Shown: positions 1 to 64,000 of the stretch, one piece after another | Position numbering within the stretch: the stretch's first letter is position 1 | How the letters are laid out: every line of letters begins with the position of its first letter | Assembly (NCBI GenBank): GCA_036558325.1 | Contig: DATBFU010000067.1 | Coordinates: forward strand, 5,536 to 69,535 | Direction of reading: 5' to 3' | From: Thermoanaerobaculia bacterium | GTDB lineage: Bacteria > Acidobacteriota > Thermoanaerobaculia > UBA5066 > Gp7-AA6 | DNA length: 64,000 nt | Position numbers and translations under genes: made by a program | Notes under the pieces: generated by a model | The model's input: only the letters and a program-made list of their open reading frames with translations | The model's database searches: none | What the model was told of the DNA's origin: nothing

Positions 1-285
1 CCTCGTTCAGCTCGCTGCCGGCGATCGCGGGGATCTCGGGGTCGAGGAGATTGATGAGCATGCGAAGAAGCCGCGTCTTGGCCTGGCCGCGCAACCCCAA
101 GAGCAGCAGGTCGTGGCGGGACAGGATCGCGTTGTGCAGCGCCGGCAGGACCGTGCGCTCGTAGCCGTGGATGCCGGGGAAGGGATTCCGCCCGGCAGCG
201 AGCTCGCGCCGCAGGTTCGCCCGGAGCTCATCCTTGACGGTCCGGGGGCGATAACCGCTCGATTCGAGCTCCTTCAGTGTCGCTG
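1..285 (-). CDS. AAA+ ATPase, MoxR/Mg-chelatase ChlI-like, N-terminal fragment (gene continues beyond window start)
   Basis: Minus-strand ORF with a TTG start at 283-285 preceded by a GAGGAGA RBS. The peptide LLLLGLRGQAKTRLLRMLINLL resembles the MoxR/ChlI-type P-loop region (degenerate GxxGxAKT). Only about 95 aa are in the window. Confidence 0.4.
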
Positions 286-357
286 GCTTGCTCAAGGTTC
301 TCCTCTTCTGGATGGGATCGGATTCCTCGCCGGCTACCTGCCGGCGTTGCGCGAGAC

Positions 358-843
358 TCAGCCCGGCCGGATCGCCGGGACGTTTTCCTCGGGGCGGAAG
401 AAGGGCCGCGACGGGCGTCCCGCGAGCGCCGCCGCGCGCTCCGCAAACGCCTCGAGCTCGAGCTTCTGGAGGCCGACGACGAGGCGCTCGACCCGTCCGT
501 CCCGCGAGACCGCGGCGAACACGGGGACGCTCGCGAGGCCGAGCGCTTCCGACGCCTTCCACGGCGGCGGGTCGTAGAGCACCGGGACCGTCAGACCGAG
601 ACGGGAGACGAACGCCTCCGTCGCCGCCGGATCGTCCTGGGACACCGCGACGACGCGCAGCCCTCGGCCCTCGCCGACCTCCCGGAGCCGTTCCAGAAAC
701 GGGATCGTCATCTCGGAGGTCGGGCACTCGGTGTGAAAGAACGCGTAGAGGGCCTCGGCGTCGGGCCGCGGGGCCGCGCCGCCGGTGTCGGTGCGAAGCG
801 CGTGGAGAGGGAAGACCGTGCCGCGGTCCGGGGAAGAGGCCAC
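358..843 (-). CDS. redoxin / thioredoxin-fold protein (AhpC-TSA/TlpA-like, CPTS monothiol motif)
   Basis: Sub-ORF of the 358..2244 minus ORF. The sequence ALYAFFHTECPTSEMTIPFLERL...VVAVSQDD...LGLTVPVLYDP is typical of a redoxin fold. GTG start at 841-843, TGA at 358-360, no signal peptide. A TATAAT lies immediately upstream of the GTG. Confidence 0.55.
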   Translation of the reverse strand: MASSPDRGTVFPLHALRTDTGGAAPRPDAEALYAFFHTECPTSEMTIPFLERLREVGEGRGLRVVAVSQDDPAATEAFVSRLGLTVPVLYDPPPWKASEALGLASVPVFAAVSRDGRVERLVVGLQKLELEAFAERAAALAGRPSRPFFRPEENVPAIRPG

Positions 844-879
844 CGCGCGATTATAGACTCGCGTCCGGTTCGCTCGCCG

Positions 880-2232
880 ATGAGCTCGAAGAGAAACTCC
901 CGCCGCGGTCTCTCTCGCCGCGAGTTCGTCTCCGGCGCCGCGGCACTCGCGGCCGCGGCCTTTCCCGCCGCGTGCCGCCCCACGCATCCGGCGGCGGCCG
1001 CAAAGAAAACGCTCAAGATTCTTCAGTGGAGCCATTTCGTGCCGGCGTTCGACGAGTGGTTCGACCGTCGCTACACGAAGTCCTGGGGCGAGAAGAACGG
1101 CGTCGACGTCGTCGTGGATCACGTCGCGGCGGCAGAGCTGCCGGCGCGGGCGGCGTCCGAGGCTACCGCCGGAAAGGGGCACGACCTCTTCCTCTTCCAG
1201 TCGCCGCCTGCCGCATACGAGGAGCGCGTGCACGACCTTCGCGATGTCGTCGAGGCGGTCGAAAACAAGCACGGCAGGATGCTTCCCCTCGCGCAGCGCT
1301 CGACGTTCAATCCGAAGACGGGGAGGTACTACGCCTTCTCGCACTCCTACACGGCGGATCCGGGCAACTATCGGATCGATCTGTGGCGGGACGCCGGCTT
1401 CCCCCGCGGGCCCGATACGTGGGAGGACTTGCGCGTCGGCGGCGGAAAGATCCGGAGGGCGACCGGGATCTGCGTGGGCATCGGCTTCTCGCAGGAGCCC
1501 GACTCGAACATGGCGCTCCGGGGGCTCTTGTGGTCTTTCGGGGGAGCGGAGCAGGACGAGGAGGGACGCGTCACGATCGGGGGATCGGGGACAGTCGAGG
1601 CCCTGAAGTTCGCCCGCGCGCTCTACCAGGAGACGATGACGCCCGAGGTCTTCACCTGGGATCCGTCGTCGAACAACCGGATGATCCTCGCCGGCCGGGG
1701 GTCTTTCGTCCAGAACGCGATCTCCGTCACGCGCGCCGGGGAAAAGACGGACCCGGACATGGCGCGGCGGATCGGGCTGACGCCGGCGCTCGCGGGCCCC
1801 GTGCGGAGGCTCGCGTGCGAGCACATCATGCACTGCTACGTCATCTGGAAATTCGCCGACCAGCCCGATCTCGCGCGGAAGTTCCTCGTGGACATGGCCG
1901 ACGACCTGCCGGCCGTCTTTCGCGAGAGCGAGTTCTACAATCTGCCCTGCTTTCCGGGGACGGTGCCGGATCTGGCCGACCGGCTTGCGACGGATCCCCG
2001 CGGCGACCCGCCCGGCAAGTACTCCGTCCTCGCATCGGCGCTCGATTGGTCCACCAACGTCGGCTACCCGGGTTTCGCGACCGCGGCCATGGACGAGGCG
2101 TTCAACAAGTTTCTCGTGCCGACGATGTTCGCCCGCGTGGTCCGCGGCGAGGTGGCGCCGGAAGTCGCGGCGCGCGCCGCGGATCAGGAGCTGCGGCGGA
2201 TCGTGGATCGCTGGACCGCGCCCGCGTCGTGA
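880..2232 (+). CDS. ABC transporter substrate-binding protein, Tat-signal (orphan paralog of 16405..17736)
   Basis: ATG at 880. N-terminal SRREFVSGAAALAAAAFPAACRP is a twin-arginine signal. About 60-65% identity by eye to the SBP at 16405..17736 (LKILQWSHFVP..., WDPSSNNR..., ALDWSTNVGYPG...). Confidence 0.85.
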   Translation: MSSKRNSRRGLSRREFVSGAAALAAAAFPAACRPTHPAAAAKKTLKILQWSHFVPAFDEWFDRRYTKSWGEKNGVDVVVDHVAAAELPARAASEATAGKGHDLFLFQSPPAAYEERVHDLRDVVEAVENKHGRMLPLAQRSTFNPKTGRYYAFSHSYTADPGNYRIDLWRDAGFPRGPDTWEDLRVGGGKIRRATGICVGIGFSQEPDSNMALRGLLWSFGGAEQDEEGRVTIGGSGTVEALKFARALYQETMTPEVFTWDPSSNNRMILAGRGSFVQNAISVTRAGEKTDPDMARRIGLTPALAGPVRRLACEHIMHCYVIWKFADQPDLARKFLVDMADDLPAVFRESEFYNLPCFPGTVPDLADRLATDPRGDPPGKYSVLASALDWSTNVGYPGFATAAMDEAFNKFLVPTMFARVVRGEVAPEVAARAADQELRRIVDRWTAPAS

Positions 2233-2993
2233 GCGGCCCCCCACCTTCCGTTTTCAAGGACCACTTCTCGGCCAACGCCGCGTCTTACGCACGGTACCGG
2301 CCCGACTATCCGCCGGAGCTCTTCGCGTATCTCGCGGGGCTCGCGCCGTCCCACCGGCGTGCCTGGGACTGCGCGACCGGGAACGGCCAGGCGGCGCTCG
2401 GCCTCGCGGAGCACTTCACGGAGGTCGTGGCGACCGATGCGAGCTCGAAGCAGCTCGCGGAAGCGGCGCCGCATGCGCGCGTGACGTATCGCGCCGCGCC
2501 GGCGGAGGACTCGGGCCTGCCGGAGGCCTGCTTCGACCTCGTGACCGCGGCGCAGGCGGCGCACTGGTTCGACCGGCCGCGGTTCTGGCGCGAGGCCCGG
2601 CGCGTGCTCGTGCCCGACGGGATCGTCGCCGTCTGGTGCTACGAGCTCTTCCGTTCGACGCCCGAGATCGACCGCGTCATCGACCGCCTCTATCACGATG
2701 TCGTCGGCCCGCACTGGCCTCCCGAGCGCCGGCTCACGGAGGACGGATTCCGCTCGCTCGACTTTCCGTTTCCCGAGATCGCGCCGCCGGAGTTTCAAAT
2801 GGAAAAGCGGTGGACCCTGGCGGAGCTTCAAGGCTACCTCACGACCTGGTCCGCCGCGCGCCGCTACCGGGAGGCGCGGGGCGGCGATCCCGTGGACGAG
2901 GTCCGCGAGGACCTGGCGCGCGCCTGGGGCCCGCCGGAGGAGGCGCGAAGCATCTGCTGGGAGATCGGGATGCGGGTCGGTCGAAGCACGTAG
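2229..2993 (+). CDS. class I SAM-dependent methyltransferase
   Basis: GTG start overlapping the SBP stop (GTGA). Motifs WDCATGNGQAALGLAEHF...VVATDAS...FDLVTAAQAAHWFD are typical of Methyltransf_11-type enzymes. Confidence 0.8.
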   Translation: MSGPPPSVFKDHFSANAASYARYRPDYPPELFAYLAGLAPSHRRAWDCATGNGQAALGLAEHFTEVVATDASSKQLAEAAPHARVTYRAAPAEDSGLPEACFDLVTAAQAAHWFDRPRFWREARRVLVPDGIVAVWCYELFRSTPEIDRVIDRLYHDVVGPHWPPERRLTEDGFRSLDFPFPEIAPPEFQMEKRWTLAELQGYLTTWSAARRYREARGGDPVDEVREDLARAWGPPEEARSICWEIGMRVGRST

Positions 2994-3004
2994 AATTCGG
3001 GGGG

Positions 3005-4027
3005 ATGGCTGTTTCCGACGCCTTCGCGCGCCCGCTCCGAAACCTCCGGATTTCGGTGACGGACCGGTGCAATCTGCGCTGCTCCTATTGCATGCCGGAA
3101 CGCGACTACTCGTGGCTGCCGCGGCGCGACATCCTGGATTTCGAAGAGATCTCGAGGCTGGCCGGCGTCTTCGCCGGTCTCGGCGTCACGCGGGTCCGGC
3201 TGACCGGCGGCGAGCCGCTGGTTCGGCGCGACCTCCCGAGGCTCGTCCGTCTTCTCGCGGCCGATGAACGCCTGACCGACCTCGCGCTCACGACGAACGG
3301 CGTGCTGCTCGCGGACGAGGCGCGCCCGCTCCGCGAGGCGGGCCTCCACCGGATCAGCGTGAGCCTCGATACGCTGCGCCCCGAGAGGTTTCGCGAGCTG
3401 ACGCGGCGGGACGACCTCCGGCGCGTGCTCGACGGGATCGAAGCGGCCGCGGCGGTGGGTCTTTCGCCGCTGAAGCTCGACGCCGTGGTGCTGCGCGGCG
3501 TGAACGACGACGAGCTGACGGATCTCCTGGCTTACGGACGGAGGGTCGGAGCCGAGGTGCGCTTCATCGAGTACATGGACGTCGGCGGTGCCACGCGCTG
3601 GTCGGCCGCGGACGTCGTCTCCCGCGCGGAGATGCTCGACCGCATCGCCCGCGAGGTCGGATCGGCGGAGCCGCTTCCGCGCAACAGTTCGGCGCCGGCG
3701 GAGCAGTACCGGCTGCCCGACGGGACGGTCTTCGGCATCATTGCTTCGACGACGGCGCCCTTCTGCGGCTCCTGCGACCGAAGCCGCCTGACGGCCGACG
3801 GGCTCTGGTACCTCTGCCTCTACGCGGCGCGGGGGACCGACCTGCGCGGGCCGCTGCGCGCCGGCGCCACGGACGAGGAGCTGCGCGCGATCGTGGCGCG
3901 GGGCTGGACGGACCGGACGGACCGCGGCGCGGAAGAGCGCCTCCGGGTACGCGAAAGATCTCCGCTCGTCGTGCGCGAGGCGCTCGAGCGCGATCCGCAT
4001 CTCGAGATGCATACGCGGGGAGGATAG
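3005..4027 (+). CDS. moaA: GTP 3',8-cyclase (molybdenum cofactor biosynthesis radical SAM protein MoaA)
   Basis: CNLRCSYC radical-SAM cysteine triad near the N-terminus. C-terminal FCGSCDRSRLTADG second Fe-S cluster motif. Length 340 aa. Confidence 0.9.
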   Translation: MAVSDAFARPLRNLRISVTDRCNLRCSYCMPERDYSWLPRRDILDFEEISRLAGVFAGLGVTRVRLTGGEPLVRRDLPRLVRLLAADERLTDLALTTNGVLLADEARPLREAGLHRISVSLDTLRPERFRELTRRDDLRRVLDGIEAAAAVGLSPLKLDAVVLRGVNDDELTDLLAYGRRVGAEVRFIEYMDVGGATRWSAADVVSRAEMLDRIAREVGSAEPLPRNSSAPAEQYRLPDGTVFGIIASTTAPFCGSCDRSRLTADGLWYLCLYAARGTDLRGPLRAGATDEELRAIVARGWTDRTDRGAEERLRVRERSPLVVREALERDPHLEMHTRGG

Positions 4028-4330
4028 TTGGCCGACGTGCGTTCCGGTGACGGGGGGGATTTCCCCGACCTTCCCGGCGCTCGAGGCGTTGCCCTTGAGC
4101 GGACTCCGGTGCGGACGCGTGAGGCCGACACGACGCTCTCCGCCTGGCGCTTGCGCGTCGAGTCCGACCGCGGAACCGGGCTCATCGTCGTCGTCGAGAG
4201 AGCGGGGGAGCCCATCTACCGCGGCGAAGGTATCCTGCTCGGCTGGTCACAGGACCGGCTCGCGGCGGCATATCGGGCGCTCCGGCCGTCTTCGGATGAA
4301 CCGCCGGTGGAAACCTTGCAGCTGGGATAG
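4028..4330 (+). CDS. hypothetical small protein (TTG start immediately after moaA stop)
   Basis: 100-aa ORF with no recognisable domain. Could be a GC artifact. Confidence 0.2.
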   Translation: MADVRSGDGGDFPDLPGARGVALERTPVRTREADTTLSAWRLRVESDRGTGLIVVVERAGEPIYRGEGILLGWSQDRLAAAYRALRPSSDEPPVETLQLG

Positions 4331-4376
4331 GTCGGACGCTCCAAGTTGTGAGAGGAGAAACGGGAGAGGAGGGGGT

Positions 4377-5342
4377 ATGAAACATCGAAATCGGAGGGCG
4401 TTCGCGTCGGTGCTTCTCGGAGCCTCCGTCGTCTTTCTCTGGGCGTGCTCCGGGATGGAGTACGTTCCCGGCGGAAGATTTTTCTTCTACCACAAGGAGC
4501 TGCCGGAATCGCAGAAGGCCATCGACGCGGCGCGGAGGGCCGGCAAGGACAAGGAGTGCCCCGCCGACTTCCAGGCCGCCGAGAAGATGAAGAACGACGC
4601 CTACGAGCTGTACTACGCGTGCCACACGGCGGAGGCGATCGCGAAAGCGAAGGAAGCGATCGCACGGGCGGCCTCGCTCTGTCCGCGGGTCGCCGAGACG
4701 CCGAAGCCGGCTCCTCCGCCCGCGGCGGCCACCCCGCCTCCCGCGCCGCGGCCCCGCGTTCTGTCCTTCTCCGGCTCGCCGAGCTCCGTCCGGTCGGGCG
4801 ACTGCGCGACGCTCACCTGGTCGACCGCGGGTGCGACCGGAGCGGCGATCGACTCGGGGATCGGAGCCGTGGACACGAGCGGATCGCACCGGGTTTGTCC
4901 CGACCGCACCACGCGCTATACCCTCACGGCCAGCGGGGAGGGCGGATCCGATTCCCAGTCCACGACGATCGACGTGACGGCGGTCCCGCCGGCGCCCATC
5001 GATCGGATGACCGTTCACGTGAACTTCGACATCGACAAGTCGGAGGTTCGGAGGGCCGACCACGACGAGCTCGAGAAGGCGCTTCACTTCGTCGAGAAGT
5101 ATCCGGGGTGCAAGATCTCGGTCGAGGGCCACACGGATTCCACCGGGTCGAGCGCCTACAACCAGGCCCTCTCGGAGCGCCGGGCGGCCGCGGTGAAGAA
5201 ATACTTGATCGACCACGGCGTGACGTCGGCCGACCGCATCGAGAGCGTCGGGTACGGCGAAACCCGGCCGATCGCGGACAACAAGACGGCGAAGGGACGC
5301 TCCGGGAACCGCCGCGTCGAGATCGTGATCGTCTCGCGCTAG
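4377..5342 (+). CDS. OmpA-family lipoprotein (OmpA C-terminal peptidoglycan-binding domain)
   Basis: Strong RBS GGGAGAGGAGGGGG before the ATG at 4377. Lipobox LLGASVVFLWAC. C-terminus VEGHTDSTGSSAYNQALSERRAAAVKKYL...NRRVEIVI is a canonical OmpA_C domain. Confidence 0.85.
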   Translation: MKHRNRRAFASVLLGASVVFLWACSGMEYVPGGRFFFYHKELPESQKAIDAARRAGKDKECPADFQAAEKMKNDAYELYYACHTAEAIAKAKEAIARAASLCPRVAETPKPAPPPAAATPPPAPRPRVLSFSGSPSSVRSGDCATLTWSTAGATGAAIDSGIGAVDTSGSHRVCPDRTTRYTLTASGEGGSDSQSTTIDVTAVPPAPIDRMTVHVNFDIDKSEVRRADHDELEKALHFVEKYPGCKISVEGHTDSTGSSAYNQALSERRAAAVKKYLIDHGVTSADRIESVGYGETRPIADNKTAKGRSGNRRVEIVIVSR

Positions 5343-5407
5343 AACGCCCGCCCGGGAGCCGCTCCTCCTTCGCGGAGGATGCGGCTCCGCACGCGGCGTT
5401 TGGGAGG

Positions 5408-5854
5408 TCAGTCGGGAGGCGCCTCTTCCCGGAGGCGGCGGAGGTCTTCCGAAGTGAGACGATCCGCGGCGGCAGGGTAGTAGACCGCCTCCATTTCGCG
5501 CTCGTGCGCGGCCAGGCGGCGCCGGAGATTCTCGACGAGCCCGAGGACGTCTCCCAGCGGTGCGTTTCCGGAAGAGATCTCCCGCAGATGGCGCGTGAGC
5601 TCCCGCAGCTGGACGTACTGAAGCCGCAGCTCCCGCGCGGCATCTCGCCCCGGCACGCCGGCCTGCGCGAGGATCGGCAGCAGGACCTCCTCTTCGCGGT
5701 GAGTCCAACGGCGCAGACGTTCCTCGAAGTCGCGCAGGGCGAGCGACTGCGCGGCCCGGTCCCTCCGGTCGAGGGCACCGAGGAAGTCGTCGAACCTCGC
5801 GCGCAGGCGGCGCTGCGGCCCCAGGAGATCGGAGTCGCCGGAGGGAGCATTCAT
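5408..5854 (-). CDS. hemerythrin-like (HHE cation-binding) domain protein
   Basis: 148 aa. HREEEVLLPI...HLREI...AAHEREMEAVYYPAA resembles hemerythrin HHE helices. Confidence 0.45.
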   Translation of the reverse strand: MNAPSGDSDLLGPQRRLRARFDDFLGALDRRDRAAQSLALRDFEERLRRWTHREEEVLLPILAQAGVPGRDAARELRLQYVQLRELTRHLREISSGNAPLGDVLGLVENLRRRLAAHEREMEAVYYPAAADRLTSEDLRRLREEAPPD

Positions 5855-5859
5855 CGCTT

Positions 5860-6438
5860 CTAGAGGCCCGCGAGGCCCGGCTCGATTCTTTCGAAGCCCT
5901 CTTCACGCGCCCAGAGATCGAGCGAGAGGGAGAGAAGATCGTCCACCTCTGGAATCGGCCTCGTGTCCTCCGAGAGGTCGATCGACTTGACGTACCGGCG
6001 GCATGTTTCGCAGGCCTCGATGCGGACGAGAGGATGTTTGTCGGTCTGAAACGAGGGCAGCCGGCGCGGATCTTCCTCGAAGCATGCGGGACAGAGGATC
6101 CGCGCGAAGAGCCATTCGCCGCCGCACAGCGCGCAGACGAGCATCCGCTTGGCGCCCTCCATCAGGGAGCCTTCGCGGCGCGCGCCCATGACGGGCGCTC
6201 CTCCGCAGAAGGGGCATTGTCCGCGCCGGTGGATCCGATCGGGTGCGATCGCAGCGATGCGGAGGACTGCCACATAGGGCCGCAGGGCTGCCCGGATCAG
6301 GTAGTCCTCCCCCCGCAGCGCATCGCCGCCCCAGTAGGACAGGAGGCGCGTTCGCGCCGTCTCGGGGGGGTCGCCTTCGCGGGCGCGGGCCGCGTCGGCG
6401 AGAGACGGCGGCCCCGCCTCCGCGGCGTACCGTGCCAC
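5860..6438 (-). CDS. fdhE: formate dehydrogenase accessory protein FdhE (coordinates from first canonical GTG; homologous reading frame is open up to 6675)
   Basis: Four CxxC pairs (CPFCGG, CALCGG, CPAC, CETCRRY) match the FdhE Zn-ribbon C-terminal domain. In the same frame upstream, RRAARAESLLAEAPAAPDALRFASGLFHLQ resembles the FdhE N-terminal region, but it has no ATG/GTG/TTG. Confidence 0.7.
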   Translation of the reverse strand: MARYAAEAGPPSLADAARAREGDPPETARTRLLSYWGGDALRGEDYLIRAALRPYVAVLRIAAIAPDRIHRRGQCPFCGGAPVMGARREGSLMEGAKRMLVCALCGGEWLFARILCPACFEEDPRRLPSFQTDKHPLVRIEACETCRRYVKSIDLSEDTRPIPEVDDLLSLSLDLWAREEGFERIEPGLAGL

Positions 6439-6649
6439 CGCAGCAGTGTTTGAGAGGACGCGCTCGAAGTCGCGGTCGAGATGCCCGGAGAGCGGTTGTC
6501 GGGAGTGCGAGGACTCGAGCTCGGCGGCGATGCGGCTCTGGAGATGAAACAGCCCGGAGGCAAAGCGCAGCGCGTCCGGGGCGGCGGGCGCCTCAGCGAG
6601 AAGCGACTCCGCGCGCGCCGCCCGCCGCTCGAGCTCCGCCGCGGCGGGT

Positions 6650-7348
6650 TTAACGGTGGACGGGGTCCTCGCCCGTCACCTCGCGGTACCAACGCGGATG
6701 GTGCAGGCGGGCCCAGGGTCGCGTGACCGTGCCGCGCGTCATCGATCCGAAGGTCCCCGGCTCCGCCGCCGTGCCGAGATAGACGTGGAAAACGAGCGAG
6801 ACGGCGAAGCAGACAAACGTGAAGTCGTGAAGGAGATAGGAGAACTCGACGAGAAGCTTCGGAAAGCTCTGCGGAAACCAGATGACGAGCCCCGACAGAA
6901 GCAGTCCCACGGCGCCGAGGGAGACCGCCCAGAAATAGAGTTTCTGGCCGCCGTTGTATTTGCCCGTGCGGGGATCGTCCGTCTCGTAGCGCATGTATCG
7001 GATCGCCCGCGAGCCGAACCAGTCGCGCTCCCAGGTCTCGACGTGCATGTCGCCGATCCACTCGACGAACTGAATCCCCGCCGCGATGAAGAAGGCGACT
7101 CCGGCCCAGGGATGCAGCAGGCGGCAGACCGTGAGCCCACCGAAGAGATAGGCCATCCAGCCGAAGACCGGCGTCCAGATCGCCATTCCCGTCAGCATCG
7201 CGACGACGAAGGTTAGAGCGACCGACCAATGGATCACGCGGGACGCGAGCCGATGCCGGACGATTTCGTTGCCGACGACCACGTCCTCTCGGTGGCGGCC
7301 CGCGACGATCGCGGAATCCATGGGGCGTTTCGGTACGACCGCGCTCAT
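6650..7348 (-). CDS. fdnI: formate dehydrogenase-N gamma subunit (cytochrome b556, FdnI)
   Basis: RVIHWSVA...HPWAG...GKYNGGQKLYFW...RPWARLHHPRWYREV matches the FdnI/FdoI family. GGAGG RBS 7 nt before the ATG at 7348. Confidence 0.85.
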   Translation of the reverse strand: MSAVVPKRPMDSAIVAGRHREDVVVGNEIVRHRLASRVIHWSVALTFVVAMLTGMAIWTPVFGWMAYLFGGLTVCRLLHPWAGVAFFIAAGIQFVEWIGDMHVETWERDWFGSRAIRYMRYETDDPRTGKYNGGQKLYFWAVSLGAVGLLLSGLVIWFPQSFPKLLVEFSYLLHDFTFVCFAVSLVFHVYLGTAAEPGTFGSMTRGTVTRPWARLHHPRWYREVTGEDPVHR

Positions 7349-7358
7349 CGCGACCTCC

Positions 7359-8243
7359 TCAGGCGTTCGGCAGGTTGGCGTCCTCGGACTCCGCCCCGCG
7401 AACCTTCTTCGGACCGTACTTGCCGTAATGCGCGAACGCGCCGATCACGGCGCCGAAAATCGCGATCGCGCCGAGAGGGCGAACGAACTTCTTCCAGAGC
7501 TTCACGCCCCACGGCACGTGCGGGTTCGCAGGCAGGGAATACCAGTCCGCGTGATCGCCATGGGCGAGCACCGTCACCACGCTCGTTCCGCCGACGCCCT
7601 GCGGGTCGTAGAGGGAGGCGTTGGCGAAGCCGTTTGCCTTGAGCTGCGCGACGCGGGAATTCCCGAGCGCGACCATGTCGTCCTTCGTGCCGAAGTGGAG
7701 GCAGCCCGTCGGACACGCCTTGATGCACGCGGGCTCGAGCCCGACCGACACCCGGTCGACGCAGAGAGTGCATTTGGCCATCTTCCCCGTCGTCGCGGAG
7801 AAACGAGGCACGTCGAAAGGACAGCCCGTCTCGCAGTACTTGCAACCGATGCACTGGTCGGCGTTGACGTCGACGATTCCGTTCGCGTACTGGACGATCG
7901 CGCCGGGCGCCGGGCACGCCGCGAGGCAGCCGGGTTCCTCGCAGTGCATGCACTGGTCCTTGCGCATGAGCCACACGATGCCGCCGTCGAAGTCCCGTTC
8001 GTTGAACCGGATGAGATTCCAGTAATCCGCATGGAGCGTCGGAAGCGTCTGATAGCTCCCGACCTGTTCGGTCGGAACGACCTTCAAGTCGTTCCATTCT
8101 TGACACGCGACCTCGCAGGCCTTGCAGCCAATGCAGGTCGTCGTGTCGATGTATTTCGAGACGGTCGCCTCCTTCCGCATGCCCGAGAGGCTGCCCCACA
8201 CGGATGCGGAGGAGCGTCGGATCTCGAGGCTCTGTGTCGTCAT
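7359..8243 (-). CDS. fdnH: formate dehydrogenase-N beta subunit (4x[4Fe-4S], FdnH)
   Basis: Four CxxCxxCxxxCP ferredoxin motifs and a C-terminal TM anchor. Typical FdnH/FdoH. Confidence 0.9.
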   Translation of the reverse strand: MTTQSLEIRRSSASVWGSLSGMRKEATVSKYIDTTTCIGCKACEVACQEWNDLKVVPTEQVGSYQTLPTLHADYWNLIRFNERDFDGGIVWLMRKDQCMHCEEPGCLAACPAPGAIVQYANGIVDVNADQCIGCKYCETGCPFDVPRFSATTGKMAKCTLCVDRVSVGLEPACIKACPTGCLHFGTKDDMVALGNSRVAQLKANGFANASLYDPQGVGGTSVVTVLAHGDHADWYSLPANPHVPWGVKLWKKFVRPLGAIAIFGAVIGAFAHYGKYGPKKVRGAESEDANLPNA

Positions 8244-8256
8244 TCCGCTCCTCCTT

Positions 8257-11200
8257 TCATGCCTTCTCGAGCTGGACGAGGAAGGTCTTGTATTCAGGCG
8301 TCCACGTGTTGGGGTCCATGGCCGAAGGCGTCAGGAAGTTGGCCAGCGGACCGGTGTGACCGGGAGTCGCGTCGTAACCCCAGTGCAGCGGAAAACCGAT
8401 GTACCACTGCGTCTTGCCGTTGACTTGGAGCGGACGGAGACGCTTGGTCACCATCGCGACCCCCTCGACGGAGCCGCGCGCGGAGGTTACGCGGGCGCGG
8501 CCTCCGTTGACGATCCCCTTCTCTTTGGCGAGCTCCTCCGGAATCTCTATGAAGAAGCCGGGCTGGAGCTGGTTCAGTCGGTCGATGTTCTTCGTCCAGT
8601 AGTGGTACATCTCGGTCAAGCGGTAAGTGGTGCAGATGATCGGAAACTTATCCGCCGTGCCGTAGACGTCCTTGTCCGTCTTGAACCGCTTGGTCGCCGG
8701 GTTCGAAGTCACCTTCGGATGGAGCGGGTTCTCGATCGCCGCCTCGACCGCCTCGTAGTGCTCGGGGAAGGGCCCGTCGTTCAGCGGCGCGAAGATCTTC
8801 CCCACCCCTTCCGGTAGCATGATGAAAGCGCCGTACTCGCCGGGCGGCGCGTCGGGCTTCATGTCGGGAACGTCTCCGACCCATTTTTCTCCGTTCCATT
8901 TGATGCCGACCCGCGTGGGGTCCCAGGGCTTACCCTCCGCGTCCGCCGATGCCCGGTTGTACATGACGCGGCGATTGGCGGGCCAGGAAAAAGTCCAGTT
9001 GTGGTACATGCCCAAACCAGACGGATCGTCGATCGAATTTCGGCGCTGGGTCAGGTTTCCGGCTTCCGTGAAGCAGCCGGACATCAGCCAGTTGCCGCAC
9101 ATCGTCGTGCCGTCGTCCTGCAGCTGGCCGAAACCATCGACCTGTTGTCCGGCGGTCTTGAGGACCTTCGTCTTGTCCTTGGGGTCGGGGATGTCGGCGA
9201 GCGCCCGTCCGTTCAGCTCCTTGAGGCATTCCGCCAGGTCCGGCGCCACGGGGTTGCTGTAGGACCAATCGATGTTGAGCACTGCCTCAGGAAGCGCACC
9301 GCCTTCCTTGCGGTAGAGATCCCTCACGGCGAGGAAGATGCGAGAAAGGATCTCCTGATCCGACCTGGCCTGCCCGGGGGGATCCACGGCCTTCCATTTC
9401 CACTGGATCCAGCGCGCGGAGTTGGTGAAGCTCCCGTCCTTCTCGGCGAACGTCGCGGCGGGAAGCTGGAACACCTCCGTCGGGATCTTCGAGGCCTCGG
9501 ACGTCCCGTATTCTTTGGGGGCCTGCCAGAAGTTCGCCGTCTCGATCTCGTGATTCTCTCCGACGACGAGCCATTTCAGCTTGGAGAGAGCGGCGATCAT
9601 CTTGGGAGAGTTCGGCCCGATCCCGACGGGATTCATTCCGAACGTGATCAGGCCCTCCGGTCCGGGCTCCTGTCCTCCGGCGCGCGTCGAATTTCCGCGG
9701 TACATGTCGTCGAAGATGTACATCCAGGAGTAATTGCCGTCGACCTTGGGGAGCCAGGCGTATCCAAATTCGTTTTCTTTCGTGCCCGCTTTGCCGTAAG
9801 TCGCTTTCAGCAGCGAGGCCATGAACTTGGGATAGTTCTGCCAGTAGTTCATCGACGGCCCGAGCGCTTTGGGGATGTTGGCCTCGTTGTACTCCTTGAG
9901 GCTCTGCCACTGGGACTGCGGGGTCTTGACATATCCGGGAAGGATTTCGAACGTGCCCGCGGTATCCGTCGCCCCCTGGATATTCGAGTGCCCGCGCAGG
10001 GCGTTGACGCCGCCGCCGGGCCGGCCGACGTTGCCGAGAAGGAGCTGCAGCATCGCCGCCGTGCGGATCATCTGCACCCCGACCGAATGCTGCGTCCAGC
10101 CGAGCGCGTACATGATCGTTCCGGCGCGCTGCGCGTTGCCCGTCGATGTCACGACCTCGGCGACCTTGAGAAACGTGTCCTTCGGGGTGCCGCAGACCCT
10201 TTCGACCATCTCCGGCGTGTAGCGGTCGACGTGCTTCTTCAGGAGCTGGAACACGCAATTCGGATCCTGAAGCGTCCGATCGGTCTTCGCGAAACCGGTC
10301 TTCGCCTCGGTCTGATAGGCCCAGGTGTCCCGGTTGTAGCTGCCGGAGGCTGCGTCGAAGCCGGAGAACAAGCCGTCGTCGAACTCGAATGCCGGGTTGA
10401 TCAGAAGAGGGGCGCTCGTGTGGATCTTGACGTAGTCCTCGTGGTAGCGATTGTTGGCGATCGCGTAACGGATGATGCCCAGCAGATACGCGATGTCGGT
10501 GCCCGGCCGGATCGGGGAATAGAGATCGGCGACCGCGCCGGTGCGCGTGAAGCGCGGATCGACTGCGACGATCTTGGCGTTACGAGTCTTCTTGGCCTCG
10601 ATCGCCCATTTGAAGCCGCAGGGATGGTTCTCGGCGGGATTGCCTCCCATGCAGAGGACGACATCGGCGTTCTTGATGTCGACCCATCCGTTGGTCATCG
10701 CTCCCCGGCCGAACGTGGCGGCCAAACTGGCCACCGTCGGCCCGTGTCAAACCCGGGCCTGGCTGTCCCGGTACGGCACCCCCAGGGCCGTGATGACCTT
10801 CCATTGGAGCCAGTTGAATTCGGTGGTGTCCGTGCAGCCACCGATCATCGCGATGCCGGGAGTGCGATTGACGACTTGTCCCTTCGCGTTCTTCGCGACG
10901 AAAGTCTTGTCGCGCGTGTCCTTGATGTGGCGCGCGATCTTGGCGACCGCTTCGTCCCAGCTGATGTCCTCCCAGTGATCCGATCCCGGCCGTCGGACCT
11001 TCGGCTTCATCAGGCGGTCTTTGCTGATGATGTCGTCCTTCACGGTCGCGCCCTTGGGGCAGAGCGTTCCGCGATTGATCGGATGGTCGGGGTCGCCTTC
11101 GACATGGACGACGGCGGCCGTCGCGTTCTTCGCCTTGTCGCCGAGAGTATGGATGATCATTCCGCACGAGACCGCGCAGTACGGGCAGGTACTTCGGGTC

Positions 11201-11328
11201 TCGGTGGTGCGCGAGATCTTGAACTCGCGCATCTCGGCTTGCGCGTCGGAAACGTCGAAGCCGAGCGCGATCGACGTTCCGATGCCGGTTGCCTTGAGGA
11301 ATCCGCGTCGCGAGATCTGCACCTTCAT
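8257..11328 (-). CDS. fdnG: formate dehydrogenase-N alpha subunit, selenocysteine-containing (in-frame TGA at 10747-10749), Tat signal
   Basis: Two adjacent track ORFs (10747..11328 and 8257..10734) are in the same frame, separated only by TGA. The flanking peptide DSQARV-U-HGPTVASL matches E. coli FdnG ...ARVUHGPTVASL. The N-terminus SRRGFLKATG is a Tat motif. Confidence 0.9.
10700..10746 (-). promoter_or_regulatory. putative SECIS hairpin immediately downstream of the Sec UGA of fdnG
   Basis: mRNA ACGGUGGCC-AGUUU-GGCCGCCACGU can fold as a bulged stem-loop about 10 nt after the UGA, as bacterial SECIS elements require. Confidence 0.4.
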
Positions 11329-11379
11329 GCGACCCCTCCTGCAAAGCGCAAACTATTCCAGACCCTTCGGTCTAGGTTG

Positions 11380-12246
11380 TCAAGATCGATCTACAGGAAT
11401 GCGATATTTCGGATCCCGACCGATTCCCGCGGGGTCGCCGCCGAGGACCCGCCGCGAATGGCTGTACACGTTGAAACGGCGCTCCCTCAGGAAGCCGACG
11501 AGCGTCACGCCGCCCGCGTCCGCCAGCTCGACGGCGAGGCTCGACGGCGCGGAGACCGACGCGACGACCGGGATCCCGGCGTTGTACGCTTTTTGAACAA
11601 TCTCGAAGCCCGCGCGGCCGGAAACCATCAGGATCCGGTCGCCCGCCGGGACGGCGCCGTCACGGAAGAGGCGTCCGACGAGCTTGTCCGTGGCGTTGTG
11701 GCGCCCGATGTCTTCGCGCACCGCCAGACGGGATCCGGTGGCGTCGAAGAGCGCCGCCGCGTGAAGGCCTCCAGTCCGGGAAAAGACGGATTGCGACTCG
11801 CGGAGCTTGTCCGGGAGCCCGTAGAGGACCTCCGCCGCGACGCGGAGTGGGGATGTCAGGGGAGGGCGCCCCGCCGGGAGGATCGCGTCGATGGAGGTCC
11901 TTCCGCAGACGCCGCAGGCGGAGCCCATGACCGTCGAGCGCCGCAGGGCGCGGGCGCGCCCGACAGCCTCGGGCCGTACCGTGGCGATCAGGACGTTCTC
12001 GCGCATGTCCGATTCCATCCGGGGGTCGGAGGACCGGCGCAGGGAACACAGATCCGCCGGAGTCGCCAGGACCCCCTCGGCAAAGAGCAATCCCGCGGAG
12101 AGGTCCTCGTCCTCTCCGGGGGTCCTCATCGTGACGACGAAGGCCTCGGGCGACCCGCCGTTTTCCTCCTGCAGCCGGATCTCGAGTGGCTCCTCGACGG
12201 CGAGAGAGTCCTCGCGCTCGCGAACGTCGTCTCCGTCGCGGGACAT
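11380..12246 (-). CDS. fdhD: formate dehydrogenase accessory sulfurtransferase FdhD
   Basis: GRHNATDKLVG and SGRAGFEIVQKA motifs, CGVCG. Internal ATG at 12244-12246 chosen (about 288 aa, like E. coli FdhD). Confidence 0.85.
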   Translation of the reverse strand: MSRDGDDVREREDSLAVEEPLEIRLQEENGGSPEAFVVTMRTPGEDEDLSAGLLFAEGVLATPADLCSLRRSSDPRMESDMRENVLIATVRPEAVGRARALRRSTVMGSACGVCGRTSIDAILPAGRPPLTSPLRVAAEVLYGLPDKLRESQSVFSRTGGLHAAALFDATGSRLAVREDIGRHNATDKLVGRLFRDGAVPAGDRILMVSGRAGFEIVQKAYNAGIPVVASVSAPSSLAVELADAGGVTLVGFLRERRFNVYSHSRRVLGGDPAGIGRDPKYRIPVDRS

Positions 12247-12359
12247 CACGCGAACGGACTGGTACGGCTTCACGCGGCGATCGTACCAAGCGAACGCCCC
12301 CGGGGTCGTTCCGAATGTCGGGACGGAGGCGCGAACGCCTCCGTCCCGGCATCCTTCTC

Positions 12360-13583
12360 CTAGAACGTGAAGAGGGCCGAAAGCGCCATCTGCCGGCCGT
12401 TGACCTTCTGGTCGCCCGATGTCGTCGTCTTCAGCGAGTCGAGCATGTATTCGGCGCCGATCGCGAAGGGGCCGGAGCGCCACCGCAACATCCCCGCGTA
12501 CATGGTGTTCTTCAGCCGCGTGTTCTTCGATGCGATGACGTCGGAATCCTTGGGATCGTCCATGCCCCAGAAAGCGAAGAGACTCCAGTTCTTGGTGAAG
12601 TCGAACCCGACCTGAGCCCAGCCTCCCTGGCCCTGAATCTTTCCGAACTGCGTGATCATGCCGAACTGCTGGCCGATCGAATGGCCGGTGTACCCGTTGC
12701 CCTGGAGCATGACCGGTCCGATCTGGAATTTCGCGCCGATCTCGAACGCAGTGCCTTGCAGATGATCGTTGGGCTCGACTCCGCCCGAACCACCGGGGCC
12801 GGACAGGTCTTTCTCATCGACGTGCCCGACGACGTATCCGCTCCACGTGAAGTGATCCGACTTGCCGCCGACGTTGAATCGCAACTCGAACTCGGGCCAC
12901 GTGCCGCTGCCTGCGGAGTGATTGTCGATGTTGTCGTTGTTGCAGGCCGTCGCGATCGGAGCGGTGCAGTTCCACGAGCCCGCCATCATGGCGACCTGAG
13001 CCTCCGCCGTGACGGACGCGTCCTTGGGCGTCAACGCCTGGTAGACGAAGATGCCCGGAAACCGCCATCCGATGTCTCCTGCGGAGCCGTATCCGAGAGG
13101 GAAGGCGATGTGGGCCAGGGAGACGGCGGTGTTCCCGAAGAGCGGCGACCACTGCTGTCCAATCCGGATCGTGGTCGAGCCGTTAGTCAGATCCGCAAAC
13201 CCGAGGCGCAGGCGCGGCAGCGGCTGCTGTCCGCTGAAGGCCCCGGTGCCGTTGTTCCCGCCGAAGAAATCCATCTCGACCGTTCCGGCCACCTTGAAGG
13301 AGCCCACCACCTTCGGACCGTCGAAGACCATCGTGAGGCGGGTATTGCGGACGTCCCCGCCTCCGAACCAACGGTCGACCTGAGACTCGGGCGGTGTTGG
13401 GTATTCGGCGTTTTGGCCGTTACCGAAAGTGAAACTCTGATCCTGGGCGAACGCCGTGGCGCTGATGAATCCGTGAAACGTCAGACTGATGTCCTTTCCC
13501 ATCTGTACGGTTTGAGCCGACGCCCGGGACGCACACAAAACCGTCGACGCCGCGAGAAGCGTGAATCCGACCCTGGCTCTCAT
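12360..13583 (-). CDS. outer-membrane beta-barrel porin (signal peptide, C-terminal Phe)
   Basis: Signal peptide MRARVGFTLLAASTVLCASRASA. Alternating amphipathic strands, Gly/aromatic-rich, ends ...ALFTF. Confidence 0.6.
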   Translation of the reverse strand: MRARVGFTLLAASTVLCASRASAQTVQMGKDISLTFHGFISATAFAQDQSFTFGNGQNAEYPTPPESQVDRWFGGGDVRNTRLTMVFDGPKVVGSFKVAGTVEMDFFGGNNGTGAFSGQQPLPRLRLGFADLTNGSTTIRIGQQWSPLFGNTAVSLAHIAFPLGYGSAGDIGWRFPGIFVYQALTPKDASVTAEAQVAMMAGSWNCTAPIATACNNDNIDNHSAGSGTWPEFELRFNVGGKSDHFTWSGYVVGHVDEKDLSGPGGSGGVEPNDHLQGTAFEIGAKFQIGPVMLQGNGYTGHSIGQQFGMITQFGKIQGQGGWAQVGFDFTKNWSLFAFWGMDDPKDSDVIASKNTRLKNTMYAGMLRWRSGPFAIGAEYMLDSLKTTTSGDQKVNGRQMALSALFTF

Positions 13584-13622
13584 CGAGTCCTCCTTTCGAT
13601 CGATGGTGGGCGCATCGAATCG

Positions 13623-14471
13623 TCACTTCACCGCCCCGACGGTGAAGCCAGCGATGAAGCGGTCGAGGAAAAGGTTGTAGAGAATTCCGATCGGCAGGCT
13701 GGCGATGAGGCAGGCGGCCATGAGCGAGCCCCAGTAGTACACGTCTCCGCGCACGAGATAGATCGGCACGCCGACTCCCACGGTCTGGTGCGCCGCCGAG
13801 GAGATGAACGTGAGCGCGTAAACGAACTCTTGGGTCACCAGCGTAAACGCGAAGATGACCACCGTCACGATGCCGGAAAAAGAGATCGGGACCACCATCC
13901 GAACGAAGGCCTGGAAGCGCGTGAGGCCGTCCACCATGGCCGCATCCTCGAGCTCCATCGGGATCGCCTTGAAAAACCCCATCAGGAGCCACGTGGCGAA
14001 GGGGATCGTGAAACTGGGATAAACGACGATGATCGCCCAGATGGAGTCCTGAACGCCCAGGCCCGCCACGATACGCGAGAGCGGAATGAACAGCAGGGTC
14101 GGAGGGACCAGATACGTCAGGAAGATCGCGATGCCGAGCTGTTCGCCCAGACGGCCGGTCAGCCGCGCGAGCGCGTAAGCGGCCGGCATGGCCAGCGCCA
14201 GCGTGATGATGGCGACGAGGAGCCCGGCGAAGCATGTGTTCGCGAACCATCGCAGAAAGAGCGTCTCCTGGAGGAGCAGGCGCAAGTGCTCGAACGTCGG
14301 CCGCTCCGAAAAGAGGAACGGGTTGTTCTTCAAGTTGTAGAGATCCGTGGTTCGCTTGAAGCTCGTGATGGCCATCCAGTAGAACGGGAAAGCGAGGGCC
14401 ACCGAGAAGACGACGAGGATCGTCCTCTTGATGCCGCGCTCCACCGCGCTTCCCGGCCGACCGTCGGACAT
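13623..14471 (-). CDS. carbohydrate ABC transporter permease (MalG/UgpE-like)
   Basis: ATG at 14469-14471 overlaps the upstream stop (ATGA). EAA-loop region AAMVDGLTRFQAFVRMVVP. Confidence 0.85.
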   Translation of the reverse strand: MSDGRPGSAVERGIKRTILVVFSVALAFPFYWMAITSFKRTTDLYNLKNNPFLFSERPTFEHLRLLLQETLFLRWFANTCFAGLLVAIITLALAMPAAYALARLTGRLGEQLGIAIFLTYLVPPTLLFIPLSRIVAGLGVQDSIWAIIVVYPSFTIPFATWLLMGFFKAIPMELEDAAMVDGLTRFQAFVRMVVPISFSGIVTVVIFAFTLVTQEFVYALTFISSAAHQTVGVGVPIYLVRGDVYYWGSLMAACLIASLPIGILYNLFLDRFIAGFTVGAVK

Positions 14472-15355
14472 CACGCCACCTCGGCCCGACGAGCGGTCCG
14501 AAGCATCAGCCATGCCACCACCCCGAGGAGCGGGACCAGGAAGAGCGAGATCGCCGCTCCTTCGGCCAGATCGCTGCCGAGGATTCCGGTGAAGAAAGCC
14601 AGAGACGGAAGAACCTGCGTCGTGTCGTAGGGCCCGCCCCGCGTCAGAATGTACACGACGGTCATATCGGTGAACGTGAAGATGATCCCGAAGAGCAGGG
14701 CGACGTTCACGATCGGCAGGAGCATCGGCAGCGTGATCTGGAAGAGCGTCCGGAAGTACCCGGCGCCGTCGACGGCCGCGGCCTCGGGAATGTCCCTGGG
14801 GATCGCCGTCCATCCGGCGAGCAGGATCACCGTCGCGAACGGCAGGATGTGCCAGGTGTGGACGAGGATCACGGAAATCATCGCGAGCGTCGGCTGGCCA
14901 AGCCACATCGGCACGTCGAGCGGCTTGACCAGATGGAGCCGGACGAGTGTCCAGTTGATGACGCTGTAGAGGGAGTCGAGAATCCACTTCCACCCGATCG
15001 AGCCGATGGAGACCGGCGCCACCCAGGGGAGCAGGATCAGGAACCGAAAGAACTGCCTTCCGCGGAACGCGTCCTTGAGTGTCAGTGCGAGCATGTTGGC
15101 GCCGACGAGCACGAGAATCTGCGACGTGATCGTGAAGACGAACGAGTTGCGAAGGGCGTGCCGGAAGGTCGGGTTCTCGAGCACCGAGCGGAAGTTCGCG
15201 AGGCCGACGAAGTGCCAGCCGACGGAGCCCACCTTGACGTCCCCGAGAGCGTAGAAAAAAGCGAGCACGAACGGCACTCCCACGAGCGCCAGGACGTAGA
15301 GGACGGCCGGAAAGAGCATCGCCGGCCCGAGCCAGCGTTGTCGCCCGCCGCTCAT
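14471..15355 (-). CDS. carbohydrate ABC transporter permease (MalF/UgpA-like)
   Basis: Internal ATG at 15353-15355 overlaps the ATPase stop (ATGA). EAAAVDGAGYFRTLFQITLP EAA motif. Confidence 0.85.
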   Translation of the reverse strand: MSGGRQRWLGPAMLFPAVLYVLALVGVPFVLAFFYALGDVKVGSVGWHFVGLANFRSVLENPTFRHALRNSFVFTITSQILVLVGANMLALTLKDAFRGRQFFRFLILLPWVAPVSIGSIGWKWILDSLYSVINWTLVRLHLVKPLDVPMWLGQPTLAMISVILVHTWHILPFATVILLAGWTAIPRDIPEAAAVDGAGYFRTLFQITLPMLLPIVNVALLFGIIFTFTDMTVVYILTRGGPYDTTQVLPSLAFFTGILGSDLAEGAAISLFLVPLLGVVAWLMLRTARRAEVA

Positions 15356-16395
15356 GCGAGCGGAATCGCGGCGCGGCGCCGTCCGGTCCGGGGATCGAAG
15401 AACTTCAGGTCCTCGCGGGCCACCTCGAAGGCGGCAGGCTCGGAGGAGGCGAGAAGGCGGGACCATGTCGACGGGACGCGGGCGATCGCCTTGCTGCCGT
15501 GGAACGGGCCGCCCTCGATCCAGCCGTAAAGAATGCGCTCGGCTCCCAGATACTCTTCGTGGCTGAAGCGAAACGAAATTGGAAGAGCGGCGCAGTCCGC
15601 CGGGAGCGTCCCGGCCGGCCGAATGTGCTCCGGGCGGAACCCCACGAGGGCGTCGTCGGTCTCGGCGACGTTCATCGGCGGTGATCCGAGAAACGTGGCG
15701 ACGAACGTATCGGCCGGATCGTCGTAGACCTCGCGCGGCGTTCCGATCTGGCAGACCCTGCCGTGATTCATGACGACCACCCGGTCTCCCATCGCCATCG
15801 CCTCCACCTGGTCGTGAGTCACATAGATGGTGGTCGTCCCGATGCGCTTCTGGAACTGCTCGATCTCCTCGCGGGCGGAGGCGCGGAGCTTGGCGTCGAG
15901 ATTTGAGAGGGGCTCATCGAGCAGGAAAACGGAGGGCTCCCGCACGATCGCCCGCGCCAGGGCGACGCGTTGCCGCTCGCCGCCGGAAAGCTCGCGCGGC
16001 TTTCGGCCGAGCAGGTGGCCGATGCCGAGCAGCCCGGCGGCCCACGCGGCCTTCTTGTCGCGCTCCGCGCGCGCGACTCGCTGCGCCTTGAGCGGGAACA
16101 CGATGTTCCCGTGAACCGTCAGATGCGGATAGAGCGCGTAGCTCTGGAACACCATGGCGATCCGGCGCTGGCGCGGCGAAAGCCCATTGACGACGGTGCC
16201 TCCGATCCAGATCTCCCCCGAAGTCGGCTCCTCGAGTCCCGCGATCATGCGCAGCAGCGTCGTTTTCCCCGATCCGGAAGGCCCGAGCAGCACCAGGAAC
16301 TCGCCTTCGACGCTCCGAAGGTCGACGTCGATGACGGCGCCGACCTGTCCGCGCTGAAACACTTTGGTCAGGCCCCGGGTCTCGACGACGGCCAC
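15352..16395 (-). CDS. ABC transporter ATP-binding protein (MalK/UgpC-type)
   Basis: Walker A GPSGSGKTT, signature LSGGERQRV, Walker B FLLDEPLS, C-terminal TOBE-like region. Confidence 0.9.
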   Translation of the reverse strand: MAVVETRGLTKVFQRGQVGAVIDVDLRSVEGEFLVLLGPSGSGKTTLLRMIAGLEEPTSGEIWIGGTVVNGLSPRQRRIAMVFQSYALYPHLTVHGNIVFPLKAQRVARAERDKKAAWAAGLLGIGHLLGRKPRELSGGERQRVALARAIVREPSVFLLDEPLSNLDAKLRASAREEIEQFQKRIGTTTIYVTHDQVEAMAMGDRVVVMNHGRVCQIGTPREVYDDPADTFVATFLGSPPMNVAETDDALVGFRPEHIRPAGTLPADCAALPISFRFSHEEYLGAERILYGWIEGGPFHGSKAIARVPSTWSRLLASSEPAAFEVAREDLKFFDPRTGRRRAAIPLA

Positions 16396-16404
16396 GGGTG
16401 GACT

Positions 16405-17736
16405 TTACTTCCACTTGTCGAAGATTCGTTTGATCTCCTTCTCCGCCGCGCGCGCCGACTCTTCCGGAGTCATCATGCCCTGAGCCGCCTTGGCGAACAT
16501 CGTCGGCAGGACGAAGGTGTTGAAGACTTCGTCGATCGCCGCGGTCGCATAGCCCGGATAACCCACATTCGTCGACCAGTCGAGAGCGCTCGAGAGGACC
16601 CTGTATTTGTCCGACGGGACGGCTTTCGGATCGTTGGCGAGCTGCTGCGCCAGGTCCGGGACGGTCGAGGGAAAGCACGGAAAGTTGTAGAACTCGCTCG
16701 CCTTGAAGGCCGCGCCGAAATTGGCGAGGTAGTCGATGAGGAACTGCTTGGCGCCATCCTTGTTCTCGGCGAAATCCCAGATCGCGTAGCAGCTCATCAC
16801 GTGCTCGGAGGCGATCCGGCGCACCGGTCCCTTGAGCGCCGGAGTCAGCTGGATCGCCTTGGACATCTCGGGATTGTCCTTCTCCGCCGCCCGCGTGACC
16901 GAGATGGCGTTGTCGACGTAGGAGAGCTTTCCCGCCAGGATCCCGCGGTTGTTGGAGGACGGGTCCCAGGTGAACACCTCGGGCGTCATGGTCTCGTTGA
17001 AAAGGGCCTTCATGTACTTGATCGACTCGATCGTCTCCTTGGAATAGATCGTCACGTTGCCCGCGGCGTCCTGCTCGGCGCCGCCGAAGGACCACAGCAG
17101 CGCACGGACCGCCATGTTTGTATCGAGCTCCTGAGAGAGACCGACACCGACGGGATTGCCGGATTGCTCCTTGATCTTCCGGCCCCCGACGCGGAGGTCT
17201 TCCCAGGAATCCGGCCCCTTGGGAAAGCCGGCCTTGGACCAGAGGTCCTGCCGATAGTTGCCGGGATCGGGGACGTAGGAGTCCGAAAACGCGAAATATT
17301 TCTTCGTCTTCGGATTGAAGGTCGACCTTTCGGCGAGGGGAATCATCTTGCCGTGGCTCTTTTGAACGGTTTCGTAGATCTCGCGATGGTCGATGACCTG
17401 CTTTTCGTAAGCCGCCGGGGGGGAGAGGAACATGAAGAGGTCGTGTCCCTTCTTCGCGGCGACTTCGGCGGCCGCGCGTGCGTTGATCTCCCCGATCGCG
17501 ATGTGATCGACGACGACCTCGGTGCCGTGTTTCTGCCCCCACTCCTTGGTGAAGACGCCGTCGAACCACTTGTCGTATCCGGGGACGAAGTGGCTCCACT
17601 GGATGATCTTCAGCGTCTTCTCCTGCGCGGCGGCGCGGCTGGGTACGAGGAAGGCGGGGGCGCCGGCGGCGAGCGCGCCGGCTCCCGCGAGCTTGCTGAA
17701 TTGTCGGCGGGTCAAGCCCCGAGAACGTCGTGCCAT
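16405..17736 (-). CDS. ABC transporter substrate-binding protein (first gene of the importer operon), Tat/Sec signal
   Basis: RRQFSKLAGAGALAAGAPAF signal. Paralog of 880..2232. Confidence 0.9.
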   Translation of the reverse strand: MARRSRGLTRRQFSKLAGAGALAAGAPAFLVPSRAAAQEKTLKIIQWSHFVPGYDKWFDGVFTKEWGQKHGTEVVVDHIAIGEINARAAAEVAAKKGHDLFMFLSPPAAYEKQVIDHREIYETVQKSHGKMIPLAERSTFNPKTKKYFAFSDSYVPDPGNYRQDLWSKAGFPKGPDSWEDLRVGGRKIKEQSGNPVGVGLSQELDTNMAVRALLWSFGGAEQDAAGNVTIYSKETIESIKYMKALFNETMTPEVFTWDPSSNNRGILAGKLSYVDNAISVTRAAEKDNPEMSKAIQLTPALKGPVRRIASEHVMSCYAIWDFAENKDGAKQFLIDYLANFGAAFKASEFYNFPCFPSTVPDLAQQLANDPKAVPSDKYRVLSSALDWSTNVGYPGYATAAIDEVFNTFVLPTMFAKAAQGMMTPEESARAAEKEIKRIFDKWK

Positions 17737-17787
17737 GGTGGCCCTCCTTATCGGATCGAGCGAGACGCCGTCGCCTTTCGCCCGTGA

Positions 17788-19398
17788 TCAAAAATCATGT
17801 CGGATGTCCCGATCCTTGGTCTCCCGCAGGAAGAGGCTGCCGATCACGAAGCTCATGATCGCGACGATGATCGGATACCAGAGGCCCGCGTAGATGTTGC
17901 CCTTCGAGGCCACCATCGCGGTCGCGAGGAGCGGCAGCATGCCTCCGAACCACCCGTTGCCGATGTGATACGGCAGTGACATCGACGTATAGCGGATGCG
18001 CGTCGGGAAGAGCTCGACCAGGAAGGCGGCGATCGGGCCGTACACCATCGTGACATAGATGACCATGATGACGAGGATCAGCAGCGTCAACGGGAAATTG
18101 ATCGCGGCCTTGTCGATCGTGGCGGGGTAGCCGCCCGCTTTGAGCGCGGCCTTGTACTGGTCCTCGTTCCAGCCTTTGAGCTCGGTGTCGCCGATCTTCG
18201 TGACGACCGACTCTCCCGAGACGGCCGGCAGCTTCTGGAAGGAAAGGCCGGCCTTGGTCAGGAAGTCCATCGCCTTGTCGCAGTCGGAATACCGCGTCTT
18301 CGGCGTGGGAAAGATGTGCATCGAGCAGTCCGAAGCGGCGACGCTGATCGGCGTGTTCTTGGCGTACTGCTCGAGCGCGGGATTGACGGAGTGCGTCAGG
18401 GCCCTGAAGAGCGGGAAATAGGTGAGGGCGGCGATCAGGCAGCCCGCCATGATGATCCACTTACGGCCGATGCGGTCGGAGAGCCAGCCGAAGAAGATGA
18501 AGAACGGCGTTCCGATGATCAGCGACAGTCCGATGAGCTTGTAGGTCGTCAGGTAGTCCATCTTGAGATACAGGGTCAGGAAGAAGAGCGCGTAGAACTG
18601 GCCCGTGTACCACACGACGCCCTGGCCCGCGGTCGCCCCGAAAAGGGCGAGCAGAACGATCTTCAGATTGGGCCACCGGGCAAAGCTGTCCGTCAGCGGC
18701 GCCTTGGAGCCCTTTCCTTGCTCCTTCATCGCGCGGAAGATCGGAGATTCCTGCAGCTTCAGCCGGATGTAGACGGAGAACGCGAGCAGGATCACCGAGA
18801 GCAGGAACGGAATCCGCCAGCCCCACTCCTTGAACGCGTCCACCGACATCTTCACGCGGCACACCCCGATGATGATCAGGGCCAGAAGAAGGCCGAGGGT
18901 CGCCGTCGTTTGGATCCAGCTCGTGTTGTAACCTCGCTTGCCGTGGGCCGAGTGCTCGGCGACGTAGGTTGCAGCGCCGCCGTACTCGCCCCCGAGCGCG
19001 AGCCCTTGGAGGAGGCGCAGGGCGACGAGGAGGATGGGAGCGGCGAACCCGATCTTCGCGTAGGTCGGCAGGAGGCCGACGGCGGCCGTGGAGGAGCCCA
19101 TGACCACGATGGTCACCAGGAACGTGTACTTCCGGCCGACGAGATCGCCGATTCGGCCGAAGACCAGAGCGCCGAAGGGGCGGACGAGGAACCCGGCCGC
19201 GTAAGCGACGAAGGACGAGAGCAGCGCCGCCGTGGCGTTTCCCGGCGGAAAGAACAGTGCCGCGAAGAATGGGGCGAGCGTCGCATAGAGGTAGAAGTCG
19301 TACCACTCGAAGACGGTGCCGAGGGACGAAGCGAAGATGACCCGTCGTTCCTCCTTCACCTCGGTCGGACCCAGCACATCGGTGGTTGCCGTCGCCAT
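17788..19398 (-). CDS. MFS transporter, metabolite:H+ symporter (MHS) family
   Basis: 12 TM. GRIGDLVGRKYTF and LSDRIGRK MFS signature loops. Resembles ProP/KgtP-like transporters. Confidence 0.85.
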   Translation of the reverse strand: MATATTDVLGPTEVKEERRVIFASSLGTVFEWYDFYLYATLAPFFAALFFPPGNATAALLSSFVAYAAGFLVRPFGALVFGRIGDLVGRKYTFLVTIVVMGSSTAAVGLLPTYAKIGFAAPILLVALRLLQGLALGGEYGGAATYVAEHSAHGKRGYNTSWIQTTATLGLLLALIIIGVCRVKMSVDAFKEWGWRIPFLLSVILLAFSVYIRLKLQESPIFRAMKEQGKGSKAPLTDSFARWPNLKIVLLALFGATAGQGVVWYTGQFYALFFLTLYLKMDYLTTYKLIGLSLIIGTPFFIFFGWLSDRIGRKWIIMAGCLIAALTYFPLFRALTHSVNPALEQYAKNTPISVAASDCSMHIFPTPKTRYSDCDKAMDFLTKAGLSFQKLPAVSGESVVTKIGDTELKGWNEDQYKAALKAGGYPATIDKAAINFPLTLLILVIMVIYVTMVYGPIAAFLVELFPTRIRYTSMSLPYHIGNGWFGGMLPLLATAMVASKGNIYAGLWYPIIVAIMSFVIGSLFLRETKDRDIRHDF

Positions 19399-19644
19399 CA
19401 GATCCTCCTTCCTCAGACCGAAGCCGCTGTCGACTTAGCGCGAAGGCGGCGGCCCGCGCCGCCGGTCGCGAGGAACATTCGAGTAAACGTCGAGGGGACG
19501 GCGCTCGCAGGCGCCGCGGCGAGGCGGAGCTCCGGGTAGGGAAGACTCGGCTCGACGCATCGGCCTCCCTCTTGCGCGCGAGTCTTTCAGAGTCTCGCGC
19601 AATGTCAAGAGCAGCCGTACGGCGGGCGCCGGCGAGCCTGACGC

Positions 19645-21048
19645 CTAGTCGGACGCCTCCAAGGCCTTCACGACCGTGACGGTGCAATCGGCCTGGGCGA
19701 CGATCTGAGAGGAAACGCTGCCGAGGTATCGCCGCAGCGTGGAGCTGCCGCGCGAACCGACGAGAATCTGCGCGGCACGGTTTGCGCTGGCGAAGTCGAG
19801 GATCGCGGCGCCGGGGTCCGGCGCGCCGAGCACGTGATAGGTCGTGCGACTGGTGGGCAGTCCCAGCGGGCGGGCCCAGTGCTCGAGCTCGACGAGCCGC
19901 CGGACGTGCAGATTTCGACCCTCCTTGTCCACCAGGGCGTCCATTCCGATCCGGTGGGTCTTGAGGACGGTCACGCAAGCGAGGCGCGCTCCGGGCTGGA
20001 GGATCCGGCCGATCGCTGCGCGCATGGCGGCGTCGAGAGGTTCCGAAGGGTGGGCGAGGTCGATCGCCGCCACCACGAGCGGCTCCCGGTTCTTCCCGCG
20101 CACCCTGGCAGCGGGGACCCGGGCCTCTCCGAGGGATCGCGCGTATCGCGCCACGACGGTCCAGAACGGGTCACGGACTTCGCGCCGTGCGCGGTCGGTC
20201 AGGGCAACCCGCCTGGGATCCCGAAGCGCCGCCGCCACCTCCTCCGCGCTCGCATAGCGGGCGGAGGGATCGACCTCGAGGCAGCGGAGGACAATCTCCT
20301 GCAGCCAGGGAGGATAGTCCGGGTCGGCCATTCGGGGGGGCGAGGGGTCACGATACAGGCGACGGCGGAGGCCGCGCACGCTGGCCGGGTTGCCGAACGG
20401 ACGCCGTCCGGTCGAAAGCAGATACAGCACGACGCCGAGCGCGAAGAGGTCGCTTCGGGGATCGTCCCGAGTCCGGAGGATCTGCTCGGGCGAGATGTAG
20501 GGTCCGGTGCCGATTGGGGTCTTGAGCTCCTCCGCGAGCAGATCCGGGAGGTCCCGATGCCGGGAGGTGCCGAAATCGATCAGGACGGCCTCTCCGGTCT
20601 CGCGAAAGAGCACGTTGCTCGGTTTGACGTCCAGGTGGATGACGTGCTGCCGGTGAATGTCGGCGAGCGCCGTGGCCACGCGCGCGCCGATGGCCGCGAC
20701 GTCGCCGGACGGCAGAGGCGCATCGGTCAGGCGCGCGCGGAGCGAGGGAAGCGAAAGGTACTCCATGACGATGTACGGTTCCGTCGAGAGGCCCTGGGAC
20801 GCGACGAACCGGGGAACGTGCACCCCGGTCAGGAGGGGCAGGATCCCGGCCTCGACTTCGAAGCCGACGATCGCAGCCGGATCGTCGAACTCCCGGAGGA
20901 GGGGAATTTTCATGGCGAGCGGCTTCCCGGGCGCCGACGCCGAGGCGACGCGCCAGATGTTCGACATGCGCCCGCGGTGGAGGATCTCTTCGAGCCGAAA
21001 TCCTCCGACGACCGCCCCCGGTTCGTGATGGCGGCAGTCTCCGGTCAC
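19645..21048 (-). CDS. Hanks-type Ser/Thr protein kinase fused to a C-terminal universal stress protein (UspA) domain
   Basis: HLDVKPSNVLF catalytic loop, DFGTSR, PEQ. C-terminal about 140 aa VVAAIDLAHPSE...ILVGSRGSSTLRRYLGSVSSQIV is a UspA fold. GTG start with GGGAGGAG RBS. Confidence 0.8.
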   Translation of the reverse strand: MTGDCRHHEPGAVVGGFRLEEILHRGRMSNIWRVASASAPGKPLAMKIPLLREFDDPAAIVGFEVEAGILPLLTGVHVPRFVASQGLSTEPYIVMEYLSLPSLRARLTDAPLPSGDVAAIGARVATALADIHRQHVIHLDVKPSNVLFRETGEAVLIDFGTSRHRDLPDLLAEELKTPIGTGPYISPEQILRTRDDPRSDLFALGVVLYLLSTGRRPFGNPASVRGLRRRLYRDPSPPRMADPDYPPWLQEIVLRCLEVDPSARYASAEEVAAALRDPRRVALTDRARREVRDPFWTVVARYARSLGEARVPAARVRGKNREPLVVAAIDLAHPSEPLDAAMRAAIGRILQPGARLACVTVLKTHRIGMDALVDKEGRNLHVRRLVELEHWARPLGLPTSRTTYHVLGAPDPGAAILDFASANRAAQILVGSRGSSTLRRYLGSVSSQIVAQADCTVTVVKALEASD

Positions 21049-21149
21049 GCTCCTCCCTTTCGCGCCCGAACGCTGTGACGATGTTAGTCCACCGGCCGGG
21101 AGCCGGCCCTCGACTGCAATAAGATCGACTCGAACGGAGGAGGGACGAC

Positions 21150-23117
<1,968 letters not shown>

Positions 23118-23152
23118 TCGGCGCGATTCGGCAGCCCGATTTCGGTCTTACA

Positions 23153-24322
23153 ATGGCCCCGGTGACCAATCTCGAGTCGGTCTTCGACGCGCGGACGCTC
23201 GCGCGCCTGGATCGCTGGCGGAAAGCGCGTGCTCTCTTCCTCCGACCCGACACCACGACGGCCGAACGCGCCCTCTCGGAGATCCTGGAGAAACGGTGGC
23301 TGCGCGCGCAGGTCTACGGGCGGGCGCGTCGCGTGCTGGCCGAGCGGATCCCGTTCCTGCTGCCGGAGCTGCTGCAGAAGCTCGGACCGGCGGCGGAGCA
23401 GGTGCGCGTCTCGCCCGAGGACATGAACCAGACCAAATGGGACGCGATCGGGAACCTTATGCCCCTGACGCTCGCCTGCCGGCAGGTGCGCGCGCTGTGG
23501 CTCCTCGACGTTCTGCGTTCCGGGAGCATCTACGTCGAGTTCCAGCCGATCTTCGATCTGCGCAGCGGCGAGGCGTTGGGCTACGAGGGCCTTCTGCGCG
23601 GCCAGTCTCCCGACGGGGCACGGCACCTCGCGGCCGAAATCTTTCCCGCGGCGGTCGTGCTCGGCATCGAGGCGCCGTTCGAGAGGCTTTCCTGGATCTC
23701 CGTTCTCGACGCGGCCAAGCGGCTGCCGTCGGAGTCCATGGTCTTCCTGAACGTGAACCCGGAGCTGCTGGCCGCGGCGGATTCCTCGCTCGCGCGCCTC
23801 GGAGAGGAGGCGGAGCGGATGGAGTTCCCGTACGCCCGCCTCGCTCTCGATCTCGTCGAGATCGAGCGGATGCAGTCGCTGGATCTCCTGCAGAAGGCGC
23901 TCGCCGTTCCGCACGACCTGGGCGTCGCGATCGCGCTCGACGACGTGACGTCGGGCTACGGGACCCTCAAGTACTGCTCCGGCCTCGCCCCGCGTTGGAT
24001 CAAGGTGGACAGCGAGATCACGCGCAGCATCCGCGGAGACGCCCAGCGCCGGGCGATCCTGCAGCTGCTCGCCCAGGTCGCGCGGGAGGCGCGCGTGGGT
24101 CTCATCGCGGAAGGCATCGAGTTCGCCGACGATCTCGACGTCTGCCTCGAGGAGGGCGTCTTCGCGGCGCAGGGCTACTTCCTGGCGCGCCCCGGTGCCG
24201 AGCCGCCCGAGCCGACCGAGGAATTTCGGTCGTGGCTCGAGGCGCGCCGCGGGACGGCGGGGGAGCCGCGGCCGGCCGCGCCGGTCGAGACGGCGGACGC
24301 CGAGCCCGCCGACGACCTGTAG
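23153..24322 (+). CDS. EAL-domain protein (c-di-GMP phosphodiesterase-like, atypical EFQ in place of EAL)
   Basis: YVEFQPIFDL...ALDDVTSGYGTLKY...WIKVDSEITRSI...EGIEFADDLDVCLEEGVFAAQGYFLARP matches the EAL fold. Confidence 0.75.
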   Translation: MAPVTNLESVFDARTLARLDRWRKARALFLRPDTTTAERALSEILEKRWLRAQVYGRARRVLAERIPFLLPELLQKLGPAAEQVRVSPEDMNQTKWDAIGNLMPLTLACRQVRALWLLDVLRSGSIYVEFQPIFDLRSGEALGYEGLLRGQSPDGARHLAAEIFPAAVVLGIEAPFERLSWISVLDAAKRLPSESMVFLNVNPELLAAADSSLARLGEEAERMEFPYARLALDLVEIERMQSLDLLQKALAVPHDLGVAIALDDVTSGYGTLKYCSGLAPRWIKVDSEITRSIRGDAQRRAILQLLAQVAREARVGLIAEGIEFADDLDVCLEEGVFAAQGYFLARPGAEPPEPTEEFRSWLEARRGTAGEPRPAAPVETADAEPADDL

Positions 24323-24350
24323 CGCCGGAGCGCCCCCCGCGGAGGACGCC

Positions 24351-24746
24351 CTGGCGCCGCCGGAATCCTCGCCCGAAACGGTCCGCGTCGACGTCTGGCT
24401 CGACGTCGCGTGCGTCCTTCCGACGCGGGCCCAGGCGAAGCTCGCCTGCGAGGGCGGCAAGGTGGACGTCAACGGAGAGCGCGCGCGGGCGCATCGGCGC
24501 ATCCGCGAGGGCGACCGGGTGGGCGTGACGACGCCGCGGGGACGGCGGGAGCTCGTCGTCCGGGGCCTCGCGGAGCGCTCCATTCCCCGGTCCCTCGCGC
24601 GAACCCTCTACGAGGACGTCACCCCGCCTCCGTCGGCCGAGCAGATCGAGGTGCGGCGGCTCGATCGGATGCTCGCCCCGCGGCGGGACGAGGGCCGGCC
24701 GGATCGGAGAGAGCGCCGGGAGCGCCGCCGGCGCAAGGGCTGGTAG
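24351..24746 (+). CDS. ribosome-associated heat shock protein Hsp15-like S4 RNA-binding protein (start unresolved; CTG at 24351 proposed)
   Basis: VRVDVWLDVACVLPTRAQAKLACEGGKVDVNGERA aligns to E. coli Hsp15 VEVRLDKWLWAARFYKTRALAREMIEGGKVHYNGQRS. There is no ATG/GTG/TTG between the EAL stop (24322) and the domain. GGAGGA lies 4-5 nt before the CTG at 24351. The alternative is ATG 24195 overlapping EAL by 128 nt. Confidence 0.55.
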   Translation: MAPPESSPETVRVDVWLDVACVLPTRAQAKLACEGGKVDVNGERARAHRRIREGDRVGVTTPRGRRELVVRGLAERSIPRSLARTLYEDVTPPPSAEQIEVRRLDRMLAPRRDEGRPDRRERRERRRRKGW

Positions 24747-24867
24747 CGGCCGCCTGCCCGCTCTTCCGCGCCGGTCGAGGTTGGCGATCGGCGTGCGCTG
24801 CGGTCAGGCGAACGTCGGGCTCCGCCGCGCTTCGGAACGCGGCGCCGAGCGGAAGTAGACTTGGCTC

Positions 24868-25155
24868 GTGGACTTCGAGGTGCTCTGCCCCTGCTGCAAC
24901 GCGCGATTGAAGGTCGACGCGGAGTTGAAAGCCGTGATCGACCACGAGGCGCCCAAGACCGCACGGAAGTTTGCCTCCGTCGACGACGCCGTGGGGGCGC
25001 TCAAGACGCACGACGAAGAGCGGGAAAAGAAGTTCGCGGCCTCGGTCGAGGCGGAGAAGTCGAAGAAAGACGTCCTCAATCGGAAGTTCGAGGAGCTCTT
25101 TCAGAAGTCGAAGGGCGATACCTCGAAGCCCGTTCGCGACATCGACCTGGACTAG
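24868..25155 (+). CDS. small zinc-ribbon protein (MJ0042-like N-terminal CPCC finger, Lys/Glu-rich tail)
   Basis: GTG start. VLCPCCNARLKVDAELKAV. Lower local GC and clean codon usage. 20 nt upstream of the next gene. Confidence 0.45.
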   Translation: MDFEVLCPCCNARLKVDAELKAVIDHEAPKTARKFASVDDAVGALKTHDEEREKKFAASVEAEKSKKDVLNRKFEELFQKSKGDTSKPVRDIDLD

Positions 25156-25174
25156 CGGCGGCGGGTCCAGTCGG

Positions 25175-27070
25175 ATGGGGCGAGCCTCGAGAATCGCGGT
25201 CCTGGCCTGCGTGGCGTTCGCGGCGGCGTCGCCGCCGGCCCGCGGGTGGATCTATTCGGAGCACCGCGCCATCACCGCCCGCGGTCTCGACACGCTCGAT
25301 CCGCGGCACCGCGGGCTGCTCGACGCGGTCTGGTCGCAGGCGCGTTCCGACCGCGGCGTGCGTCTCTGCCAGGCCCTGGACGCCGGGACACAGGGCGAGA
25401 AGCCGGCGTGCATCGATCTCGCCGCCTGGCCTGCGATCGCCGGCGATCACTCCTGCACGCCGCCGGAGCTGCTCGCGACGATCCTCGAAAGCGACTGGAT
25501 TCTGCCGGTGGCCGCCATCGCCGAGCGGACGGGAGAAAAGATCTCGAAGGCGAAGAACGAGAGCGAGCGCCGGAACGCTCAGATGAACGGCGATCTGGGC
25601 CTCGAGCGGACGGACAAGGAATATTCGACGCGCGCGGGGGCGAGCAATGCGCACTTTCTGCTGCCGCGCGGCGTGGCGGATCCGAAATCCTATGCCGCGG
25701 AAGCGTTGCGGGGCGGCGCCGAGCCCAACGCGATGGCTCTCTACGTCCTTTTCCACCTGGCCGCGATGCATCGGGCGGCGGCGGCGGGCGAATCGGGACC
25801 GCCGTCTCCGGGGGAGGCCCGCGAGATCCTGGCGCTCGAGTCGTTCGCTCTCCACTTCCTCGAGGATTCCTTCGCCGCCGGGCATATCGCAGGCTCCTGG
25901 GGGAAGGCGGCCGAGCGCAAAGGCACGCACGATTACTACAACGAGCACGGCCTCGACACGGAAACGTGGAAGCACGAGTCGATCGTCCTGTTCGGCGACG
26001 GACACATGCAGTCGGTAGACCTCGCGCGCGCCGGCGAGGCGGTCCGCCGGAGCCTCGCGGAGGTCCTGGACGCGGGAGTTCCCGGAATGGACGCGCAGCG
26101 TGCGTCGCTCGCCGTGACGCCGCCGGAAGGCGTCGTCTCCGGCAGCTTCAATCTCTGCCTCGCCGCGCACATGCCCGACTGGCCGATTCCGGATTCCATG
26201 GATCCCTTTCTCCGCGAGGTGCTCCTCGAAACTCCGATTCCGTTCCGCGGCCAGGGAGTCGCGTCGCTGCCGAGATTCCGCGCCGAGATCGGTTCATTCC
26301 TCGGCGTCGTGAGCGGCTTTTCCTTCCTGGGCGCGGATGGTGGTTTCGTCGCCGGCAACAGCGGCGGCGCCCAGGGATCGCTCGACGTGGGCCTGCGCCT
26401 CGGCGTGGGCCTCGACGCGCTGCTCGGAGACGGCGGCGACGGTCTCCTCTACCTCCAGGGCGGCATCTCGATGCAGTCGCGCTCCTCCGGAAGCTGCGAG
26501 CCCTACTGCTCGAGCGACCCGCTCATCCAGCAGTTCGTGCCGGGCGTGCCGGCGCGGACCGGATTGTCGCTGCGGCTCCGGATGCCCTACTGGCTCATTC
26601 CGGGAGACCTGATCCTCGCGACGCCGATCCTCGCCTTCACCGATCCCAAACTTCTCGAGAAGATGGCGATCACGGCCGCCGACGGCGGTCTCGTTCCATG
26701 GCAGACCAAGCTCTCGACGCCCTTTGGGCGCGTCCAGTTCGTGCTCGGTCGCGAGGTGGCCGTCCATCTCTTCGGCCGTCTCGCCGGGAAGGACGCGTTT
26801 CTGGCGATCAATCCGGACGGCCCGAACGGCCAGCCCGTCCTGACGCCGGTGGCGATCCGGTCGATCCAGTGGGATTTCCCGCTCGTCGAGCTCCGTCCGT
26901 TCCGCGAGTACGGGACGCGCTATGCGTTCGCCGGCTTCCTGCAGATCGGGGGCGGCTTCGACCGGCCGCTCGACGCGGAGACGCTTCTGGCCGGGCAGGC
27001 GCTGCCCAAGCTCAAGACCCGCTACTTCGGCTATGTCCGCATCTATTTCGACGGCCGGCGCTACTTCTGA
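25175..27070 (+). CDS. secreted protein, zinc-dependent phospholipase C / S1-P1 nuclease-like N-terminal domain, large C-terminal region ending in Phe
   Basis: Signal peptide MGRASRIAVLACVAFAAASPPARG, then WIYSEH (predicted N-terminal Trp after cleavage, as in PLC/P1 nuclease). HFLEDSFAAGH resembles the H-[FY]-x-x-D-x(5)-H zinc motif. C-terminus ...RIYFDGRRYF. Confidence 0.5.
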   Translation: MGRASRIAVLACVAFAAASPPARGWIYSEHRAITARGLDTLDPRHRGLLDAVWSQARSDRGVRLCQALDAGTQGEKPACIDLAAWPAIAGDHSCTPPELLATILESDWILPVAAIAERTGEKISKAKNESERRNAQMNGDLGLERTDKEYSTRAGASNAHFLLPRGVADPKSYAAEALRGGAEPNAMALYVLFHLAAMHRAAAAGESGPPSPGEAREILALESFALHFLEDSFAAGHIAGSWGKAAERKGTHDYYNEHGLDTETWKHESIVLFGDGHMQSVDLARAGEAVRRSLAEVLDAGVPGMDAQRASLAVTPPEGVVSGSFNLCLAAHMPDWPIPDSMDPFLREVLLETPIPFRGQGVASLPRFRAEIGSFLGVVSGFSFLGADGGFVAGNSGGAQGSLDVGLRLGVGLDALLGDGGDGLLYLQGGISMQSRSSGSCEPYCSSDPLIQQFVPGVPARTGLSLRLRMPYWLIPGDLILATPILAFTDPKLLEKMAITAADGGLVPWQTKLSTPFGRVQFVLGREVAVHLFGRLAGKDAFLAINPDGPNGQPVLTPVAIRSIQWDFPLVELRPFREYGTRYAFAGFLQIGGGFDRPLDAETLLAGQALPKLKTRYFGYVRIYFDGRRYF

Positions 27071-27085
27071 GGCCGGCGGGCGCCA

Positions 27086-28057
27086 TCACGGCGCCGGCGC
27101 CTTCGCGTAAGCCATCGCCCGGAGCAGCGCGATCCGCCGGGCGATCGGAGGGTGCGTCGAGAAGAGGCTCGCCCAGGCGCCGGAACGCTCGTTGATCGGT
27201 CTTCCCAGCGGATCGGCGATGCAGAGCTGCGCCACGCCCTGCTTGATCGAAGGGGTCGGCGCCACGGCGGCGTCGATCTTCTCGAGCGCCGAGGCGAGCG
27301 CGAGGGGGTTGCGCGTCAGCTCGGCGCCCGAAGCGTCGGCCAGGTACTCGCGTTCGCGTGAAAGGGCGAGCGCGACGAGCCGCGCCACCAGGGGCGCGAG
27401 CAGCAGCGAGACGACCCAGAGCACGAAGAAGACGATCCCGAAGAGGCCCGAGCGGCCCTCGCGGCGCCCCGCCGCGCGGCCGCCGCCCCAGCGCAGGCCG
27501 CGCCGCGACGCGTCCGCCACGAGCAGGATCGCCCCCGCGAGCGCCGCCACGACGGTCATGAGGCGGATGTCGAGATTGCGTACGTGCGACATCTCGTGCG
27601 CCACGACGCCCTGCAGCTCTTCGCGGTTGAGCGCGTCGAGCGTCCCGCGCGTGACGGCGATCGACGCGCGAGCGGGGCCGGGTCCGGTGGCGAACGCGTT
27701 CGGATCGGAATCCGGAATCACATAGACGGACGGCTTGGGAATCCCGGCGGCGATCGCCATCTCCTCGACGACGTTGTCGAGCGCGCGCTCGGCCGGATCG
27801 GCCGGGTTCAGCGGCCGCGCCGTCGCGGATTCGAGGATCGCGCGATCGCCCGAGGAGAGCGCCCACCACGCCGAGAGACCGCCGAAGGCCAGGGCGCCGA
27901 TCGTGCAGATCGGCACGCCCGGAGACCCTCCGGCGCCGTAGAGGAAGCCGTCCGCGCCGAGGCCGAGGATCGTGAGAAAGAGGACGATCGCGGCGAGAAA
28001 AACGGCCGTGCGCTCCCGATTGCGCTTCTGCTGCTCGTAGAGGTTGGTCGCGCTCAA
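27086..28057 (-). CDS. htpX: protease HtpX homolog (M48 zinc metalloprotease)
   Basis: HEMSH zinc motif, two N-terminal TMs, about 320 aa. Confidence 0.9.
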   Translation of the reverse strand: MSATNLYEQQKRNRERTAVFLAAIVLFLTILGLGADGFLYGAGGSPGVPICTIGALAFGGLSAWWALSSGDRAILESATARPLNPADPAERALDNVVEEMAIAAGIPKPSVYVIPDSDPNAFATGPGPARASIAVTRGTLDALNREELQGVVAHEMSHVRNLDIRLMTVVAALAGAILLVADASRRGLRWGGGRAAGRREGRSGLFGIVFFVLWVVSLLLAPLVARLVALALSREREYLADASGAELTRNPLALASALEKIDAAVAPTPSIKQGVAQLCIADPLGRPINERSGAWASLFSTHPPIARRIALLRAMAYAKAPAP

Positions 28058-28067
28058 CGCGCCGGAA

Positions 28068-28649
28068 TCAGGACGGTCGGACGGAGAGGTCCACCTTGGG
28101 GACTTCGCGCTCCGCCGCGTCGCGGATCTCGTAGAGCTCGACCGGCTGGAATCGGAAGGTCTGCGCGATGAAGCTGTCGGGGAAGACCTGCTGCGCCGTG
28201 TTGAAGCGCGTCGCGAGATCGTTGTAGAACTGCCGCGCGAATCCGATCTTGTTCTCGGTCGAGGTCAGCTCCTCCATCAGCGCCCGCACGCTCTCGTTCG
28301 ACTTGAGGTTCGGGTAGCTCTCCGCGAGCGCGAAGAGCCGGGACAGCGTCTGGGTGAGCTGGTTCTCTTTCTGCGCGGTGTCCGCCACGCCGTGTGCGCC
28401 CGCCGCCGCGTTGCGCGCCGCGATGACCTTTTCGAGGGTGTCCTGCTCGAACTGCATCTCCCCCTTGACCGAGGCGATGAGGTTGGGGATGAGGTCGTGG
28501 CGGCGCTTCAGCTGGACGTCGATCTGCTTCCAGGCGTTGGCGACCTGATTCTTCAGGGAAACGAGGTTGTTGTAGCGCCAGATCGCCCAGATGGCCGCGA
28601 CGAACGCGAGGGCGACGAGAAAGAACAGGCAGCCTCCGACGGCCATCAT
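28068..28649 (-). CDS. lemA: LemA family protein
   Basis: N-terminal TM plus the conserved LemA core (WKQIDVQLKRRHDLIPNLIASVKGEM..., FYNDLATRFN). 10 nt upstream of htpX. Confidence 0.9.
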   Translation of the reverse strand: MMAVGGCLFFLVALAFVAAIWAIWRYNNLVSLKNQVANAWKQIDVQLKRRHDLIPNLIASVKGEMQFEQDTLEKVIAARNAAAGAHGVADTAQKENQLTQTLSRLFALAESYPNLKSNESVRALMEELTSTENKIGFARQFYNDLATRFNTAQQVFPDSFIAQTFRFQPVELYEIRDAAEREVPKVDLSVRPS

Positions 28650-28653
28650 CGCG

Positions 28654-29784
28654 TCAGGCGTTCAGTCCCTGCCGCAGCTCCCGGGACAGGATCTCGACGG
28701 CCGACCGCGTCCCGCCGGTCATCTTTTCCTTCCAGACGGTGTCGGTCTCGAAGCGGCGGTCGCCGATGGATTCGGCCCACGGCCGCAGGGCGGCGTCGAG
28801 CTCGCTCGCCGACCAGACGTCGCCGCCGCGGCTGCGGGTCATGGCGATGACGTAAGGCACCGTCCGGATGAACGCGCGCAGCGCCGTCGAGCTCTTGATC
28901 GAGTATTTGCGGCCCGCAAACGCCGCCGGGAAGGCCTTCGCCGCCGCCTTGAAATAATTGAGGAAGAATCGGCGTGCGTTCTCGCGGAACTCCCGGGCGA
29001 TCCGTCCGCCGGCGGCATCCATCGCCGCGAAAACGTCGCGCAGCTCGTCCGCGAGCGATGCCTGGGTGACCGCGCCCTTGCCGATGCCGAGCACCTTGAT
29101 CTGACCCTTCAGCGGCGAGTGCTCGTCCTCGTTCAGCGCGCGGATGATGTCGTGCGCGGCGGCGAGGTTCTCGTCGCGGTAGAGGCGCCGTCCGGAGAGC
29201 GAGATCAGATGCGAAGGGTTGAGCTTGGTGTGCTTGCTGTTGATCGTCACGAAGAGCTCGACGACCTGATCCGGCGTCAGGGAATCGAAGACGACGGCCG
29301 GGACCTGGAAGTCCTTCAGGTTGTGCTTCTCCGCGAGCTGGTGCAGGGCGAGCAGCCGGTGCTGTCCGTCGAGCGCCCGCAGGATGCCGGACTCGTCCGG
29401 CAGCTTCAAGGTGCCGATGTCGTTGCGCGAGGCCGAGGAGGTGAAGTCGAGCCGCTTCTCGGACACGAGCAGCACGCTGCCGGGAATCGCCGGGAGCGTC
29501 CCGGAATCCGCGCACTGGAGGTAGTAGGCGACGAGCTCCTCGATCTTCTTCTGGATGATGGGCCGCTGGAACGCCTGCTCGGAGGCCGCGATCTTTTTCT
29601 CCAGGAACTCCCAGTTCACCCGGACTTCCTTGCCCTTGCGCGCGTGGGGCCGCGTGGTTTGCGAATGCGGCCCGAAGGAGAGGACCTCGAAGCCGACCAG
29701 GGTCTGGAGGTCGGCGCCGGACAGCAGAGCCTCGTAGAACCGCACGCCGAATTGGTTCAGCCGGAGCGAGGGAACAGACAGCAT
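28654..29784 (-). CDS. DGQHR domain-containing protein (DndB-like, ParB/Srx superfamily)
   Basis: Motif RALDGQHRLLALHQL. Second ATG (29782-29784) chosen because AAGGGGGG lies 7 nt upstream and the first ATG sits inside a TATAAT box. The stop is 4 nt before the lemA start. Confidence 0.8.
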   Translation of the reverse strand: MLSVPSLRLNQFGVRFYEALLSGADLQTLVGFEVLSFGPHSQTTRPHARKGKEVRVNWEFLEKKIAASEQAFQRPIIQKKIEELVAYYLQCADSGTLPAIPGSVLLVSEKRLDFTSSASRNDIGTLKLPDESGILRALDGQHRLLALHQLAEKHNLKDFQVPAVVFDSLTPDQVVELFVTINSKHTKLNPSHLISLSGRRLYRDENLAAAHDIIRALNEDEHSPLKGQIKVLGIGKGAVTQASLADELRDVFAAMDAAGGRIAREFRENARRFFLNYFKAAAKAFPAAFAGRKYSIKSSTALRAFIRTVPYVIAMTRSRGGDVWSASELDAALRPWAESIGDRRFETDTVWKEKMTGGTRSAVEILSRELRQGLNA

Positions 29785-29847
29785 CCGGATCCCCCCTTGT
29801 CGCGGGCGCATTATATGTAAGGGCCCGGCGAGGGCCCGGCCGGATCG

Positions 29848-30192
29848 TCAGGGAGGGGAGATCGCCCGCCAGTCGGCCGCGCCGGCCATCCGTTCGTGCA
29901 TCTGGGACGCCCCGGCGAGGATTCCCCGCAGCTCGGCGGTCAGGAGCTTTTCGAGGTCCGGGAGGTTCGCCGGATCGGCGAGCGGAACCGAGCACTCGAT
30001 GGCCGTCTGGCCGAGCGAGGCGAAGAAGGGCGACGGCCGGCGGGTCCAGTCGGACTCGTTGCGCCGGTGCTTGGTCATCAGGAAGGCGGCGAGTCGGCGC
30101 TCATCCCAGGGCTCGATGAGCGTCCAGCGAAAGTTCGCCCGGGCGCCCTTGTGCTGCACTTCGGGCTTCTCCGCGGCCAGAGCGATCGACAT
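29848..30192 (-). CDS. hypothetical protein
   Basis: 114-aa ORF upstream of the DGQHR gene. AT-rich divergent promoter region upstream (30193-30235). No recognisable domain. Confidence 0.4.
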   Translation of the reverse strand: MSIALAAEKPEVQHKGARANFRWTLIEPWDERRLAAFLMTKHRRNESDWTRRPSPFFASLGQTAIECSVPLADPANLPDLEKLLTAELRGILAGASQMHERMAGAADWRAISPP

Positions 30193-30235
30193 AGATTTGG
30201 TTTAAAGATAGCATCCGCGTCAAAACGAGCCACCC

Positions 30236-31006
30236 GTGAAGGTCCATTTCGCGACGATTTTGGCGCTCGGGCTTCGGGTCTGGCTCGGGGCCGCCGGCAC
30301 CGCGTCGGCGGCGGAGGGGCCGGCCGATCGCGTCTATCCGTCCCACCTCATGGTGGATCAGGAGGTCGTGGTCGCCGCCCGGATCACCGGGATCGTGGAC
30401 GAGATCCTGGTCGATCGCGGGGCGTCCGTGGCCAAGGACCAGCCGCTCTGCCGCCTCGACGCCCGGGAGCTCGACGCCGAGGTCGCCGAGGCCAAGGAGC
30501 AGATGGACCTGAAGAAGCTCGAGCTCGAGCGGGCGAACCGGCTCTCCGACGGCAAGGTCCTTTCCGCGGCCGACCTCGACGAGAAGAAGGCCGAGTACCA
30601 GGTGGCGGTGGCGCAGTACGACCGCGTCCGGACCATGCGCGACTACACGGTGATCCGCGCGCCGTTCTCGGGCGTCGTGACCGAGAAATACGCGCGGGTG
30701 GGACAGAAGGTCATCGAGGATCGGGCGGAGCCGCTCTTCAAGATCACGGCCTCCGAGCCGCTCCTTGCGCGCGTGTACCTTCCCGAGGAGGATCTGCTCA
30801 AAGTGAAGCGCGGCGATCCGGTCGATGTGACCCTCGACCGGTTTCCGCGGGCGCGCGCGACCGGCACGGTCCAGTTTCTGAGCCCCACGGTCGACGCGGC
30901 GAGCGGCACCTTTCAGGTCGTCGTTCAGGTCCGACGCGACCCTTCGCTGCCGGAGCTGCGCCCCGGTGTGGCCGTGAAGGTGCACTTCCGCGGCTCGCGC
31001 AACTGA
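30236..31006 (+). CDS. HlyD-family periplasmic adaptor (membrane-fusion protein), short form with signal peptide
   Basis: GTG start. Signal MKVHFATILALGLRVWLGAAGTASA. Lipoyl-like and beta-barrel segments (VAARITGIVDEILVDRGASVAKDQPLCRLD...IRAPFSGVVTEKYARVGQKV). Confidence 0.75.
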   Translation: MKVHFATILALGLRVWLGAAGTASAAEGPADRVYPSHLMVDQEVVVAARITGIVDEILVDRGASVAKDQPLCRLDARELDAEVAEAKEQMDLKKLELERANRLSDGKVLSAADLDEKKAEYQVAVAQYDRVRTMRDYTVIRAPFSGVVTEKYARVGQKVIEDRAEPLFKITASEPLLARVYLPEEDLLKVKRGDPVDVTLDRFPRARATGTVQFLSPTVDAASGTFQVVVQVRRDPSLPELRPGVAVKVHFRGSRN

Positions 31007-31010
31007 GGGC

Positions 31011-31724
31011 ATGGCGGGCGGGCGCTCGTCGAAACGGCTGCGCGACGCGATCGATCGCGTCCTGATCCACGACATCAAGAACATGGGTTTCCGGCTGGAG
31101 ATGCTCCGGTCCAACCTGGACGAGCACTACGGCGAGCCCGAGTTCAAGCGCTCGGTCCAGGAGCTTCTGGCCGCGACCGTCGACCGGCTCGACAAGATCG
31201 TCGGACGCTTCGCGGCGCACGAGGACGCGGTCCTCATCAAGGTCGCGCTCGATCTGAACGCCCTGGTCCGCGACGTGGGCGACGCTCCGACGCGGCGCGG
31301 AGCGCGGCCGAGGCGCGCGGGAGGAGGCGAGCTCGGCCGGCTGTCTCTCGCCCTCGGAGAGGTGCCGCCGGTCTGGGGCGACCCGTACTATCTGCGCGAC
31401 GCGCTCGCGAGCCTCGTCGACAACGCGCTCGAGGCCGCCGGGCCGCCGGGCAAGGTTCTCGTGCGCAGCTTCGCGACCGGCAAAGGAGCCCGGCGGCGCG
31501 CCAACATCGAGATCATCGACAACGGCCCGGGCATGTCGGCCGACTTCGTCCGCGACCGCCTCTTCCAGCCGTTCCAGACGACCAAATCGGACGGCGTCGG
31601 CCTCGGCCTCTTCACGGCCAACCAGATCGTCCGCCACCACGGCGGGACCGTCCGTTTGAAGTCGCGCCCGGGGGAAGGCACGCTCGTCCGCCTGTCCTTT
31701 CCGGCGGTCCGGGCCGAGCCGTGA
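31011..31724 (+). CDS. sensor histidine kinase, cytoplasmic, no sensory or TM domain (HisKA+HATPase only)
   Basis: IHDIKN H-box. DNALEAA...IEIIDNGPGM...GVGLGLF are the N, G1 and G2 boxes. 237 aa. Confidence 0.8.
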   Translation: MAGGRSSKRLRDAIDRVLIHDIKNMGFRLEMLRSNLDEHYGEPEFKRSVQELLAATVDRLDKIVGRFAAHEDAVLIKVALDLNALVRDVGDAPTRRGARPRRAGGGELGRLSLALGEVPPVWGDPYYLRDALASLVDNALEAAGPPGKVLVRSFATGKGARRRANIEIIDNGPGMSADFVRDRLFQPFQTTKSDGVGLGLFTANQIVRHHGGTVRLKSRPGEGTLVRLSFPAVRAEP

Positions 31725-33097
31725 CGGCCGCCGAGGAACTGCCGCGGATCCTGATCGTCGAGGACGATCCCTTTCTCCTGGATCAGCTCCGTTTCGCGCT
31801 CTCGGGCCGGTTCGCCGTCACGGGAGCGCGCGACGCGACCGAGGGACGGGCGCATCTGGCGGGCGAAGCCGACGTCTATCTCTTCGACCTTCGCCTGCCG
31901 CCGTCCCACACCGTCGAAGAAGGCTTCGGCCTCCTTCGGGAGGTCCGGCGGCGCGACCCGGACGCCACGGTAGTCGTGATGTCCGGAGAGACCGAGCGGC
32001 GCGAGGCCCTGCGTGCGGTCGAGCTCGGCGCCTTCGACTTCTTTCGCAAGCCGGTGGACGCGGCCGAGCTGCTCGTCATCCTGACGCGCGCCCTCGAGCG
32101 CCGCCGTCTCCTCGCCGAGAATCGCACCCTGCGTCTGGAGACGAAGGCGCCCGGCCCCTTCGACCGGCTGGTGGGGGAGAGCTCCGTCATGCGCCGGCTC
32201 CTCGACGAGATCCGGCGGCTGGCGCCTTCCGACGCCACGGTGCTCGTCGTCGGCGAGAGCGGCACCGGCAAGGAGCTCGTCGCGCACGCGATCCACGACG
32301 GAAGCCCGCGCGCGAAACGTCCGTTCGTGGCCGTCAACGCCGCGGCGCTGCCGGAGGCGCTCGCCGAATCCGAGCTCTTCGGGCACGAGAAGGGAGCGTT
32401 CACGGGGGCCGTGTCGTCGCGCCCCGGCCGCTTCGAGCTCGCGGCCGGCGGAACGCTTTTCCTCGACGAGGTCGGGACGCTCTCGCCGGCGATCCAGGCG
32501 AAGCTCCTGCGCGCCATCGAGTCCCGTCAGATCGAGCGGGTCGGCGGACAGCGCACCATTCCGGTGGATCTGCGGCTCGTCTCGGCGACCAACGAAGACC
32601 TGGACGGCGCCGTCGCCCGCGGGAGCTTCCGCGAGGATCTCTATTACCGGATCAATACCGTGCCGATCCGAATTCCGCCGCTCCGCGAGCGGCTGGAGGA
32701 TCTGGAACCCCTGTCGGCGCACTTCCTCGCGAAGTACGGCGAGCGGCACCGGCGGCCCGGCCGGCGTCTCGGTTCGGGCGTCCTCGAGCGCCTGCGCCAG
32801 CATCCCTGGCGCGGCAACGTGCGGGAGCTCGAGCACGTGATCGAGATGCTGGTGCTCTTCTCCGACCAGGAGGAGATCGGTCCGGAGGACCTGCCGCGCG
32901 TGCTGCGCGACCGGGCGGGCGCGGCGTCGGGCCGACCAGCCGGCGGCCTGCCGTTCGCCAGGGCCGTCGAGGAGTTCGAGAAGAGCCTTCTCGCCCAGGC
33001 GATCGCCGACGCGGGAGGGGTCAAGGCCGAGGCCGCCCGAAGGCTGGGACTCGACGGCAACCAGATCAAGTACCTCTGCAGGAAATACGGCCTCTAG
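31721..33097 (+). CDS. sigma-54-dependent Fis-family response regulator (NtrC-type: REC + AAA+ + HTH)
   Basis: GTG overlaps the HK stop. ILIVEDD...D(54) REC, GESGTGKE Walker A, GAFTGA sigma-54 contact motif, C-terminal Fis HTH. Confidence 0.9.
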   Translation: MTAAEELPRILIVEDDPFLLDQLRFALSGRFAVTGARDATEGRAHLAGEADVYLFDLRLPPSHTVEEGFGLLREVRRRDPDATVVVMSGETERREALRAVELGAFDFFRKPVDAAELLVILTRALERRRLLAENRTLRLETKAPGPFDRLVGESSVMRRLLDEIRRLAPSDATVLVVGESGTGKELVAHAIHDGSPRAKRPFVAVNAAALPEALAESELFGHEKGAFTGAVSSRPGRFELAAGGTLFLDEVGTLSPAIQAKLLRAIESRQIERVGGQRTIPVDLRLVSATNEDLDGAVARGSFREDLYYRINTVPIRIPPLRERLEDLEPLSAHFLAKYGERHRRPGRRLGSGVLERLRQHPWRGNVRELEHVIEMLVLFSDQEEIGPEDLPRVLRDRAGAASGRPAGGLPFARAVEEFEKSLLAQAIADAGGVKAEAARRLGLDGNQIKYLCRKYGL

Positions 33098-33109
33098 CCG
33101 GGCGCCGGG

Positions 33110-33135
33110 GTTGAAGAATTCAACCGCCGGTTGAA
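33110..33135 (+). promoter_or_regulatory. putative enhancer (UAS) for the NtrC-type activator: GTTGAA-N3-TTCAAC inverted repeat plus a second GTTGAA
   Basis: gGTTGAAgaaTTCAACcgccgGTTGAAaaatc lies about 120 bp upstream of the sigma-54 promoter. An AT-rich bendable spacer (33140-33215) lies between. Confidence 0.35.
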
Positions 33136-33228
33136 AAATCTTTCTCTTTGACCGCTGATGGAGGTCCCGGCAATCTATGAAATCATTTCTTTTCAAAGGT
33201 TTGGATGAGGCGTCGCAGGCGCCGGCGG

Positions 33229-33245
33229 TTGGTCCCAACCTTGCG
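33229..33245 (+). promoter_or_regulatory. sigma-54 (RpoN) promoter, -24 GG / -12 GC
   Basis: TTGGTCCCAACCTTGCG fits TGGYRYR-N4-TTGCW with exact GG-N10-GC spacing. It lies 33 nt upstream of the AAGGAGGG RBS and the ATG at 33278. Confidence 0.55.
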
Positions 33246-33277
33246 ATATCGGCTGTCAGAGCAAGGAGGGAACTGAA

Positions 33278-33805
33278 ATGGCGAACGAAGTGAGAATCAA
33301 GCTGACGGACGAGCAGAAGGCGAAGATCAAGGAAGCCACGGGCAAGGACATGCCGGAGATCCGGGTCGGCAGCCTCGGCGACAACCCCGCCCTCTCGGCG
33401 AAGACGGTCGCCCCGCACGCCTCGGCGCGCAACATCCACGCCGCCCGTAACGTCCAGGCGGCCCGTAACGTCCAGGCGGCCCGTAACGTCCAGGCGGCCC
33501 GCAACGTCCAGGCGGCCCGCAACGTCCAGGCGGCCCGAAACGTCCAGGCGGCGCGCAACGTCCAGGCCGCCCGCAACGTCGCGGCGGCGAAAAGCATCTC
33601 GGCAGCCAAGAACATCGCGGCAGCCAAGAACATCGCGGCGGCCAAGAACATCTCCGCGGCCAAGAACATCACGGCCGCCAAGACGGTCTCCCCGCGCAAC
33701 ATGGCCCGCAACCTGTCGGCCCGCAACGCGACGCGCAATCTCTCGGCGCGCAACGCGAGCCGGAATCTGTCCTCCCGCAACTCGACGCGCGGCACGACCA
33801 AGTAA
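33278..33805 (+). CDS. repeat protein of unknown function: about 45-aa N-terminal region followed by about 14 tandem hexapeptide repeats ([RK]N[IV]xAA) and 9-mer RNxxRNLSA repeats rich in N-x-S/T
   Basis: Strong RBS and ATG. 18-bp perfect and near-perfect DNA tandem repeats from about 33443. Sigma-54 promoter upstream, rho-independent terminator downstream. No homolog recognised. Confidence 0.7.
   Translation: MANEVRIKLTDEQKAKIKEATGKDMPEIRVGSLGDNPALSAKTVAPHASARNIHAARNVQAARNVQAARNVQAARNVQAARNVQAARNVQAARNVQAARNVAAAKSISAAKNIAAAKNIAAAKNISAAKNITAAKTVSPRNMARNLSARNATRNLSARNASRNLSSRNSTRGTTK
33443..33790 (+). repeat. in-frame tandem repeat tract (14 x 18 bp units GCCCGYAACGTCCAGGCG / GCCAAGAACATCGCGGCR, then 27-bp units)
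   Basis: The first three units are identical; later units drift. Entirely coding within 33278..33805. Confidence 0.85.
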
Positions 33806-33827
33806 CCTCGCGCCACCGGATCTTCGA

Positions 33828-33858
33828 GCGCCCCGCCTCGGCGGGGCGCTTTCTTTTT
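33828..33858 (+). terminator. rho-independent terminator (GCGCCCCGCC-tcg-GCGGGGCGC + TTTCTTTTT)
   Basis: Perfect 9-10 bp GC stem followed by a U-tract 22 nt after the repeat-gene stop. The stop codon of the convergent gene lies within the T-tract. Confidence 0.65.
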
Positions 33859-36080
33859 CACCAGAGGACGGTCTGGAGCCAGCGCTTCAGGACCCGGAAC
33901 GTGCTTCCGAGGACCGAGGCGCGGGGCCCGGAGATCTTGGCGAGCCCCGTCATTCCGGGCCGGAGCGAGCGGTCCGCGTTGTCGAACTCCGCCCGGGCGA
34001 CGAATCGGTCGGGACGAGCCGGCGGAGCGGACGGGTCGGCGGTGGACGAGGGCGTCGCGGGATGCTCGAGCGTCGCCGCCGAGACCTCGACGATCCGTCC
34101 ATGGGCGGGCCGAAGCGGCCGGCCCGGCAGCATGGCGGAGACCTCCTCGCCGACCTTCACGTCGTCGAGACGGCGTTCCGAGAAATCCAGGTCGGCGCGG
34201 AGCTTCCGCAGGTCGCCCACCTCGGCGAGCATCGTTCCGGCCAGGACGTGACGGCCGCTCCAGTCGGCGGTGCGCGCCGTCAGCACGGTCCCGGCGATCG
34301 GGCTGCGGACCACGAGCCTTTCCTGGCGGGCCCGATCGCTCGAGAGCTCCGATTCGACCGAAGCTCCCCGGCGCTCCGCCGCATACGCCAGCGCCGGATC
34401 GCTTTCGCCGCGCGCACGGTTCGCCTCCTTCTCGAGGTACCCGCGCTCGGCCGAGAGCTCCCGTCCGCGCGAAGCGAGGGCCGGGCTCGCGAGCCGAAAG
34501 ATGGGCTGGCCGGCCGCGACGACGTCGCCTTCGTTCGCCAGGACCTCGGCCACGACGGCGTTCTCCGGAGCTTCGAGGCGCGCCTCGGTCGAGGCCCGCA
34601 GCCGGATGTCGGTGCGGACCTTGCGATGCGTCCAGGGCACGAGGAGAACGACCGCGAGAAGAGCGACGCCCGCGAGCAGAGGCTTCCGGCTGCGGCTGGA
34701 CATGATGAGGTCCTTCTTGTCGAGATAGAAGAGACGGCCCGTCCGCGTCACGAGCCGGACGCGTTTGCGGAAGAGCCGCAGCAGCGTCAGGACCAGAAGC
34801 AGGACGGCGAGATTCGGGAAGTATTTCGAGTAGAAGTTGTAAAAGAGTCCGCCGATGAACGCCATCACGACGCCGATGTAGGCGAGCGCGAGCGGAGCGT
34901 AGATCCAGTAGATGCGCCGCTTGCGCCGCGAGGCCTCGGGGATCTCGACGGGCAGTCGCAGCACTTTCGCCTGGAAAAGGGCGCCGAGATATCGGAACGA
35001 CTCCTCCCGAAGCTCGGGGATCTCGAGGACGCTCGAGAGCGCGTAGTAGCCGTCGATCTTGATGAGCGGGTTGATGTTGAAGAAGACGGTCGACGCCCCC
35101 GTAAAGAGCATCGTCTTGTAGGCGAACTCGTTCAGGAAGCTGTCCGGATACGACACGACCCAGAGGAACGTCGCGGCGAAACAGATGAAACCTTCGATGT
35201 AGATGCCCGCGGTCGTGACCCAGAGCCGGTGCCATTTGCTCTCGAAGAGAAGCGAATCCGTCGTGTCGCAGTAGAAGGCCGGCGTGAAGTACAGGAGCGC
35301 GATGCCGATGTCGTGCACCTCGCCCCCGTAGAACTTCGTCGTGTAGGCGTGGGCGAACTCGTGGATGCATCCGATGATCGAGAGCAGGAGGAAGAACTGG
35401 ATCGCATCGAGCAGCGGCTTCTTCAGAAAGGCGTAAAGCTCGAGCGTGCCGGACCAGATCGGCTGCCAGTGCTGGACGAAGATGCCGACCGTCCAGAGCA
35501 CCGCGAGGCACCAGACGAGGACGACCGGAGGCGTCCAGATCCAGCGCACGTATTTCGCCGTGCGCACGAGGAATCGCTCGGGATCGAGCACGTGGAAAGG
35601 AATGAAGAAGATGTTGCGGCCCTCGGCCTTCTCCTCCGCGGCGCGCTGGCGCGCGGTCTTGGCCCGGGCGAGCAGCTGGAGGTTGCGTTCGGCCACGCCC
35701 TGCTCGATGAGGTCGACCTTCCGGAGCATTTCCTCGAAGTCGAGGACGAGCGTCGCCGAGATCTCGTCCCGCGGGAACTCGCGCCGGTAGTCCTCGAGGA
35801 TCTCCGTTCGCGTCCGTGTGCCGTCGAAGAGCTGGATGAGGCCCCACTCGGCGTCCGAGAAGTTGTAGTACTTGATCGTCTCGGGGTTCTTCACCACCCA
35901 CGTGACTTCGCCCATCTGGACGACGCGGCGGATGACGAGGTCGCCTCGGAGGGCGGGCCGGTCGCCGGCGGCGCCGTGCTTTTCCGCGAGCGCGGCGGCC
36001 GCGTCCCCCGTGCGGGCGGCGAGGAGGCCCCCGGGCCGCGCGCTCAGGGCAGGAGCGGCCAGACCTTTCTCCAGAGCCAT
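33858..36080 (-). CDS. tri-domain fusion: PqqD-like RiPP recognition element + S2P/M50 intramembrane zinc metalloprotease + HlyD-like periplasmic adaptor domain
   Basis: N-terminal PALRGDLVIRRV...YNFSDAEWGLIQLFDGTRTRTEILEDY is PqqD-like. HEFAH zinc motif in a TM helix and NPLIKIDGYY (S2P NPDG-type motif). C-terminal TM then the lipoyl/beta-barrel region (VVAEVLANEGDVVAAGQPIFRLAS...VVRSPIAGTVL). No stop between domains. ATG 36078-36080 overlaps the upstream gene by 37 nt; alternative ATG 35915. Confidence 0.7.
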   Translation of the reverse strand: MALEKGLAAPALSARPGGLLAARTGDAAAALAEKHGAAGDRPALRGDLVIRRVVQMGEVTWVVKNPETIKYYNFSDAEWGLIQLFDGTRTRTEILEDYRREFPRDEISATLVLDFEEMLRKVDLIEQGVAERNLQLLARAKTARQRAAEEKAEGRNIFFIPFHVLDPERFLVRTAKYVRWIWTPPVVLVWCLAVLWTVGIFVQHWQPIWSGTLELYAFLKKPLLDAIQFFLLLSIIGCIHEFAHAYTTKFYGGEVHDIGIALLYFTPAFYCDTTDSLLFESKWHRLWVTTAGIYIEGFICFAATFLWVVSYPDSFLNEFAYKTMLFTGASTVFFNINPLIKIDGYYALSSVLEIPELREESFRYLGALFQAKVLRLPVEIPEASRRKRRIYWIYAPLALAYIGVVMAFIGGLFYNFYSKYFPNLAVLLLVLTLLRLFRKRVRLVTRTGRLFYLDKKDLIMSSRSRKPLLAGVALLAVVLLVPWTHRKVRTDIRLRASTEARLEAPENAVVAEVLANEGDVVAAGQPIFRLASPALASRGRELSAERGYLEKEANRARGESDPALAYAAERRGASVESELSSDRARQERLVVRSPIAGTVLTARTADWSGRHVLAGTMLAEVGDLRKLRADLDFSERRLDDVKVGEEVSAMLPGRPLRPAHGRIVEVSAATLEHPATPSSTADPSAPPARPDRFVARAEFDNADRSLRPGMTGLAKISGPRASVLGSTFRVLKRWLQTVLW

Positions 36081-38464
36081 CGGGCGGGCTTGCGCAGGAG
36101 CAGCGTCGCGATGCTTCGCCGGCCGGCCCAGACCTTTCCCGTGCCGACCATTCCCGTCTTGAGCGCTCCGCCCGGGTTCTCGGCGCGGACCTCGGCGATG
36201 AGGAACCGGTTGTCGCCCTCCTCCCGGACGCGGGCGCCGAGGCGCATCACCGAGCCCGGGAACGTCCGCGTCGGATACGGGTTGATCTTCAGGGCGACCC
36301 GCTGCCCGACGGCGACGAGCGCCGCGTCCGCCTCGGGCACGGCGACCTCGGCCGTGACGGTGCCCGCGTCGGCGACGACGGCAAGCTCGTCGCCGCGATG
36401 AAAGAACTGGCCGACCCGCTCCTCGATCCGCGGCGTCACGATGACGCCGGAGGCCGGCGCGGTCAGGCGCGTTCGCGCGAGCTCTTCCTTCGCGAGGGCG
36501 ACGCGCGCGTCGAGCTCGTCGCGCCGCGACTGCGCCTCGAACATGCGGGCGGAATCGCCCGCCTCCCGGTAGCGCGCGACGTCGCTCGAAGCGATCGCAA
36601 GGTCCGCCTGCGCGTCGGCCAGGCGCGCCGCGTACGCCTCGTCCTTGAGCGTCGCGATGACCTCGCCCGCGGCGACGTGGTCGCCCTCGTGCTTCTGCAC
36701 CGAAGCGAGGACGCCGTCCACGCCGGCCGTCACCGAGCCGCGCGAGGCCGGGCGGACGCGGGCCGGCCCGGCGATGCGCAGCCGCCACGGAACGACACAG
36801 AGGAGCAGGGCGGCCGCGAGGCCCCCGATCCAGACCGCGCGGCGGCGCTTCGGAGCCTCGCCGAGCGCACGGCGTTTGGCCGCGAGCGGTTTCCAGAAGC
36901 CCACGAGCGGCACCTGGCGGTAGAGCTGCGCGTTGCGGACGGCCACGGTCGCCTGGTTGACGAGGATCTGGAGCAGGTCGCGCGTCTCGCCGTCGAAGAC
37001 GAGGGGATCCCTGCTCTCGAACGCGAGCACGCCGAGCTTGCCCTCCTCGTCGGCGAGAAGGGCGGCATGAAACGAGCGCAGGCCCGTCTCCTCGAAGACG
37101 GCGCGGAACTTCTCTTCGGTCTCCGGACGGTCCGCCGTCAGCGCGCCGTCGGGCGTCTGGGTCACCGAGACGTTTTGGCCGGAGAAGAAGACCCACTGGA
37201 GCAGCTCCTCGAGCCGCTTGACCTCGGGCTTCGAGCGGTCGACCTCGTTGGCGCCGGAGATCGCGCCGAGCCGCATCTTTCCCTTCTCGAGGATACCGAT
37301 CGCGCAGCGGTCGTACGTGATGAGCGCCGCCGTCGCGTTGACGATCGTCTGCATGACCTTGTCGAGATCGAGGGTCGCCGTGATCTCCCGGCTCACGGCG
37401 AGAAGGGCGTCGAGCTCTTCAACCTTTTTCTCCGCCTCGTGCTGGCGCGCGGTGCGCAGCGCGCGGACGGCCTGCCGCGCGACGTCCTGGAGCAGCTCCT
37501 CGTCCTCGGGCGCGAACTCGGGATGTCGCCCGCGCTTGTTCGCGAGCACGAGCGCTCCGACCGAAGCCTGCTCCTCGATGAGCGGCACGGCCAGGACGGA
37601 GCGGATCGGGTAGCCGTCGACCTCGGCGGCCAGAGGATCGTCGTCCGGGATCCGATTCCTCCGCAGCGCGCTCTGTTCGGCCAGGACGTCTCCGGCGATC
37701 GACGCGCCGACGGCTTCGGGCGCGGGCGAGATCTCGTAGTTGTCGTTGATCGCCGTCGCGGCGAGGGTCGCGTCGTCGCCCGAGAGGAGCCAGAGCGATC
37801 CGGTCTCAGCCGTCGCGAAGTCGACCGCCTTGCGGACGATCAGCGCCGCGAGCTCCTGCGGCACGATCGTGCCCCCGAAGGCCTTCGAGAGGTCGTAGAG
37901 GTTCGTGAGCCGCTCGATGGCGCGGAGCATCCCGACGGTCTTGCGCTCGGCGCGCAGGGCCCGGCCGAGCGCCGGCGCCGCGTCTTCGAGAAAGCCCGAG
38001 AGCCGCGCGAGCGCCGCATCGGGGTCCTGGCGCCGCCGGAAGAGGAGCACGAGGAGCGCGACGACGAAGCCCTCGGCTTCGAGGGGTAGAGCCACCGCGA
38101 TCTCGGTCCCCGCGGGCATCCCGCGGAGGAACGGGTCGTCGGCCGCGGCGAGCTCCGAGCGCTCGAGCGCGATCGCATGTCGGTCCCGGACGAGCTCCCA
38201 GGCCACCCCCGAATCCCGCGGCACCGAGCGTCGGCGGAAGCCGTCGGTGCCCTCGCCCGCGTTGCCGATGCACAGAAAGAGGGGATGAACGGTGTCCGGC
38301 GCCCAGAGGAGCGCGCCGTCGGCCTGGGCCATCTCGGCGCTCCACCGGGCCGCCCAGCCGGAGGTCTGAGAGAGGTTCTCGCAGAGCGCGAGCTCCGCGA
38401 GCGCCGAGACGGGGCGTTCCCCGTCGTGCCCCTCCGGGCCCCCTCCCTCCGGCTCGTCGGGCAT
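36044..38464 (-). CDS. three N-terminal GAF domains + TM + HlyD-family adaptor domain protein
   Basis: AGGAGA RBS. Three GAF-like blocks in residues 1-520, one TM (AVWIGGLAAALLLCVVPW), then the HlyD lipoyl/beta-barrel region (GVDGVLASVQKHEGDHVAAGEVIATLKDEAY...RLTAPASGVIVTP). Confidence 0.75.
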   Translation of the reverse strand: MPDEPEGGGPEGHDGERPVSALAELALCENLSQTSGWAARWSAEMAQADGALLWAPDTVHPLFLCIGNAGEGTDGFRRRSVPRDSGVAWELVRDRHAIALERSELAAADDPFLRGMPAGTEIAVALPLEAEGFVVALLVLLFRRRQDPDAALARLSGFLEDAAPALGRALRAERKTVGMLRAIERLTNLYDLSKAFGGTIVPQELAALIVRKAVDFATAETGSLWLLSGDDATLAATAINDNYEISPAPEAVGASIAGDVLAEQSALRRNRIPDDDPLAAEVDGYPIRSVLAVPLIEEQASVGALVLANKRGRHPEFAPEDEELLQDVARQAVRALRTARQHEAEKKVEELDALLAVSREITATLDLDKVMQTIVNATAALITYDRCAIGILEKGKMRLGAISGANEVDRSKPEVKRLEELLQWVFFSGQNVSVTQTPDGALTADRPETEEKFRAVFEETGLRSFHAALLADEEGKLGVLAFESRDPLVFDGETRDLLQILVNQATVAVRNAQLYRQVPLVGFWKPLAAKRRALGEAPKRRRAVWIGGLAAALLLCVVPWRLRIAGPARVRPASRGSVTAGVDGVLASVQKHEGDHVAAGEVIATLKDEAYAARLADAQADLAIASSDVARYREAGDSARMFEAQSRRDELDARVALAKEELARTRLTAPASGVIVTPRIEERVGQFFHRGDELAVVADAGTVTAEVAVPEADAALVAVGQRVALKINPYPTRTFPGSVMRLGARVREEGDNRFLIAEVRAENPGGALKTGMVGTGKVWAGRRSIATLLLRKPARWLWRKVWPLLP

Positions 38465-38483
38465 GCGATCTCCTGATTTCTTC

Positions 38484-38819
38484 CTAGAAGCTCAGGACGG
38501 CTTTCTCCAGATCGTCATGAATCTCGAAGACCGAATCGAGCTTGGTCATCTCGAGGAGCTTGCGAACCTGGGGGCCGGCGTTCACGAGCTTCGTCTGTCC
38601 GCCTTCCTTCTGCGAGATGGTCAGCGCGCGCACGAGGGCGCCGAGCCCCGAGCTGTCGAGGAAACCGACCCGGCCGAGATCCACGAGCAGGTGGATGCGG
38701 CCGTCTTCCAGGAGATGGGTGACCGTTCTCTTGAAGTTGGACTCGGCTTCGCCGATGACCAGATCGCCGACGACGGTCAGGACCGTGACCCGCCCGTCCT
38801 CTCTCGTCGTGAGCTCCAT
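38484..38819 (-). CDS. STAS-domain anti-sigma factor antagonist (SpoIIAA-like)
   Basis: 111 aa. GFLDSSGLGALV with the conserved phosphorylatable Ser. 19 nt upstream of the GAF-HlyD gene. Confidence 0.85.
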   Translation of the reverse strand: MELTTREDGRVTVLTVVGDLVIGEAESNFKRTVTHLLEDGRIHLLVDLGRVGFLDSSGLGALVRALTISQKEGGQTKLVNAGPQVRKLLEMTKLDSVFEIHDDLEKAVLSF

Positions 38820-38904
38820 GAAAGCGGCGACATTATGTCGGAAACGCCCTTCTCGTCCAAGGCCCGCCGGACGGGCGCCGGAACTATGATCCGCCCGTGC
38901 GGCG

Positions 38905-39120
38905 ATGAAGTCGGCGCGGACCGCCGATCACGAGGTGGCGGAGGTCGTGCTGCGGCAGGAGCCCGCGGTCGGCGGCCGTGTCACGGTGCGCGGCCCCGTC
39001 GGCGCGGAGGGGGAGTGGATCGTGATCGACCGGCGGCCCGACCCGCACGGATGGCGCGTCACGGCGGTGCGTTGTCTCGCGGCCTGCCGGGAGCATTCTG
39101 GAGCCGACGACCGGACTTGA
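38905..39120 (+). CDS. questionable small ORF (71 aa) overlapping the 3' end of the tRNA
   Basis: ATG ORF in the 280-bp gap between the STAS gene and the tRNA. Overlaps the tRNA by 22 nt. No domain recognised. Confidence 0.15.
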   Translation: MKSARTADHEVAEVVLRQEPAVGGRVTVRGPVGAEGEWIVIDRRPDPHGWRVTAVRCLAACREHSGADDRT

Positions 39121-39174
39121 ACCGGTGACCTGCGGTTTACGAAACCGCTGCTCTACCGACTGAGCTACGTCGGC
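39099..39174 (-). tRNA. tRNA-Thr (anticodon CGU)
   Basis: Cloverleaf by hand. Acceptor GCCGACG/CGTCGGC, D-arm GCTC-AGTCGGTA-GAGC, anticodon arm GCGGT-TTCGTAA-ACCGC, T-arm ACCGG-TTCAAGT-CCGGT, encoded CCA. 76 nt. Confidence 0.9.
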
Positions 39175-39259
39175 CCGCGACGAGTCGCGAAACGGTGAGC
39201 GGAAGCCGGGGATCTTACGGAAACCGGACGCTTCCGTCAACGCGCCGTGCGCGCCCGGT

Positions 39260-42200
39260 TCAGTCGAACCGGACCGAGACGATCTTCGAGCAGCCCGGCT
39301 CTTCCATCGTGACGCCGTACATCGCGTCGGCGGTCTCCATCGTGCGCTTGTTGTGCGTGATCGCGATGAACTGCGTCTCTTCGGTCATGTCGCGCAGGAG
39401 CCGCGTGAACCGGTCGATGTTCGCCTCGTCGAGCGGCGCGTCCACCTCGTCCAGGATGCAGAACGGCGACGGCTTGTAGCGGAAGATCGCGATCAGGAGC
39501 GCGATCGCCGTCAACGCCTTCTCGCCGCCCGAGAGCAGCAGGATCGACTGATTCCGCTTGCCGGGCGGGTGCGCGACGATCTCGATGCCGGACTCGAGCA
39601 GGTCGTTCTCGTCGAGGAGACGCATCTCCGCCGTGCCGCCCTGGAAGAGGCGCGAGAAGACGCCCTTGAAGTTCTCGTTGATGGCCGTGAACGCGTCGCG
39701 GAAGCGCTCCGAGGACGTCGCGTTGATCTTCCGGATGGACTCCTGCAGCTCGGCCACGGAACGCAGCAGATCGTCCCGCTGCGTCGTGAGAAAGGCGAGG
39801 CGCTCCGTCTCTTGTTTGTGCTCCTCGAGGGCGAGCACGTTGACCGGCCCCATGCGTTCGATCGACGCGGCGAGCTCCGCGGCCTCCTGCTCCAGCGCCG
39901 CGAGCGCCTCCTCGGAAGCGTCCGCCGGCGGCGCGAGCTCCGCGGCCTCGGTCGAGAACTCCGTTCGCGCTTCCGCCTCGACGTGCTCGAGATCCGAGCG
40001 GAGCCGCGTCTCGGCGACTTCCGCCTCGAAGCGCGCCTCGCGCGCGGCGTCCAGGGACGCGCGGCGGGCCTTCGTCTCCTCCTCGGTCCGCCGGATGTGA
40101 ATGGCCGAGGCCTCTTCGGCGGTCGTGGCGGCGGAGAGGTCCTCCGCGCGGCCGCGGCGCTGTCCGAGATTCGAAGCCTGGCGGGCGCGGGCTTCCTCTT
40201 CCTCACGCGCGAGCTCGGCGGCCCGTTGGGCGATCCGATCTTCTTCTTCGCGGGCCTCGGCGAGACGGCGATCGAGGGTCCCGCGCGCTTCGATGGTCTT
40301 CTCCCGGGCGCTCTCCAGGGCCCGCCGGCGCTCGGCGGCGACCTCGGCTTCGGTACGGCGGTGGGCGAGCTCTTCGGTCGCCGCCATGGCGAAGGAGCGC
40401 GCCTCGGGCATCTGGAGGGAGAGCGCATCGGCCAGCTCCCGGAGCTTTGCTTCGCGCCCGGCACAGCGCGCCTCCTCCTCGAGCAGCTCGGCGCGGCGGC
40501 GGGCGAGTCCCGCGGCCTCGTCCCGGAGTGCCGCGGCCTCCGCGGTGAGCGTGTCCTCTTCCTTCTTGAGGCGATCGCGCTCCTCGCGGCGCTCCTCGAG
40601 GCGTCCGGCAAACGCCGACAGAGCTCCCGCGGCCCGCCGCTCGGCCTCGCGCCGGCCGGGAATCTCGGCGCTCCGGCGCTCGTGCTCCCGGCGCAGCTCG
40701 GCGGCTCGCGCCTCGGCCTCGCGCGCCTTCTCGCGCGACGATGCCGCCTCTGCGGCGAGGCTCTCGCGGTCGCGAGACAGCGCGAAGCTTCCGGCGACCG
40801 CCGCGTCGTTTCGAAAAGCGCCGTAGAGCGAGCCGCGCACGATCTCGCGCCGCCGCGTCACGAACGTCGTGCCGGGGCTCCGCCGGGAGCGCGCCGCCGC
40901 GTCCGCGAGGCTCTCGACGAACACGGCGGGCGGGAGCGCCGCGCGCTCGGCGGGCGAGAGATCCTTCCAGTTCTCCAGGACGGCCTCCCAGCCGCCGGTC
41001 TCGGGCGCCGCCGACGCCTCGGGCGCCCAGCCCGCGTCCACGAGCCGCAGCGCGGCGACGGTCCCGGCCGCCTCGAGCGCGCGCGCGCCGCCGCCCTCGA
41101 CTTCGACGAGGAGCGCCTCCGCGTCCCGATCGAGGAGCAGGTCGACGGCCTCCTCCCAGCCCCGCTTCGGCCGCAGGCGCGTCGAGAGACTCTCCCGCGC
41201 GCCGATGCCGGCGCTCTCGAGCGCGCGCCGGACGTCCGTCGCGCGGATCTCTCGCCCGCGCGCGACCTCGTCGAGCGCGGCGGCGCGATGTTCGATGCGT
41301 CCGAGAGCCTCCCGGGCCGCGTGGTGCTCTTCTTCGGCGGCGTCCCGCGCCGCGGCCAGACGCGCGAGCTCCGCCTCGAAGGCTTCGAGCGCGCGGGCCG
41401 CGGTCTCGGCCTCGGCGGACAGATCGCGCTCTTCCCGCGCGGCCGCCTCGAACGCGCGCTCGCGACCGTCGAGATCGGCGGCGATCTTGCCGGCGGCGCC
41501 CTCGAGCCGCGCGAGCGAGGCGACGACGCGCTCGGCGGACAGATCCACTTCGTGCCGCGCGTTGCGCGCCGCGACGCCCTCGCCGGCCGCCGTGAGCGTT
41601 TCCGTTCGGGCGCCCTCGAGCTCCGTCTCGAGCCCGGCGAGCGCGGCGGCCGCCGCCGAGGCCTTGCGGTCGGCTTCCTCGCGGTCGAGCGAGCGCGACC
41701 GCGCCTCGGCGATCGCGCGCTCCACGCGCTCCTCGATCTCCTGGAGCTCCCGAAGCGTCCGCGCGTGCTCTTCGCCGAAATCGCGGGTCTCGCGCGCCAG
41801 AGCCTCGCGCCGAGCGGCGAGATCGGCCGCGGAGCGGTGATTCGACTCGATCAGCGCCTCGTCGCGGCCGATGGCCGTCTCGAGCGCCGAGACGACGTCG
41901 CGCGCGCGTTCCCGAGCCGCGGTGGCTTCCGCGGCGTCGAGGCGCGCCTGCGCGAGCTCGGCCTCGCTGCGCCCGAGCGCGGCGGCGGCCTCCGCTTCCC
42001 GGTCGCGCCGCTCGTCGCGCAGCCGCGTCGCGTCGCCGACGGCGGCCGTGAGCCGGTCGTGGCGCGCGCGCAGGAGCGAAGACCGCTTGCCGCGCAGCGC
42101 CTCGGACTGCTCCTTGTAGCGCGCGGCGCGGGAGGCCTGGCGCTTCAACGACGCGACGTTGCGCTCGATTTCCGAGATGATGTCGGAGAGCCTCAGGAGA

Positions 42201-42817
42201 TTTCCGCGGGTCTCCTCGAGCTTCGTTTCGGCGAGGCGCTTGCGGAGCTTGTATCGCGTGATGCCCGCGGCCTCCTCGATCAGGCGCCGCCGGTCCTGGG
42301 GCTTCGTCGAGAGAACCTGGTCGATGCGTCCCTGCTCGATCACGGAGTACGCGCGCACGCCGAGGCCCGTCCCGGAGAGCTGGTCCTGGATGTCCTTCAA
42401 GCGGACCTGCTTGTCGTTGAGGAAATACTCGCCGTGACCCTCGCGGTAAACGCGGCGGCCGATGCGCAGCGACTCGCTCTCCGGAGCCGCCTCGCCGTGT
42501 CCGTTGCCGTTGCCCGGACCGTCGCCTTCTTCGTTGCCGCCGCCGTTGCCGCCGCGCCGCGAGAGCGTGAGCGTCACCTCCGCCATCCCCACCGGGCGAC
42601 GCCTCGCGGAGCCGTTGAAGATCACGTCGTCCATGCGCTCGCCGCGGAGGACCCGGGCGCTCTGCTCTCCGAGGGCCCAGGCGACGGCGTCGCAGATGTT
42701 CGATTTCCCGCAGCCGTTCGGCCCGACCACGGCGGTCACGCGGCCCGGGAAGGCCAGATCCACCTTTTCGTAGAAGGATTTGAACCCCGCGATCTCCACC
42801 CGCTCGAGCCGGAACAT
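39260..42817 (-). CDS. smc: chromosome segregation protein SMC
   Basis: 1185 aa. N-terminal Walker A GPNGCGKSN, long coiled coils, hinge, C-terminal LSGGEKALTAIALLIAIF signature and Walker B ILDEVDAPLD. Confidence 0.95.
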   Translation of the reverse strand: MFRLERVEIAGFKSFYEKVDLAFPGRVTAVVGPNGCGKSNICDAVAWALGEQSARVLRGERMDDVIFNGSARRRPVGMAEVTLTLSRRGGNGGGNEEGDGPGNGNGHGEAAPESESLRIGRRVYREGHGEYFLNDKQVRLKDIQDQLSGTGLGVRAYSVIEQGRIDQVLSTKPQDRRRLIEEAAGITRYKLRKRLAETKLEETRGNLLRLSDIISEIERNVASLKRQASRAARYKEQSEALRGKRSSLLRARHDRLTAAVGDATRLRDERRDREAEAAAALGRSEAELAQARLDAAEATAARERARDVVSALETAIGRDEALIESNHRSAADLAARREALARETRDFGEEHARTLRELQEIEERVERAIAEARSRSLDREEADRKASAAAAALAGLETELEGARTETLTAAGEGVAARNARHEVDLSAERVVASLARLEGAAGKIAADLDGRERAFEAAAREERDLSAEAETAARALEAFEAELARLAAARDAAEEEHHAAREALGRIEHRAAALDEVARGREIRATDVRRALESAGIGARESLSTRLRPKRGWEEAVDLLLDRDAEALLVEVEGGGARALEAAGTVAALRLVDAGWAPEASAAPETGGWEAVLENWKDLSPAERAALPPAVFVESLADAAARSRRSPGTTFVTRRREIVRGSLYGAFRNDAAVAGSFALSRDRESLAAEAASSREKAREAEARAAELRREHERRSAEIPGRREAERRAAGALSAFAGRLEERREERDRLKKEEDTLTAEAAALRDEAAGLARRRAELLEEEARCAGREAKLRELADALSLQMPEARSFAMAATEELAHRRTEAEVAAERRRALESAREKTIEARGTLDRRLAEAREEEDRIAQRAAELAREEEEARARQASNLGQRRGRAEDLSAATTAEEASAIHIRRTEEETKARRASLDAAREARFEAEVAETRLRSDLEHVEAEARTEFSTEAAELAPPADASEEALAALEQEAAELAASIERMGPVNVLALEEHKQETERLAFLTTQRDDLLRSVAELQESIRKINATSSERFRDAFTAINENFKGVFSRLFQGGTAEMRLLDENDLLESGIEIVAHPPGKRNQSILLLSGGEKALTAIALLIAIFRYKPSPFCILDEVDAPLDEANIDRFTRLLRDMTEETQFIAITHNKRTMETADAMYGVTMEEPGCSKIVSVRFD

Positions 42818-43136
42818 CAGTTCCTGAAATTTAGCAAAAGCCCCTCACCATCGCCACAAAATCTTGTGGTTGGGCCGGTCGGCCTCCCCTACGAATGGGA
42901 ATCCGGGCGGGCGGTCACGGGGGGTCGGATTGTCCACCCTCGGGACACCGTCTTCCGGCCTCGGGAGACCTTCGGGGCGCCGCCGGCCTGCCTCCTTCCC
43001 GAGCGCGTTTTTGACGGTCGGTTGACGGATTTCGTCCCCGGGCCATTGTGTTTTCGCTGCACATCCGAACAAGATTCTTGTTCACCGGGGGCCCGGAAGA
43101 GAGTAGATTCCAAAAGGCGAACTCGAAAGCGACAAG

Positions 43137-44249
43137 ATGCTTAGCCTTGAGGTCCGTAAGAGAACGGGCGGCGCGGAAGTCCACCGCGTCAACTCGCCGG
43201 CCCTGACCGTCGGCGCGTCTTCGGGCAACGAGGTCGTCGTGCGCGCGCGCGGCGTCGCGGGCAGGCACTTCCGCATCCTGGAGCGCGACGGCCGCTATCA
43301 CCTCGATCTCTACAAAGGCGTCGACGCCGTGAGCGTCAACGGCCGCGAGTTCACCGGCGGTCCGATCGCGGTCGGCGACCGCATCACGATCGGGGAAGCG
43401 ACGCTGACGGTGCTCGGGGGCCGCGCCGGGCTGCGCACGGCGGTCCTGCCCGAGCCCGCGCGTCCGGAGCCGGTGCGCTTCGAGCCGCAGGTGGCCCCGG
43501 GAACTCTTCTGCAGGTCACCACGGGTCCGATGACCGAGGTGGAGTACCGCACGCTGCGGCTCTCGACCTACGCCCTCTGCCGTTCGAGCCGCTCGCCGGA
43601 GGACTTCGCCGCGCGCCTCGTGGATCTGCTCGACCGCGAGCTGCCGCCGTCCGAGTGGGCCGTGGGTCAGTGGACGCCGGGCGGCGGTTTCCGGCCGTGG
43701 TCCTCGACGTTCCGTGAAGCGCCCGCCTTGCCGCAGAAACTCCTCGCCGACGCCCGCGAGGGAGAGCGCCTCGCGCGCGTCGACACGGTGACCGGGATGT
43801 TCAGCTTCCTGACGGAGCCCGATGTGGAGCCGGGCGACCCGGCGGCGGCGATCTTCGTCCGCGAGGATCCGCGACTGGCCGCCCGCGCGCTGCTCTTCCT
43901 CGAGGAAGTCGTGCAGCTCGCGGGTCTCGTCCTGCGCAAAGCCGGCGGCGCCCTCGAAGAGGAAGAGGATGTTCTCGTCGCGGAGCCGGCCGTCTCGACC
44001 GCGGAGCCCGCGGCTCCGCCATCCGGCAGCGAGATGGAGGCGACGCTCCGACGCACCGACGACCTGAAGAAGATCATCGAGTCCGTCGAGCGAGAGGTCA
44101 TCGACCGCACGATGCGCCGCGTCGAGGGCAATCAGAGCCGTGGCGCGCAGAACCTCAACATCTCGCGCGGCTCGCTCATCGCGAAATTGAAGGATTACGG
44201 GATTCCGGACTACCGATATCTTCGGCGCGAGCGCAACCGCCGGGTGTGA
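43137..44249 (+). CDS. FHA-domain transcriptional regulator with C-terminal Fis-type HTH
   Basis: N-terminal FHA-like VGASSGNEVVVRARGVAGRHFRILERDGRYHLDLYKGVDAVSVNG. C-terminal QSRGAQNLNISRGSLIAKLKDYGI HTH. Confidence 0.7.
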   Translation: MLSLEVRKRTGGAEVHRVNSPALTVGASSGNEVVVRARGVAGRHFRILERDGRYHLDLYKGVDAVSVNGREFTGGPIAVGDRITIGEATLTVLGGRAGLRTAVLPEPARPEPVRFEPQVAPGTLLQVTTGPMTEVEYRTLRLSTYALCRSSRSPEDFAARLVDLLDRELPPSEWAVGQWTPGGGFRPWSSTFREAPALPQKLLADAREGERLARVDTVTGMFSFLTEPDVEPGDPAAAIFVREDPRLAARALLFLEEVVQLAGLVLRKAGGALEEEEDVLVAEPAVSTAEPAAPPSGSEMEATLRRTDDLKKIIESVEREVIDRTMRRVEGNQSRGAQNLNISRGSLIAKLKDYGIPDYRYLRRERNRRV

Positions 44250-44259
44250 GAGCCGGCCG

Positions 44260-45383
44260 CTAGCGTCGCTTCTTTCTTTCTCTCCCTCTCTCCGACTCGC
44301 CGTCCCCCCGCAGCCACCACCAGATCGCGAACGGCGCCGCGAATCGCCCGGCCACCTCGTAGAAGTGAAATCCGCCCGTCCAGAAGTTGCGGGCGGCGCT
44401 CCCGTAATGCGCGGCGCTCCAGGCCCCGAGGGCCGTCGCATAAACCGAGCGCACCTGGAACACGAGCGCGGCGGTCTGGACGGCGAAGAGCGCGAGGCAT
44501 GCGAGGAGGAACGCGGCGACGCGCCTTCCGCCGAGCGGGTGTGGATCGAGCGCGAAGAGGGCGGCGAGCAGAACCAGGTTGAAGTGAAGGTCCGCGGCGG
44601 GCAGACCGGGCCGCGGCGCGCCCGGCGGAAAGTCGGCGCGCTCGACGAGAATCTCTCCGTCCCGGGCCTCCAGGCGGGTGACCGCGGGCCGCTCGGTCGC
44701 GCGGAGGATCGACTCGCCGGCCGCGGCGAGGACGCCCTCGTAGGCGGCGCGGAATCCGAACCAGAACGCCAGGGCGAGGGCGAAGCCGGCGAGCGCCCGC
44801 GCGATCGCGGCGCGCCCGATTCGGGCGCTCGCGGGAGTCGGGGCCAAGGCCGCCGCGCGGCCGGGAGGAGCGGCGTCGTGCGCGCCCGGGCCGCCCACGA
44901 GAGGAAGAGCAGCACGCCGAAGAGAACGACGAAGGACTGCCAGAGAACGGTGTGGGACGCGGAGAAGAGCGCGGGCCGATGGACTCCGATCCAGAAGAGC
45001 GAGACGACGCGGACGAGGTTCACGAGCTCGATCGCGGCGAATCCCAGGAGAAGCCCCGCGAGGCGCCGCTTCCAGGGCGCCGGGAACGCGAACACGGCGG
45101 CGGCGAAGAGGAGCACCGTCTCGAGCCCGTTGCAGCCGTTCTCGATCCGGACGGCGAATGAAGGGGACCGAATCTCGGTTCCGGACACGGCGGCCGGCTC
45201 GCCGAGCGCGTTGAGGATCGCGCCGGAGACGCGCGCGATCGCGGAGGTGAAGGGTACGACGGCCGTCCGGTCCACCGGCCGGACCGCGACGGCGACGTAG
45301 AAGAGGACGAGGAGAGCGCCGAAACGCGCGAGGAAGGCGAGGGACTCCCGCCGGGACGAGGCGGAGTCCGCGGCGCGCTTCAC
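44260..45383 (-). pseudogene. exosortase/archaeosortase-family integral membrane protein, apparently frameshifted near 44880-44900 (or two adjacent membrane-protein genes)
   Basis: Frame A (45383 to about 44880) carries the exosortase-like RIENGCNGLETVLLF Cys motif and the IELVNLVRVV Asn/Arg motif. Frame A then has no stop until 42915. Frame B (GTG 44898 to 44260) encodes a further TM-rich region. GTG 45381-45383 overlaps the thioesterase stop. Confidence 0.4.
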
Positions 45384-45865
45384 CCGGCGTCCTTCGACGG
45401 CGCGGGCGCGAGGGGTCCCGTCGGCTGGGACTCCCGGATCTCCCGCACGAGCTTCGCGATGGGCGCCGGCAGCGCCAGCAGCAGCTCTCCTTTCGCGTTC
45501 AGAACGACCTGCTCGGTCTCGGCCGTGGCGAGGAGACGGCCCCCGCCGTCGCGCAGCTCGTAGTCGAGCACGATCCGCGCGGCCTCGGGCTCCCGCAGGC
45601 GCGCCGTCACGCGCACCGTCGTGTCGGCGAGGATCGCCTGGCGGTAGCGGATCTCCATCCGGGTGATGGGGACGCGATACCCGAGCGCGAGCGAACGCGT
45701 CGCGGTGAAGCCGTGCCTGGCGGTCAGCGCCTCCCGGACCTGCTCCATATAGAGCGCGTAGTGGCCGTGCCACACGACGCCGTAGGCGTCGCACTCGGCG
45801 AAGCGGACGGGGATCTCGATCGAGAATCCGGCGAGCGGCGGCACCTCGGGCCGCCCGCGCTTCAT
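45380..45865 (-). CDS. acyl-CoA thioesterase, hotdog fold (YbgC / 4HBT-like)
   Basis: 161 aa. RFAECDAYGVVWHGHYALYMEQ matches the 4HBT catalytic region. ATGA overlap with the upstream gene. Confidence 0.8.
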   Translation of the reverse strand: MKRGRPEVPPLAGFSIEIPVRFAECDAYGVVWHGHYALYMEQVREALTARHGFTATRSLALGYRVPITRMEIRYRQAILADTTVRVTARLREPEAARIVLDYELRDGGGRLLATAETEQVVLNAKGELLLALPAPIAKLVREIRESQPTGPLAPAPSKDAG

Positions 45866-47001
45866 CGCGCTTCCTCCGCCGCGGACTCCACGACGGCCGC
45901 CAGGAAGTTTCCCCCCGCGCCGAACGAGTTTACGAGCGCCCGGCGAGGCCGGCCGTTCCAGGAGAAGGGGCCGCTCTCGTCCGCGAGGGCGCGACACGCC
46001 GCCACGAGCTGGCCGCCGCCCGAAGCGGCCATCTCGCCGATCGCCCGCTTGACCTCGATCTGGGGAGGCGGAGACCCGAAGAGCCGGCCGAGCGCCTCGG
46101 CTTCGGCCGCGTCCATGTCCTCGACGCCGTCGCGCGAAGGGAAGAGCAGGCCGATGTCGGCCGGCGCGGCGCCGGCGGCTTCGAGAGCGCCGGCCATGGC
46201 CCGCGTCATTGCGTCGGGATCCGGCGCGAAGCGATACGGATCGGTCGGCACTCCCGCGGCGCCGAGGCCCGCGAGGCGCGCGAGCGGCCGGCCGCCGCGG
46301 CGGCGGGCGGACTCTTCGTCTTCGAGGAGGACCGCGAAGGCGCCCTCGCCCTGCACGATTCCGGAGGAGCGCTTCTGCCCCCGCAGCGCGCTCACGCGGT
46401 CGAATCCGAGTGCGTAGAACGGATTCCACTCGTCCACGCCTCCCGCGAGCATCGCCCGGGCACGGCCCGCTTCGATCGCGAGCGACGCGAAGAGGAGCGC
46501 GTTCAGCGCCGACGGGTCCTTCTGCGTCACGGTGACGTTCGGGCCGTAGACCTTGAGCTCGATCGAAACCTGGGAAGCGGGCGCGTTCGCGACCGTGTTG
46601 GGGAAGTGGAACGGGGGCGCCGCCTCCGGCGACTCGGTCAGGAGGACCCGGAGGAACTCGGTGAGCGCTCCGGCGCCGGCCGATCCGGTGCCGAGAGCAA
46701 TGCCGATCGACTCGGGATCCTTCGCGACCTCGTAGCCGGCCTCGGCGATCGCCTGGGCGCAGGCCAAGATCGCGAACTGGCTGCCGCGGTCGAACCGGCG
46801 GGCCTTCATCGGGGGGATCTCGGGCTGCGGAGTGAAGCCGTCGCAGCGCGCGACGTGCGTGGCCTGGAGACCGCGCCGCTCCTCGTCCGTCATGGGGCGA
46901 ACGGCGCTCTCTCCGGAGAAGAGGCGTCGGGAGAACTCCGCCGCCGAGCGGCCGAGCGGGCAGACGGCTCCGGTGCCGGTGAAGACGCCGCGGGAAGGCA
47001 T
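45862..47001 (-). CDS. beta-ketoacyl synthase-like protein lacking the active-site Cys (chain-length-factor / KS-beta-like)
   Basis: Thiolase-fold KS homology. The position of the catalytic Cys reads GPNVTVTQKDPSALNA. Pairs with the KS at 47009..48220. Confidence 0.65.
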   Translation of the reverse strand: MPSRGVFTGTGAVCPLGRSAAEFSRRLFSGESAVRPMTDEERRGLQATHVARCDGFTPQPEIPPMKARRFDRGSQFAILACAQAIAEAGYEVAKDPESIGIALGTGSAGAGALTEFLRVLLTESPEAAPPFHFPNTVANAPASQVSIELKVYGPNVTVTQKDPSALNALLFASLAIEAGRARAMLAGGVDEWNPFYALGFDRVSALRGQKRSSGIVQGEGAFAVLLEDEESARRRGGRPLARLAGLGAAGVPTDPYRFAPDPDAMTRAMAGALEAAGAAPADIGLLFPSRDGVEDMDAAEAEALGRLFGSPPPQIEVKRAIGEMAASGGGQLVAACRALADESGPFSWNGRPRRALVNSFGAGGNFLAAVVESAAEEAR

Positions 47002-47008
47002 GAACGAG

Positions 47009-48220
47009 TCAGGCGCGCGCGAGGACGATCACCGTGCTGTTGCCCCCGAAAGCGAAAGAGTTCGAGAGGGCGACGCGCACGCTCGCCGCGCGCGCCTCGT
47101 TGGGGACGTAGTCGAGATCGCAGGCCGGATCCGGATTTTCGTAGTGGATGGTCGGCGGCACCGTCTGCTCCCGGATGGTGAGCGCGGTGGCCACGGCCTC
47201 GATGGCTCCCGACGCGCAGAGGCAGTGGCCGATCATCGACTTGATCGAGGAGACCGGGATCTCGCGGGCGCGCTCGCCGAGCCCGGTCTTCAACGCGGCC
47301 GTCTCCGCAGAGTCGTTCTGAGGCGTGGCGGTGCCGTGAGCGTTGACGTAGTCGACCCGTTCCGCGCCGATGCCGGCCGACGCGAGCGCGGCGCGCACCG
47401 TCCGTCCGCCGGCCGACCCCGAAGGGTCCGGCGCCGTCATGTGGAACGCATCGGAGGTCACGCCGTATCCGAGAAACTCGGCGACGACCGGCGCTCCGCG
47501 GCGCCGCGCGCGTCCTTCCTCCTCGAAGACGAGGATGCCCGCGGCTTCGCCGATCGAAAGGCCGCGGCGCTCGCGGTCGAACGGGCGGCAGGGATCGGGA
47601 TCCACGGACCGCAGCGAATTGAAGCCGCCGTAGGTGAGCCGCGCGAGCACGTCGGAGCCGCCCGTCAGGACGACGTCCGCGAGACCCGAGGCGATGGCGT
47701 CGAAGGCGTATCCCATCGCGTTGGCCGAAGAGGAGCAGGCCGTCGTGATCGTGGACTTGATGCCCTGCAGGCTCCAGCGCTGCGCGACGCGGTCGGTGAT
47801 GGCGTCGGGCAGGTGGTTGAGCACGCGCGAGGGCCGGCCCCTTTTGCCTTCGAGGTGCCGCGCGAAAAACTCCTCCGAGTCGAGGAGCCCCGACGTGCCT
47901 CCGCCGAGGATCACGCCGACGCGCGTCGGGTCCTCCCGGCCGAGATCGAGCCCCGAGGCGGCGATCGCCTCCGACGCGGCGGCGATTCCCATGCGGTCGG
48001 CGCGCGACATCCGCCGCTTCTCGGCGGGAGAGAGCTCGGCGTCGGGAATGTCCCGGACCTCCGCCGCCGTCTGGGTCCGATAAGAAGATGCGTCGAAGAG
48101 CGACAACGGCCGGATGCCGCAGACGCCGGCGATCAGGTTCTTCCAGAACTCGGGCACGCTCGTGCCGATCGCCGTCACGGCTCCGAGCCCCGTCACGACC
48201 ACGCGGCGTCGATTCCCCAT
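47009..48220 (-). CDS. fabF: beta-ketoacyl-ACP synthase II (FabF-like)
   Basis: MGNRRRVVVTGLG N-terminus like E. coli FabF MSKRRVVVTGLG. Active-site TACSSS, HGTAT, GHCLCASG. Internal ATG 48218-48220 chosen. Confidence 0.8.
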   Translation of the reverse strand: MGNRRRVVVTGLGAVTAIGTSVPEFWKNLIAGVCGIRPLSLFDASSYRTQTAAEVRDIPDAELSPAEKRRMSRADRMGIAAASEAIAASGLDLGREDPTRVGVILGGGTSGLLDSEEFFARHLEGKRGRPSRVLNHLPDAITDRVAQRWSLQGIKSTITTACSSSANAMGYAFDAIASGLADVVLTGGSDVLARLTYGGFNSLRSVDPDPCRPFDRERRGLSIGEAAGILVFEEEGRARRRGAPVVAEFLGYGVTSDAFHMTAPDPSGSAGGRTVRAALASAGIGAERVDYVNAHGTATPQNDSAETAALKTGLGERAREIPVSSIKSMIGHCLCASGAIEAVATALTIREQTVPPTIHYENPDPACDLDYVPNEARAASVRVALSNSFAFGGNSTVIVLARA

Positions 48221-48266
48221 GGGGTTCGGAGATTGTGTCATATCGCGCTGGTGCATAATCCGCCGC

Positions 48267-48710
48267 GTGTCCGGGCGCGTCGATTGGCACACGTACTTCA
48301 TGAACATCGCGCGGCAGGTCGCGACCCGCTCGACCTGTCCGCGCAAGCACGTCGGCGCCGTGATCGTTCGCGACCGGACGATCCTCTCGACCGGATACAA
48401 CGGGTCGATCCGCGGGCAGCCGCACTGCGAGGACGTCGGGTGCCTGATCGAGGACGGTCATTGCGTGAACACCGTGCACGCCGAAGCCAACGCCATCCTG
48501 CAGGCGGCGAAAAACGGGGTCGGCGTTGCGGGCGCCGAGATCTACACGACCGCGAGCCCCTGCTGGCCCTGCTTCAAGCTCATCGCCAACGCCGGCCTGT
48601 CGCGCGTCTATTACGGGGAGTTCTATCGCGACGAGCGGTCGATCGCGGTCGCGCGCAGCGCCGGGATCGAGCTCGTGGATCTCGGGCAGTCGAAGGCGAA
48701 GAATTTCTAG
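48267..48710 (+). CDS. dCMP deaminase / ComEB-type cytidine-deoxycytidylate deaminase
   Basis: HAEANA and PCWPC zinc motifs. RVDWHTYFMNIA aligns with ComEB RISWNQYFMAQS, so the GTG at 48267 is preferred over the ATG at 48300. Confidence 0.75.
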   Translation: MSGRVDWHTYFMNIARQVATRSTCPRKHVGAVIVRDRTILSTGYNGSIRGQPHCEDVGCLIEDGHCVNTVHAEANAILQAAKNGVGVAGAEIYTTASPCWPCFKLIANAGLSRVYYGEFYRDERSIAVARSAGIELVDLGQSKAKNF

Positions 48711-48731
48711 AGCGCGTCCCGAGGGAATCGG

Positions 48732-49412
48732 CTACCGCGCCTCGGCGAGCGAGAGGAGCCGCAGGCAGTCCTCCAGATAGGCTCGGGATGCCTGCGTGAG
48801 CCGGAAAAAGCGGCAACCGAGGCCGGGGTCCGGCTCCGCGCCGAGGCGAACGACGATCGCTTCCGCGACGACGTTGCGGTCCGCGCGCTCGCCCGGGATC
48901 TCGAACGAGACCTCGATGCGGGCGCCGATCGGGAGCGCGATGGGCGTCCGGACGAAGAATCCTCCTCGGGAGAGATCCCGGATCGCGCCGGAGTGCTCGC
49001 TGCCGTCCCGCCAGAAGACCACACGCCACGGGACGGGGGAGCGCTCGTTGGTGCGGGGGAAGAGCTGGAGAAAGCGGCGCAGCGTGCCGAAGAACGCCGT
49101 GTCGTCGAAGGCGCGGGGGAGGATCCCGTCGGCGGCCGCCCGGCGAACCTCCGTGCCCTCCTCGTCGGTGGCGAGGACGACCGGCGTCCGGGCGAATCGG
49201 GGATCCGCCTTGAGCACGCGGCAGACGTCGAGGCCGCTCATGCCCGAGAGCTCGGCGTCCAGGAAGACCAGGTCGGGCCTCTCTTCGCGCGCCACGGTGA
49301 GCGCGTCCGAGCCGCTCGAGGCGGTGAGGACGCGGCACGAGGTGCGCCGGCGAATCGCGTCGGCGACGCTCCGGAAAAGGCCGCTGTCGTCGACGAGGAG
49401 GACCGAATTCAC
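48732..49412 (-). CDS. response-regulator receiver domain fused to a PilZ domain
   Basis: LLVDDS...D(53)...K REC. C-terminal RRFLQLFPRTNERSPV...DLSRGGFFV is a PilZ RxxxR / DxSxGG motif. Confidence 0.75.
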   Translation of the reverse strand: MNSVLLVDDSGLFRSVADAIRRRTSCRVLTASSGSDALTVAREERPDLVFLDAELSGMSGLDVCRVLKADPRFARTPVVLATDEEGTEVRRAAADGILPRAFDDTAFFGTLRRFLQLFPRTNERSPVPWRVVFWRDGSEHSGAIRDLSRGGFFVRTPIALPIGARIEVSFEIPGERADRNVVAEAIVVRLGAEPDPGLGCRFFRLTQASRAYLEDCLRLLSLAEAR

Positions 49413-50434
49413 CCATCAATTATAGGGCCGCCGTCGATCCGCAGCCCCCCGGTATCATCCGGGCCACCATGGACACGATCACTCACGGCATCGCGGGCGG
49501 CGTCCTGGCGCGGTCGGCTTCGGATCGGCCGGGGGCGCGCGCGGCGGTCGCGATCGGGCTCATCGCGGCGATGCTGCCGGACCTCGACATCCTCTACATC
49601 CGCACCCGGCTCGACTACCTGCGCTACCACCGCGGATTGACACATTCCTTCGTCGTGCTGCCGGTCTTCGCGCTCCTCGTCGCGCTGGCGGCGCGTCTCG
49701 TGTTCCGGCGCGCGCGGCTCACGACGCTCTGGCTCTTCGCGGCCATCGGGATCGCTTCGCACATCGTCCTCGACTGGATCACGTCGTTCGGCACGATGTT
49801 CTTCTTTCCGCTGTCGCAGCACCGCTACTCGCTCGACTGGGTCTTCATCCTGGACCCTTTCTTCACCGGGCTCGCGGCGCTGACGCTCTTCGCATCGCTC
49901 GTGTACCGGAGCCGCGGACGCGCGATCGCCGTCGCGGGGTCCTCGGCTCTGGCCGTCTACGTCGCGTTCTGCGCCGTGCAGCACGCTCGCGCTCTCGACG
50001 CCTGGCGCCGCGCGGACCGGCCGCCGCTCGGCTCCCGGGTCGCGGCGCTGCCGCAGTTCCTGTCGCCCTTCCGCTGGCTCGGGCTGTCGGATCGGGGCGA
50101 CGCCGTGGACGCCGGCTTTTTCGACGTCGGCCCGTTCGCGCGGGGCGTGGACGATCCCCGCCCCCCGCGGCGGTTCTCCGAAATCCTCGCGAGCCTCGCC
50201 GACTTCTATCCGCCGATCGCGCGCGTCAAGATCCGGCGATTCCCCCACCCGCCGCCGTCTCCGGCGCTCGCGGCGGCGCGCTCCCGGCCGGACGTCGAGG
50301 CCTATCTGCGTTTCGCGCGTTTTCCGCGGGCCGTCGTGCGCGCCGGACCCGGCGGCGGCACCGAGATCGTCTGGGAGGACCTGCGTTTCCTGCCCTGGTT
50401 CGCCGGACCGTGGCAGATGGACGCGAAAGGCGTG

Positions 50435-55539
<5,105 letters not shown>

Positions 55540-55579
55540 CCCGTCAGAGGCTGGCGTCGAAGCCGGCCGGGAGGATCGC

Positions 55580-55798
55580 TTGGTGGACCTGCCCGCTCGC
55601 GTGATCGTCTTCTGCCCGACCCTCGAGCTCAAGAACAAGCCGGGCCGCCTGATGGCCGTGTCGCCCAACGGCTACTACGAGGTCTGGCTCGACTTCGCCG
55701 ACCGCAACCATGCCGTCCTCCTGCCGATCGCCGGAAGCGCGTTGATCTTCCAGGAGCCCAATTCGACGGTGGGGGAGATCCCGGATCTGGAGCGCTGA
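55580..55798 (+). CDS. hypothetical small protein (TTG start)
   Basis: 72-aa ORF after ligA. No domain recognised. Confidence 0.25.
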   Translation: MVDLPARVIVFCPTLELKNKPGRLMAVSPNGYYEVWLDFADRNHAVLLPIAGSALIFQEPNSTVGEIPDLER

Positions 55799-55806
55799 GC
55801 CGGACC

Positions 55807-56499
55807 TCAGGGAAAAAGATCCAGCAACTCCCGAAGCTTCGCGACTCGCTCGACTCCCTCCGGGGCCGCGCCCGTTCCGATGAGGATCGCGTGCAATCCC
55901 GCCGCCTGCGCGCCGAGCACGTCGATCTCGTAGATGTCGCCGACGTAGGCGCAGGCCTCGGGCGGAAGGTCGAGGCGGTCGGTCGCGGCGCGGAAGATGC
56001 GCGGGTCGGGCTTCTCGAAGCCGACTTCGGACGAATCGACCACGAGCTCGAGAAACGGCGCGAGGCCGGCGCGCTCGAGCAGCCCTCGCACCCGGCCGTC
56101 GGCGTTCGAAACGACGCCCATCCGGTAGCCGCGGCGCGCCAGGGCTTCGAGCGTCGGGGCCGCGTCCGTGGAGGCCCGGGACCAGAGGTTCGAGCGCCGA
56201 TGCTCGGCCGCGATGCGCTCGGACGCCGCGCGCCGCTCGTCGGGCCGGATTCGGAGATCCGAGAGGATCGCCTCGAGGAAGAGCGGCAGCCTTTCGGCAT
56301 CCGTCGAGCCGGGCCGCTCGAGCACGAGACGCTGCACCGCGGCGACGCCGGCCGCCTCGGCGCGATCGAACGCGCCCTCATCCCAGGAGAGTCCGGCGGC
56401 GGCGGTGAGGCGCTCGCCGTCCACGCGAATGAGCGTGCCGCCGGCGTCGAAGAGGATGGCCCGGGCGCGGTCTCGACTCGCGGGCCGGCCGCCTTTCAG
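55807..56499 (-). CDS. HAD-family hydrolase (haloacid dehalogenase-like), start unresolved (CTG overlapping glmM stop proposed)
   Basis: AILFDAGGTLI motif I, VVSNADG motif II, GDIYEIDV motif IV. No ATG/GTG/TTG between the glmM stop and motif I. A CTGA overlap and GGGAG lie 8 nt upstream. Confidence 0.65.
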   Translation of the reverse strand: MKGGRPASRDRARAILFDAGGTLIRVDGERLTAAAGLSWDEGAFDRAEAAGVAAVQRLVLERPGSTDAERLPLFLEAILSDLRIRPDERRAASERIAAEHRRSNLWSRASTDAAPTLEALARRGYRMGVVSNADGRVRGLLERAGLAPFLELVVDSSEVGFEKPDPRIFRAATDRLDLPPEACAYVGDIYEIDVLGAQAAGLHAILIGTGAAPEGVERVAKLRELLDLFP

Positions 56500-57833
56500 T
56501 GGGGCAGCTCCCGCTTCGCGACGGACTCGAGCTCGTCGGCGACCGAGAGCACCTCCTTTTCGTCCCGTCCTTCGACGAGGATCCGCAGGAGGGCCTCCGT
56601 GCCCGAGTAACGGAGGAAAACGCGACCGCGGCCGGCCAGGGCGTTCTCGGCGCGCCGCACGGCCTGGACGAGCGCGGTCACCTCCTCGAGCGGGACGCGC
56701 CGCGCCGCCCGCACGTTGCGGAGCGACTGCGGCACCTTCTCGAGCGTCGCGAGACGGCCGAGGCTCCCGCCGTTTTCCGAGAGGATCCGGGCGAGAGTCA
56801 GGCAGGTCAGGATCCCGTCGCCCGCCGGCGAGAGCGACAGGAGGATGTGGCCGGAGGTCTCGCCGCCGATCGTCGCGCCCTCCTCCTCCATCTTGCGCGC
56901 GACGTTGCGGTCCCCGACCGCCGCGCGGTGGAAGGCGATGCCTTCGCGGCCCAGAGCCGCCTCGAGGCCGAAGTTGGACATGACCGTGCCCACGACGCCT
57001 CCCGGCGCGAGCCGACCCTGCCGCTTCCATTCGCGCGCGACGATCCAGAGGACGTCGTCTCCGTCGAGGATGCGGCCGGTTTCGTCGGCGAAGATCGATC
57101 GATCCGCGTCGCCGTCGAACGCGACGCCCATCGCCGCGCCGCGCTCCTTCGTCCGCCGCGCCATGCCCTCGGGGTGAAGGGCGCCGCACCCGCGATTGAT
57201 GTTGCGCCCGTCGGGCGCGACCGACATCGTCTCGACGCGCGCGCCGGCTCGGGTCAGCGCCGCCGGCCCGAGCTCCCAGGCGGCGCCGTTGCCGGCGTCC
57301 ACGACGATCGCGAGACCCGTCAGGTGCGCGGGCATCAGCGCGGCCAGCCGGTCGAGGTAGGCGCGCGCGAGCGCCGGATCGCGGCTCGGGGCGTGGCCGT
57401 TCGAAGAGTCCGGGGCGTCCGCAATCCCGTCGCGGCCAGCGAGCAGGATTTCTTCGAGCGCCTGTTCGTCCGCGTCCGGCCACTTCCGGCCGTCGGGCCC
57501 GAAGATCTTCACGCCGTTGTCCTCGTAGGGATTGTGAGACGCCGAGACCGACACGCCGGCGCCGGCGCGGCATTCGAGGACGAGCTCGGCGATCCCGGGC
57601 GTCGTCATGACGCCGGCCGCGGCGACCGCGCAGCCGCTCTCCGCGAGACCCGCGGCCAGACGAGCGATCATCCGCTCCGTGGACTCGCGCGTGTCGCCGC
57701 CGAGGACGACCGGCGGCCGGCCGGCCCGGACGACCCGGCGGCCGAGCTCGCGTCCGATGCGGACGAGCGACGCGTCGTCGAGCGGGAACTCTCCCGCGCG
57801 GCCGCGAAGCCCGTCGGTGCCGAAGAGCCTCAT
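56496..57833 (-). CDS. glmM: phosphoglucosamine mutase
   Basis: SASHNP active-site serine loop, FDGDADR, GETSGH. Confidence 0.95.
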   Translation of the reverse strand: MRLFGTDGLRGRAGEFPLDDASLVRIGRELGRRVVRAGRPPVVLGGDTRESTERMIARLAAGLAESGCAVAAAGVMTTPGIAELVLECRAGAGVSVSASHNPYEDNGVKIFGPDGRKWPDADEQALEEILLAGRDGIADAPDSSNGHAPSRDPALARAYLDRLAALMPAHLTGLAIVVDAGNGAAWELGPAALTRAGARVETMSVAPDGRNINRGCGALHPEGMARRTKERGAAMGVAFDGDADRSIFADETGRILDGDDVLWIVAREWKRQGRLAPGGVVGTVMSNFGLEAALGREGIAFHRAAVGDRNVARKMEEEGATIGGETSGHILLSLSPAGDGILTCLTLARILSENGGSLGRLATLEKVPQSLRNVRAARRVPLEEVTALVQAVRRAENALAGRGRVFLRYSGTEALLRILVEGRDEKEVLSVADELESVAKRELPH

Positions 57834-58534
57834 GGCCGCGCCTTTCGCGGTGTCGGCTCCGGCACTTGAGTCGGCGGGATCGCCTCGAGGCGGACGGTGA
57901 CGGCGACGCTGGACGCCTGTCGCAGGCGGAGGGCCGGCGCCTCTACCGTGAGCGCCGCGGGTACCGTGAACGTAGCCGTCCGGCCGGCGACGGAGACCGG
58001 GACCGTCGCCACCTGATTCAGGCGGGCGAGGACCGAAGCCGGGCCCGCCACACGCGCGCTCGGCGGGTCCGCGCTCACCCCGGCGATCCGAACGCCGGGC
58101 GCCGGATCGCCGACGACCGCGGGGACGACCGGAACGCTCTTCTCCTCGACGGTGTCGAGCCGGAAGGGGATCTCCTGAGGCGAGATCGAGATGACCTCGA
58201 CCTCGGGCGGCACGTTGACGTCGTCGGCCGTCAGCCGATAAACGCGCTCGCCCGGCGTCGCCTCCTTGAGATCGAGCACCGCCTCCAGCCGGTCCGGCTC
58301 GAGCTGTCGAAAAGCGGTGAACGGCGCGCGCAACCGCACGTCCACGGAGGGCGGCATGGCCGAGGCGACGAGCGAGCGCGGCGGAATGTTCACGATCGAG
58401 AGAGGAACATGGTACGTCCTTTCGGACGTGCGCTCTCGCCGTTCTCCGGAGAGCGAGAACCAGAGGGCGAGCGCGATGGCGAGCGCCAGGAGCTTTGCGC
58501 CGGCGTTCCGGACGAGAAAACGCGGGAGCGCCAT
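57830..58534 (-). CDS. cdaR: YbbR-domain protein, CdaR-type regulator of diadenylate cyclase
   Basis: N-terminal TM plus YbbR-like repeats. Sits between cdaA and glmM as in the conserved operon. ATGA overlap with glmM. Confidence 0.75.
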   Translation of the reverse strand: MALPRFLVRNAGAKLLALAIALALWFSLSGERRERTSERTYHVPLSIVNIPPRSLVASAMPPSVDVRLRAPFTAFRQLEPDRLEAVLDLKEATPGERVYRLTADDVNVPPEVEVISISPQEIPFRLDTVEEKSVPVVPAVVGDPAPGVRIAGVSADPPSARVAGPASVLARLNQVATVPVSVAGRTATFTVPAALTVEAPALRLRQASSVAVTVRLEAIPPTQVPEPTPRKARP

Positions 58535-58549
58535 GCCTTCGTCGAACCC

Positions 58550-59329
58550 TCAGCGGCCCGTGGCGAACTCGCGCAGGAGCGAGTCGCGCAGGGACTTGGC
58601 GTCGAGCTCGTCGAGCAGCTCCCCCTGGCGCGCGAGCGACACCGTGCCGCGCTCCTCGGAGACCACGATGGCCAGGGCGTCGGTCTCCTCGGTGATGCCG
58701 ATTGCGGCGCGGTGGCGGGTCCCGTAACGCTTCGAGAGGCTGTCCTTCAGGGTCAGCGGAAGGAAACAGGAAGCGGCGGCGATCCGCTCCCCCGAGACGA
58801 TGACGGCGCCGTCGTGCAGCGGTGTGCCGGGCGCGAAGAGCGTCACGAGAAGATCATAAGAGACGGACGAATCGAGCCGGACGCCGTTCTCGATGTATGC
58901 CTTCAGTCCCTCCTGCCGCTCGAGCACGATCAAGGCGCCGACGCGGCGCGTCGAGAGCGACGTCGTCGCGAGCACGATCTCCGAGATCAGCTCCTCGGCG
59001 TGGTACGAGGAGAACCAGAGCGGCGTGCGGCCGAACGCCGCGAGGGCGCGCCGCAGCTCCTGCGCGAAGAGCACGATGATCCCGAACGGCAGGTAGAAGA
59101 TCAGGGTCTTCAGGACCTCGCGCAGCGTCGCGAGGCGGAGCGCCACGGCGAGCCGGTAGACCAGGAAGACGATCAGGAGCCCGACGACCATCTGGACGGC
59201 GCGGGTTCCGCGGATGAGCCGCAGCAGCGTGTAGGCGATCAGGGCGACGGCGAGGATGTCGATGGCGTCGCGCCAGGTGAACGCAAGGCGCGAGAGGGCG
59301 CCGAGTGGTCCGGAGAGGCGTTCGATCAC
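58550..59329 (-). CDS. cdaA: diadenylate cyclase CdaA (DisA_N / DAC domain, membrane-anchored)
   Basis: Three N-terminal TMs, DGAVIV and RHRAAIGI DAC motifs. GTG 59327-59329 overlaps the folP stop (GTGA). Confidence 0.9.
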   Translation of the reverse strand: MIERLSGPLGALSRLAFTWRDAIDILAVALIAYTLLRLIRGTRAVQMVVGLLIVFLVYRLAVALRLATLREVLKTLIFYLPFGIIVLFAQELRRALAAFGRTPLWFSSYHAEELISEIVLATTSLSTRRVGALIVLERQEGLKAYIENGVRLDSSVSYDLLVTLFAPGTPLHDGAVIVSGERIAAASCFLPLTLKDSLSKRYGTRHRAAIGITEETDALAIVVSEERGTVSLARQGELLDELDAKSLRDSLLREFATGR

Positions 59330-60483
59330 CGGGCCTCCGACGTCGCGGGCGTTCGGGCGGTCGCGGCCTCGGGCCGCGCGATCGCCCGCGTCATGCGCAG
59401 GAACCGCACGGTGTCCGCCACGTCGTGGACGCGCACGAGCGCCGCCCCGGCGGAGGCGGCCGCGGCGACCGCGGCGAGCGAGCCGGGGAGCCGCTCGGCG
59501 GCGGAGGAGTCCTCGGCCACTCCGGAGAACCGGCGGACGAAGCCCTTGCGCGAGGCGCCGACGGCGACCGGATAGCCGAGCGTCCGGAGGGCGTCGAGGT
59601 GGCGGAGAAGAATCAGGTTGCCTTCGGGGCTCTTTCCGAAGCCGAGTCCCGGGTCGACGGCGATCTTTTCGGCGGCGACGCCGGCCGCGCGCGCCGACGC
59701 GGCCGCGGACGCGAGCGCCTCGGCGACGTCCGCGACGGGGTGCGCATACGTCGTGTCGTCCTGCATGCGTCGCGGATCGTCTCCGCGCATGTGCATGAGG
59801 ACGAGTGCCGCCCGGGCCGCCGCGACGACGCCCGCCATCTCCCGGTCGTGGCGCAGCGCGGAGACGTCGTTGACCGCGTCGGCGCCCTCCGCGAGCGCGG
59901 CCCGCGCCACCGCGGCCTTGCGCGTGTCGATCGAGAGGGGAGCGGCGCTCGCGCGGCGGATGCCGCGAATCACCGGGACGATCCGGTCGAGCTCCTCCTC
60001 GAGCGGGACCTCGGAGGCTGCGCCGTAGTTGGCCGGCCGCGTCGATTCTCCGCCGACGTCGACCATGTCGGCCCCTTCCTCGAAGAGACGGAGCGCCCGC
60101 TCGACGGCGCGCCCGCGGTCGAAGGCGAGGCCGCCGTCGGAGAAGGAATCCGGCGTGACATTCACGACCCCCATGACGAGCGGCGCCGATGCGAGATCGA
60201 GCGCCCGGCCGCCCGCGAGCCCGAGGCGCGCCGGCGCGCGCTCGGCCCGCTCGAAGGCCGCCCGTGCGCGGTCCCGCAGCGTCGCCGGGAGGGCCTTCAG
60301 CGTTTCGGTGCGGCGGGCCCGGGAGACGACGACCGGCGGGGAGGCCGACCCGGAGAAGCGGACGACGTCCACCGGGAATTCGGCGGCGGAGAAGGAGGGA
60401 AGCCGGACCGCGTCCCACCCGGCGACCTCCGCCAGGGCCTCGCGGTCCTTCGCCGGGAAGACCAGGTCCGATTCGGCCGCCAC
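59326..60483 (-). CDS. folP: dihydropteroate synthase with about 95-aa N-terminal extension
   Basis: LVMGVVNVTPDSFSDGG...VDVGGESTRP...DPGLGFGK is a canonical DHPS core. The first ATG gives an extra N-terminal region of unknown function. An internal ATG at MGVVNVT would give a short form like S. aureus. Confidence 0.8.
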   Translation of the reverse strand: MAAESDLVFPAKDREALAEVAGWDAVRLPSFSAAEFPVDVVRFSGSASPPVVVSRARRTETLKALPATLRDRARAAFERAERAPARLGLAGGRALDLASAPLVMGVVNVTPDSFSDGGLAFDRGRAVERALRLFEEGADMVDVGGESTRPANYGAASEVPLEEELDRIVPVIRGIRRASAAPLSIDTRKAAVARAALAEGADAVNDVSALRHDREMAGVVAAARAALVLMHMRGDDPRRMQDDTTYAHPVADVAEALASAAASARAAGVAAEKIAVDPGLGFGKSPEGNLILLRHLDALRTLGYPVAVGASRKGFVRRFSGVAEDSSAAERLPGSLAAVAAAASAGAALVRVHDVADTVRFLRMTRAIARPEAATARTPATSEAR

Positions 60484-60517
60484 GCGGGCAGTGTAGCGGA
60501 AGGGCCGCCGGGTCCGA

Positions 60518-61009
60518 TCAGATCGACTCGTCCGCGGTCGGACCGTAGACGGCCGGCAGCGGGACGTCGTTCAACCTCAGGTAAACGGTCAGCTGCCCGC
60601 GGTGATGGATGAGGTGATTGAGGAGCAGCCGGCGCACGGCCGCTTTCCGCGGAAGCTGGAAGAAGATGCTGCCGTCCGGCTTGAGCACCGGGAATTCCTC
60701 GGCCATGTCGTCATCGGAGCGTGAGGCGATCGCAGCGCGGCTCTCCGCCACGTTCTGATCGAAGCGGGCGAGCAGGTCCGGCGTCGTGCGCAGCGCCGGC
60801 GCCTTTTCGCTGCCGACCTGAAAGCTCGGTGCCGAGAGCCGAATGCCCCAGCGCATCGTCTCGGTCACGTGCGTCGCGAGCTCTCCGAGGCTGCGCGACT
60901 TGGGATGCGGCTTCCAGTCGAGGCGGTCCATGGGAACGCGCTCGAGGAGCCGTCGCGTGGAAGCCGCCTCGGCGTCGAGCTCGGGGAGGTATCTCTCGGC
61001 GATACTCAT
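60518..61009 (-). CDS. DinB/YfiT-family (DinB_2) putative metal-dependent hydrolase
   Basis: 163 aa. Conserved His spacing (H...HxxxH...HHRGQ) of the DinB_2 four-helix bundle. Confidence 0.7.
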   Translation of the reverse strand: MSIAERYLPELDAEAASTRRLLERVPMDRLDWKPHPKSRSLGELATHVTETMRWGIRLSAPSFQVGSEKAPALRTTPDLLARFDQNVAESRAAIASRSDDDMAEEFPVLKPDGSIFFQLPRKAAVRRLLLNHLIHHRGQLTVYLRLNDVPLPAVYGPTADESI

Positions 61010-61048
61010 GCGCTCCGGCGCCCACGCGCTCGCGAAGCGAGCGTTTCC

Positions 61049-62965
<1,917 letters not shown>

Positions 62966-63037
62966 CGGGTCTTCTCCTCGGGCTCTTCCTCAGGCTCTCC
63001 GGGCCAGGACATCAGCATAACGGAGAAGTGTCGGAAT

Positions 63038-63559
63038 TTATTGCCCGGCCGCGATTTCGGCCACGAAGGGGAGGTTGCCGAAGAGGCCCTTGTATTCCAT
63101 TCCGTAGCCGACGAAAGTGCCGCCCTCCGACGTGAAGAGGGGATAGTCCACCGTCAGGTCGGTCCGCCGCTCGTGGGGCTTGTCCACGATGGCCGCGATC
63201 CGGACGCTCTCGACCCCGCTGCCCCGGAGCTGGTCCGAGAGATACGTCTCGATCACGCCCGTGTTGACGACGTCCTTGAGGAGGACGACGGCCTTGCCGG
63301 ACAGGTCGAATTTCGTGGCGAAGTCGATCTGGAGGATCTCGTCGCTGCCTTCGGCGCGCCGCACGCTGATGTATTCGAGCGCCGCCGGGGTGCGGACCTG
63401 GCGCGAGAGGTCGGCAGTAAACAGCGCCGCGCCCTTGAGGATCGAGAGGAAGACGACGGGGCGGCCGCGGAAGTCCTCGTCCAGGCGCCGGGCGACTTCC
63501 GAGACGCGCGCAGCGATTTTCTCCGCCTCGAAACGCCGCTCAAAGCTCGGTGCGTCCAT
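63038..63559 (-). CDS. hpt: hypoxanthine phosphoribosyltransferase
   Basis: VLLKDVVNTGVI PRPP-binding motif. 173 aa. Confidence 0.9.
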   Translation of the reverse strand: MDAPSFERRFEAEKIAARVSEVARRLDEDFRGRPVVFLSILKGAALFTADLSRQVRTPAALEYISVRRAEGSDEILQIDFATKFDLSGKAVVLLKDVVNTGVIETYLSDQLRGSGVESVRIAAIVDKPHERRTDLTVDYPLFTSEGGTFVGYGMEYKGLFGNLPFVAEIAAGQ

Positions 63560-63589
63560 TCGTCTTGTGCTGGCTTGCTTGAGGAAATC

Positions 63590-64000
63590 CTACACCCGGG
63601 GGGAGGCGCGACGCACGACGGGACGCACGGCGGCGACGCGGAGGAGGCTTCCCCGGCGCTCGACACGGACGCGCCGCCCGGCCTCGAAGCGGAAGTCTGC
63701 GCCGGCGGCGAGGCGGTCCAGGATCGCTTCGCGCTCGCGCCCGGTGAACGGCGGATGGCCGGGCCGCGCGAACGGCGCCGCGGCCTCGGAGATCGCCCGG
63801 CGCGCGAGGTCCCGCGGGCACGCCGCGAGGAAGACGGCGTCGGCGAGGGTCGCTCCCGGGCCGAAGTGGACACGCGGGCGCACGGCGCGTTCGAATTCCT
63901 CGTCGATGCGGGCGCGGGCGGCCGCGTGTTCGGTCGCGGACGCGCCGAGACGCTCGCGGGCGTCCGCGGGCGCGTCGGCGATGTCGCGGCGGGCGCGGTT
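63590..64000 (-). CDS. C-terminal fragment of a CDS running off the window end (possibly tilS, given the tilS-hpt-ftsH synteny)
   Basis: The frame is open from 64000 down to the TAG at 63590-63592. Function inferred only from the conserved gene order. Confidence 0.3.
   Translation of the reverse strand, partial: NRARRDIADAPADARERLGASATEHAAARARIDEEFERAVRPRVHFGPGATLADAVFLAACPRDLARRAISEAAAPFARPGHPPFTGREREAILDRLAAGADFRFEAGRRVRVERRGSLLRVAAVRPVVRRASPRV

Follow-up and report, generated by a model that had tools for sequence, protein, structure and literature searches.

A conserved fusion of an RRE, a site-2 protease and a HlyD-type adaptor domain, encoded beside a candidate leader-repeat substrate in an acidobacterium

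Relation to described peptide proteases and adaptor systems

Only very recently have RRE-guided site-2 proteases entered peptide natural-product biology. A precedent is the daptide protease MpaP/DapP, in which an N-terminal RRE joined to a site-2 protease (S2P) removes the daptide leader (Ren et al. 2023, PMC10036551). Here we describe a protein encoded in a 64,000-nucleotide stretch of acidobacterial DNA (the window) that shares with MpaP/DapP an RRE at the N-terminus and, after it, an M50/S2P core containing a HExxH motif and a distal Asp. The similarity spans both RRE and protease, with residues 59-438 aligning to the NCBIfam model daptide_HExxH (NF041824) at E=3e-46, and RRE-guided leader removal is the presumed job. 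In contrast to MpaP/DapP, which come from actinomycete or Bacillus hosts, the window protein belongs to a diderm acidobacterium and has, in addition, one more TM helix and a periplasmic MFP domain of 255 aa. In daptide precursors the leader has ELExMEAP and the C-terminal residue is Thr (PMC10036551), whereas the candidate peptide in the window differs in its leader and lacks a C-terminal Thr. None of the daptide enzymes MpaB, MpaC, MpaD and MpaM is encoded nearby, the neighbours being STAS, GAF-HlyD, HlyD, kinase and sigma-54 activator genes. Given this wrong gene context and a score of 158.3 bits, far under the 300-bit equivalog cut-off, we rejected the assignment as a daptide protease equivalog.

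The window protein also resembles EpeP/YydH, LiaK and TglG/TmoG (pearlin), which are membrane M50 metalloproteases that process ribosomal peptides, and EpeP is thought to cleave and export its own peptide (PMC10885120). Unlike the window protein, none of these has an adaptor domain in the NCBIfam models or literature we examined, and no radical-SAM epimerase is encoded in the RRE-M50-HlyD locus. The YydH/LiaK model (NF058609) matched residues 227-359 only, at E=3.6e-11 and 43 bits against a cut-off of 225, and membership of that family was rejected on this low score and the wrong context.

In diderms, a leader peptidase physically coupled to an MFP conduit for a ribosomal peptide is already found in exporters that combine a peptidase-containing ABC transporter, a HlyD adaptor and TolC, such as CvaB-CvaA-TolC (PMC10352776). 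The window system differs from these in having a zinc S2P instead of a C39 cysteine peptidase, an adaptor fused to the peptidase and two more adaptor paralogues, and in lacking both an ABC ATPase and a double-glycine leader. In other S2Ps, extramembrane domains added to the core, together with partner proteins, control access to it or its activity, as appears to be the arrangement here: RseP has periplasmic PDZ domains, and SpoIVFB has a cytoplasmic CBS domain and the partners SpoIVFA and BofA. An MFP domain is, to our knowledge, not known as an S2P accessory domain. The substrates of RseP and SpoIVFB are transmembrane anti-sigma or pro-sigma proteins that have already undergone a site-1 cut, whereas the peptide proposed as substrate here lacks a TM segment and is inferred to be recruited by the RRE. 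The presence of more than one MFP paralogue per assembly recalls TriA/TriB of TriABC-OpmH, a hetero-oligomeric adaptor pair that serves an RND pump; in contrast to that system, no pump is encoded here, and all but one of the three adaptors have large domains in the cytoplasm or membrane.

An intact gene with a conserved three-domain architecture

The gene for the RRE - S2P (M50) - TM anchor - HlyD/MFP protein occupies 33858..36080 on the minus strand, and its translation gives 740 sense codons with a single stop, at the end. It starts at an ATG at 36080 and overlaps by 37 nt the GAF-HlyD gene upstream, whose TGA stop lies at 36044-36046. According to the ORF listing, the frame remains open farther upstream to 37196, but this added part, rich in Arg, Gly and Pro, merely overprints the GAF-HlyD gene and is not conserved; all alternative in-frame starts would lose a conserved N-terminal segment. 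A database search returned 594 homologues at E<1e-5, the top 120 of which are 631-757 aa long with mostly end-to-end coverage of the query. The full-length AlphaFold model has a mean pLDDT of 82.5. This is one genuine, intact gene, and its fusion is conserved across hundreds of homologues of about 730 aa.

The possibility that two genes (M50 and HlyD) had been joined by a missed stop or frameshift, an assembly or sequencing artefact, rests only on its having been raised a priori by the original prediction. Against it, the uninterrupted architecture recurs in hundreds of independent assemblies from varied projects and technologies, the junction is strongly conserved as protein sequence, and all ten tested distant representatives (27-41% identity) also carry the fusion. 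Because homologues keep the fusion, with the junction among their best-conserved segments, the M50-HlyD fusion is not an assembly artefact; the conserved junction and the hundreds of fused homologues rule this reading out with next to no residual doubt. Thus the single ORF without a stop at the junction, the three domains and the 37-nt overlap claimed in the original prediction all held. Of the checks it had called for, that of the junction (34650-34760) ended with the artefact worry removed by protein conservation, that of fused versus split homologues found only fusions in the ten distant relatives, and the topology prediction gave seven TM segments, N-in and C-out. Its placement of the PqqD match in the N-terminal 90 residues failed, as the domain is present but lies at residues ~45-125.

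The segment preceding the RRE is an extension of 44 residues (35949..36080, minus strand; residues 1-44) that includes the 37-nt overlap with the GAF-HlyD 3' end. It has low pLDDT (31-56) in the AlphaFold model, and from about residue 10 it carries the conserved motif LLAAxxxxxxAxALAxRHGAxxDRPALR. The RRE itself, a PqqD-like winged helix (35706..35948, minus strand), is predicted to be cytoplasmic and meets the fold criterion of a three-stranded antiparallel sheet followed by three helices. Pfam PF05402 is the best match of this region, covering profile positions 2-66 of 67, at 15.8 bits (E=0.017) under a cut-off of 23.4; the same model matched 14 of 34 homologues, with a best E of 7.5e-5. Membership is therefore predicted from the model at the level of fold and not of curated sequence, and leader binding is only inferred, on indirect support.

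The membrane core (residues 167-437; 34770..35582, minus strand), delimited from Pfam, NCBIfam, secondary structure and hydropathy, has six predicted TM helices and a re-entrant beta-hairpin at residues 258-271. Pfam Peptidase_M50 (PF02163) matched residues 229-336 with 26.1 bits, just below its cut-off of 27.2, and scored 27-32 bits in distant homologues. The zinc-binding, catalytic motif HEFAH (residues 240-244; 35349..35363, minus strand) sits within helix 223-250 of the model, as required of a HExxH motif in a TM helix, and H240, E241 and H244 are invariant across 62 sequences. The second M50 motif, NxxPxxxxDG, is met by NPLIKIDG (residues 337-344; 35049..35072, minus strand), in which N337, P338, L339, D343 and G344 are invariant, N337, P338 and D343 being so in 62 homologues; D343 is the presumed third zinc ligand. 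The pattern N-x2-P-x3,4-DG was present in 135 of 154 related representatives. These motifs and the NCBIfam similarity identify the core as a site-2 protease, while its proteolytic activity is inferred from sequence.

A basic, cytoplasmic helix with 7 K/R among 22 residues (residues 438-461; 34698..34769, minus strand) joins the protease to the adaptor. The stretch at residues 437-465, F-R-K-R-V-R-L-x-x-R-T-x-R-L-F-Y-L-D-K-K-x-L-x-M-S, is among the family's most conserved, and R440, R442, L443, R446, T447, L450, Y452-K455, M460 and S461 are invariant in the homologue alignment. It leads into a seventh TM helix (residues 462-485; 34626..34697, minus strand), supported by a hydropathy peak at 467-485 and a model helix at 462-480, which is predicted to anchor the adaptor domain N-in and C-out. 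With seven hydrophobic segments and a K/R-rich loop before the last of them, hydropathy and the model together predict a seven-TM inner-membrane protein with its N-terminus inside and its C-terminus outside.

The periplasmic HlyD/MFP domain (residues 486-740; 33861..34625, minus strand), identified by Pfam and Foldseek, comprises a lipoyl/barrel-sandwich, a short alpha-hairpin at 533-588 and a beta-barrel, and this combination behind an N-terminal membrane anchor satisfies the definition of an MFP. HlyD_D23 matched residues 496-667 (63 bits, cut-off 30) and HlyD_3 residues 590-677 (54 bits, cut-off 22.2), and Foldseek returned MacA, MexA, AcrA, ZneB and EmrA with E-values from 3e-14 to 1e-11. 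Neither TIGR01730 (RND_mfp; 58.4 bits, cut-off 94.9) nor TIGR01843 (type I HlyD; 38.7 bits, cut-off 208.65) was reached by the fusion protein. Adaptors dock TolC-type channels through a hairpin-tip motif, R-x3-L-x6-S/T (RLS), and this motif is missing from the fused HlyD hairpin in 61 of 62 family members, being present in one. We also considered that the protein is an ordinary efflux-pump adaptor with an incidental N-terminal membrane domain. Database names such as 'efflux RND transporter periplasmic adaptor subunit' and 'HlyD family efflux transporter periplasmic adaptor subunit' imply this, and the HlyD Pfam and TIGR01730 similarities are in its favour. However, 485 of the 740 residues form an RRE and an S2P with invariant catalytic residues, the TIGR models remain sub-threshold, no pump gene was found nearby and the RLS motif is absent; this reading is very unlikely, and we rejected assignment as a canonical efflux adaptor.

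Conserved neighbourhood and the convergent repeat peptide

The fusion gene is the third of a row on the minus strand, an operon that opens with genes for a STAS-domain protein (38484..38819; Pfam STAS, 71.6 bits) and a GAF-GAF-TM-HlyD protein (36044..38464; 806 aa). The latter, the upstream partner, matches GAF_2, GAF, GAF_3, HlyD_3 and HlyD_D23 in Pfam, its GAF part being cytoplasmic. Converging on this row from the plus strand are genes for a small secreted HlyD/MFP paralogue (30236..31006; 256 aa, signal peptide), a soluble histidine kinase without TM or sensor domain (31011..31724; 237 aa, Pfam HATPase_c), a sigma-54-dependent response regulator (31721..33097; Sigma54_activat, 234 bits, with further matches to Response_reg and HTH_8 around its AAA+ domain) and a peptide. 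The kinase and regulator genes are syntenic, and the module order was kept in essentially all of 80 related loci of sufficient length (49-89% identity). The GAF-HlyD gene adjoins the fusion gene in essentially all of these and in distant loci, where the STAS gene is also conserved. The small HlyD scores above the RND_mfp cut-off (151.7 bits) and has an RLS-type hairpin-tip motif (RANRLSDGKVLS), which was found in 60 of its 62 orthologues. The three MFP domains are full-length paralogues with 23-28% identity, and the trio recurs in a planctomycete and in Terriglobia, where the small HlyD gene lies between those for GAF-HlyD and M50-HlyD.

No ABC, RND or MFS transporter, ATPase or TolC-like gene was found in the window neighbourhood. 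The conserved core of nine annotated loci likewise held no transporter, ATPase or TolC-like gene, and the conserved synteny of the 80 loci no cognate inner-membrane transporter (ABC, RND or MFS). Among individual loci, a MacB-type permease gene lies ~4 kb away in L085, an MFS gene adjoins the small HlyD of L086, and FHA-GAF-PP2C phosphatases are encoded in L086 and L087. Since it encodes no modifying enzymes, the locus does not qualify as a classical RiPP cluster. PADLOC gave no match to the module proteins except generic AAA+ similarity of the sigma-54 activator, and we rejected a known anti-phage defence system on that basis. The locus is vertically inherited beside the housekeeping genes LemA, HtpX, tRNA-Thr and SMC.

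The convergent peptide gene (33278..33805, plus strand) encodes 175 aa, recognized by its tandem repeats and its orthologues, and is the candidate substrate. Its conserved leader of ~40 aa (MANEVRIKLTDEQK...) precedes repeats of six residues (AARNVQ, AAKNIx, ARNxS). The orthologues, from 68 related loci, share this architecture, the leader being conserved, the repeats hypervariable and the C-terminus variable. Across 66 orthologues the leader is 70-99% conserved per column, with the consensus MANEV[KR]IKLTD[AE]QKAKIKEATGKD.PEIRV.S.G.NPA, and the tails have unrelated repeat units with periods of 3 to 24 residues. The leader has no Pfam or NCBIfam family match, and the peptides are annotated 'hypothetical protein'; the sole NCBIfam match to the peptide, EntB, was dismissed as a low-complexity artefact.

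A leader motif, I-x-L-T-[DE]-E-Q-[KR]-x-x-[IMV]-[KR]-x-A-x-G, also occurs beside M50-HlyD genes of only 31-35% identity (once each in L084, L086 and L087 and twice in L085), such that leader-bearing peptide and enzyme co-occur across 31-89% enzyme identity. This co-occurrence over deep divergence is the strongest argument for the peptide as ligand of the RRE enzyme, for which there are no binding data. A scan of L081-L083 did not find the strict motif; in these and other Terriglobia loci the small peptides are Lys-rich, belong to another family and lack the LTDEQK leader, and the RRE-leader pairing is therefore not uniform.

A sigma-54 -24/-12 promoter element, TGGTCCCAACCTTGC (33230..33244, plus strand), lies 48 nt upstream of the peptide ATG, and TGG-N9-TGC was present at the equivalent position in 68 of 69 loci. 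Farther upstream is the palindrome GGTTGAAGAATTCAACC with a further GGTTGAA half-site (33109..33135, plus strand), and a perfect GGTTGA-N(4-8)-TCAACC palindrome precedes the promoter in 19 loci; this could be a binding site for the activator, a possibility inferred from sequence alone. Between the convergent genes, a GC-rich hairpin (33826..33851; 11-bp stem, 9 GC pairs, then TCTTTTTC) is followed by a T-run on the plus strand. It overlaps no coding sequence, lies 7 nt from the M50-HlyD stop and is likely a plus-strand terminator for the peptide gene.

The composition of the tails bears on a reading in which maturation is cytoplasmic only: the leader would be removed as by MpaP, the repeat polypeptide would act inside the cell, for example as a basic nucleic-acid- or polyanion-binding protein, and the HlyD domain would merely oligomerize or localize the protease. 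In support, the tails are very hydrophilic, mostly polycationic (net positive in 57 of 66) and rich in Ala, Arg, Lys, Ser and Thr, some being histone-H1-like (AKP or PLAK repeats), export machinery is absent, and MpaP is a precedent as a plain leader peptidase. However, net acidic tails (8 of 66; DDALR, GDQEALRA, NSADLA) and unrelated repeats between species argue against one conserved intracellular target, and the strict co-conservation of three periplasmic adaptor paralogues is left unexplained. We consider this reading unlikely.

Proposed function and extent of the family

The function we favour is leader-guided cleavage of the neighbouring peptide coupled to a three-adaptor periplasmic assembly, an inference to which we give slightly less than even odds. 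In this model, the cytoplasmic RRE would capture the conserved N-terminal leader of the convergently encoded small protein and present the peptide to an S2P active site (HEFAH ... NPLIKIDG) facing the cytoplasmic leaflet, where the leader would be cut away from the variable repeat region. The C-terminal HlyD/MFP domain, projecting into the periplasm on its own TM anchor, would assemble with the GAF-GAF-TM-HlyD protein and the small secreted HlyD with its RLS tip motif, and this assembly would tie cleavage either to the product's crossing of the envelope or to signalling from periplasm to cytoplasm. The adjacent kinase and sigma-54 activator would control substrate supply through the conserved -24/-12 promoter, and the GAF and STAS components may gate the machine. 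The peptide as substrate, the cut position, the three-adaptor complex and any export are all inferred, without binding, cleavage or localization data.

An export route would have no identified channel or energy source, as the locus has no linked gene for a transporter, an ATPase or an outer-membrane channel, and the lack of a canonical TolC-docking motif in the fused hairpin also speaks against export. Because the tails are hydrophilic and mostly polycationic, unassisted passage through or past the S2P core against the membrane potential would be physically awkward. Vertical inheritance beside housekeeping genes is more in keeping with a physiological or regulatory role than with a bacteriocin.

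It remains possible that the system is a regulated-proteolysis signalling device without export, in which the RRE-S2P would degrade or activate a cytoplasmic peptide within a kinase/sigma-54 feedback loop. The HlyD domains of the fusion and of GAF-HlyD would then serve periplasmic sensing or scaffolding, much as the PDZ domains do in RseP or as SpoIVFA and BofA do for their partner SpoIVFB. This reading is supported by the GAF, STAS, input-less kinase and sigma-54 activator components and by the phosphatases in L086 and L087, as well as by the missing transporter, ATPase and outer-membrane factor, the degenerate fused hairpin, the vertically inherited core locus and tails that would be hard to export passively. 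Against it, three full-length MFP paralogues are conserved with hairpin, lipoyl and beta-barrel, the small HlyD keeps its tip motif, and the contrast between a conserved leader and a hypervariable C-terminal region is one typical of exported peptides. The RLS motif is a hallmark of outer-membrane channel docking, and a purely sensory role for MFP domains is not known to have been documented.

Coupled cleavage, our preferred reading, has a bolder form, which we think rather more apt to be wrong than right. The RRE-S2P-HlyD protein would be the inner-membrane core of an unrecognized, ATPase-less apparatus for peptide processing and secretion, or for trans-envelope signalling, in which three MFP paralogues would serve sigma-54-controlled leader-repeat substrates cut into many copies of short peptides. 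Such an apparatus would be widespread in Acidobacteriota and present in Planctomycetota. It would amount to a self-regulating, species-private peptide signalling or surface-conditioning system, with a logic like that of agrBDCA and entirely different parts.

The joining of a recognition and cleavage unit to a periplasmic adaptor in diderms suggests that cleavage may be linked directly to transit of the envelope or to envelope signalling with no peptidase-ABC transporter involved. The linked peptides form an unannotated precursor family in which the leader and the sigma-54 promoter are conserved while the repeats are hypervariable. They offer a testable substrate for how an S2P handles a soluble, RRE-delivered peptide, and may reveal a new peptide signal or envelope component in abundant, poorly cultured soil Acidobacteriota.

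The original prediction had called the architecture unusual, which held in part. The RRE-S2P fusion is already known from the daptide protease MpaP (PMC10036551), whereas the conserved triple fusion in soil Acidobacteria appears to be undescribed. We found no description of it in the literature searched, including the graspetide, Bacteroidales and RiPP-protease literature examined; subscription journals were mostly outside this search, and absence is not proof. In sequence databases, the triple fusion is abundant. The RRE-M50 part was matched by 9,958 clusters at 50% identity (E<=0.001), and of 154 sequences retrieved for the cluster representatives with the best scores, 104 were at least 660 aa long. 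The family is routinely misnamed as an efflux RND transporter periplasmic adaptor, and for a misannotated family of this size a correct name matters for genome mining. One database protein, from a JGI metagenome, is 100% identical to the window protein.

Reading frame and integrity of the fusion

Translation of 33858-36080 on the reverse strand gave 740 residues followed by a single terminal stop, and the original prediction that one ORF encodes a PqqD-like RRE, a site-2 protease (S2P) and an HlyD adaptor therefore held, there being no internal stop. The frame is open upstream as far as 37196, where it forms an Arg/Gly/Pro-rich overprint of the GAF-HlyD gene (806 aa, 36044-38464, reverse strand) with no counterpart in homologues. 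The ATG at 36080, which lies 37 nt ahead of the TGA of this directly upstream gene, is the only in-frame start that preserves the conserved N-terminal segment, and the predicted 37-nt overlap was thus also upheld.

A search of 5.8 billion proteins recovered 594 homologues of RRE-M50-HlyD (E<1e-5), the best 120 of which were 631-757 aa long and mostly covered the query over its whole length. One protein from a JGI metagenome was a 100%-identical copy. The name given by JGI is 'putative peptide zinc metalloprotease protein'; NCBI uses 'efflux RND / HlyD family ... periplasmic adaptor subunit', and the named sources are Thermoanaerobaculia and Acidobacteriota. In a 17-sequence alignment (56-87% identity), the junction between M50 and HlyD was among the most conserved stretches, with invariant R440, R442, L443, R446, T447, L450, Y452, L453, D454, K455, M460 and S461. 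We additionally used aa 1-470 as the query in an exhaustive HMMER search of 1.84 billion 50%-identity cluster representatives, which returned 9,958 matches at E<=1e-3, of which 1,541 also passed E<=1e-30. Sequences fetched for the best matches were at least 660 aa long in 104 of 154 cases, and most of the shorter ones were fragment-like.

The original prediction had raised the possibility of a missed stop or frameshift at the junction (34650-34760) and had proposed comparing fused with split homologues. All ten distant representatives (27-41% identity) carried both the M50 and the HlyD Pfam domains, two of them with a PqqD match as well (E~3e-4). Given the conservation of the junction, the full-length homologues and these ten fused representatives, we rejected an assembly artefact joining M50 and HlyD with near certainty, and the junction concern was not borne out.

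Domain architecture and predicted topology

The catalytic motifs HEFAH and NPLIKIDG occupy aa 240-244 and 337-344. Pfam searches placed Peptidase_M50 at aa 229-336, just short of its cut-off (26.1 against 27.2 bits), HlyD_D23 at aa 496-667 (63 bits) and HlyD_3 at aa 590-677. When aa 41-150 were searched alone, the top Pfam match was PqqD (E=0.017, profile positions 2-66 of 67), which was also matched by 14 of 34 homologous domains (best E=7.5e-5). A family profile searched against PDB sequences likewise had X. campestris PqqD as its top match, albeit a weak one (E=0.33), and when aa 40-165 were modelled with AlphaFold on the basis of 34 sequences, the first 90 residues of the model had a pLDDT of ~90 and the elements followed the order b1-b2-b3-a1-a2-a3. 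Together these results show that the N-terminal domain is an RRE, related to PqqD at the level of fold. The original assignment to PqqD was thus correct as to fold, and its placement in the first 90 residues was not, the domain spanning aa ~45-125.

The full-length AlphaFold model, built from 62 sequences (mean pLDDT 82.5), places a long linker helix (aa 129-152) after the RRE, followed by transmembrane helices that include the one bearing HEFAH (aa 223-250), a re-entrant beta-hairpin typical of S2P (aa 258-271), a helix terminating at NPLIKIDG and two more transmembrane helices. A basic helix (aa 438-460) then precedes the last transmembrane helix (aa 462-480) and a C-terminal membrane fusion protein (MFP) module comprising a lipoyl domain, a hairpin (aa 533-588) and a beta-barrel. 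In Foldseek comparisons with the PDB, this C-terminal part matched MacA, MexA, AcrA, ZneB and EmrA (E 3e-14 to 1e-11). Topology prediction, a check suggested alongside the original call, revealed seven hydrophobic segments with a K/R-rich loop preceding the last, and on the basis of the model and hydropathy we predict an N-in/C-out arrangement, with the RRE and active site on the cytoplasmic side of the membrane and the HlyD domain on the periplasmic side.

Membership in curated equivalog families was rejected, since all NCBIfam scores were below cut-off: daptide_HExxH matched aa 59-438 at E=3e-46 (158 bits, cut-off 300), YydH/LiaK at E=3.6e-11 (43 bits, cut-off 225), RND_mfp at 58 bits (cut-off 95) and type_I_hlyD at 39 bits (cut-off 209). 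PADLOC gave no match for the protein.

A conserved module and its repeat peptide

Relatives were sought in one genome per GTDB species, yielding 105 stretches that encode one, of which 80 loci were kept; the handles L001-L089 denote such loci, L081-L089 including distant ones. All came from Thermoanaerobaculia or Acidobacteriota MAGs except L068 (JBLMYG010000459.1), a complete module binned as 'Acidithiobacillales'. As the other 79 loci are Acidobacteriota or Thermoanaerobaculia, this contig is probably mis-binned.

Using tblastn with the window's neighbours, we found a single gene order in practically all sufficiently long loci (49-89% identity): STAS, GAF-GAF-HlyD and RRE-M50-HlyD, converging on the repeat peptide, a sigma-54 response regulator, a histidine kinase and a small HlyD. 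The same parts are retained in relatives of 31-35% identity. Loci of Sulfotelmatobacter/Acidiferrales type encode STAS, GAF-HlyD, small HlyD, M50-HlyD, small ORFs and a sigma-54 activator, and a planctomycete locus retains M50-HlyD, small HlyD and GAF-HlyD. The window's three HlyD domains are full-length paralogues of 23-28% identity. The small HlyD (30236-31006, forward strand) lacks a membrane anchor and carries a signal peptide together with a conserved RLS-type hairpin-tip motif, RANRLSDGKVLS; it is the first gene of an operon with the 237-aa histidine kinase (31011-31724, forward strand), which lacks transmembrane and sensor domains. On the other side, a tRNA-Thr(CGT) gene (39099-39174, reverse strand) separates an SMC gene from the STAS-GAF-HlyD-M50-HlyD operon, for which no promoter was identified in 38820-39098. 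In some distant versions, an FHA-GAF-SpoIIE (PP2C phosphatase) gene adjoins the kinase (L086 8948-10543 and L087 12758-14404, both reverse strand), which suggests that the conserved STAS protein could be regulated by partner-switching phosphorylation.

The convergent repeat peptide gene (33278-33805, forward strand; ribosome-binding site AAGGAGG) encodes 175 aa. The N-terminus of the product is free of repeats, and after it come hexapeptide units that recur every 18 nt in the gene. The interval separating this gene from that of the protease contains a GC-rich hairpin with a T-run (33826-33851). The peptide family has orthologues in L002-L080, L084, L086 and L087. Among orthologues recovered from 68 loci, conservation is high over the first ~40 residues (consensus MANEVKIKLTDAQKAKIKEATGKDMPEIRVESLGSNPAVS; invariant M1, V5, L9, T10, Q13, I17, T21, G22 and E27). 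The remainder consists of species-specific tandem repeats with periods of 3 to 24 residues, whose units, including AARNVQ, GRAAGKSIA, PRANT, ARAQT, PLAK, ATK, GDQEALRA, DDALR, NSADLA and EQGLK, are unrelated between orthologues. The tails are composed of Ala (27%), Arg (13%), Ser (11%) and Lys (8.5%) among others, lack Cys and Trp, and have a positive net charge in 57 of 66 cases and a negative one in 8. All matches to the leader profile were unannotated 'hypothetical' proteins, many cut off at contig ends. In three MFD-series MAGs (L001, L003 and L054) the ORF extends 194-572 aa into out-of-frame sequence, most likely reflecting indel errors inside the repeats, and automated annotation of this family should be treated with corresponding caution.

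The leader motif I-x-L-T-[DE]-E-Q-[KR]-x-x-[IMV]-[KR]-x-A-x-G is also encoded beside distant M50-HlyD genes, in a 227-aa repeat-containing peptide (L084), in peptides with QALKGRAVAKR repeats (L086) or an AAK-rich tail (L087), and in two of 51 and 55 aa without repeats (L085). Terriglobia-type loci instead carry genes for one to four small Lys-rich peptides of 26-48 aa that belong to another family, such as MAKKLKKSKKLESNKTLVTVPGVYKG, MAKKLKKSKKL... and MAVKKGKKGTKL... (L088 10245-11161, L089 10335-10436 and L081 ~10687-10770, reverse strand; L087 5222-5320, forward strand). Candidate sigma-54-like TGG-N9-TGC elements precede several of these (L081, L088, L089).

Ahead of the repeat peptide, 68 of 69 loci have a sigma-54 -24/-12 element (TGG-N9-TGC, typically TGGCCCC....CTTGCGAT) ~45 nt 5' of the ATG; in the lone exception, L017, the two promoter blocks are one base further apart. 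The window's element, TGGTCCCAACCTTGC (33230-33244, forward strand), is 48 nt from the ATG. Between the activator gene and this promoter lies a palindrome, GGTTGAAGAATTCAACC (33109-33125), followed by a GGTTGAA half-site (together 33109-33135, forward strand). Since 19 related loci share a perfect palindrome of the form GGTTGA-N(4-8)-TCAACC, it is likely, as inferred from sequence, to be an activator-binding site.

Possible roles of the module

The RRE-S2P-MFP protein is conserved with intact catalytic motifs and a predicted N-in/C-out topology, and it co-occurs strictly with two more MFP paralogues, STAS, a kinase/sigma-54 activator pair and a leader-bearing peptide gene whose sigma-54 promoter is recognized by sequence. 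We propose that the RRE would bind the repeat-peptide leader and the S2P would cleave the peptide, although we have no binding or cleavage data, and that the HlyD domains may build a periplasmic assembly linking cleavage to export, both assembly and export being inferred. By this inferred activity the protein is likened to MpaP, the RRE-fused S2P of daptides, as an RRE-guided RiPP leader peptidase, and its logic is similar to that of peptidase-ABC/MFP/TolC bacteriocin exporters.

A serious and possible rival is regulated proteolysis or signalling, with HlyD domains serving as modules in the periplasm and the cytoplasmic gates being GAF, STAS and PP2C. Several points against a canonical conduit keep this rival in play. 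The R-x3-L-x6-S/T hairpin-tip motif occurs in only 1 of 62 fused HlyD hairpins, the peptide tails are hydrophilic and polycationic, inheritance of the locus is vertical and its neighbours include housekeeping genes, and pump, ATPase and channel are unlinked to the module. Neither the core shared by the annotated loci nor the flanks of the window encode any ABC, RND or MFS transporter, any ATPase or any outer-membrane factor; the exceptions outside the core are L085, with a gene for a MacB-type permease at a distance of ~4 kb, and L086, with an MFS gene adjoining the small HlyD. However, the R-x3-L-x6-S/T motif is kept in 60 of 62 small secreted HlyD orthologues, which supports a conduit and speaks against signalling alone.

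The component parts and the RRE-S2P pairing were already known. Neither the fusion of an S2P with an MFP domain nor the three-adaptor module was described in the literature searched, which excluded most subscription journals; within that scope, what appears to be new is the joining of the adaptor to the protease, the setting of three MFPs without a transporter, and peptides under sigma-54 control that combine a leader with hypervariable repeats.

ORFs with an exosortase (EpsH) domain (959 aa, 42915-45794, reverse strand) and a C-terminal EAL domain (1001 aa, 21317-24322, forward strand) lie outside the conserved module. No dnd genes were seen near a 385-aa DndB-like (DGQHR) protein (28654-29811, reverse strand). 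This protein is 82-98% identical across related loci, where its neighbours are only 50-70% identical; so high a degree of conservation is unusual in a protein whose role is unknown.

Follow-up and report, generated by a model that had tools for sequence, protein, structure and literature searches.

Two convergent operons

The window (the whole 64-kb stretch of Thermoanaerobaculia DNA that was analysed) contains two operons that converge on a bidirectional intrinsic terminator, made up of a GC stem of 11 bp, a T-run on the plus strand and an upstream A-run serving the minus strand. The genes and control elements are as follows.

38832–38859, minus strand: sigma-70-type promoter of the STAS operon
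38484–38819, minus strand: STAS111 gene, 111 residues, a single-domain STAS protein of the anti-sigma-antagonist superfamily
36044–38464, minus strand: GAF-HlyD gene, 806 residues
33858–36080, minus strand: RRE-S2P/M50-HlyD gene (M50-HlyD), 740 residues
33826–33851, unstranded: bidirectional terminator between the operons
33278–33805, plus strand: leader-repeat protein, putative substrate, 175 residues
33230–33244, plus strand: sigma-54 promoter of the leader-repeat gene (TGG-N8-TTGC), followed by a strong Shine–Dalgarno sequence
33109–33135, unstranded: GGTTGAA / TTCAACC / GGTTGAA half-sites, including an inverted repeat; candidate enhancer (UAS) for the sigma-54 activator
31721–33097, plus strand: PrsR-like sigma-54-dependent response regulator (Pfam REC-AAA+-HTH_8)
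31011–31724, plus strand: sensor-less histidine kinase, 237 residues, HATPase_c, equivalent to the PrsK kinase core
30236–31006, plus strand: HlyD3, a short membrane fusion protein (MFP), 256 residues, predicted to be periplasmic

The STAS operon has one promoter and one terminator. The spacing of 19 nt given in the preliminary description for the STAS and GAF-HlyD genes agrees with their coordinates (38819–38484 and 38464–36044, minus strand); the spacer contains an AGGAG Shine–Dalgarno sequence, and the start of the M50-HlyD gene overlaps the stop of the GAF-HlyD gene by 37 nt. Gene prediction carried out independently on four metagenome contigs yielded the same genes.

The STAS protein and its promoter

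STAS111 matches the Pfam STAS model (E = 5e-20) and, with 70.7 bits, lies above the cut-off (53.45) of TIGR00377, the anti-sigma-factor antagonist family. Its closest structure in the PDB is SpoIIAA (1TH8), and the phosphorylatable Ser56, within FLDSSGLG, aligns with a SpoIIAA serine replaced by alanine in the 1TID variant chain, which we take to be the phospho-acceptor Ser58. STAS111 orthologues are 73–92% identical. DSSGLG is a motif of the phospho-acceptor type, and it is kept at 95% or more across 74 of them; this invariance makes a partner-switching-like input plausible.

A consensus scan of the upstream region gave a -35-like TGGACG, a 16-nt spacer and the -10 hexamer CATAAT (38837–38832), whose end lies 12 nt from the ATG. 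This short distance and the absence of a Shine–Dalgarno sequence before STAS111, both in the window and in all 76 orthologous loci, indicate that the mRNA is leaderless or nearly so. The element GACATAAT is present in 68 of these 76 loci, and a -10-like hexamer in 75, invariably 10–14 nt from the ATG. A palindrome, given earlier as GACAT-T-ATGTC over the CATAAT hexamer, does exist and does overlap the -10, but it reads CGACAT-A-ATGTCG and occupies 38828–38840 (unstranded; core GACATTATGTC at 38829–38839) rather than 38835–38848. The window contains a single match, 0.03 being expected. Its right arm is kept in only three of the 76 loci, most of which carry GACATAATCCGCCC instead, so that it is a lineage-specific feature rather than a conserved operator, and probably no operator at all.

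The GAF-HlyD protein

The domains of the GAF-HlyD protein, all encoded on the minus strand, are as follows.

37910–38413, residues 18–185: GAF-A, a divergent N-terminal GAF fold
37445–37870, residues ~199–340: GAF-B (Pfam GAF/GAF_2, match to residues 202–336)
36932–37369, residues 366–511: GAF-C, membrane-proximal (Pfam GAF_3)
36779–36835, residues 544–562: single transmembrane (TM) helix (hydropathy scan)
36110–36736: HlyD/MFP domain of lipoyl/barrel-sandwich, short hairpin and beta-barrel, predicted to be periplasmic (Pfam match to residues 577–773)

The assignment of three GAF domains and one HlyD domain, proposed in the preliminary description, is borne out. GAF-B and GAF-C are found by Pfam, whereas GAF-A falls below the Pfam threshold (GAF_2, E = 0.011) but is supported by hhalign against GAF-B (probability 82%, E = 1e-5), by an AF2 model (pLDDT 80.6) whose leading Foldseek matches in the PDB are all GAF domains (3CI6, E = 2.5e-8), and by phmmer, in which residues 46–321 match the tandem GAF of CyaB2 (1YKD). 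The resemblance of GAF-A/GAF-B is thus to a cAMP-binding tandem GAF. GAF-B has the invariant columns N309-K310-x6-F317-x3-D321-E322, presumably a motif of the NKFDE type. The basic stretch KRRALGEAPKRRR precedes the TM helix and, by the positive-inside rule, suggests that the GAF domains are cytoplasmic and the HlyD domain periplasmic.

The HlyD domain matches HlyD_D23 (1e-19), HlyD_3 (2e-20) and MacA (4DK1), and the protein scores 91.5 bits against TIGR01730, slightly below the cut-off of 94.9. With its lipoyl/barrel-sandwich and beta-barrel following one TM anchor it has the composition of a membrane fusion protein and, as with HlyD, MacA and the TriAB-type paired MFPs, there are several MFPs in the system. 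Unlike those adaptors, it has a large cytoplasmic extension, comprising 540 residues of GAF domains, and, unlike tripartite efflux or type I secretion systems, the locus has no ABC, RND or MFS pump gene, the only polytopic domain being the S2P-like protease described below. No match to TolC was found in the window or in related loci. One ABC ATPase gene lies at 15352–16395 and is unrelated to the locus.

The M50-HlyD protein and its putative substrate

The M50-HlyD protein, also encoded on the minus strand, is divided as follows.

35706–35948, residues ~45–125: PqqD-like RRE
34761–35543, residues ~180–440: HExxH intramembrane protease domain
Residues 467–485: TM helix
33921–34604, residues 493–720: HlyD domain

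The PqqD model aligns over its full length with the RRE (E = 0.017), and the PqqD-type RRE of a Methylosinus homologue scores above the gathering threshold (GA). The AF2 model of the RRE has the beta3-alpha3 fold, its leading Foldseek matches being the lasso-peptide RRE/leader complexes 5V1V and 6JX3, with TMt values of 0.71–0.74 against TbiB1/leader complexes. The protease domain has six hydrophobic segments and carries HEFAH at residue 240 and NINPLIKIDG at residue 335, the pair of motifs (HExxH and NxxPxxxxDG in TM segments) that defines a site-2 protease, while its score for Peptidase_M50 (26.1) is slightly below the GA of 27.2. Related membrane HExxH proteases are found in the daptide systems (daptide_HExxH, 158 bits) and the YydH/LiaK family (4e-11), the scores here lying below the family cut-offs.

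The leader-repeat protein has a conserved N-terminal leader of ~38 residues, MANEVRIKLTDEQKAKIKEATGKDMPEIRVGSLGDNPA, followed by hexapeptide tandem repeats (AARNVQ seven times, AAKNIx five times, ARNxS and others), which TRF detects in the gene as 9.2 copies of an 18-nt period. Across 58 loci the leader is conserved and the repeats are completely different, that is, hypervariable. A conserved leader with a variable C-terminal part is the layout of RiPP precursors, and the PqqD-like domain recalls RRE-dependent RiPP systems such as that of the lasso B1 protein TbiB1. Unlike those systems, however, the locus has no RiPP modification enzyme among its genes, the protease and an MFP domain share one polypeptide, and a long tandem-repeat protein stands in for the ‘core’. 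The radical-SAM gene (MoaA) at 3005–4027 is unrelated to the locus.

The sigma-54 two-component system and HlyD3

The sigma-54 promoter is present upstream of the leader-repeat gene in 57 of 58 loci, and in nearly all as TGG-N9-TGC, 43–51 nt before the ATG. The response regulator scores 415 bits against TIGR02915, below the cut-off of 502.6. The histidine kinase matches TIGR02916 (E = 6e-40) over model positions 482–679 of 679 only, with 137 bits against a cut-off of 300, and a hydropathy scan detected no TM segment in it; the locus thus has a PrsK-like kinase core and a PrsR-like regulator rather than a full-length PrsK (TM, GAF and kinase) and a PrsR scoring above the cut-offs. The two-component system and its sigma-54 target are kept in every locus, so that transcription-control genes do form part of it. 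HlyD3, in the convergent operon and therefore apart from GAF-HlyD and M50-HlyD, matches HlyD_D23 (4e-23) and scores 151.7 bits, above the cut-off, against TIGR01730; it is the best match in the locus for proteobacterial short MFPs.

Conservation of STAS111 with GAF-A

In all 76 related loci with sequence at that position STAS111 lies directly upstream of GAF-HlyD, so the two genes form a real conserved pair, as had been proposed. All the HlyD-type loci with STAS111 come from one class, Thermoanaerobaculia (Acidobacteriota). When 1.84e9 representatives were searched exhaustively, GAF-A turned up in only 50 clusters and in only two real architectures; STAS111 precedes both, and was never seen apart from a GAF-A-bearing gene. 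The second architecture, a singleton lineage from one genome (L075), is a chimera in which STAS111, GAF-A and GAF-B stand where a canonical GAF-PP2C-HATPase_c_2 gene has its single GAF, and are thereby joined to a PP2C/RsbW-like kinase; STAS111 is 64% identical to that of the present locus and GAF-A plus GAF-B 51%. The chimeric gene retains its own downstream 94-residue STAS and ECF sigma genes. Proteobacterial GAF-HlyD proteins have no GAF-A, and their loci no STAS. What STAS111 is specifically linked to is therefore the GAF head. The distance-matrix co-variation of STAS111 with GAF-B and GAF-A is small (0.20–0.25), slightly greater than with flank genes; that of GAF-C with the RRE (0.50) and M50 (0.59) is clearer than for STAS, and is likewise weak evidence.

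Candidate partners of STAS111

The preliminary description noted no adjacent anti-sigma or sigma gene and called for a search for cognate RsbW/RsbU-type partners. Pfam scans of the ~55 ORFs of the window revealed no HATPase_c_2/RsbW, PP2C or sigma gene, and tblastn with PP2C, RsbW-like and ECF queries, covering the window and 10 kb on either side of 77 loci, found none either. STAS111 is therefore not encoded with the RsbW/SpoIIAB-type kinase or the SpoIIE/RsbU-type PP2C phosphatase of a partner-switching module, a PP2C lying beside it in the L075 chimera only. It resembles SpoIIAA and RsbV in its STAS fold, TIGR00377 membership and DSSGLG motif, but differs from them in having no adjacent kinase, PP2C or sigma factor.

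STAS111 might nevertheless be an ordinary anti-sigma-factor antagonist with partners elsewhere, its position reflecting inherited gene order and, at most, co-expression. Its full superfamily membership by HMM and its phospho-serine are as expected for such a protein, loci with GAF-PP2C-HATPase_c_2, STAS and ECF sigma genes are common in Thermoanaerobaculia, and unrelated flank genes (LemA, M48 and DndB-like) are equally syntenic in the class. However, the STAS protein of those canonical loci is a distinct one of 94 residues, 33% identical to STAS111 over 55 residues, from which the STAS111 lineage is, on sequence comparison, separate; STAS111 is always accompanied by a GAF-A-bearing gene; and synteny ends exactly upstream of STAS111, where the conserved promoter sits, the SMC/tRNA-Thr genes beyond being found in only ~24 loci and at a variable distance. 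We consider this explanation unlikely.

Alternatively, STAS111 may act on transcription by binding or modulating the PrsK-like kinase, and through it the sigma-54 activator and the leader-repeat gene, in which case GAF-HlyD could be a membrane sensor that sequesters and releases STAS111, matching substrate synthesis to the state of the machine. A histidine kinase with neither sensor nor TM domain needs an accessory input, and the two-component system and its target are conserved in every locus. The histidine kinase is, like RsbW, a GHKL ATPase, and GHKL kinases are the canonical partners of STAS proteins, as in SpoIIAA–SpoIIAB; STAS111 is found beside a GHKL domain (HATPase_c_2) again in L075, and its partial co-variation with the histidine kinase (0.17) is close to that with the GAF domains. 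On the other hand, the kinase is ~7 kb away in the convergent operon and is of the HisKA rather than the RsbW type, L075 retains STAS111 though it has no such kinase nearby, and the strict co-occurrence of STAS111 with GAF-A would go unexplained unless GAF-A were part of the circuit. An action on transcription therefore appears improbable to us.

STAS proteins with outputs other than sigma factors are already known: SypA/SypE of Vibrio fischeri, BtrU/V/W of Bordetella type III secretion and All4160/HenR of the Anabaena Hep layer. Like SypA (S56) and BtrV (S55), STAS111 is a single-domain STAS protein with a conserved phospho-serine; All4160 is described merely as STAS-domain-containing, and its kinases are unlinked. 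These systems have identified kinases or phosphatases, whereas none was found for STAS111. For the target proposed here, the tandem GAF head of a membrane protein of the MFP type, the literature searched describes no precedent.

Relation to a published module

The GAF-HlyD protein is not the stand-alone oddity that it first seemed. It belongs, with M50-HlyD, to a module described bioinformatically by Kamneva et al. (2015; PMC4452313), consisting of GAF-HlyD, Peptidase_M50-HlyD, SecA_DEAD and HlyD(biotin_lipoyl) proteins, with or without OEP, and found in Planctomycetes, Verrucomicrobia, Proteobacteria, Nitrospirae and Chlorobi. As in that module, a protein with cytoplasmic GAF, TM and HlyD regions adjoins a PqqD/RRE-M50-HlyD protein, accompanied by a further short HlyD/biotin_lipoyl MFP and by a neighbouring repeat protein with an N-terminal leader, and the proteins are homologous (25–30% identity by tblastn, E down to 2e-43). 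In contrast to the module, neither the window nor the 10 kb on either side of the 77 loci yielded a SecA_DEAD, TolC or DUF3467 gene. Kamneva et al. report unlinked cases, and the SecA_DEAD ATPase may here sit elsewhere. The present protein has three GAF domains, including the unique GAF-A, instead of one or two, and the locus contains in addition a gene for STAS and a sigma-54 two-component system that resembles PrsK/PrsR. The putative substrates here are of 90–240 residues with hypervariable repeats, as opposed to adhesin-like proteins of 4,000–16,000 residues with a LEPR-XLL leader, to which we detected no similarity in the leader of the leader-repeat protein. Proteobacterial modules, which are without STAS, lie next to SecA_DEAD, TolC and giant repeat proteins that bear a leader. 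The core of GAF-HlyD, M50-HlyD and MFP is thus known, and STAS, GAF-A and the sigma-54 two-component system are additions to it. The literature searched contained no experimental study of any member of the module family.

In the Thalassospira and Methylosinus loci it is DUF3467 that immediately precedes GAF-HlyD, at the position equivalent to that of STAS111. This position, the absence from the locus of the ATPase of related modules, the absence of a nearby kinase or phosphatase (window and 10 kb around the 77 loci) and a weak HMM likeness of STAS111 to MlaB and the STAS domain of DauA would fit an accessory protein that is not phosphorylated and has a structural or nucleotide-binding role, as MlaB has on the MlaF ATPase and the STAS domain has in SulP/SLC26 transporters; STAS111 would then take the place of DUF3467 and stabilize or recruit a cytoplasmic component such as an unlinked SecA_DEAD ATPase. 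We consider such a role very unlikely, because DSSGLG is invariant and is the kind of motif that phosphorylated antagonists typically have, the score for MlaB (17.8 bits) is far below the cut-off of 90, and the search for SecA_DEAD yielded no gene with which STAS111 could be paired.

Proposed mechanism

The reading that we prefer, and hold to be tenable though short of probable, is that STAS111 is the partner of the GAF-A/GAF-B head and gates leader processing and export by an envelope machine. STAS111 would be a dedicated cytoplasmic partner of this tandem head, and GAF-HlyD, the translationally coupled M50-HlyD and HlyD3 would be subunits of one machine, in which the RRE recognizes the conserved leader of the sigma-54-driven repeat protein, the intramembrane HExxH protease removes it and the MFP assembly conducts the repeat domain outward. 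The GAF domains may sense a small ligand, which for GAF-B could be a cyclic nucleotide, and STAS111 would signal the phosphorylation state of Ser56, governed by enzymes of the RsbW/PP2C type from elsewhere in the genome; the two would jointly gate processing and export. The vicinity of the locus encodes no ATPase, ABC/RND pump or TolC, which makes export a putative role.

A more extended proposal, which we find doubtful when all its parts are taken jointly, is that a self-contained system of a hitherto uncharacterized kind, serving both signalling and the export of a peptide or protein, is encoded here. A machine of site-2 protease and MFP, guided by the RRE and with no ABC transporter, would mature and export a sigma-54-induced protein; this protein, with its universal leader and species-specific hypervariable repeats, could be a strain-specific surface or signalling molecule; a phospho/ligand switch of STAS and tandem GAF would gate the machine from the cytoplasm and feed back on the sensor-less kinase; and STAS with GAF-A/B would be a portable input module, which in L075 also drives a PP2C/kinase.

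Implications

The machine of RRE-S2P-MFP and GAF-MFP proteins occurs in PVC bacteria, Proteobacteria, Nitrospirae and Chlorobi and, as found here, in Acidobacteria. In Thermoanaerobaculia its probable task is to recognize, cleave and export a repeat protein tagged with a leader, and this variant is the most tractable one, with a putative substrate of ~100–240 residues instead of the product of a 13–48-kb gene, a clear sigma-54 on-switch and two candidate control inputs, GAF and STAS. The family of proteins with a leader and hypervariable repeats offers a lead towards species-specific secreted molecules or an export leader tag. If STAS111 does bind the GAF head, a membrane export and processing machine would join the short list of non-sigma targets of partner switching, and a portable input module of STAS and tandem GAF would be defined.

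The STAS111 and GAF-HlyD gene pair

Real reading frames in this high-GC DNA were told apart from spurious ones by codon-position GC, and the following two genes were called identically on four independent metagenome contigs.

38819..38484, minus strand: STAS111, a STAS protein of 111 amino acids (Pfam STAS, E 5e-20; TIGR00377 'anti-sigma factor antagonist', 70.7 bits against a cut-off of 53.45)
38464..36044, minus strand: GAF-HlyD, 806 amino acids, identical in sequence to a protein that NCBI lists under a 'Thermoanaerobaculia bacterium' MAG (Acidobacteriota)

The preliminary description had placed the STAS gene 19 nt upstream of its partner, and both ORFs and the spacer, which carries AGGAG, were verified. 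Pfam matches GAF-HlyD at residues 202-336 and 366-511 (GAF) and 577-773 (HlyD_D23/HlyD_3); a single transmembrane helix at residues 544-562, with a basic stretch just before it, puts about 540 residues on the cytoplasmic side of the membrane and the HlyD domain on the periplasmic side. The claim of three GAF domains also holds, two being found by Pfam and the third, GAF-A (residues ~18-185), by profile and fold matches. Despite its sub-threshold Pfam score (GAF_2, E 0.011, model positions 16-135 of 136), GAF-A is, as judged from profile comparison and its predicted structure, a true GAF domain: its profile–profile match to GAF-B (82% probability, E 1e-5) equals the GAF-B/GAF-C match in quality, and the top PDB matches of its AF2 model (pLDDT 80.6) are all GAF domains (3CI6, E 2.5e-8, TMt 0.72). 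The tandem GAF of CyaB2 (1YKD) was aligned by phmmer to residues 46-321. GAF-B contains an invariant N-K-x6-F-x3-D-E motif (residues 309-322; 37499-37540, minus strand), which resembles the NKFDE signature typical of cNMP-binding GAF domains. Ser56 of STAS111, invariant among orthologues, aligns with the phospho-serine of SpoIIAA.

Promoter and upstream flank

A promoter scan returned TGGACG-16-CATAAT at 38859-38832. Among the 76 orthologous loci, GACATAAT occurs in 68 and a -10-like hexamer in 75, at 10-14 nt from the STAS111 ATG, and a Shine–Dalgarno sequence before this gene (38820-38837 of the window, minus strand) was found in none of the 76; the following gene has a normal AGGAG. The -10 element is thus conserved, and its short distance from the ATG, together with the missing Shine–Dalgarno sequence, implies that STAS111 would be translated from a leaderless or near-leaderless mRNA. 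The palindrome reported over the -10 exists and is unlikely to arise by chance (0.03 expected in the window), although it lies at 38828-38840, slightly off the position first given; we rejected it as an operator because its right arm is retained in only three of 76 loci.

39099-39174, minus strand: tRNA-Thr (CGT), between smc and the STAS operon

That smc and STAS111 have a protein gene between them (ORFs 38884-39240 and 38907-39128) was likewise rejected, since the conserved element there is the tRNA and gene callers call nothing else; the tRNA also accounts for the short conserved 'ORF' matches downstream of smc in other loci. Upstream of smc lie an FHA and HTH_8 protein (43137-44249, plus strand) and a membrane protein that weakly resembles exosortase/XrtH-associated proteins (44260-45378, minus strand). 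Alongside a PrsK/PrsR-like two-component system, these genes hint at an exosortase-type context; they (43137-45378) are not syntenic with the module.

The remainder of the locus

36080..33858, minus strand: M50-HlyD, 740 amino acids; its start overlaps the GAF-HlyD stop by 37 nt
33826-33851, both strands: bidirectional terminator after the M50-HlyD gene
33278-33805, plus strand: leader-repeat protein, 175 amino acids, with a sigma-54 promoter and a strong Shine–Dalgarno sequence in front
33230-33244, plus strand: sigma-54 -24/-12 promoter TGG-N8-TTGC, present in 57 of 58 loci
Plus strand: PrsR-like sigma-54 activator, in the convergent operon
Plus strand: histidine kinase, 237 amino acids, without sensor or transmembrane segments, matching the PrsK kinase core only (TIGR02916 positions 482-679)
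30236-31006, plus strand: HlyD3, a short MFP (TIGR01730, 151.7 bits)

M50-HlyD consists of three parts. The N-terminal part is an RRE: it matches PqqD across the whole model (E 0.017), and its AF2 model has a beta3-alpha3 fold, for which the six top PDB matches are all RRE/leader complexes of lasso peptides. The middle part is an HExxH membrane protease with six segments, whose motifs are HEFAH and, of the S2P type, NINPLIKIDG; it is related to leader peptidases of the daptide and YydH/LiaK families, and its Peptidase_M50 score is marginal. The third part is the second periplasmic HlyD domain of the locus.

The leader-repeat family, whose gene is always convergent to that of M50-HlyD (loci L001-L077), has a conserved N-terminal leader of ~38 residues, M-x-NEVKIKLTDAQKAKIKEATGKDLPEIRVESFGSNPA, followed by short tandem repeats whose sequence, unit length, charge and copy number are wholly different from one species to the next: AARNVQ in the window, and GAPRA, AGKSIAGRA, MRAAKS, PRANT, DLSAQ, EEGLR, DDALR and ATRAQ at other loci. 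GGTTGAA/TTCAACC/GGTTGAA half-sites (33109-33135) upstream of the sigma-54 promoter could be a candidate enhancer for the activator. Divergent from HlyD3 is a 114-residue ORF (29848-30192, minus strand) with no family match, kept in 56 loci at 62-96% identity.

Elsewhere in the window, an Rfam SECIS_3 element (10694-10752, minus strand) lies at the junction of ORFs 10747-11328 (Molybdop_Fe4S4) and 8257-10698 (Molybdopterin), flanked by FdhE, cytochrome b, FeS and FdhD genes; the two ORFs most likely encode a single selenocysteine-containing alpha subunit of formate dehydrogenase, in which an in-frame TGA is read through.

Conservation of the locus

Scanning one genome for each species gave 77 loci, all from Thermoanaerobaculia (Acidobacteriota), and protein searches with GAF-HlyD and M50-HlyD as queries filled up with orthologues of at least 57% identity before reaching distant relatives. 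The order STAS, GAF-HlyD, M50-HlyD, then the convergent repeat protein, sigma-54 response regulator, histidine kinase and HlyD3, holds wherever there is sequence to judge by, and STAS is found in each of the 76 loci that have sequence at its position. Gene order alone is weak evidence, because unrelated genes past HlyD3 (DndB-like, LemA, M48) are equally syntenic. The argument is strengthened by two further observations: synteny stops exactly upstream of STAS, smc and tRNA-Thr being found in only ~24 loci and 0.2-6 kb off, and few proteins of the locus are conserved as well as STAS111 (73-92% identity).

These observations bear on the view that STAS111 is an antagonist of the usual kind, serving an RsbW/sigma pair encoded far away, its place in the operon being simply inherited. 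Partner-switching enzymes encoded nearby were rejected: Pfam scans of the ~55 window ORFs found no HATPase_c_2, PP2C or sigma-factor genes, and tblastn of the window and related loci, with PP2C, RsbW-like and ECF queries from the chimeric locus L075, found none besides L075 itself, which bears out the earlier statement that no anti-sigma or sigma gene lies beside the STAS gene. A distant pair would fit the TIGR00377 match, and the synteny break weighs on the other side; we regard this explanation as unlikely. Other signalling genes in the window encode a Hanks-type Ser/Thr kinase–USP fusion (19645-21048), an EAL protein (23153-24322), a REC-PilZ protein (48732-49412) and the c-di-AMP cyclase CdaA (58550-59329).

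Coupling of STAS111 to GAF-A and GAF-B

An exhaustive search for GAF-A among 1.84e9 representatives found only 50 clusters, and besides frameshifted fragments these contain two architectures, the HlyD type and a single cluster, P0244, which is the protein of L075. At L075 (7997-11410), a STAS111 homologue, 64% identical across all 111 residues, lies directly upstream of a 723-residue protein whose first ~360 residues (GAF-A and GAF-B, with the GAF-B motif kept) are 51% identical to GAF-HlyD of the window and whose remainder is SpoIIE/PP2C plus HATPase_c_2. The canonical locus in other Thermoanaerobaculia encodes one GAF-PP2C-HATPase_c_2 protein, a 94-residue STAS, an ECF sigma factor, further genes and PrsW; downstream, L075 still has the ECF sigma gene and this 94-residue STAS, whose identity to STAS111 is only 33%. 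This layout indicates that STAS111, GAF-A and GAF-B were transferred together to another output, the junction falling in the helix that follows GAF-B. In Proteobacteria, GAF-A is missing from the GAF-HlyD proteins and STAS from their loci, and the swap and this absence together indicate that STAS111 tracks GAF-A/B rather than HlyD, M50 or the two-component system. L075 is a singleton lineage: a metagenome scan found no further chimera of its type, GAF-A not being covered by any of the 80 best loci.

Distance-matrix co-variation, with the flank-gene signal removed, agrees weakly with contact between STAS111 and the GAF head: it was 0.25 for STAS with GAF-B, 0.20 with GAF-A and ~0 with flank genes, the values of 0.17-0.25 with several module parts being too weak to single out a partner. 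GAF-C co-varied with the RRE (0.50) and M50 (0.59) parts.

It is mainly the L075 swap and the co-occurrence of STAS111 with GAF-A that lead us to favour control through the GAF head. Were STAS111 instead to regulate the PrsK-like kinase, which has no sensor of its own, and through it transcription of the substrate gene, its tracking of GAF-A/B rather than the two-component system would be harder to account for; we give this a low probability, and it could be combined with control through the GAF head.

Relationship to the proteobacterial module

Kamneva et al. 2015 (PMC4452313) described a module conserved across PVC bacteria, Proteobacteria, Nitrospirae and Chlorobi, comprising GAF + HlyD, Peptidase_M50-like + HlyD, a secondary SecA_DEAD ATPase, HlyD/biotin_lipoyl and sometimes OEP, and proposed it to be a T1SS-related machine of unknown role; STAS, a two-component system and Acidobacteria are not mentioned there. 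Literature searches on HlyD+M50+PqqD, LEPR-XLL and SecA_DEAD+HlyD found only this paper to be relevant, and none later; the PDB contains no structure of a homologue of the machine, its matches being generic ones to MacA and the CyaB2 GAF.

A tblastn search against plasmids detected M50-HlyD homologues in Thalassospira, Pseudosulfitobacter, Methylosinus, Azospirillum and Variovorax, at 25-30% identity and with E values down to 2e-43. Pooled across loci, so that not every component is in every locus, the proteobacterial set comprises a giant repeat protein, encoded by genes of 13-48 kb, whose N-terminal leader reads '...LEPRxLLSAD', in some cases DUF3467, an HlyD-family protein of 476-629 residues (Pfam GAF in two of five: Pseudosulfitobacter, 620, and Methylosinus, 629), PqqD-M50-HlyD (PqqD above GA in Methylosinus), SecA_DEAD, TolC and short MFPs that best match HlyD3. 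Compared with this module, to which they are homologous, the Thermoanaerobaculia loci add STAS, GAF-A and the sigma-54 two-component system and lack SecA_DEAD and TolC; neither these nor DUF3467 were found within ±10 kb. The window-family leader has no detectable similarity to LEPR-XLL N-termini (leader HMM, E >0.3); an ExR-hydrophobic-...-(D/N)-P pattern common to both is only an impression gained by eye. The SecA_DEAD gene is labelled 'prepilin peptidase' in public records (L086, 11174-13090, SecA_DEAD 347 bits; candidate in L084, 11026-13050), which looks like a mis-annotation.

A small DUF3467 gene lies directly upstream of GAF-HlyD in Thalassospira and Methylosinus (L085, 5660-5956; L086, 6696-7016), where the window has STAS. 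STAS111 might accordingly be pictured as a non-phosphorylated, MlaB-like accessory at the place that DUF3467 takes in some proteobacterial loci; the shared position speaks for this and the invariant Ser56 against it, and to our minds it is quite improbable.

Proposed role

The gene arrangement described at the outset is confirmed, and its interpretation, a partner-switching-like input to an export adaptor, is partly supported. Our best reading, which we hold tentatively and at somewhat less than even odds, is of an envelope machine for leader processing and export under the control of STAS111 through the GAF head. GAF-HlyD and M50-HlyD, whose genes are translationally coupled, would join HlyD3 in a single envelope complex; the repeat protein made under sigma-54 control would be bound by the RRE at its conserved leader, the S2P-like domain would cut this leader off and the repeat part would be passed outward. 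The GAF stack, given the GAF-B motif and the likeness to the CyaB2 tandem GAF, may regulate this machine from the cytoplasm, with STAS111 binding the GAF-A/B head depending on the phosphorylation state of Ser56, set by enzymes that would be encoded elsewhere. Non-sigma outputs and unlinked kinases of STAS proteins have precedents in SypA, BtrV and All4160.

GAF-HlyD itself and STAS proteins with non-sigma outputs were already known. What is new is the coupling of a STAS protein to a tandem GAF on the GAF-HlyD/M50-HlyD machine, the fold-search and Pfam evidence for an RRE in the M50-HlyD protein, and an acidobacterial variant of the machine that has a sigma-54 two-component system and small putative substrates made of a leader and hypervariable repeats.
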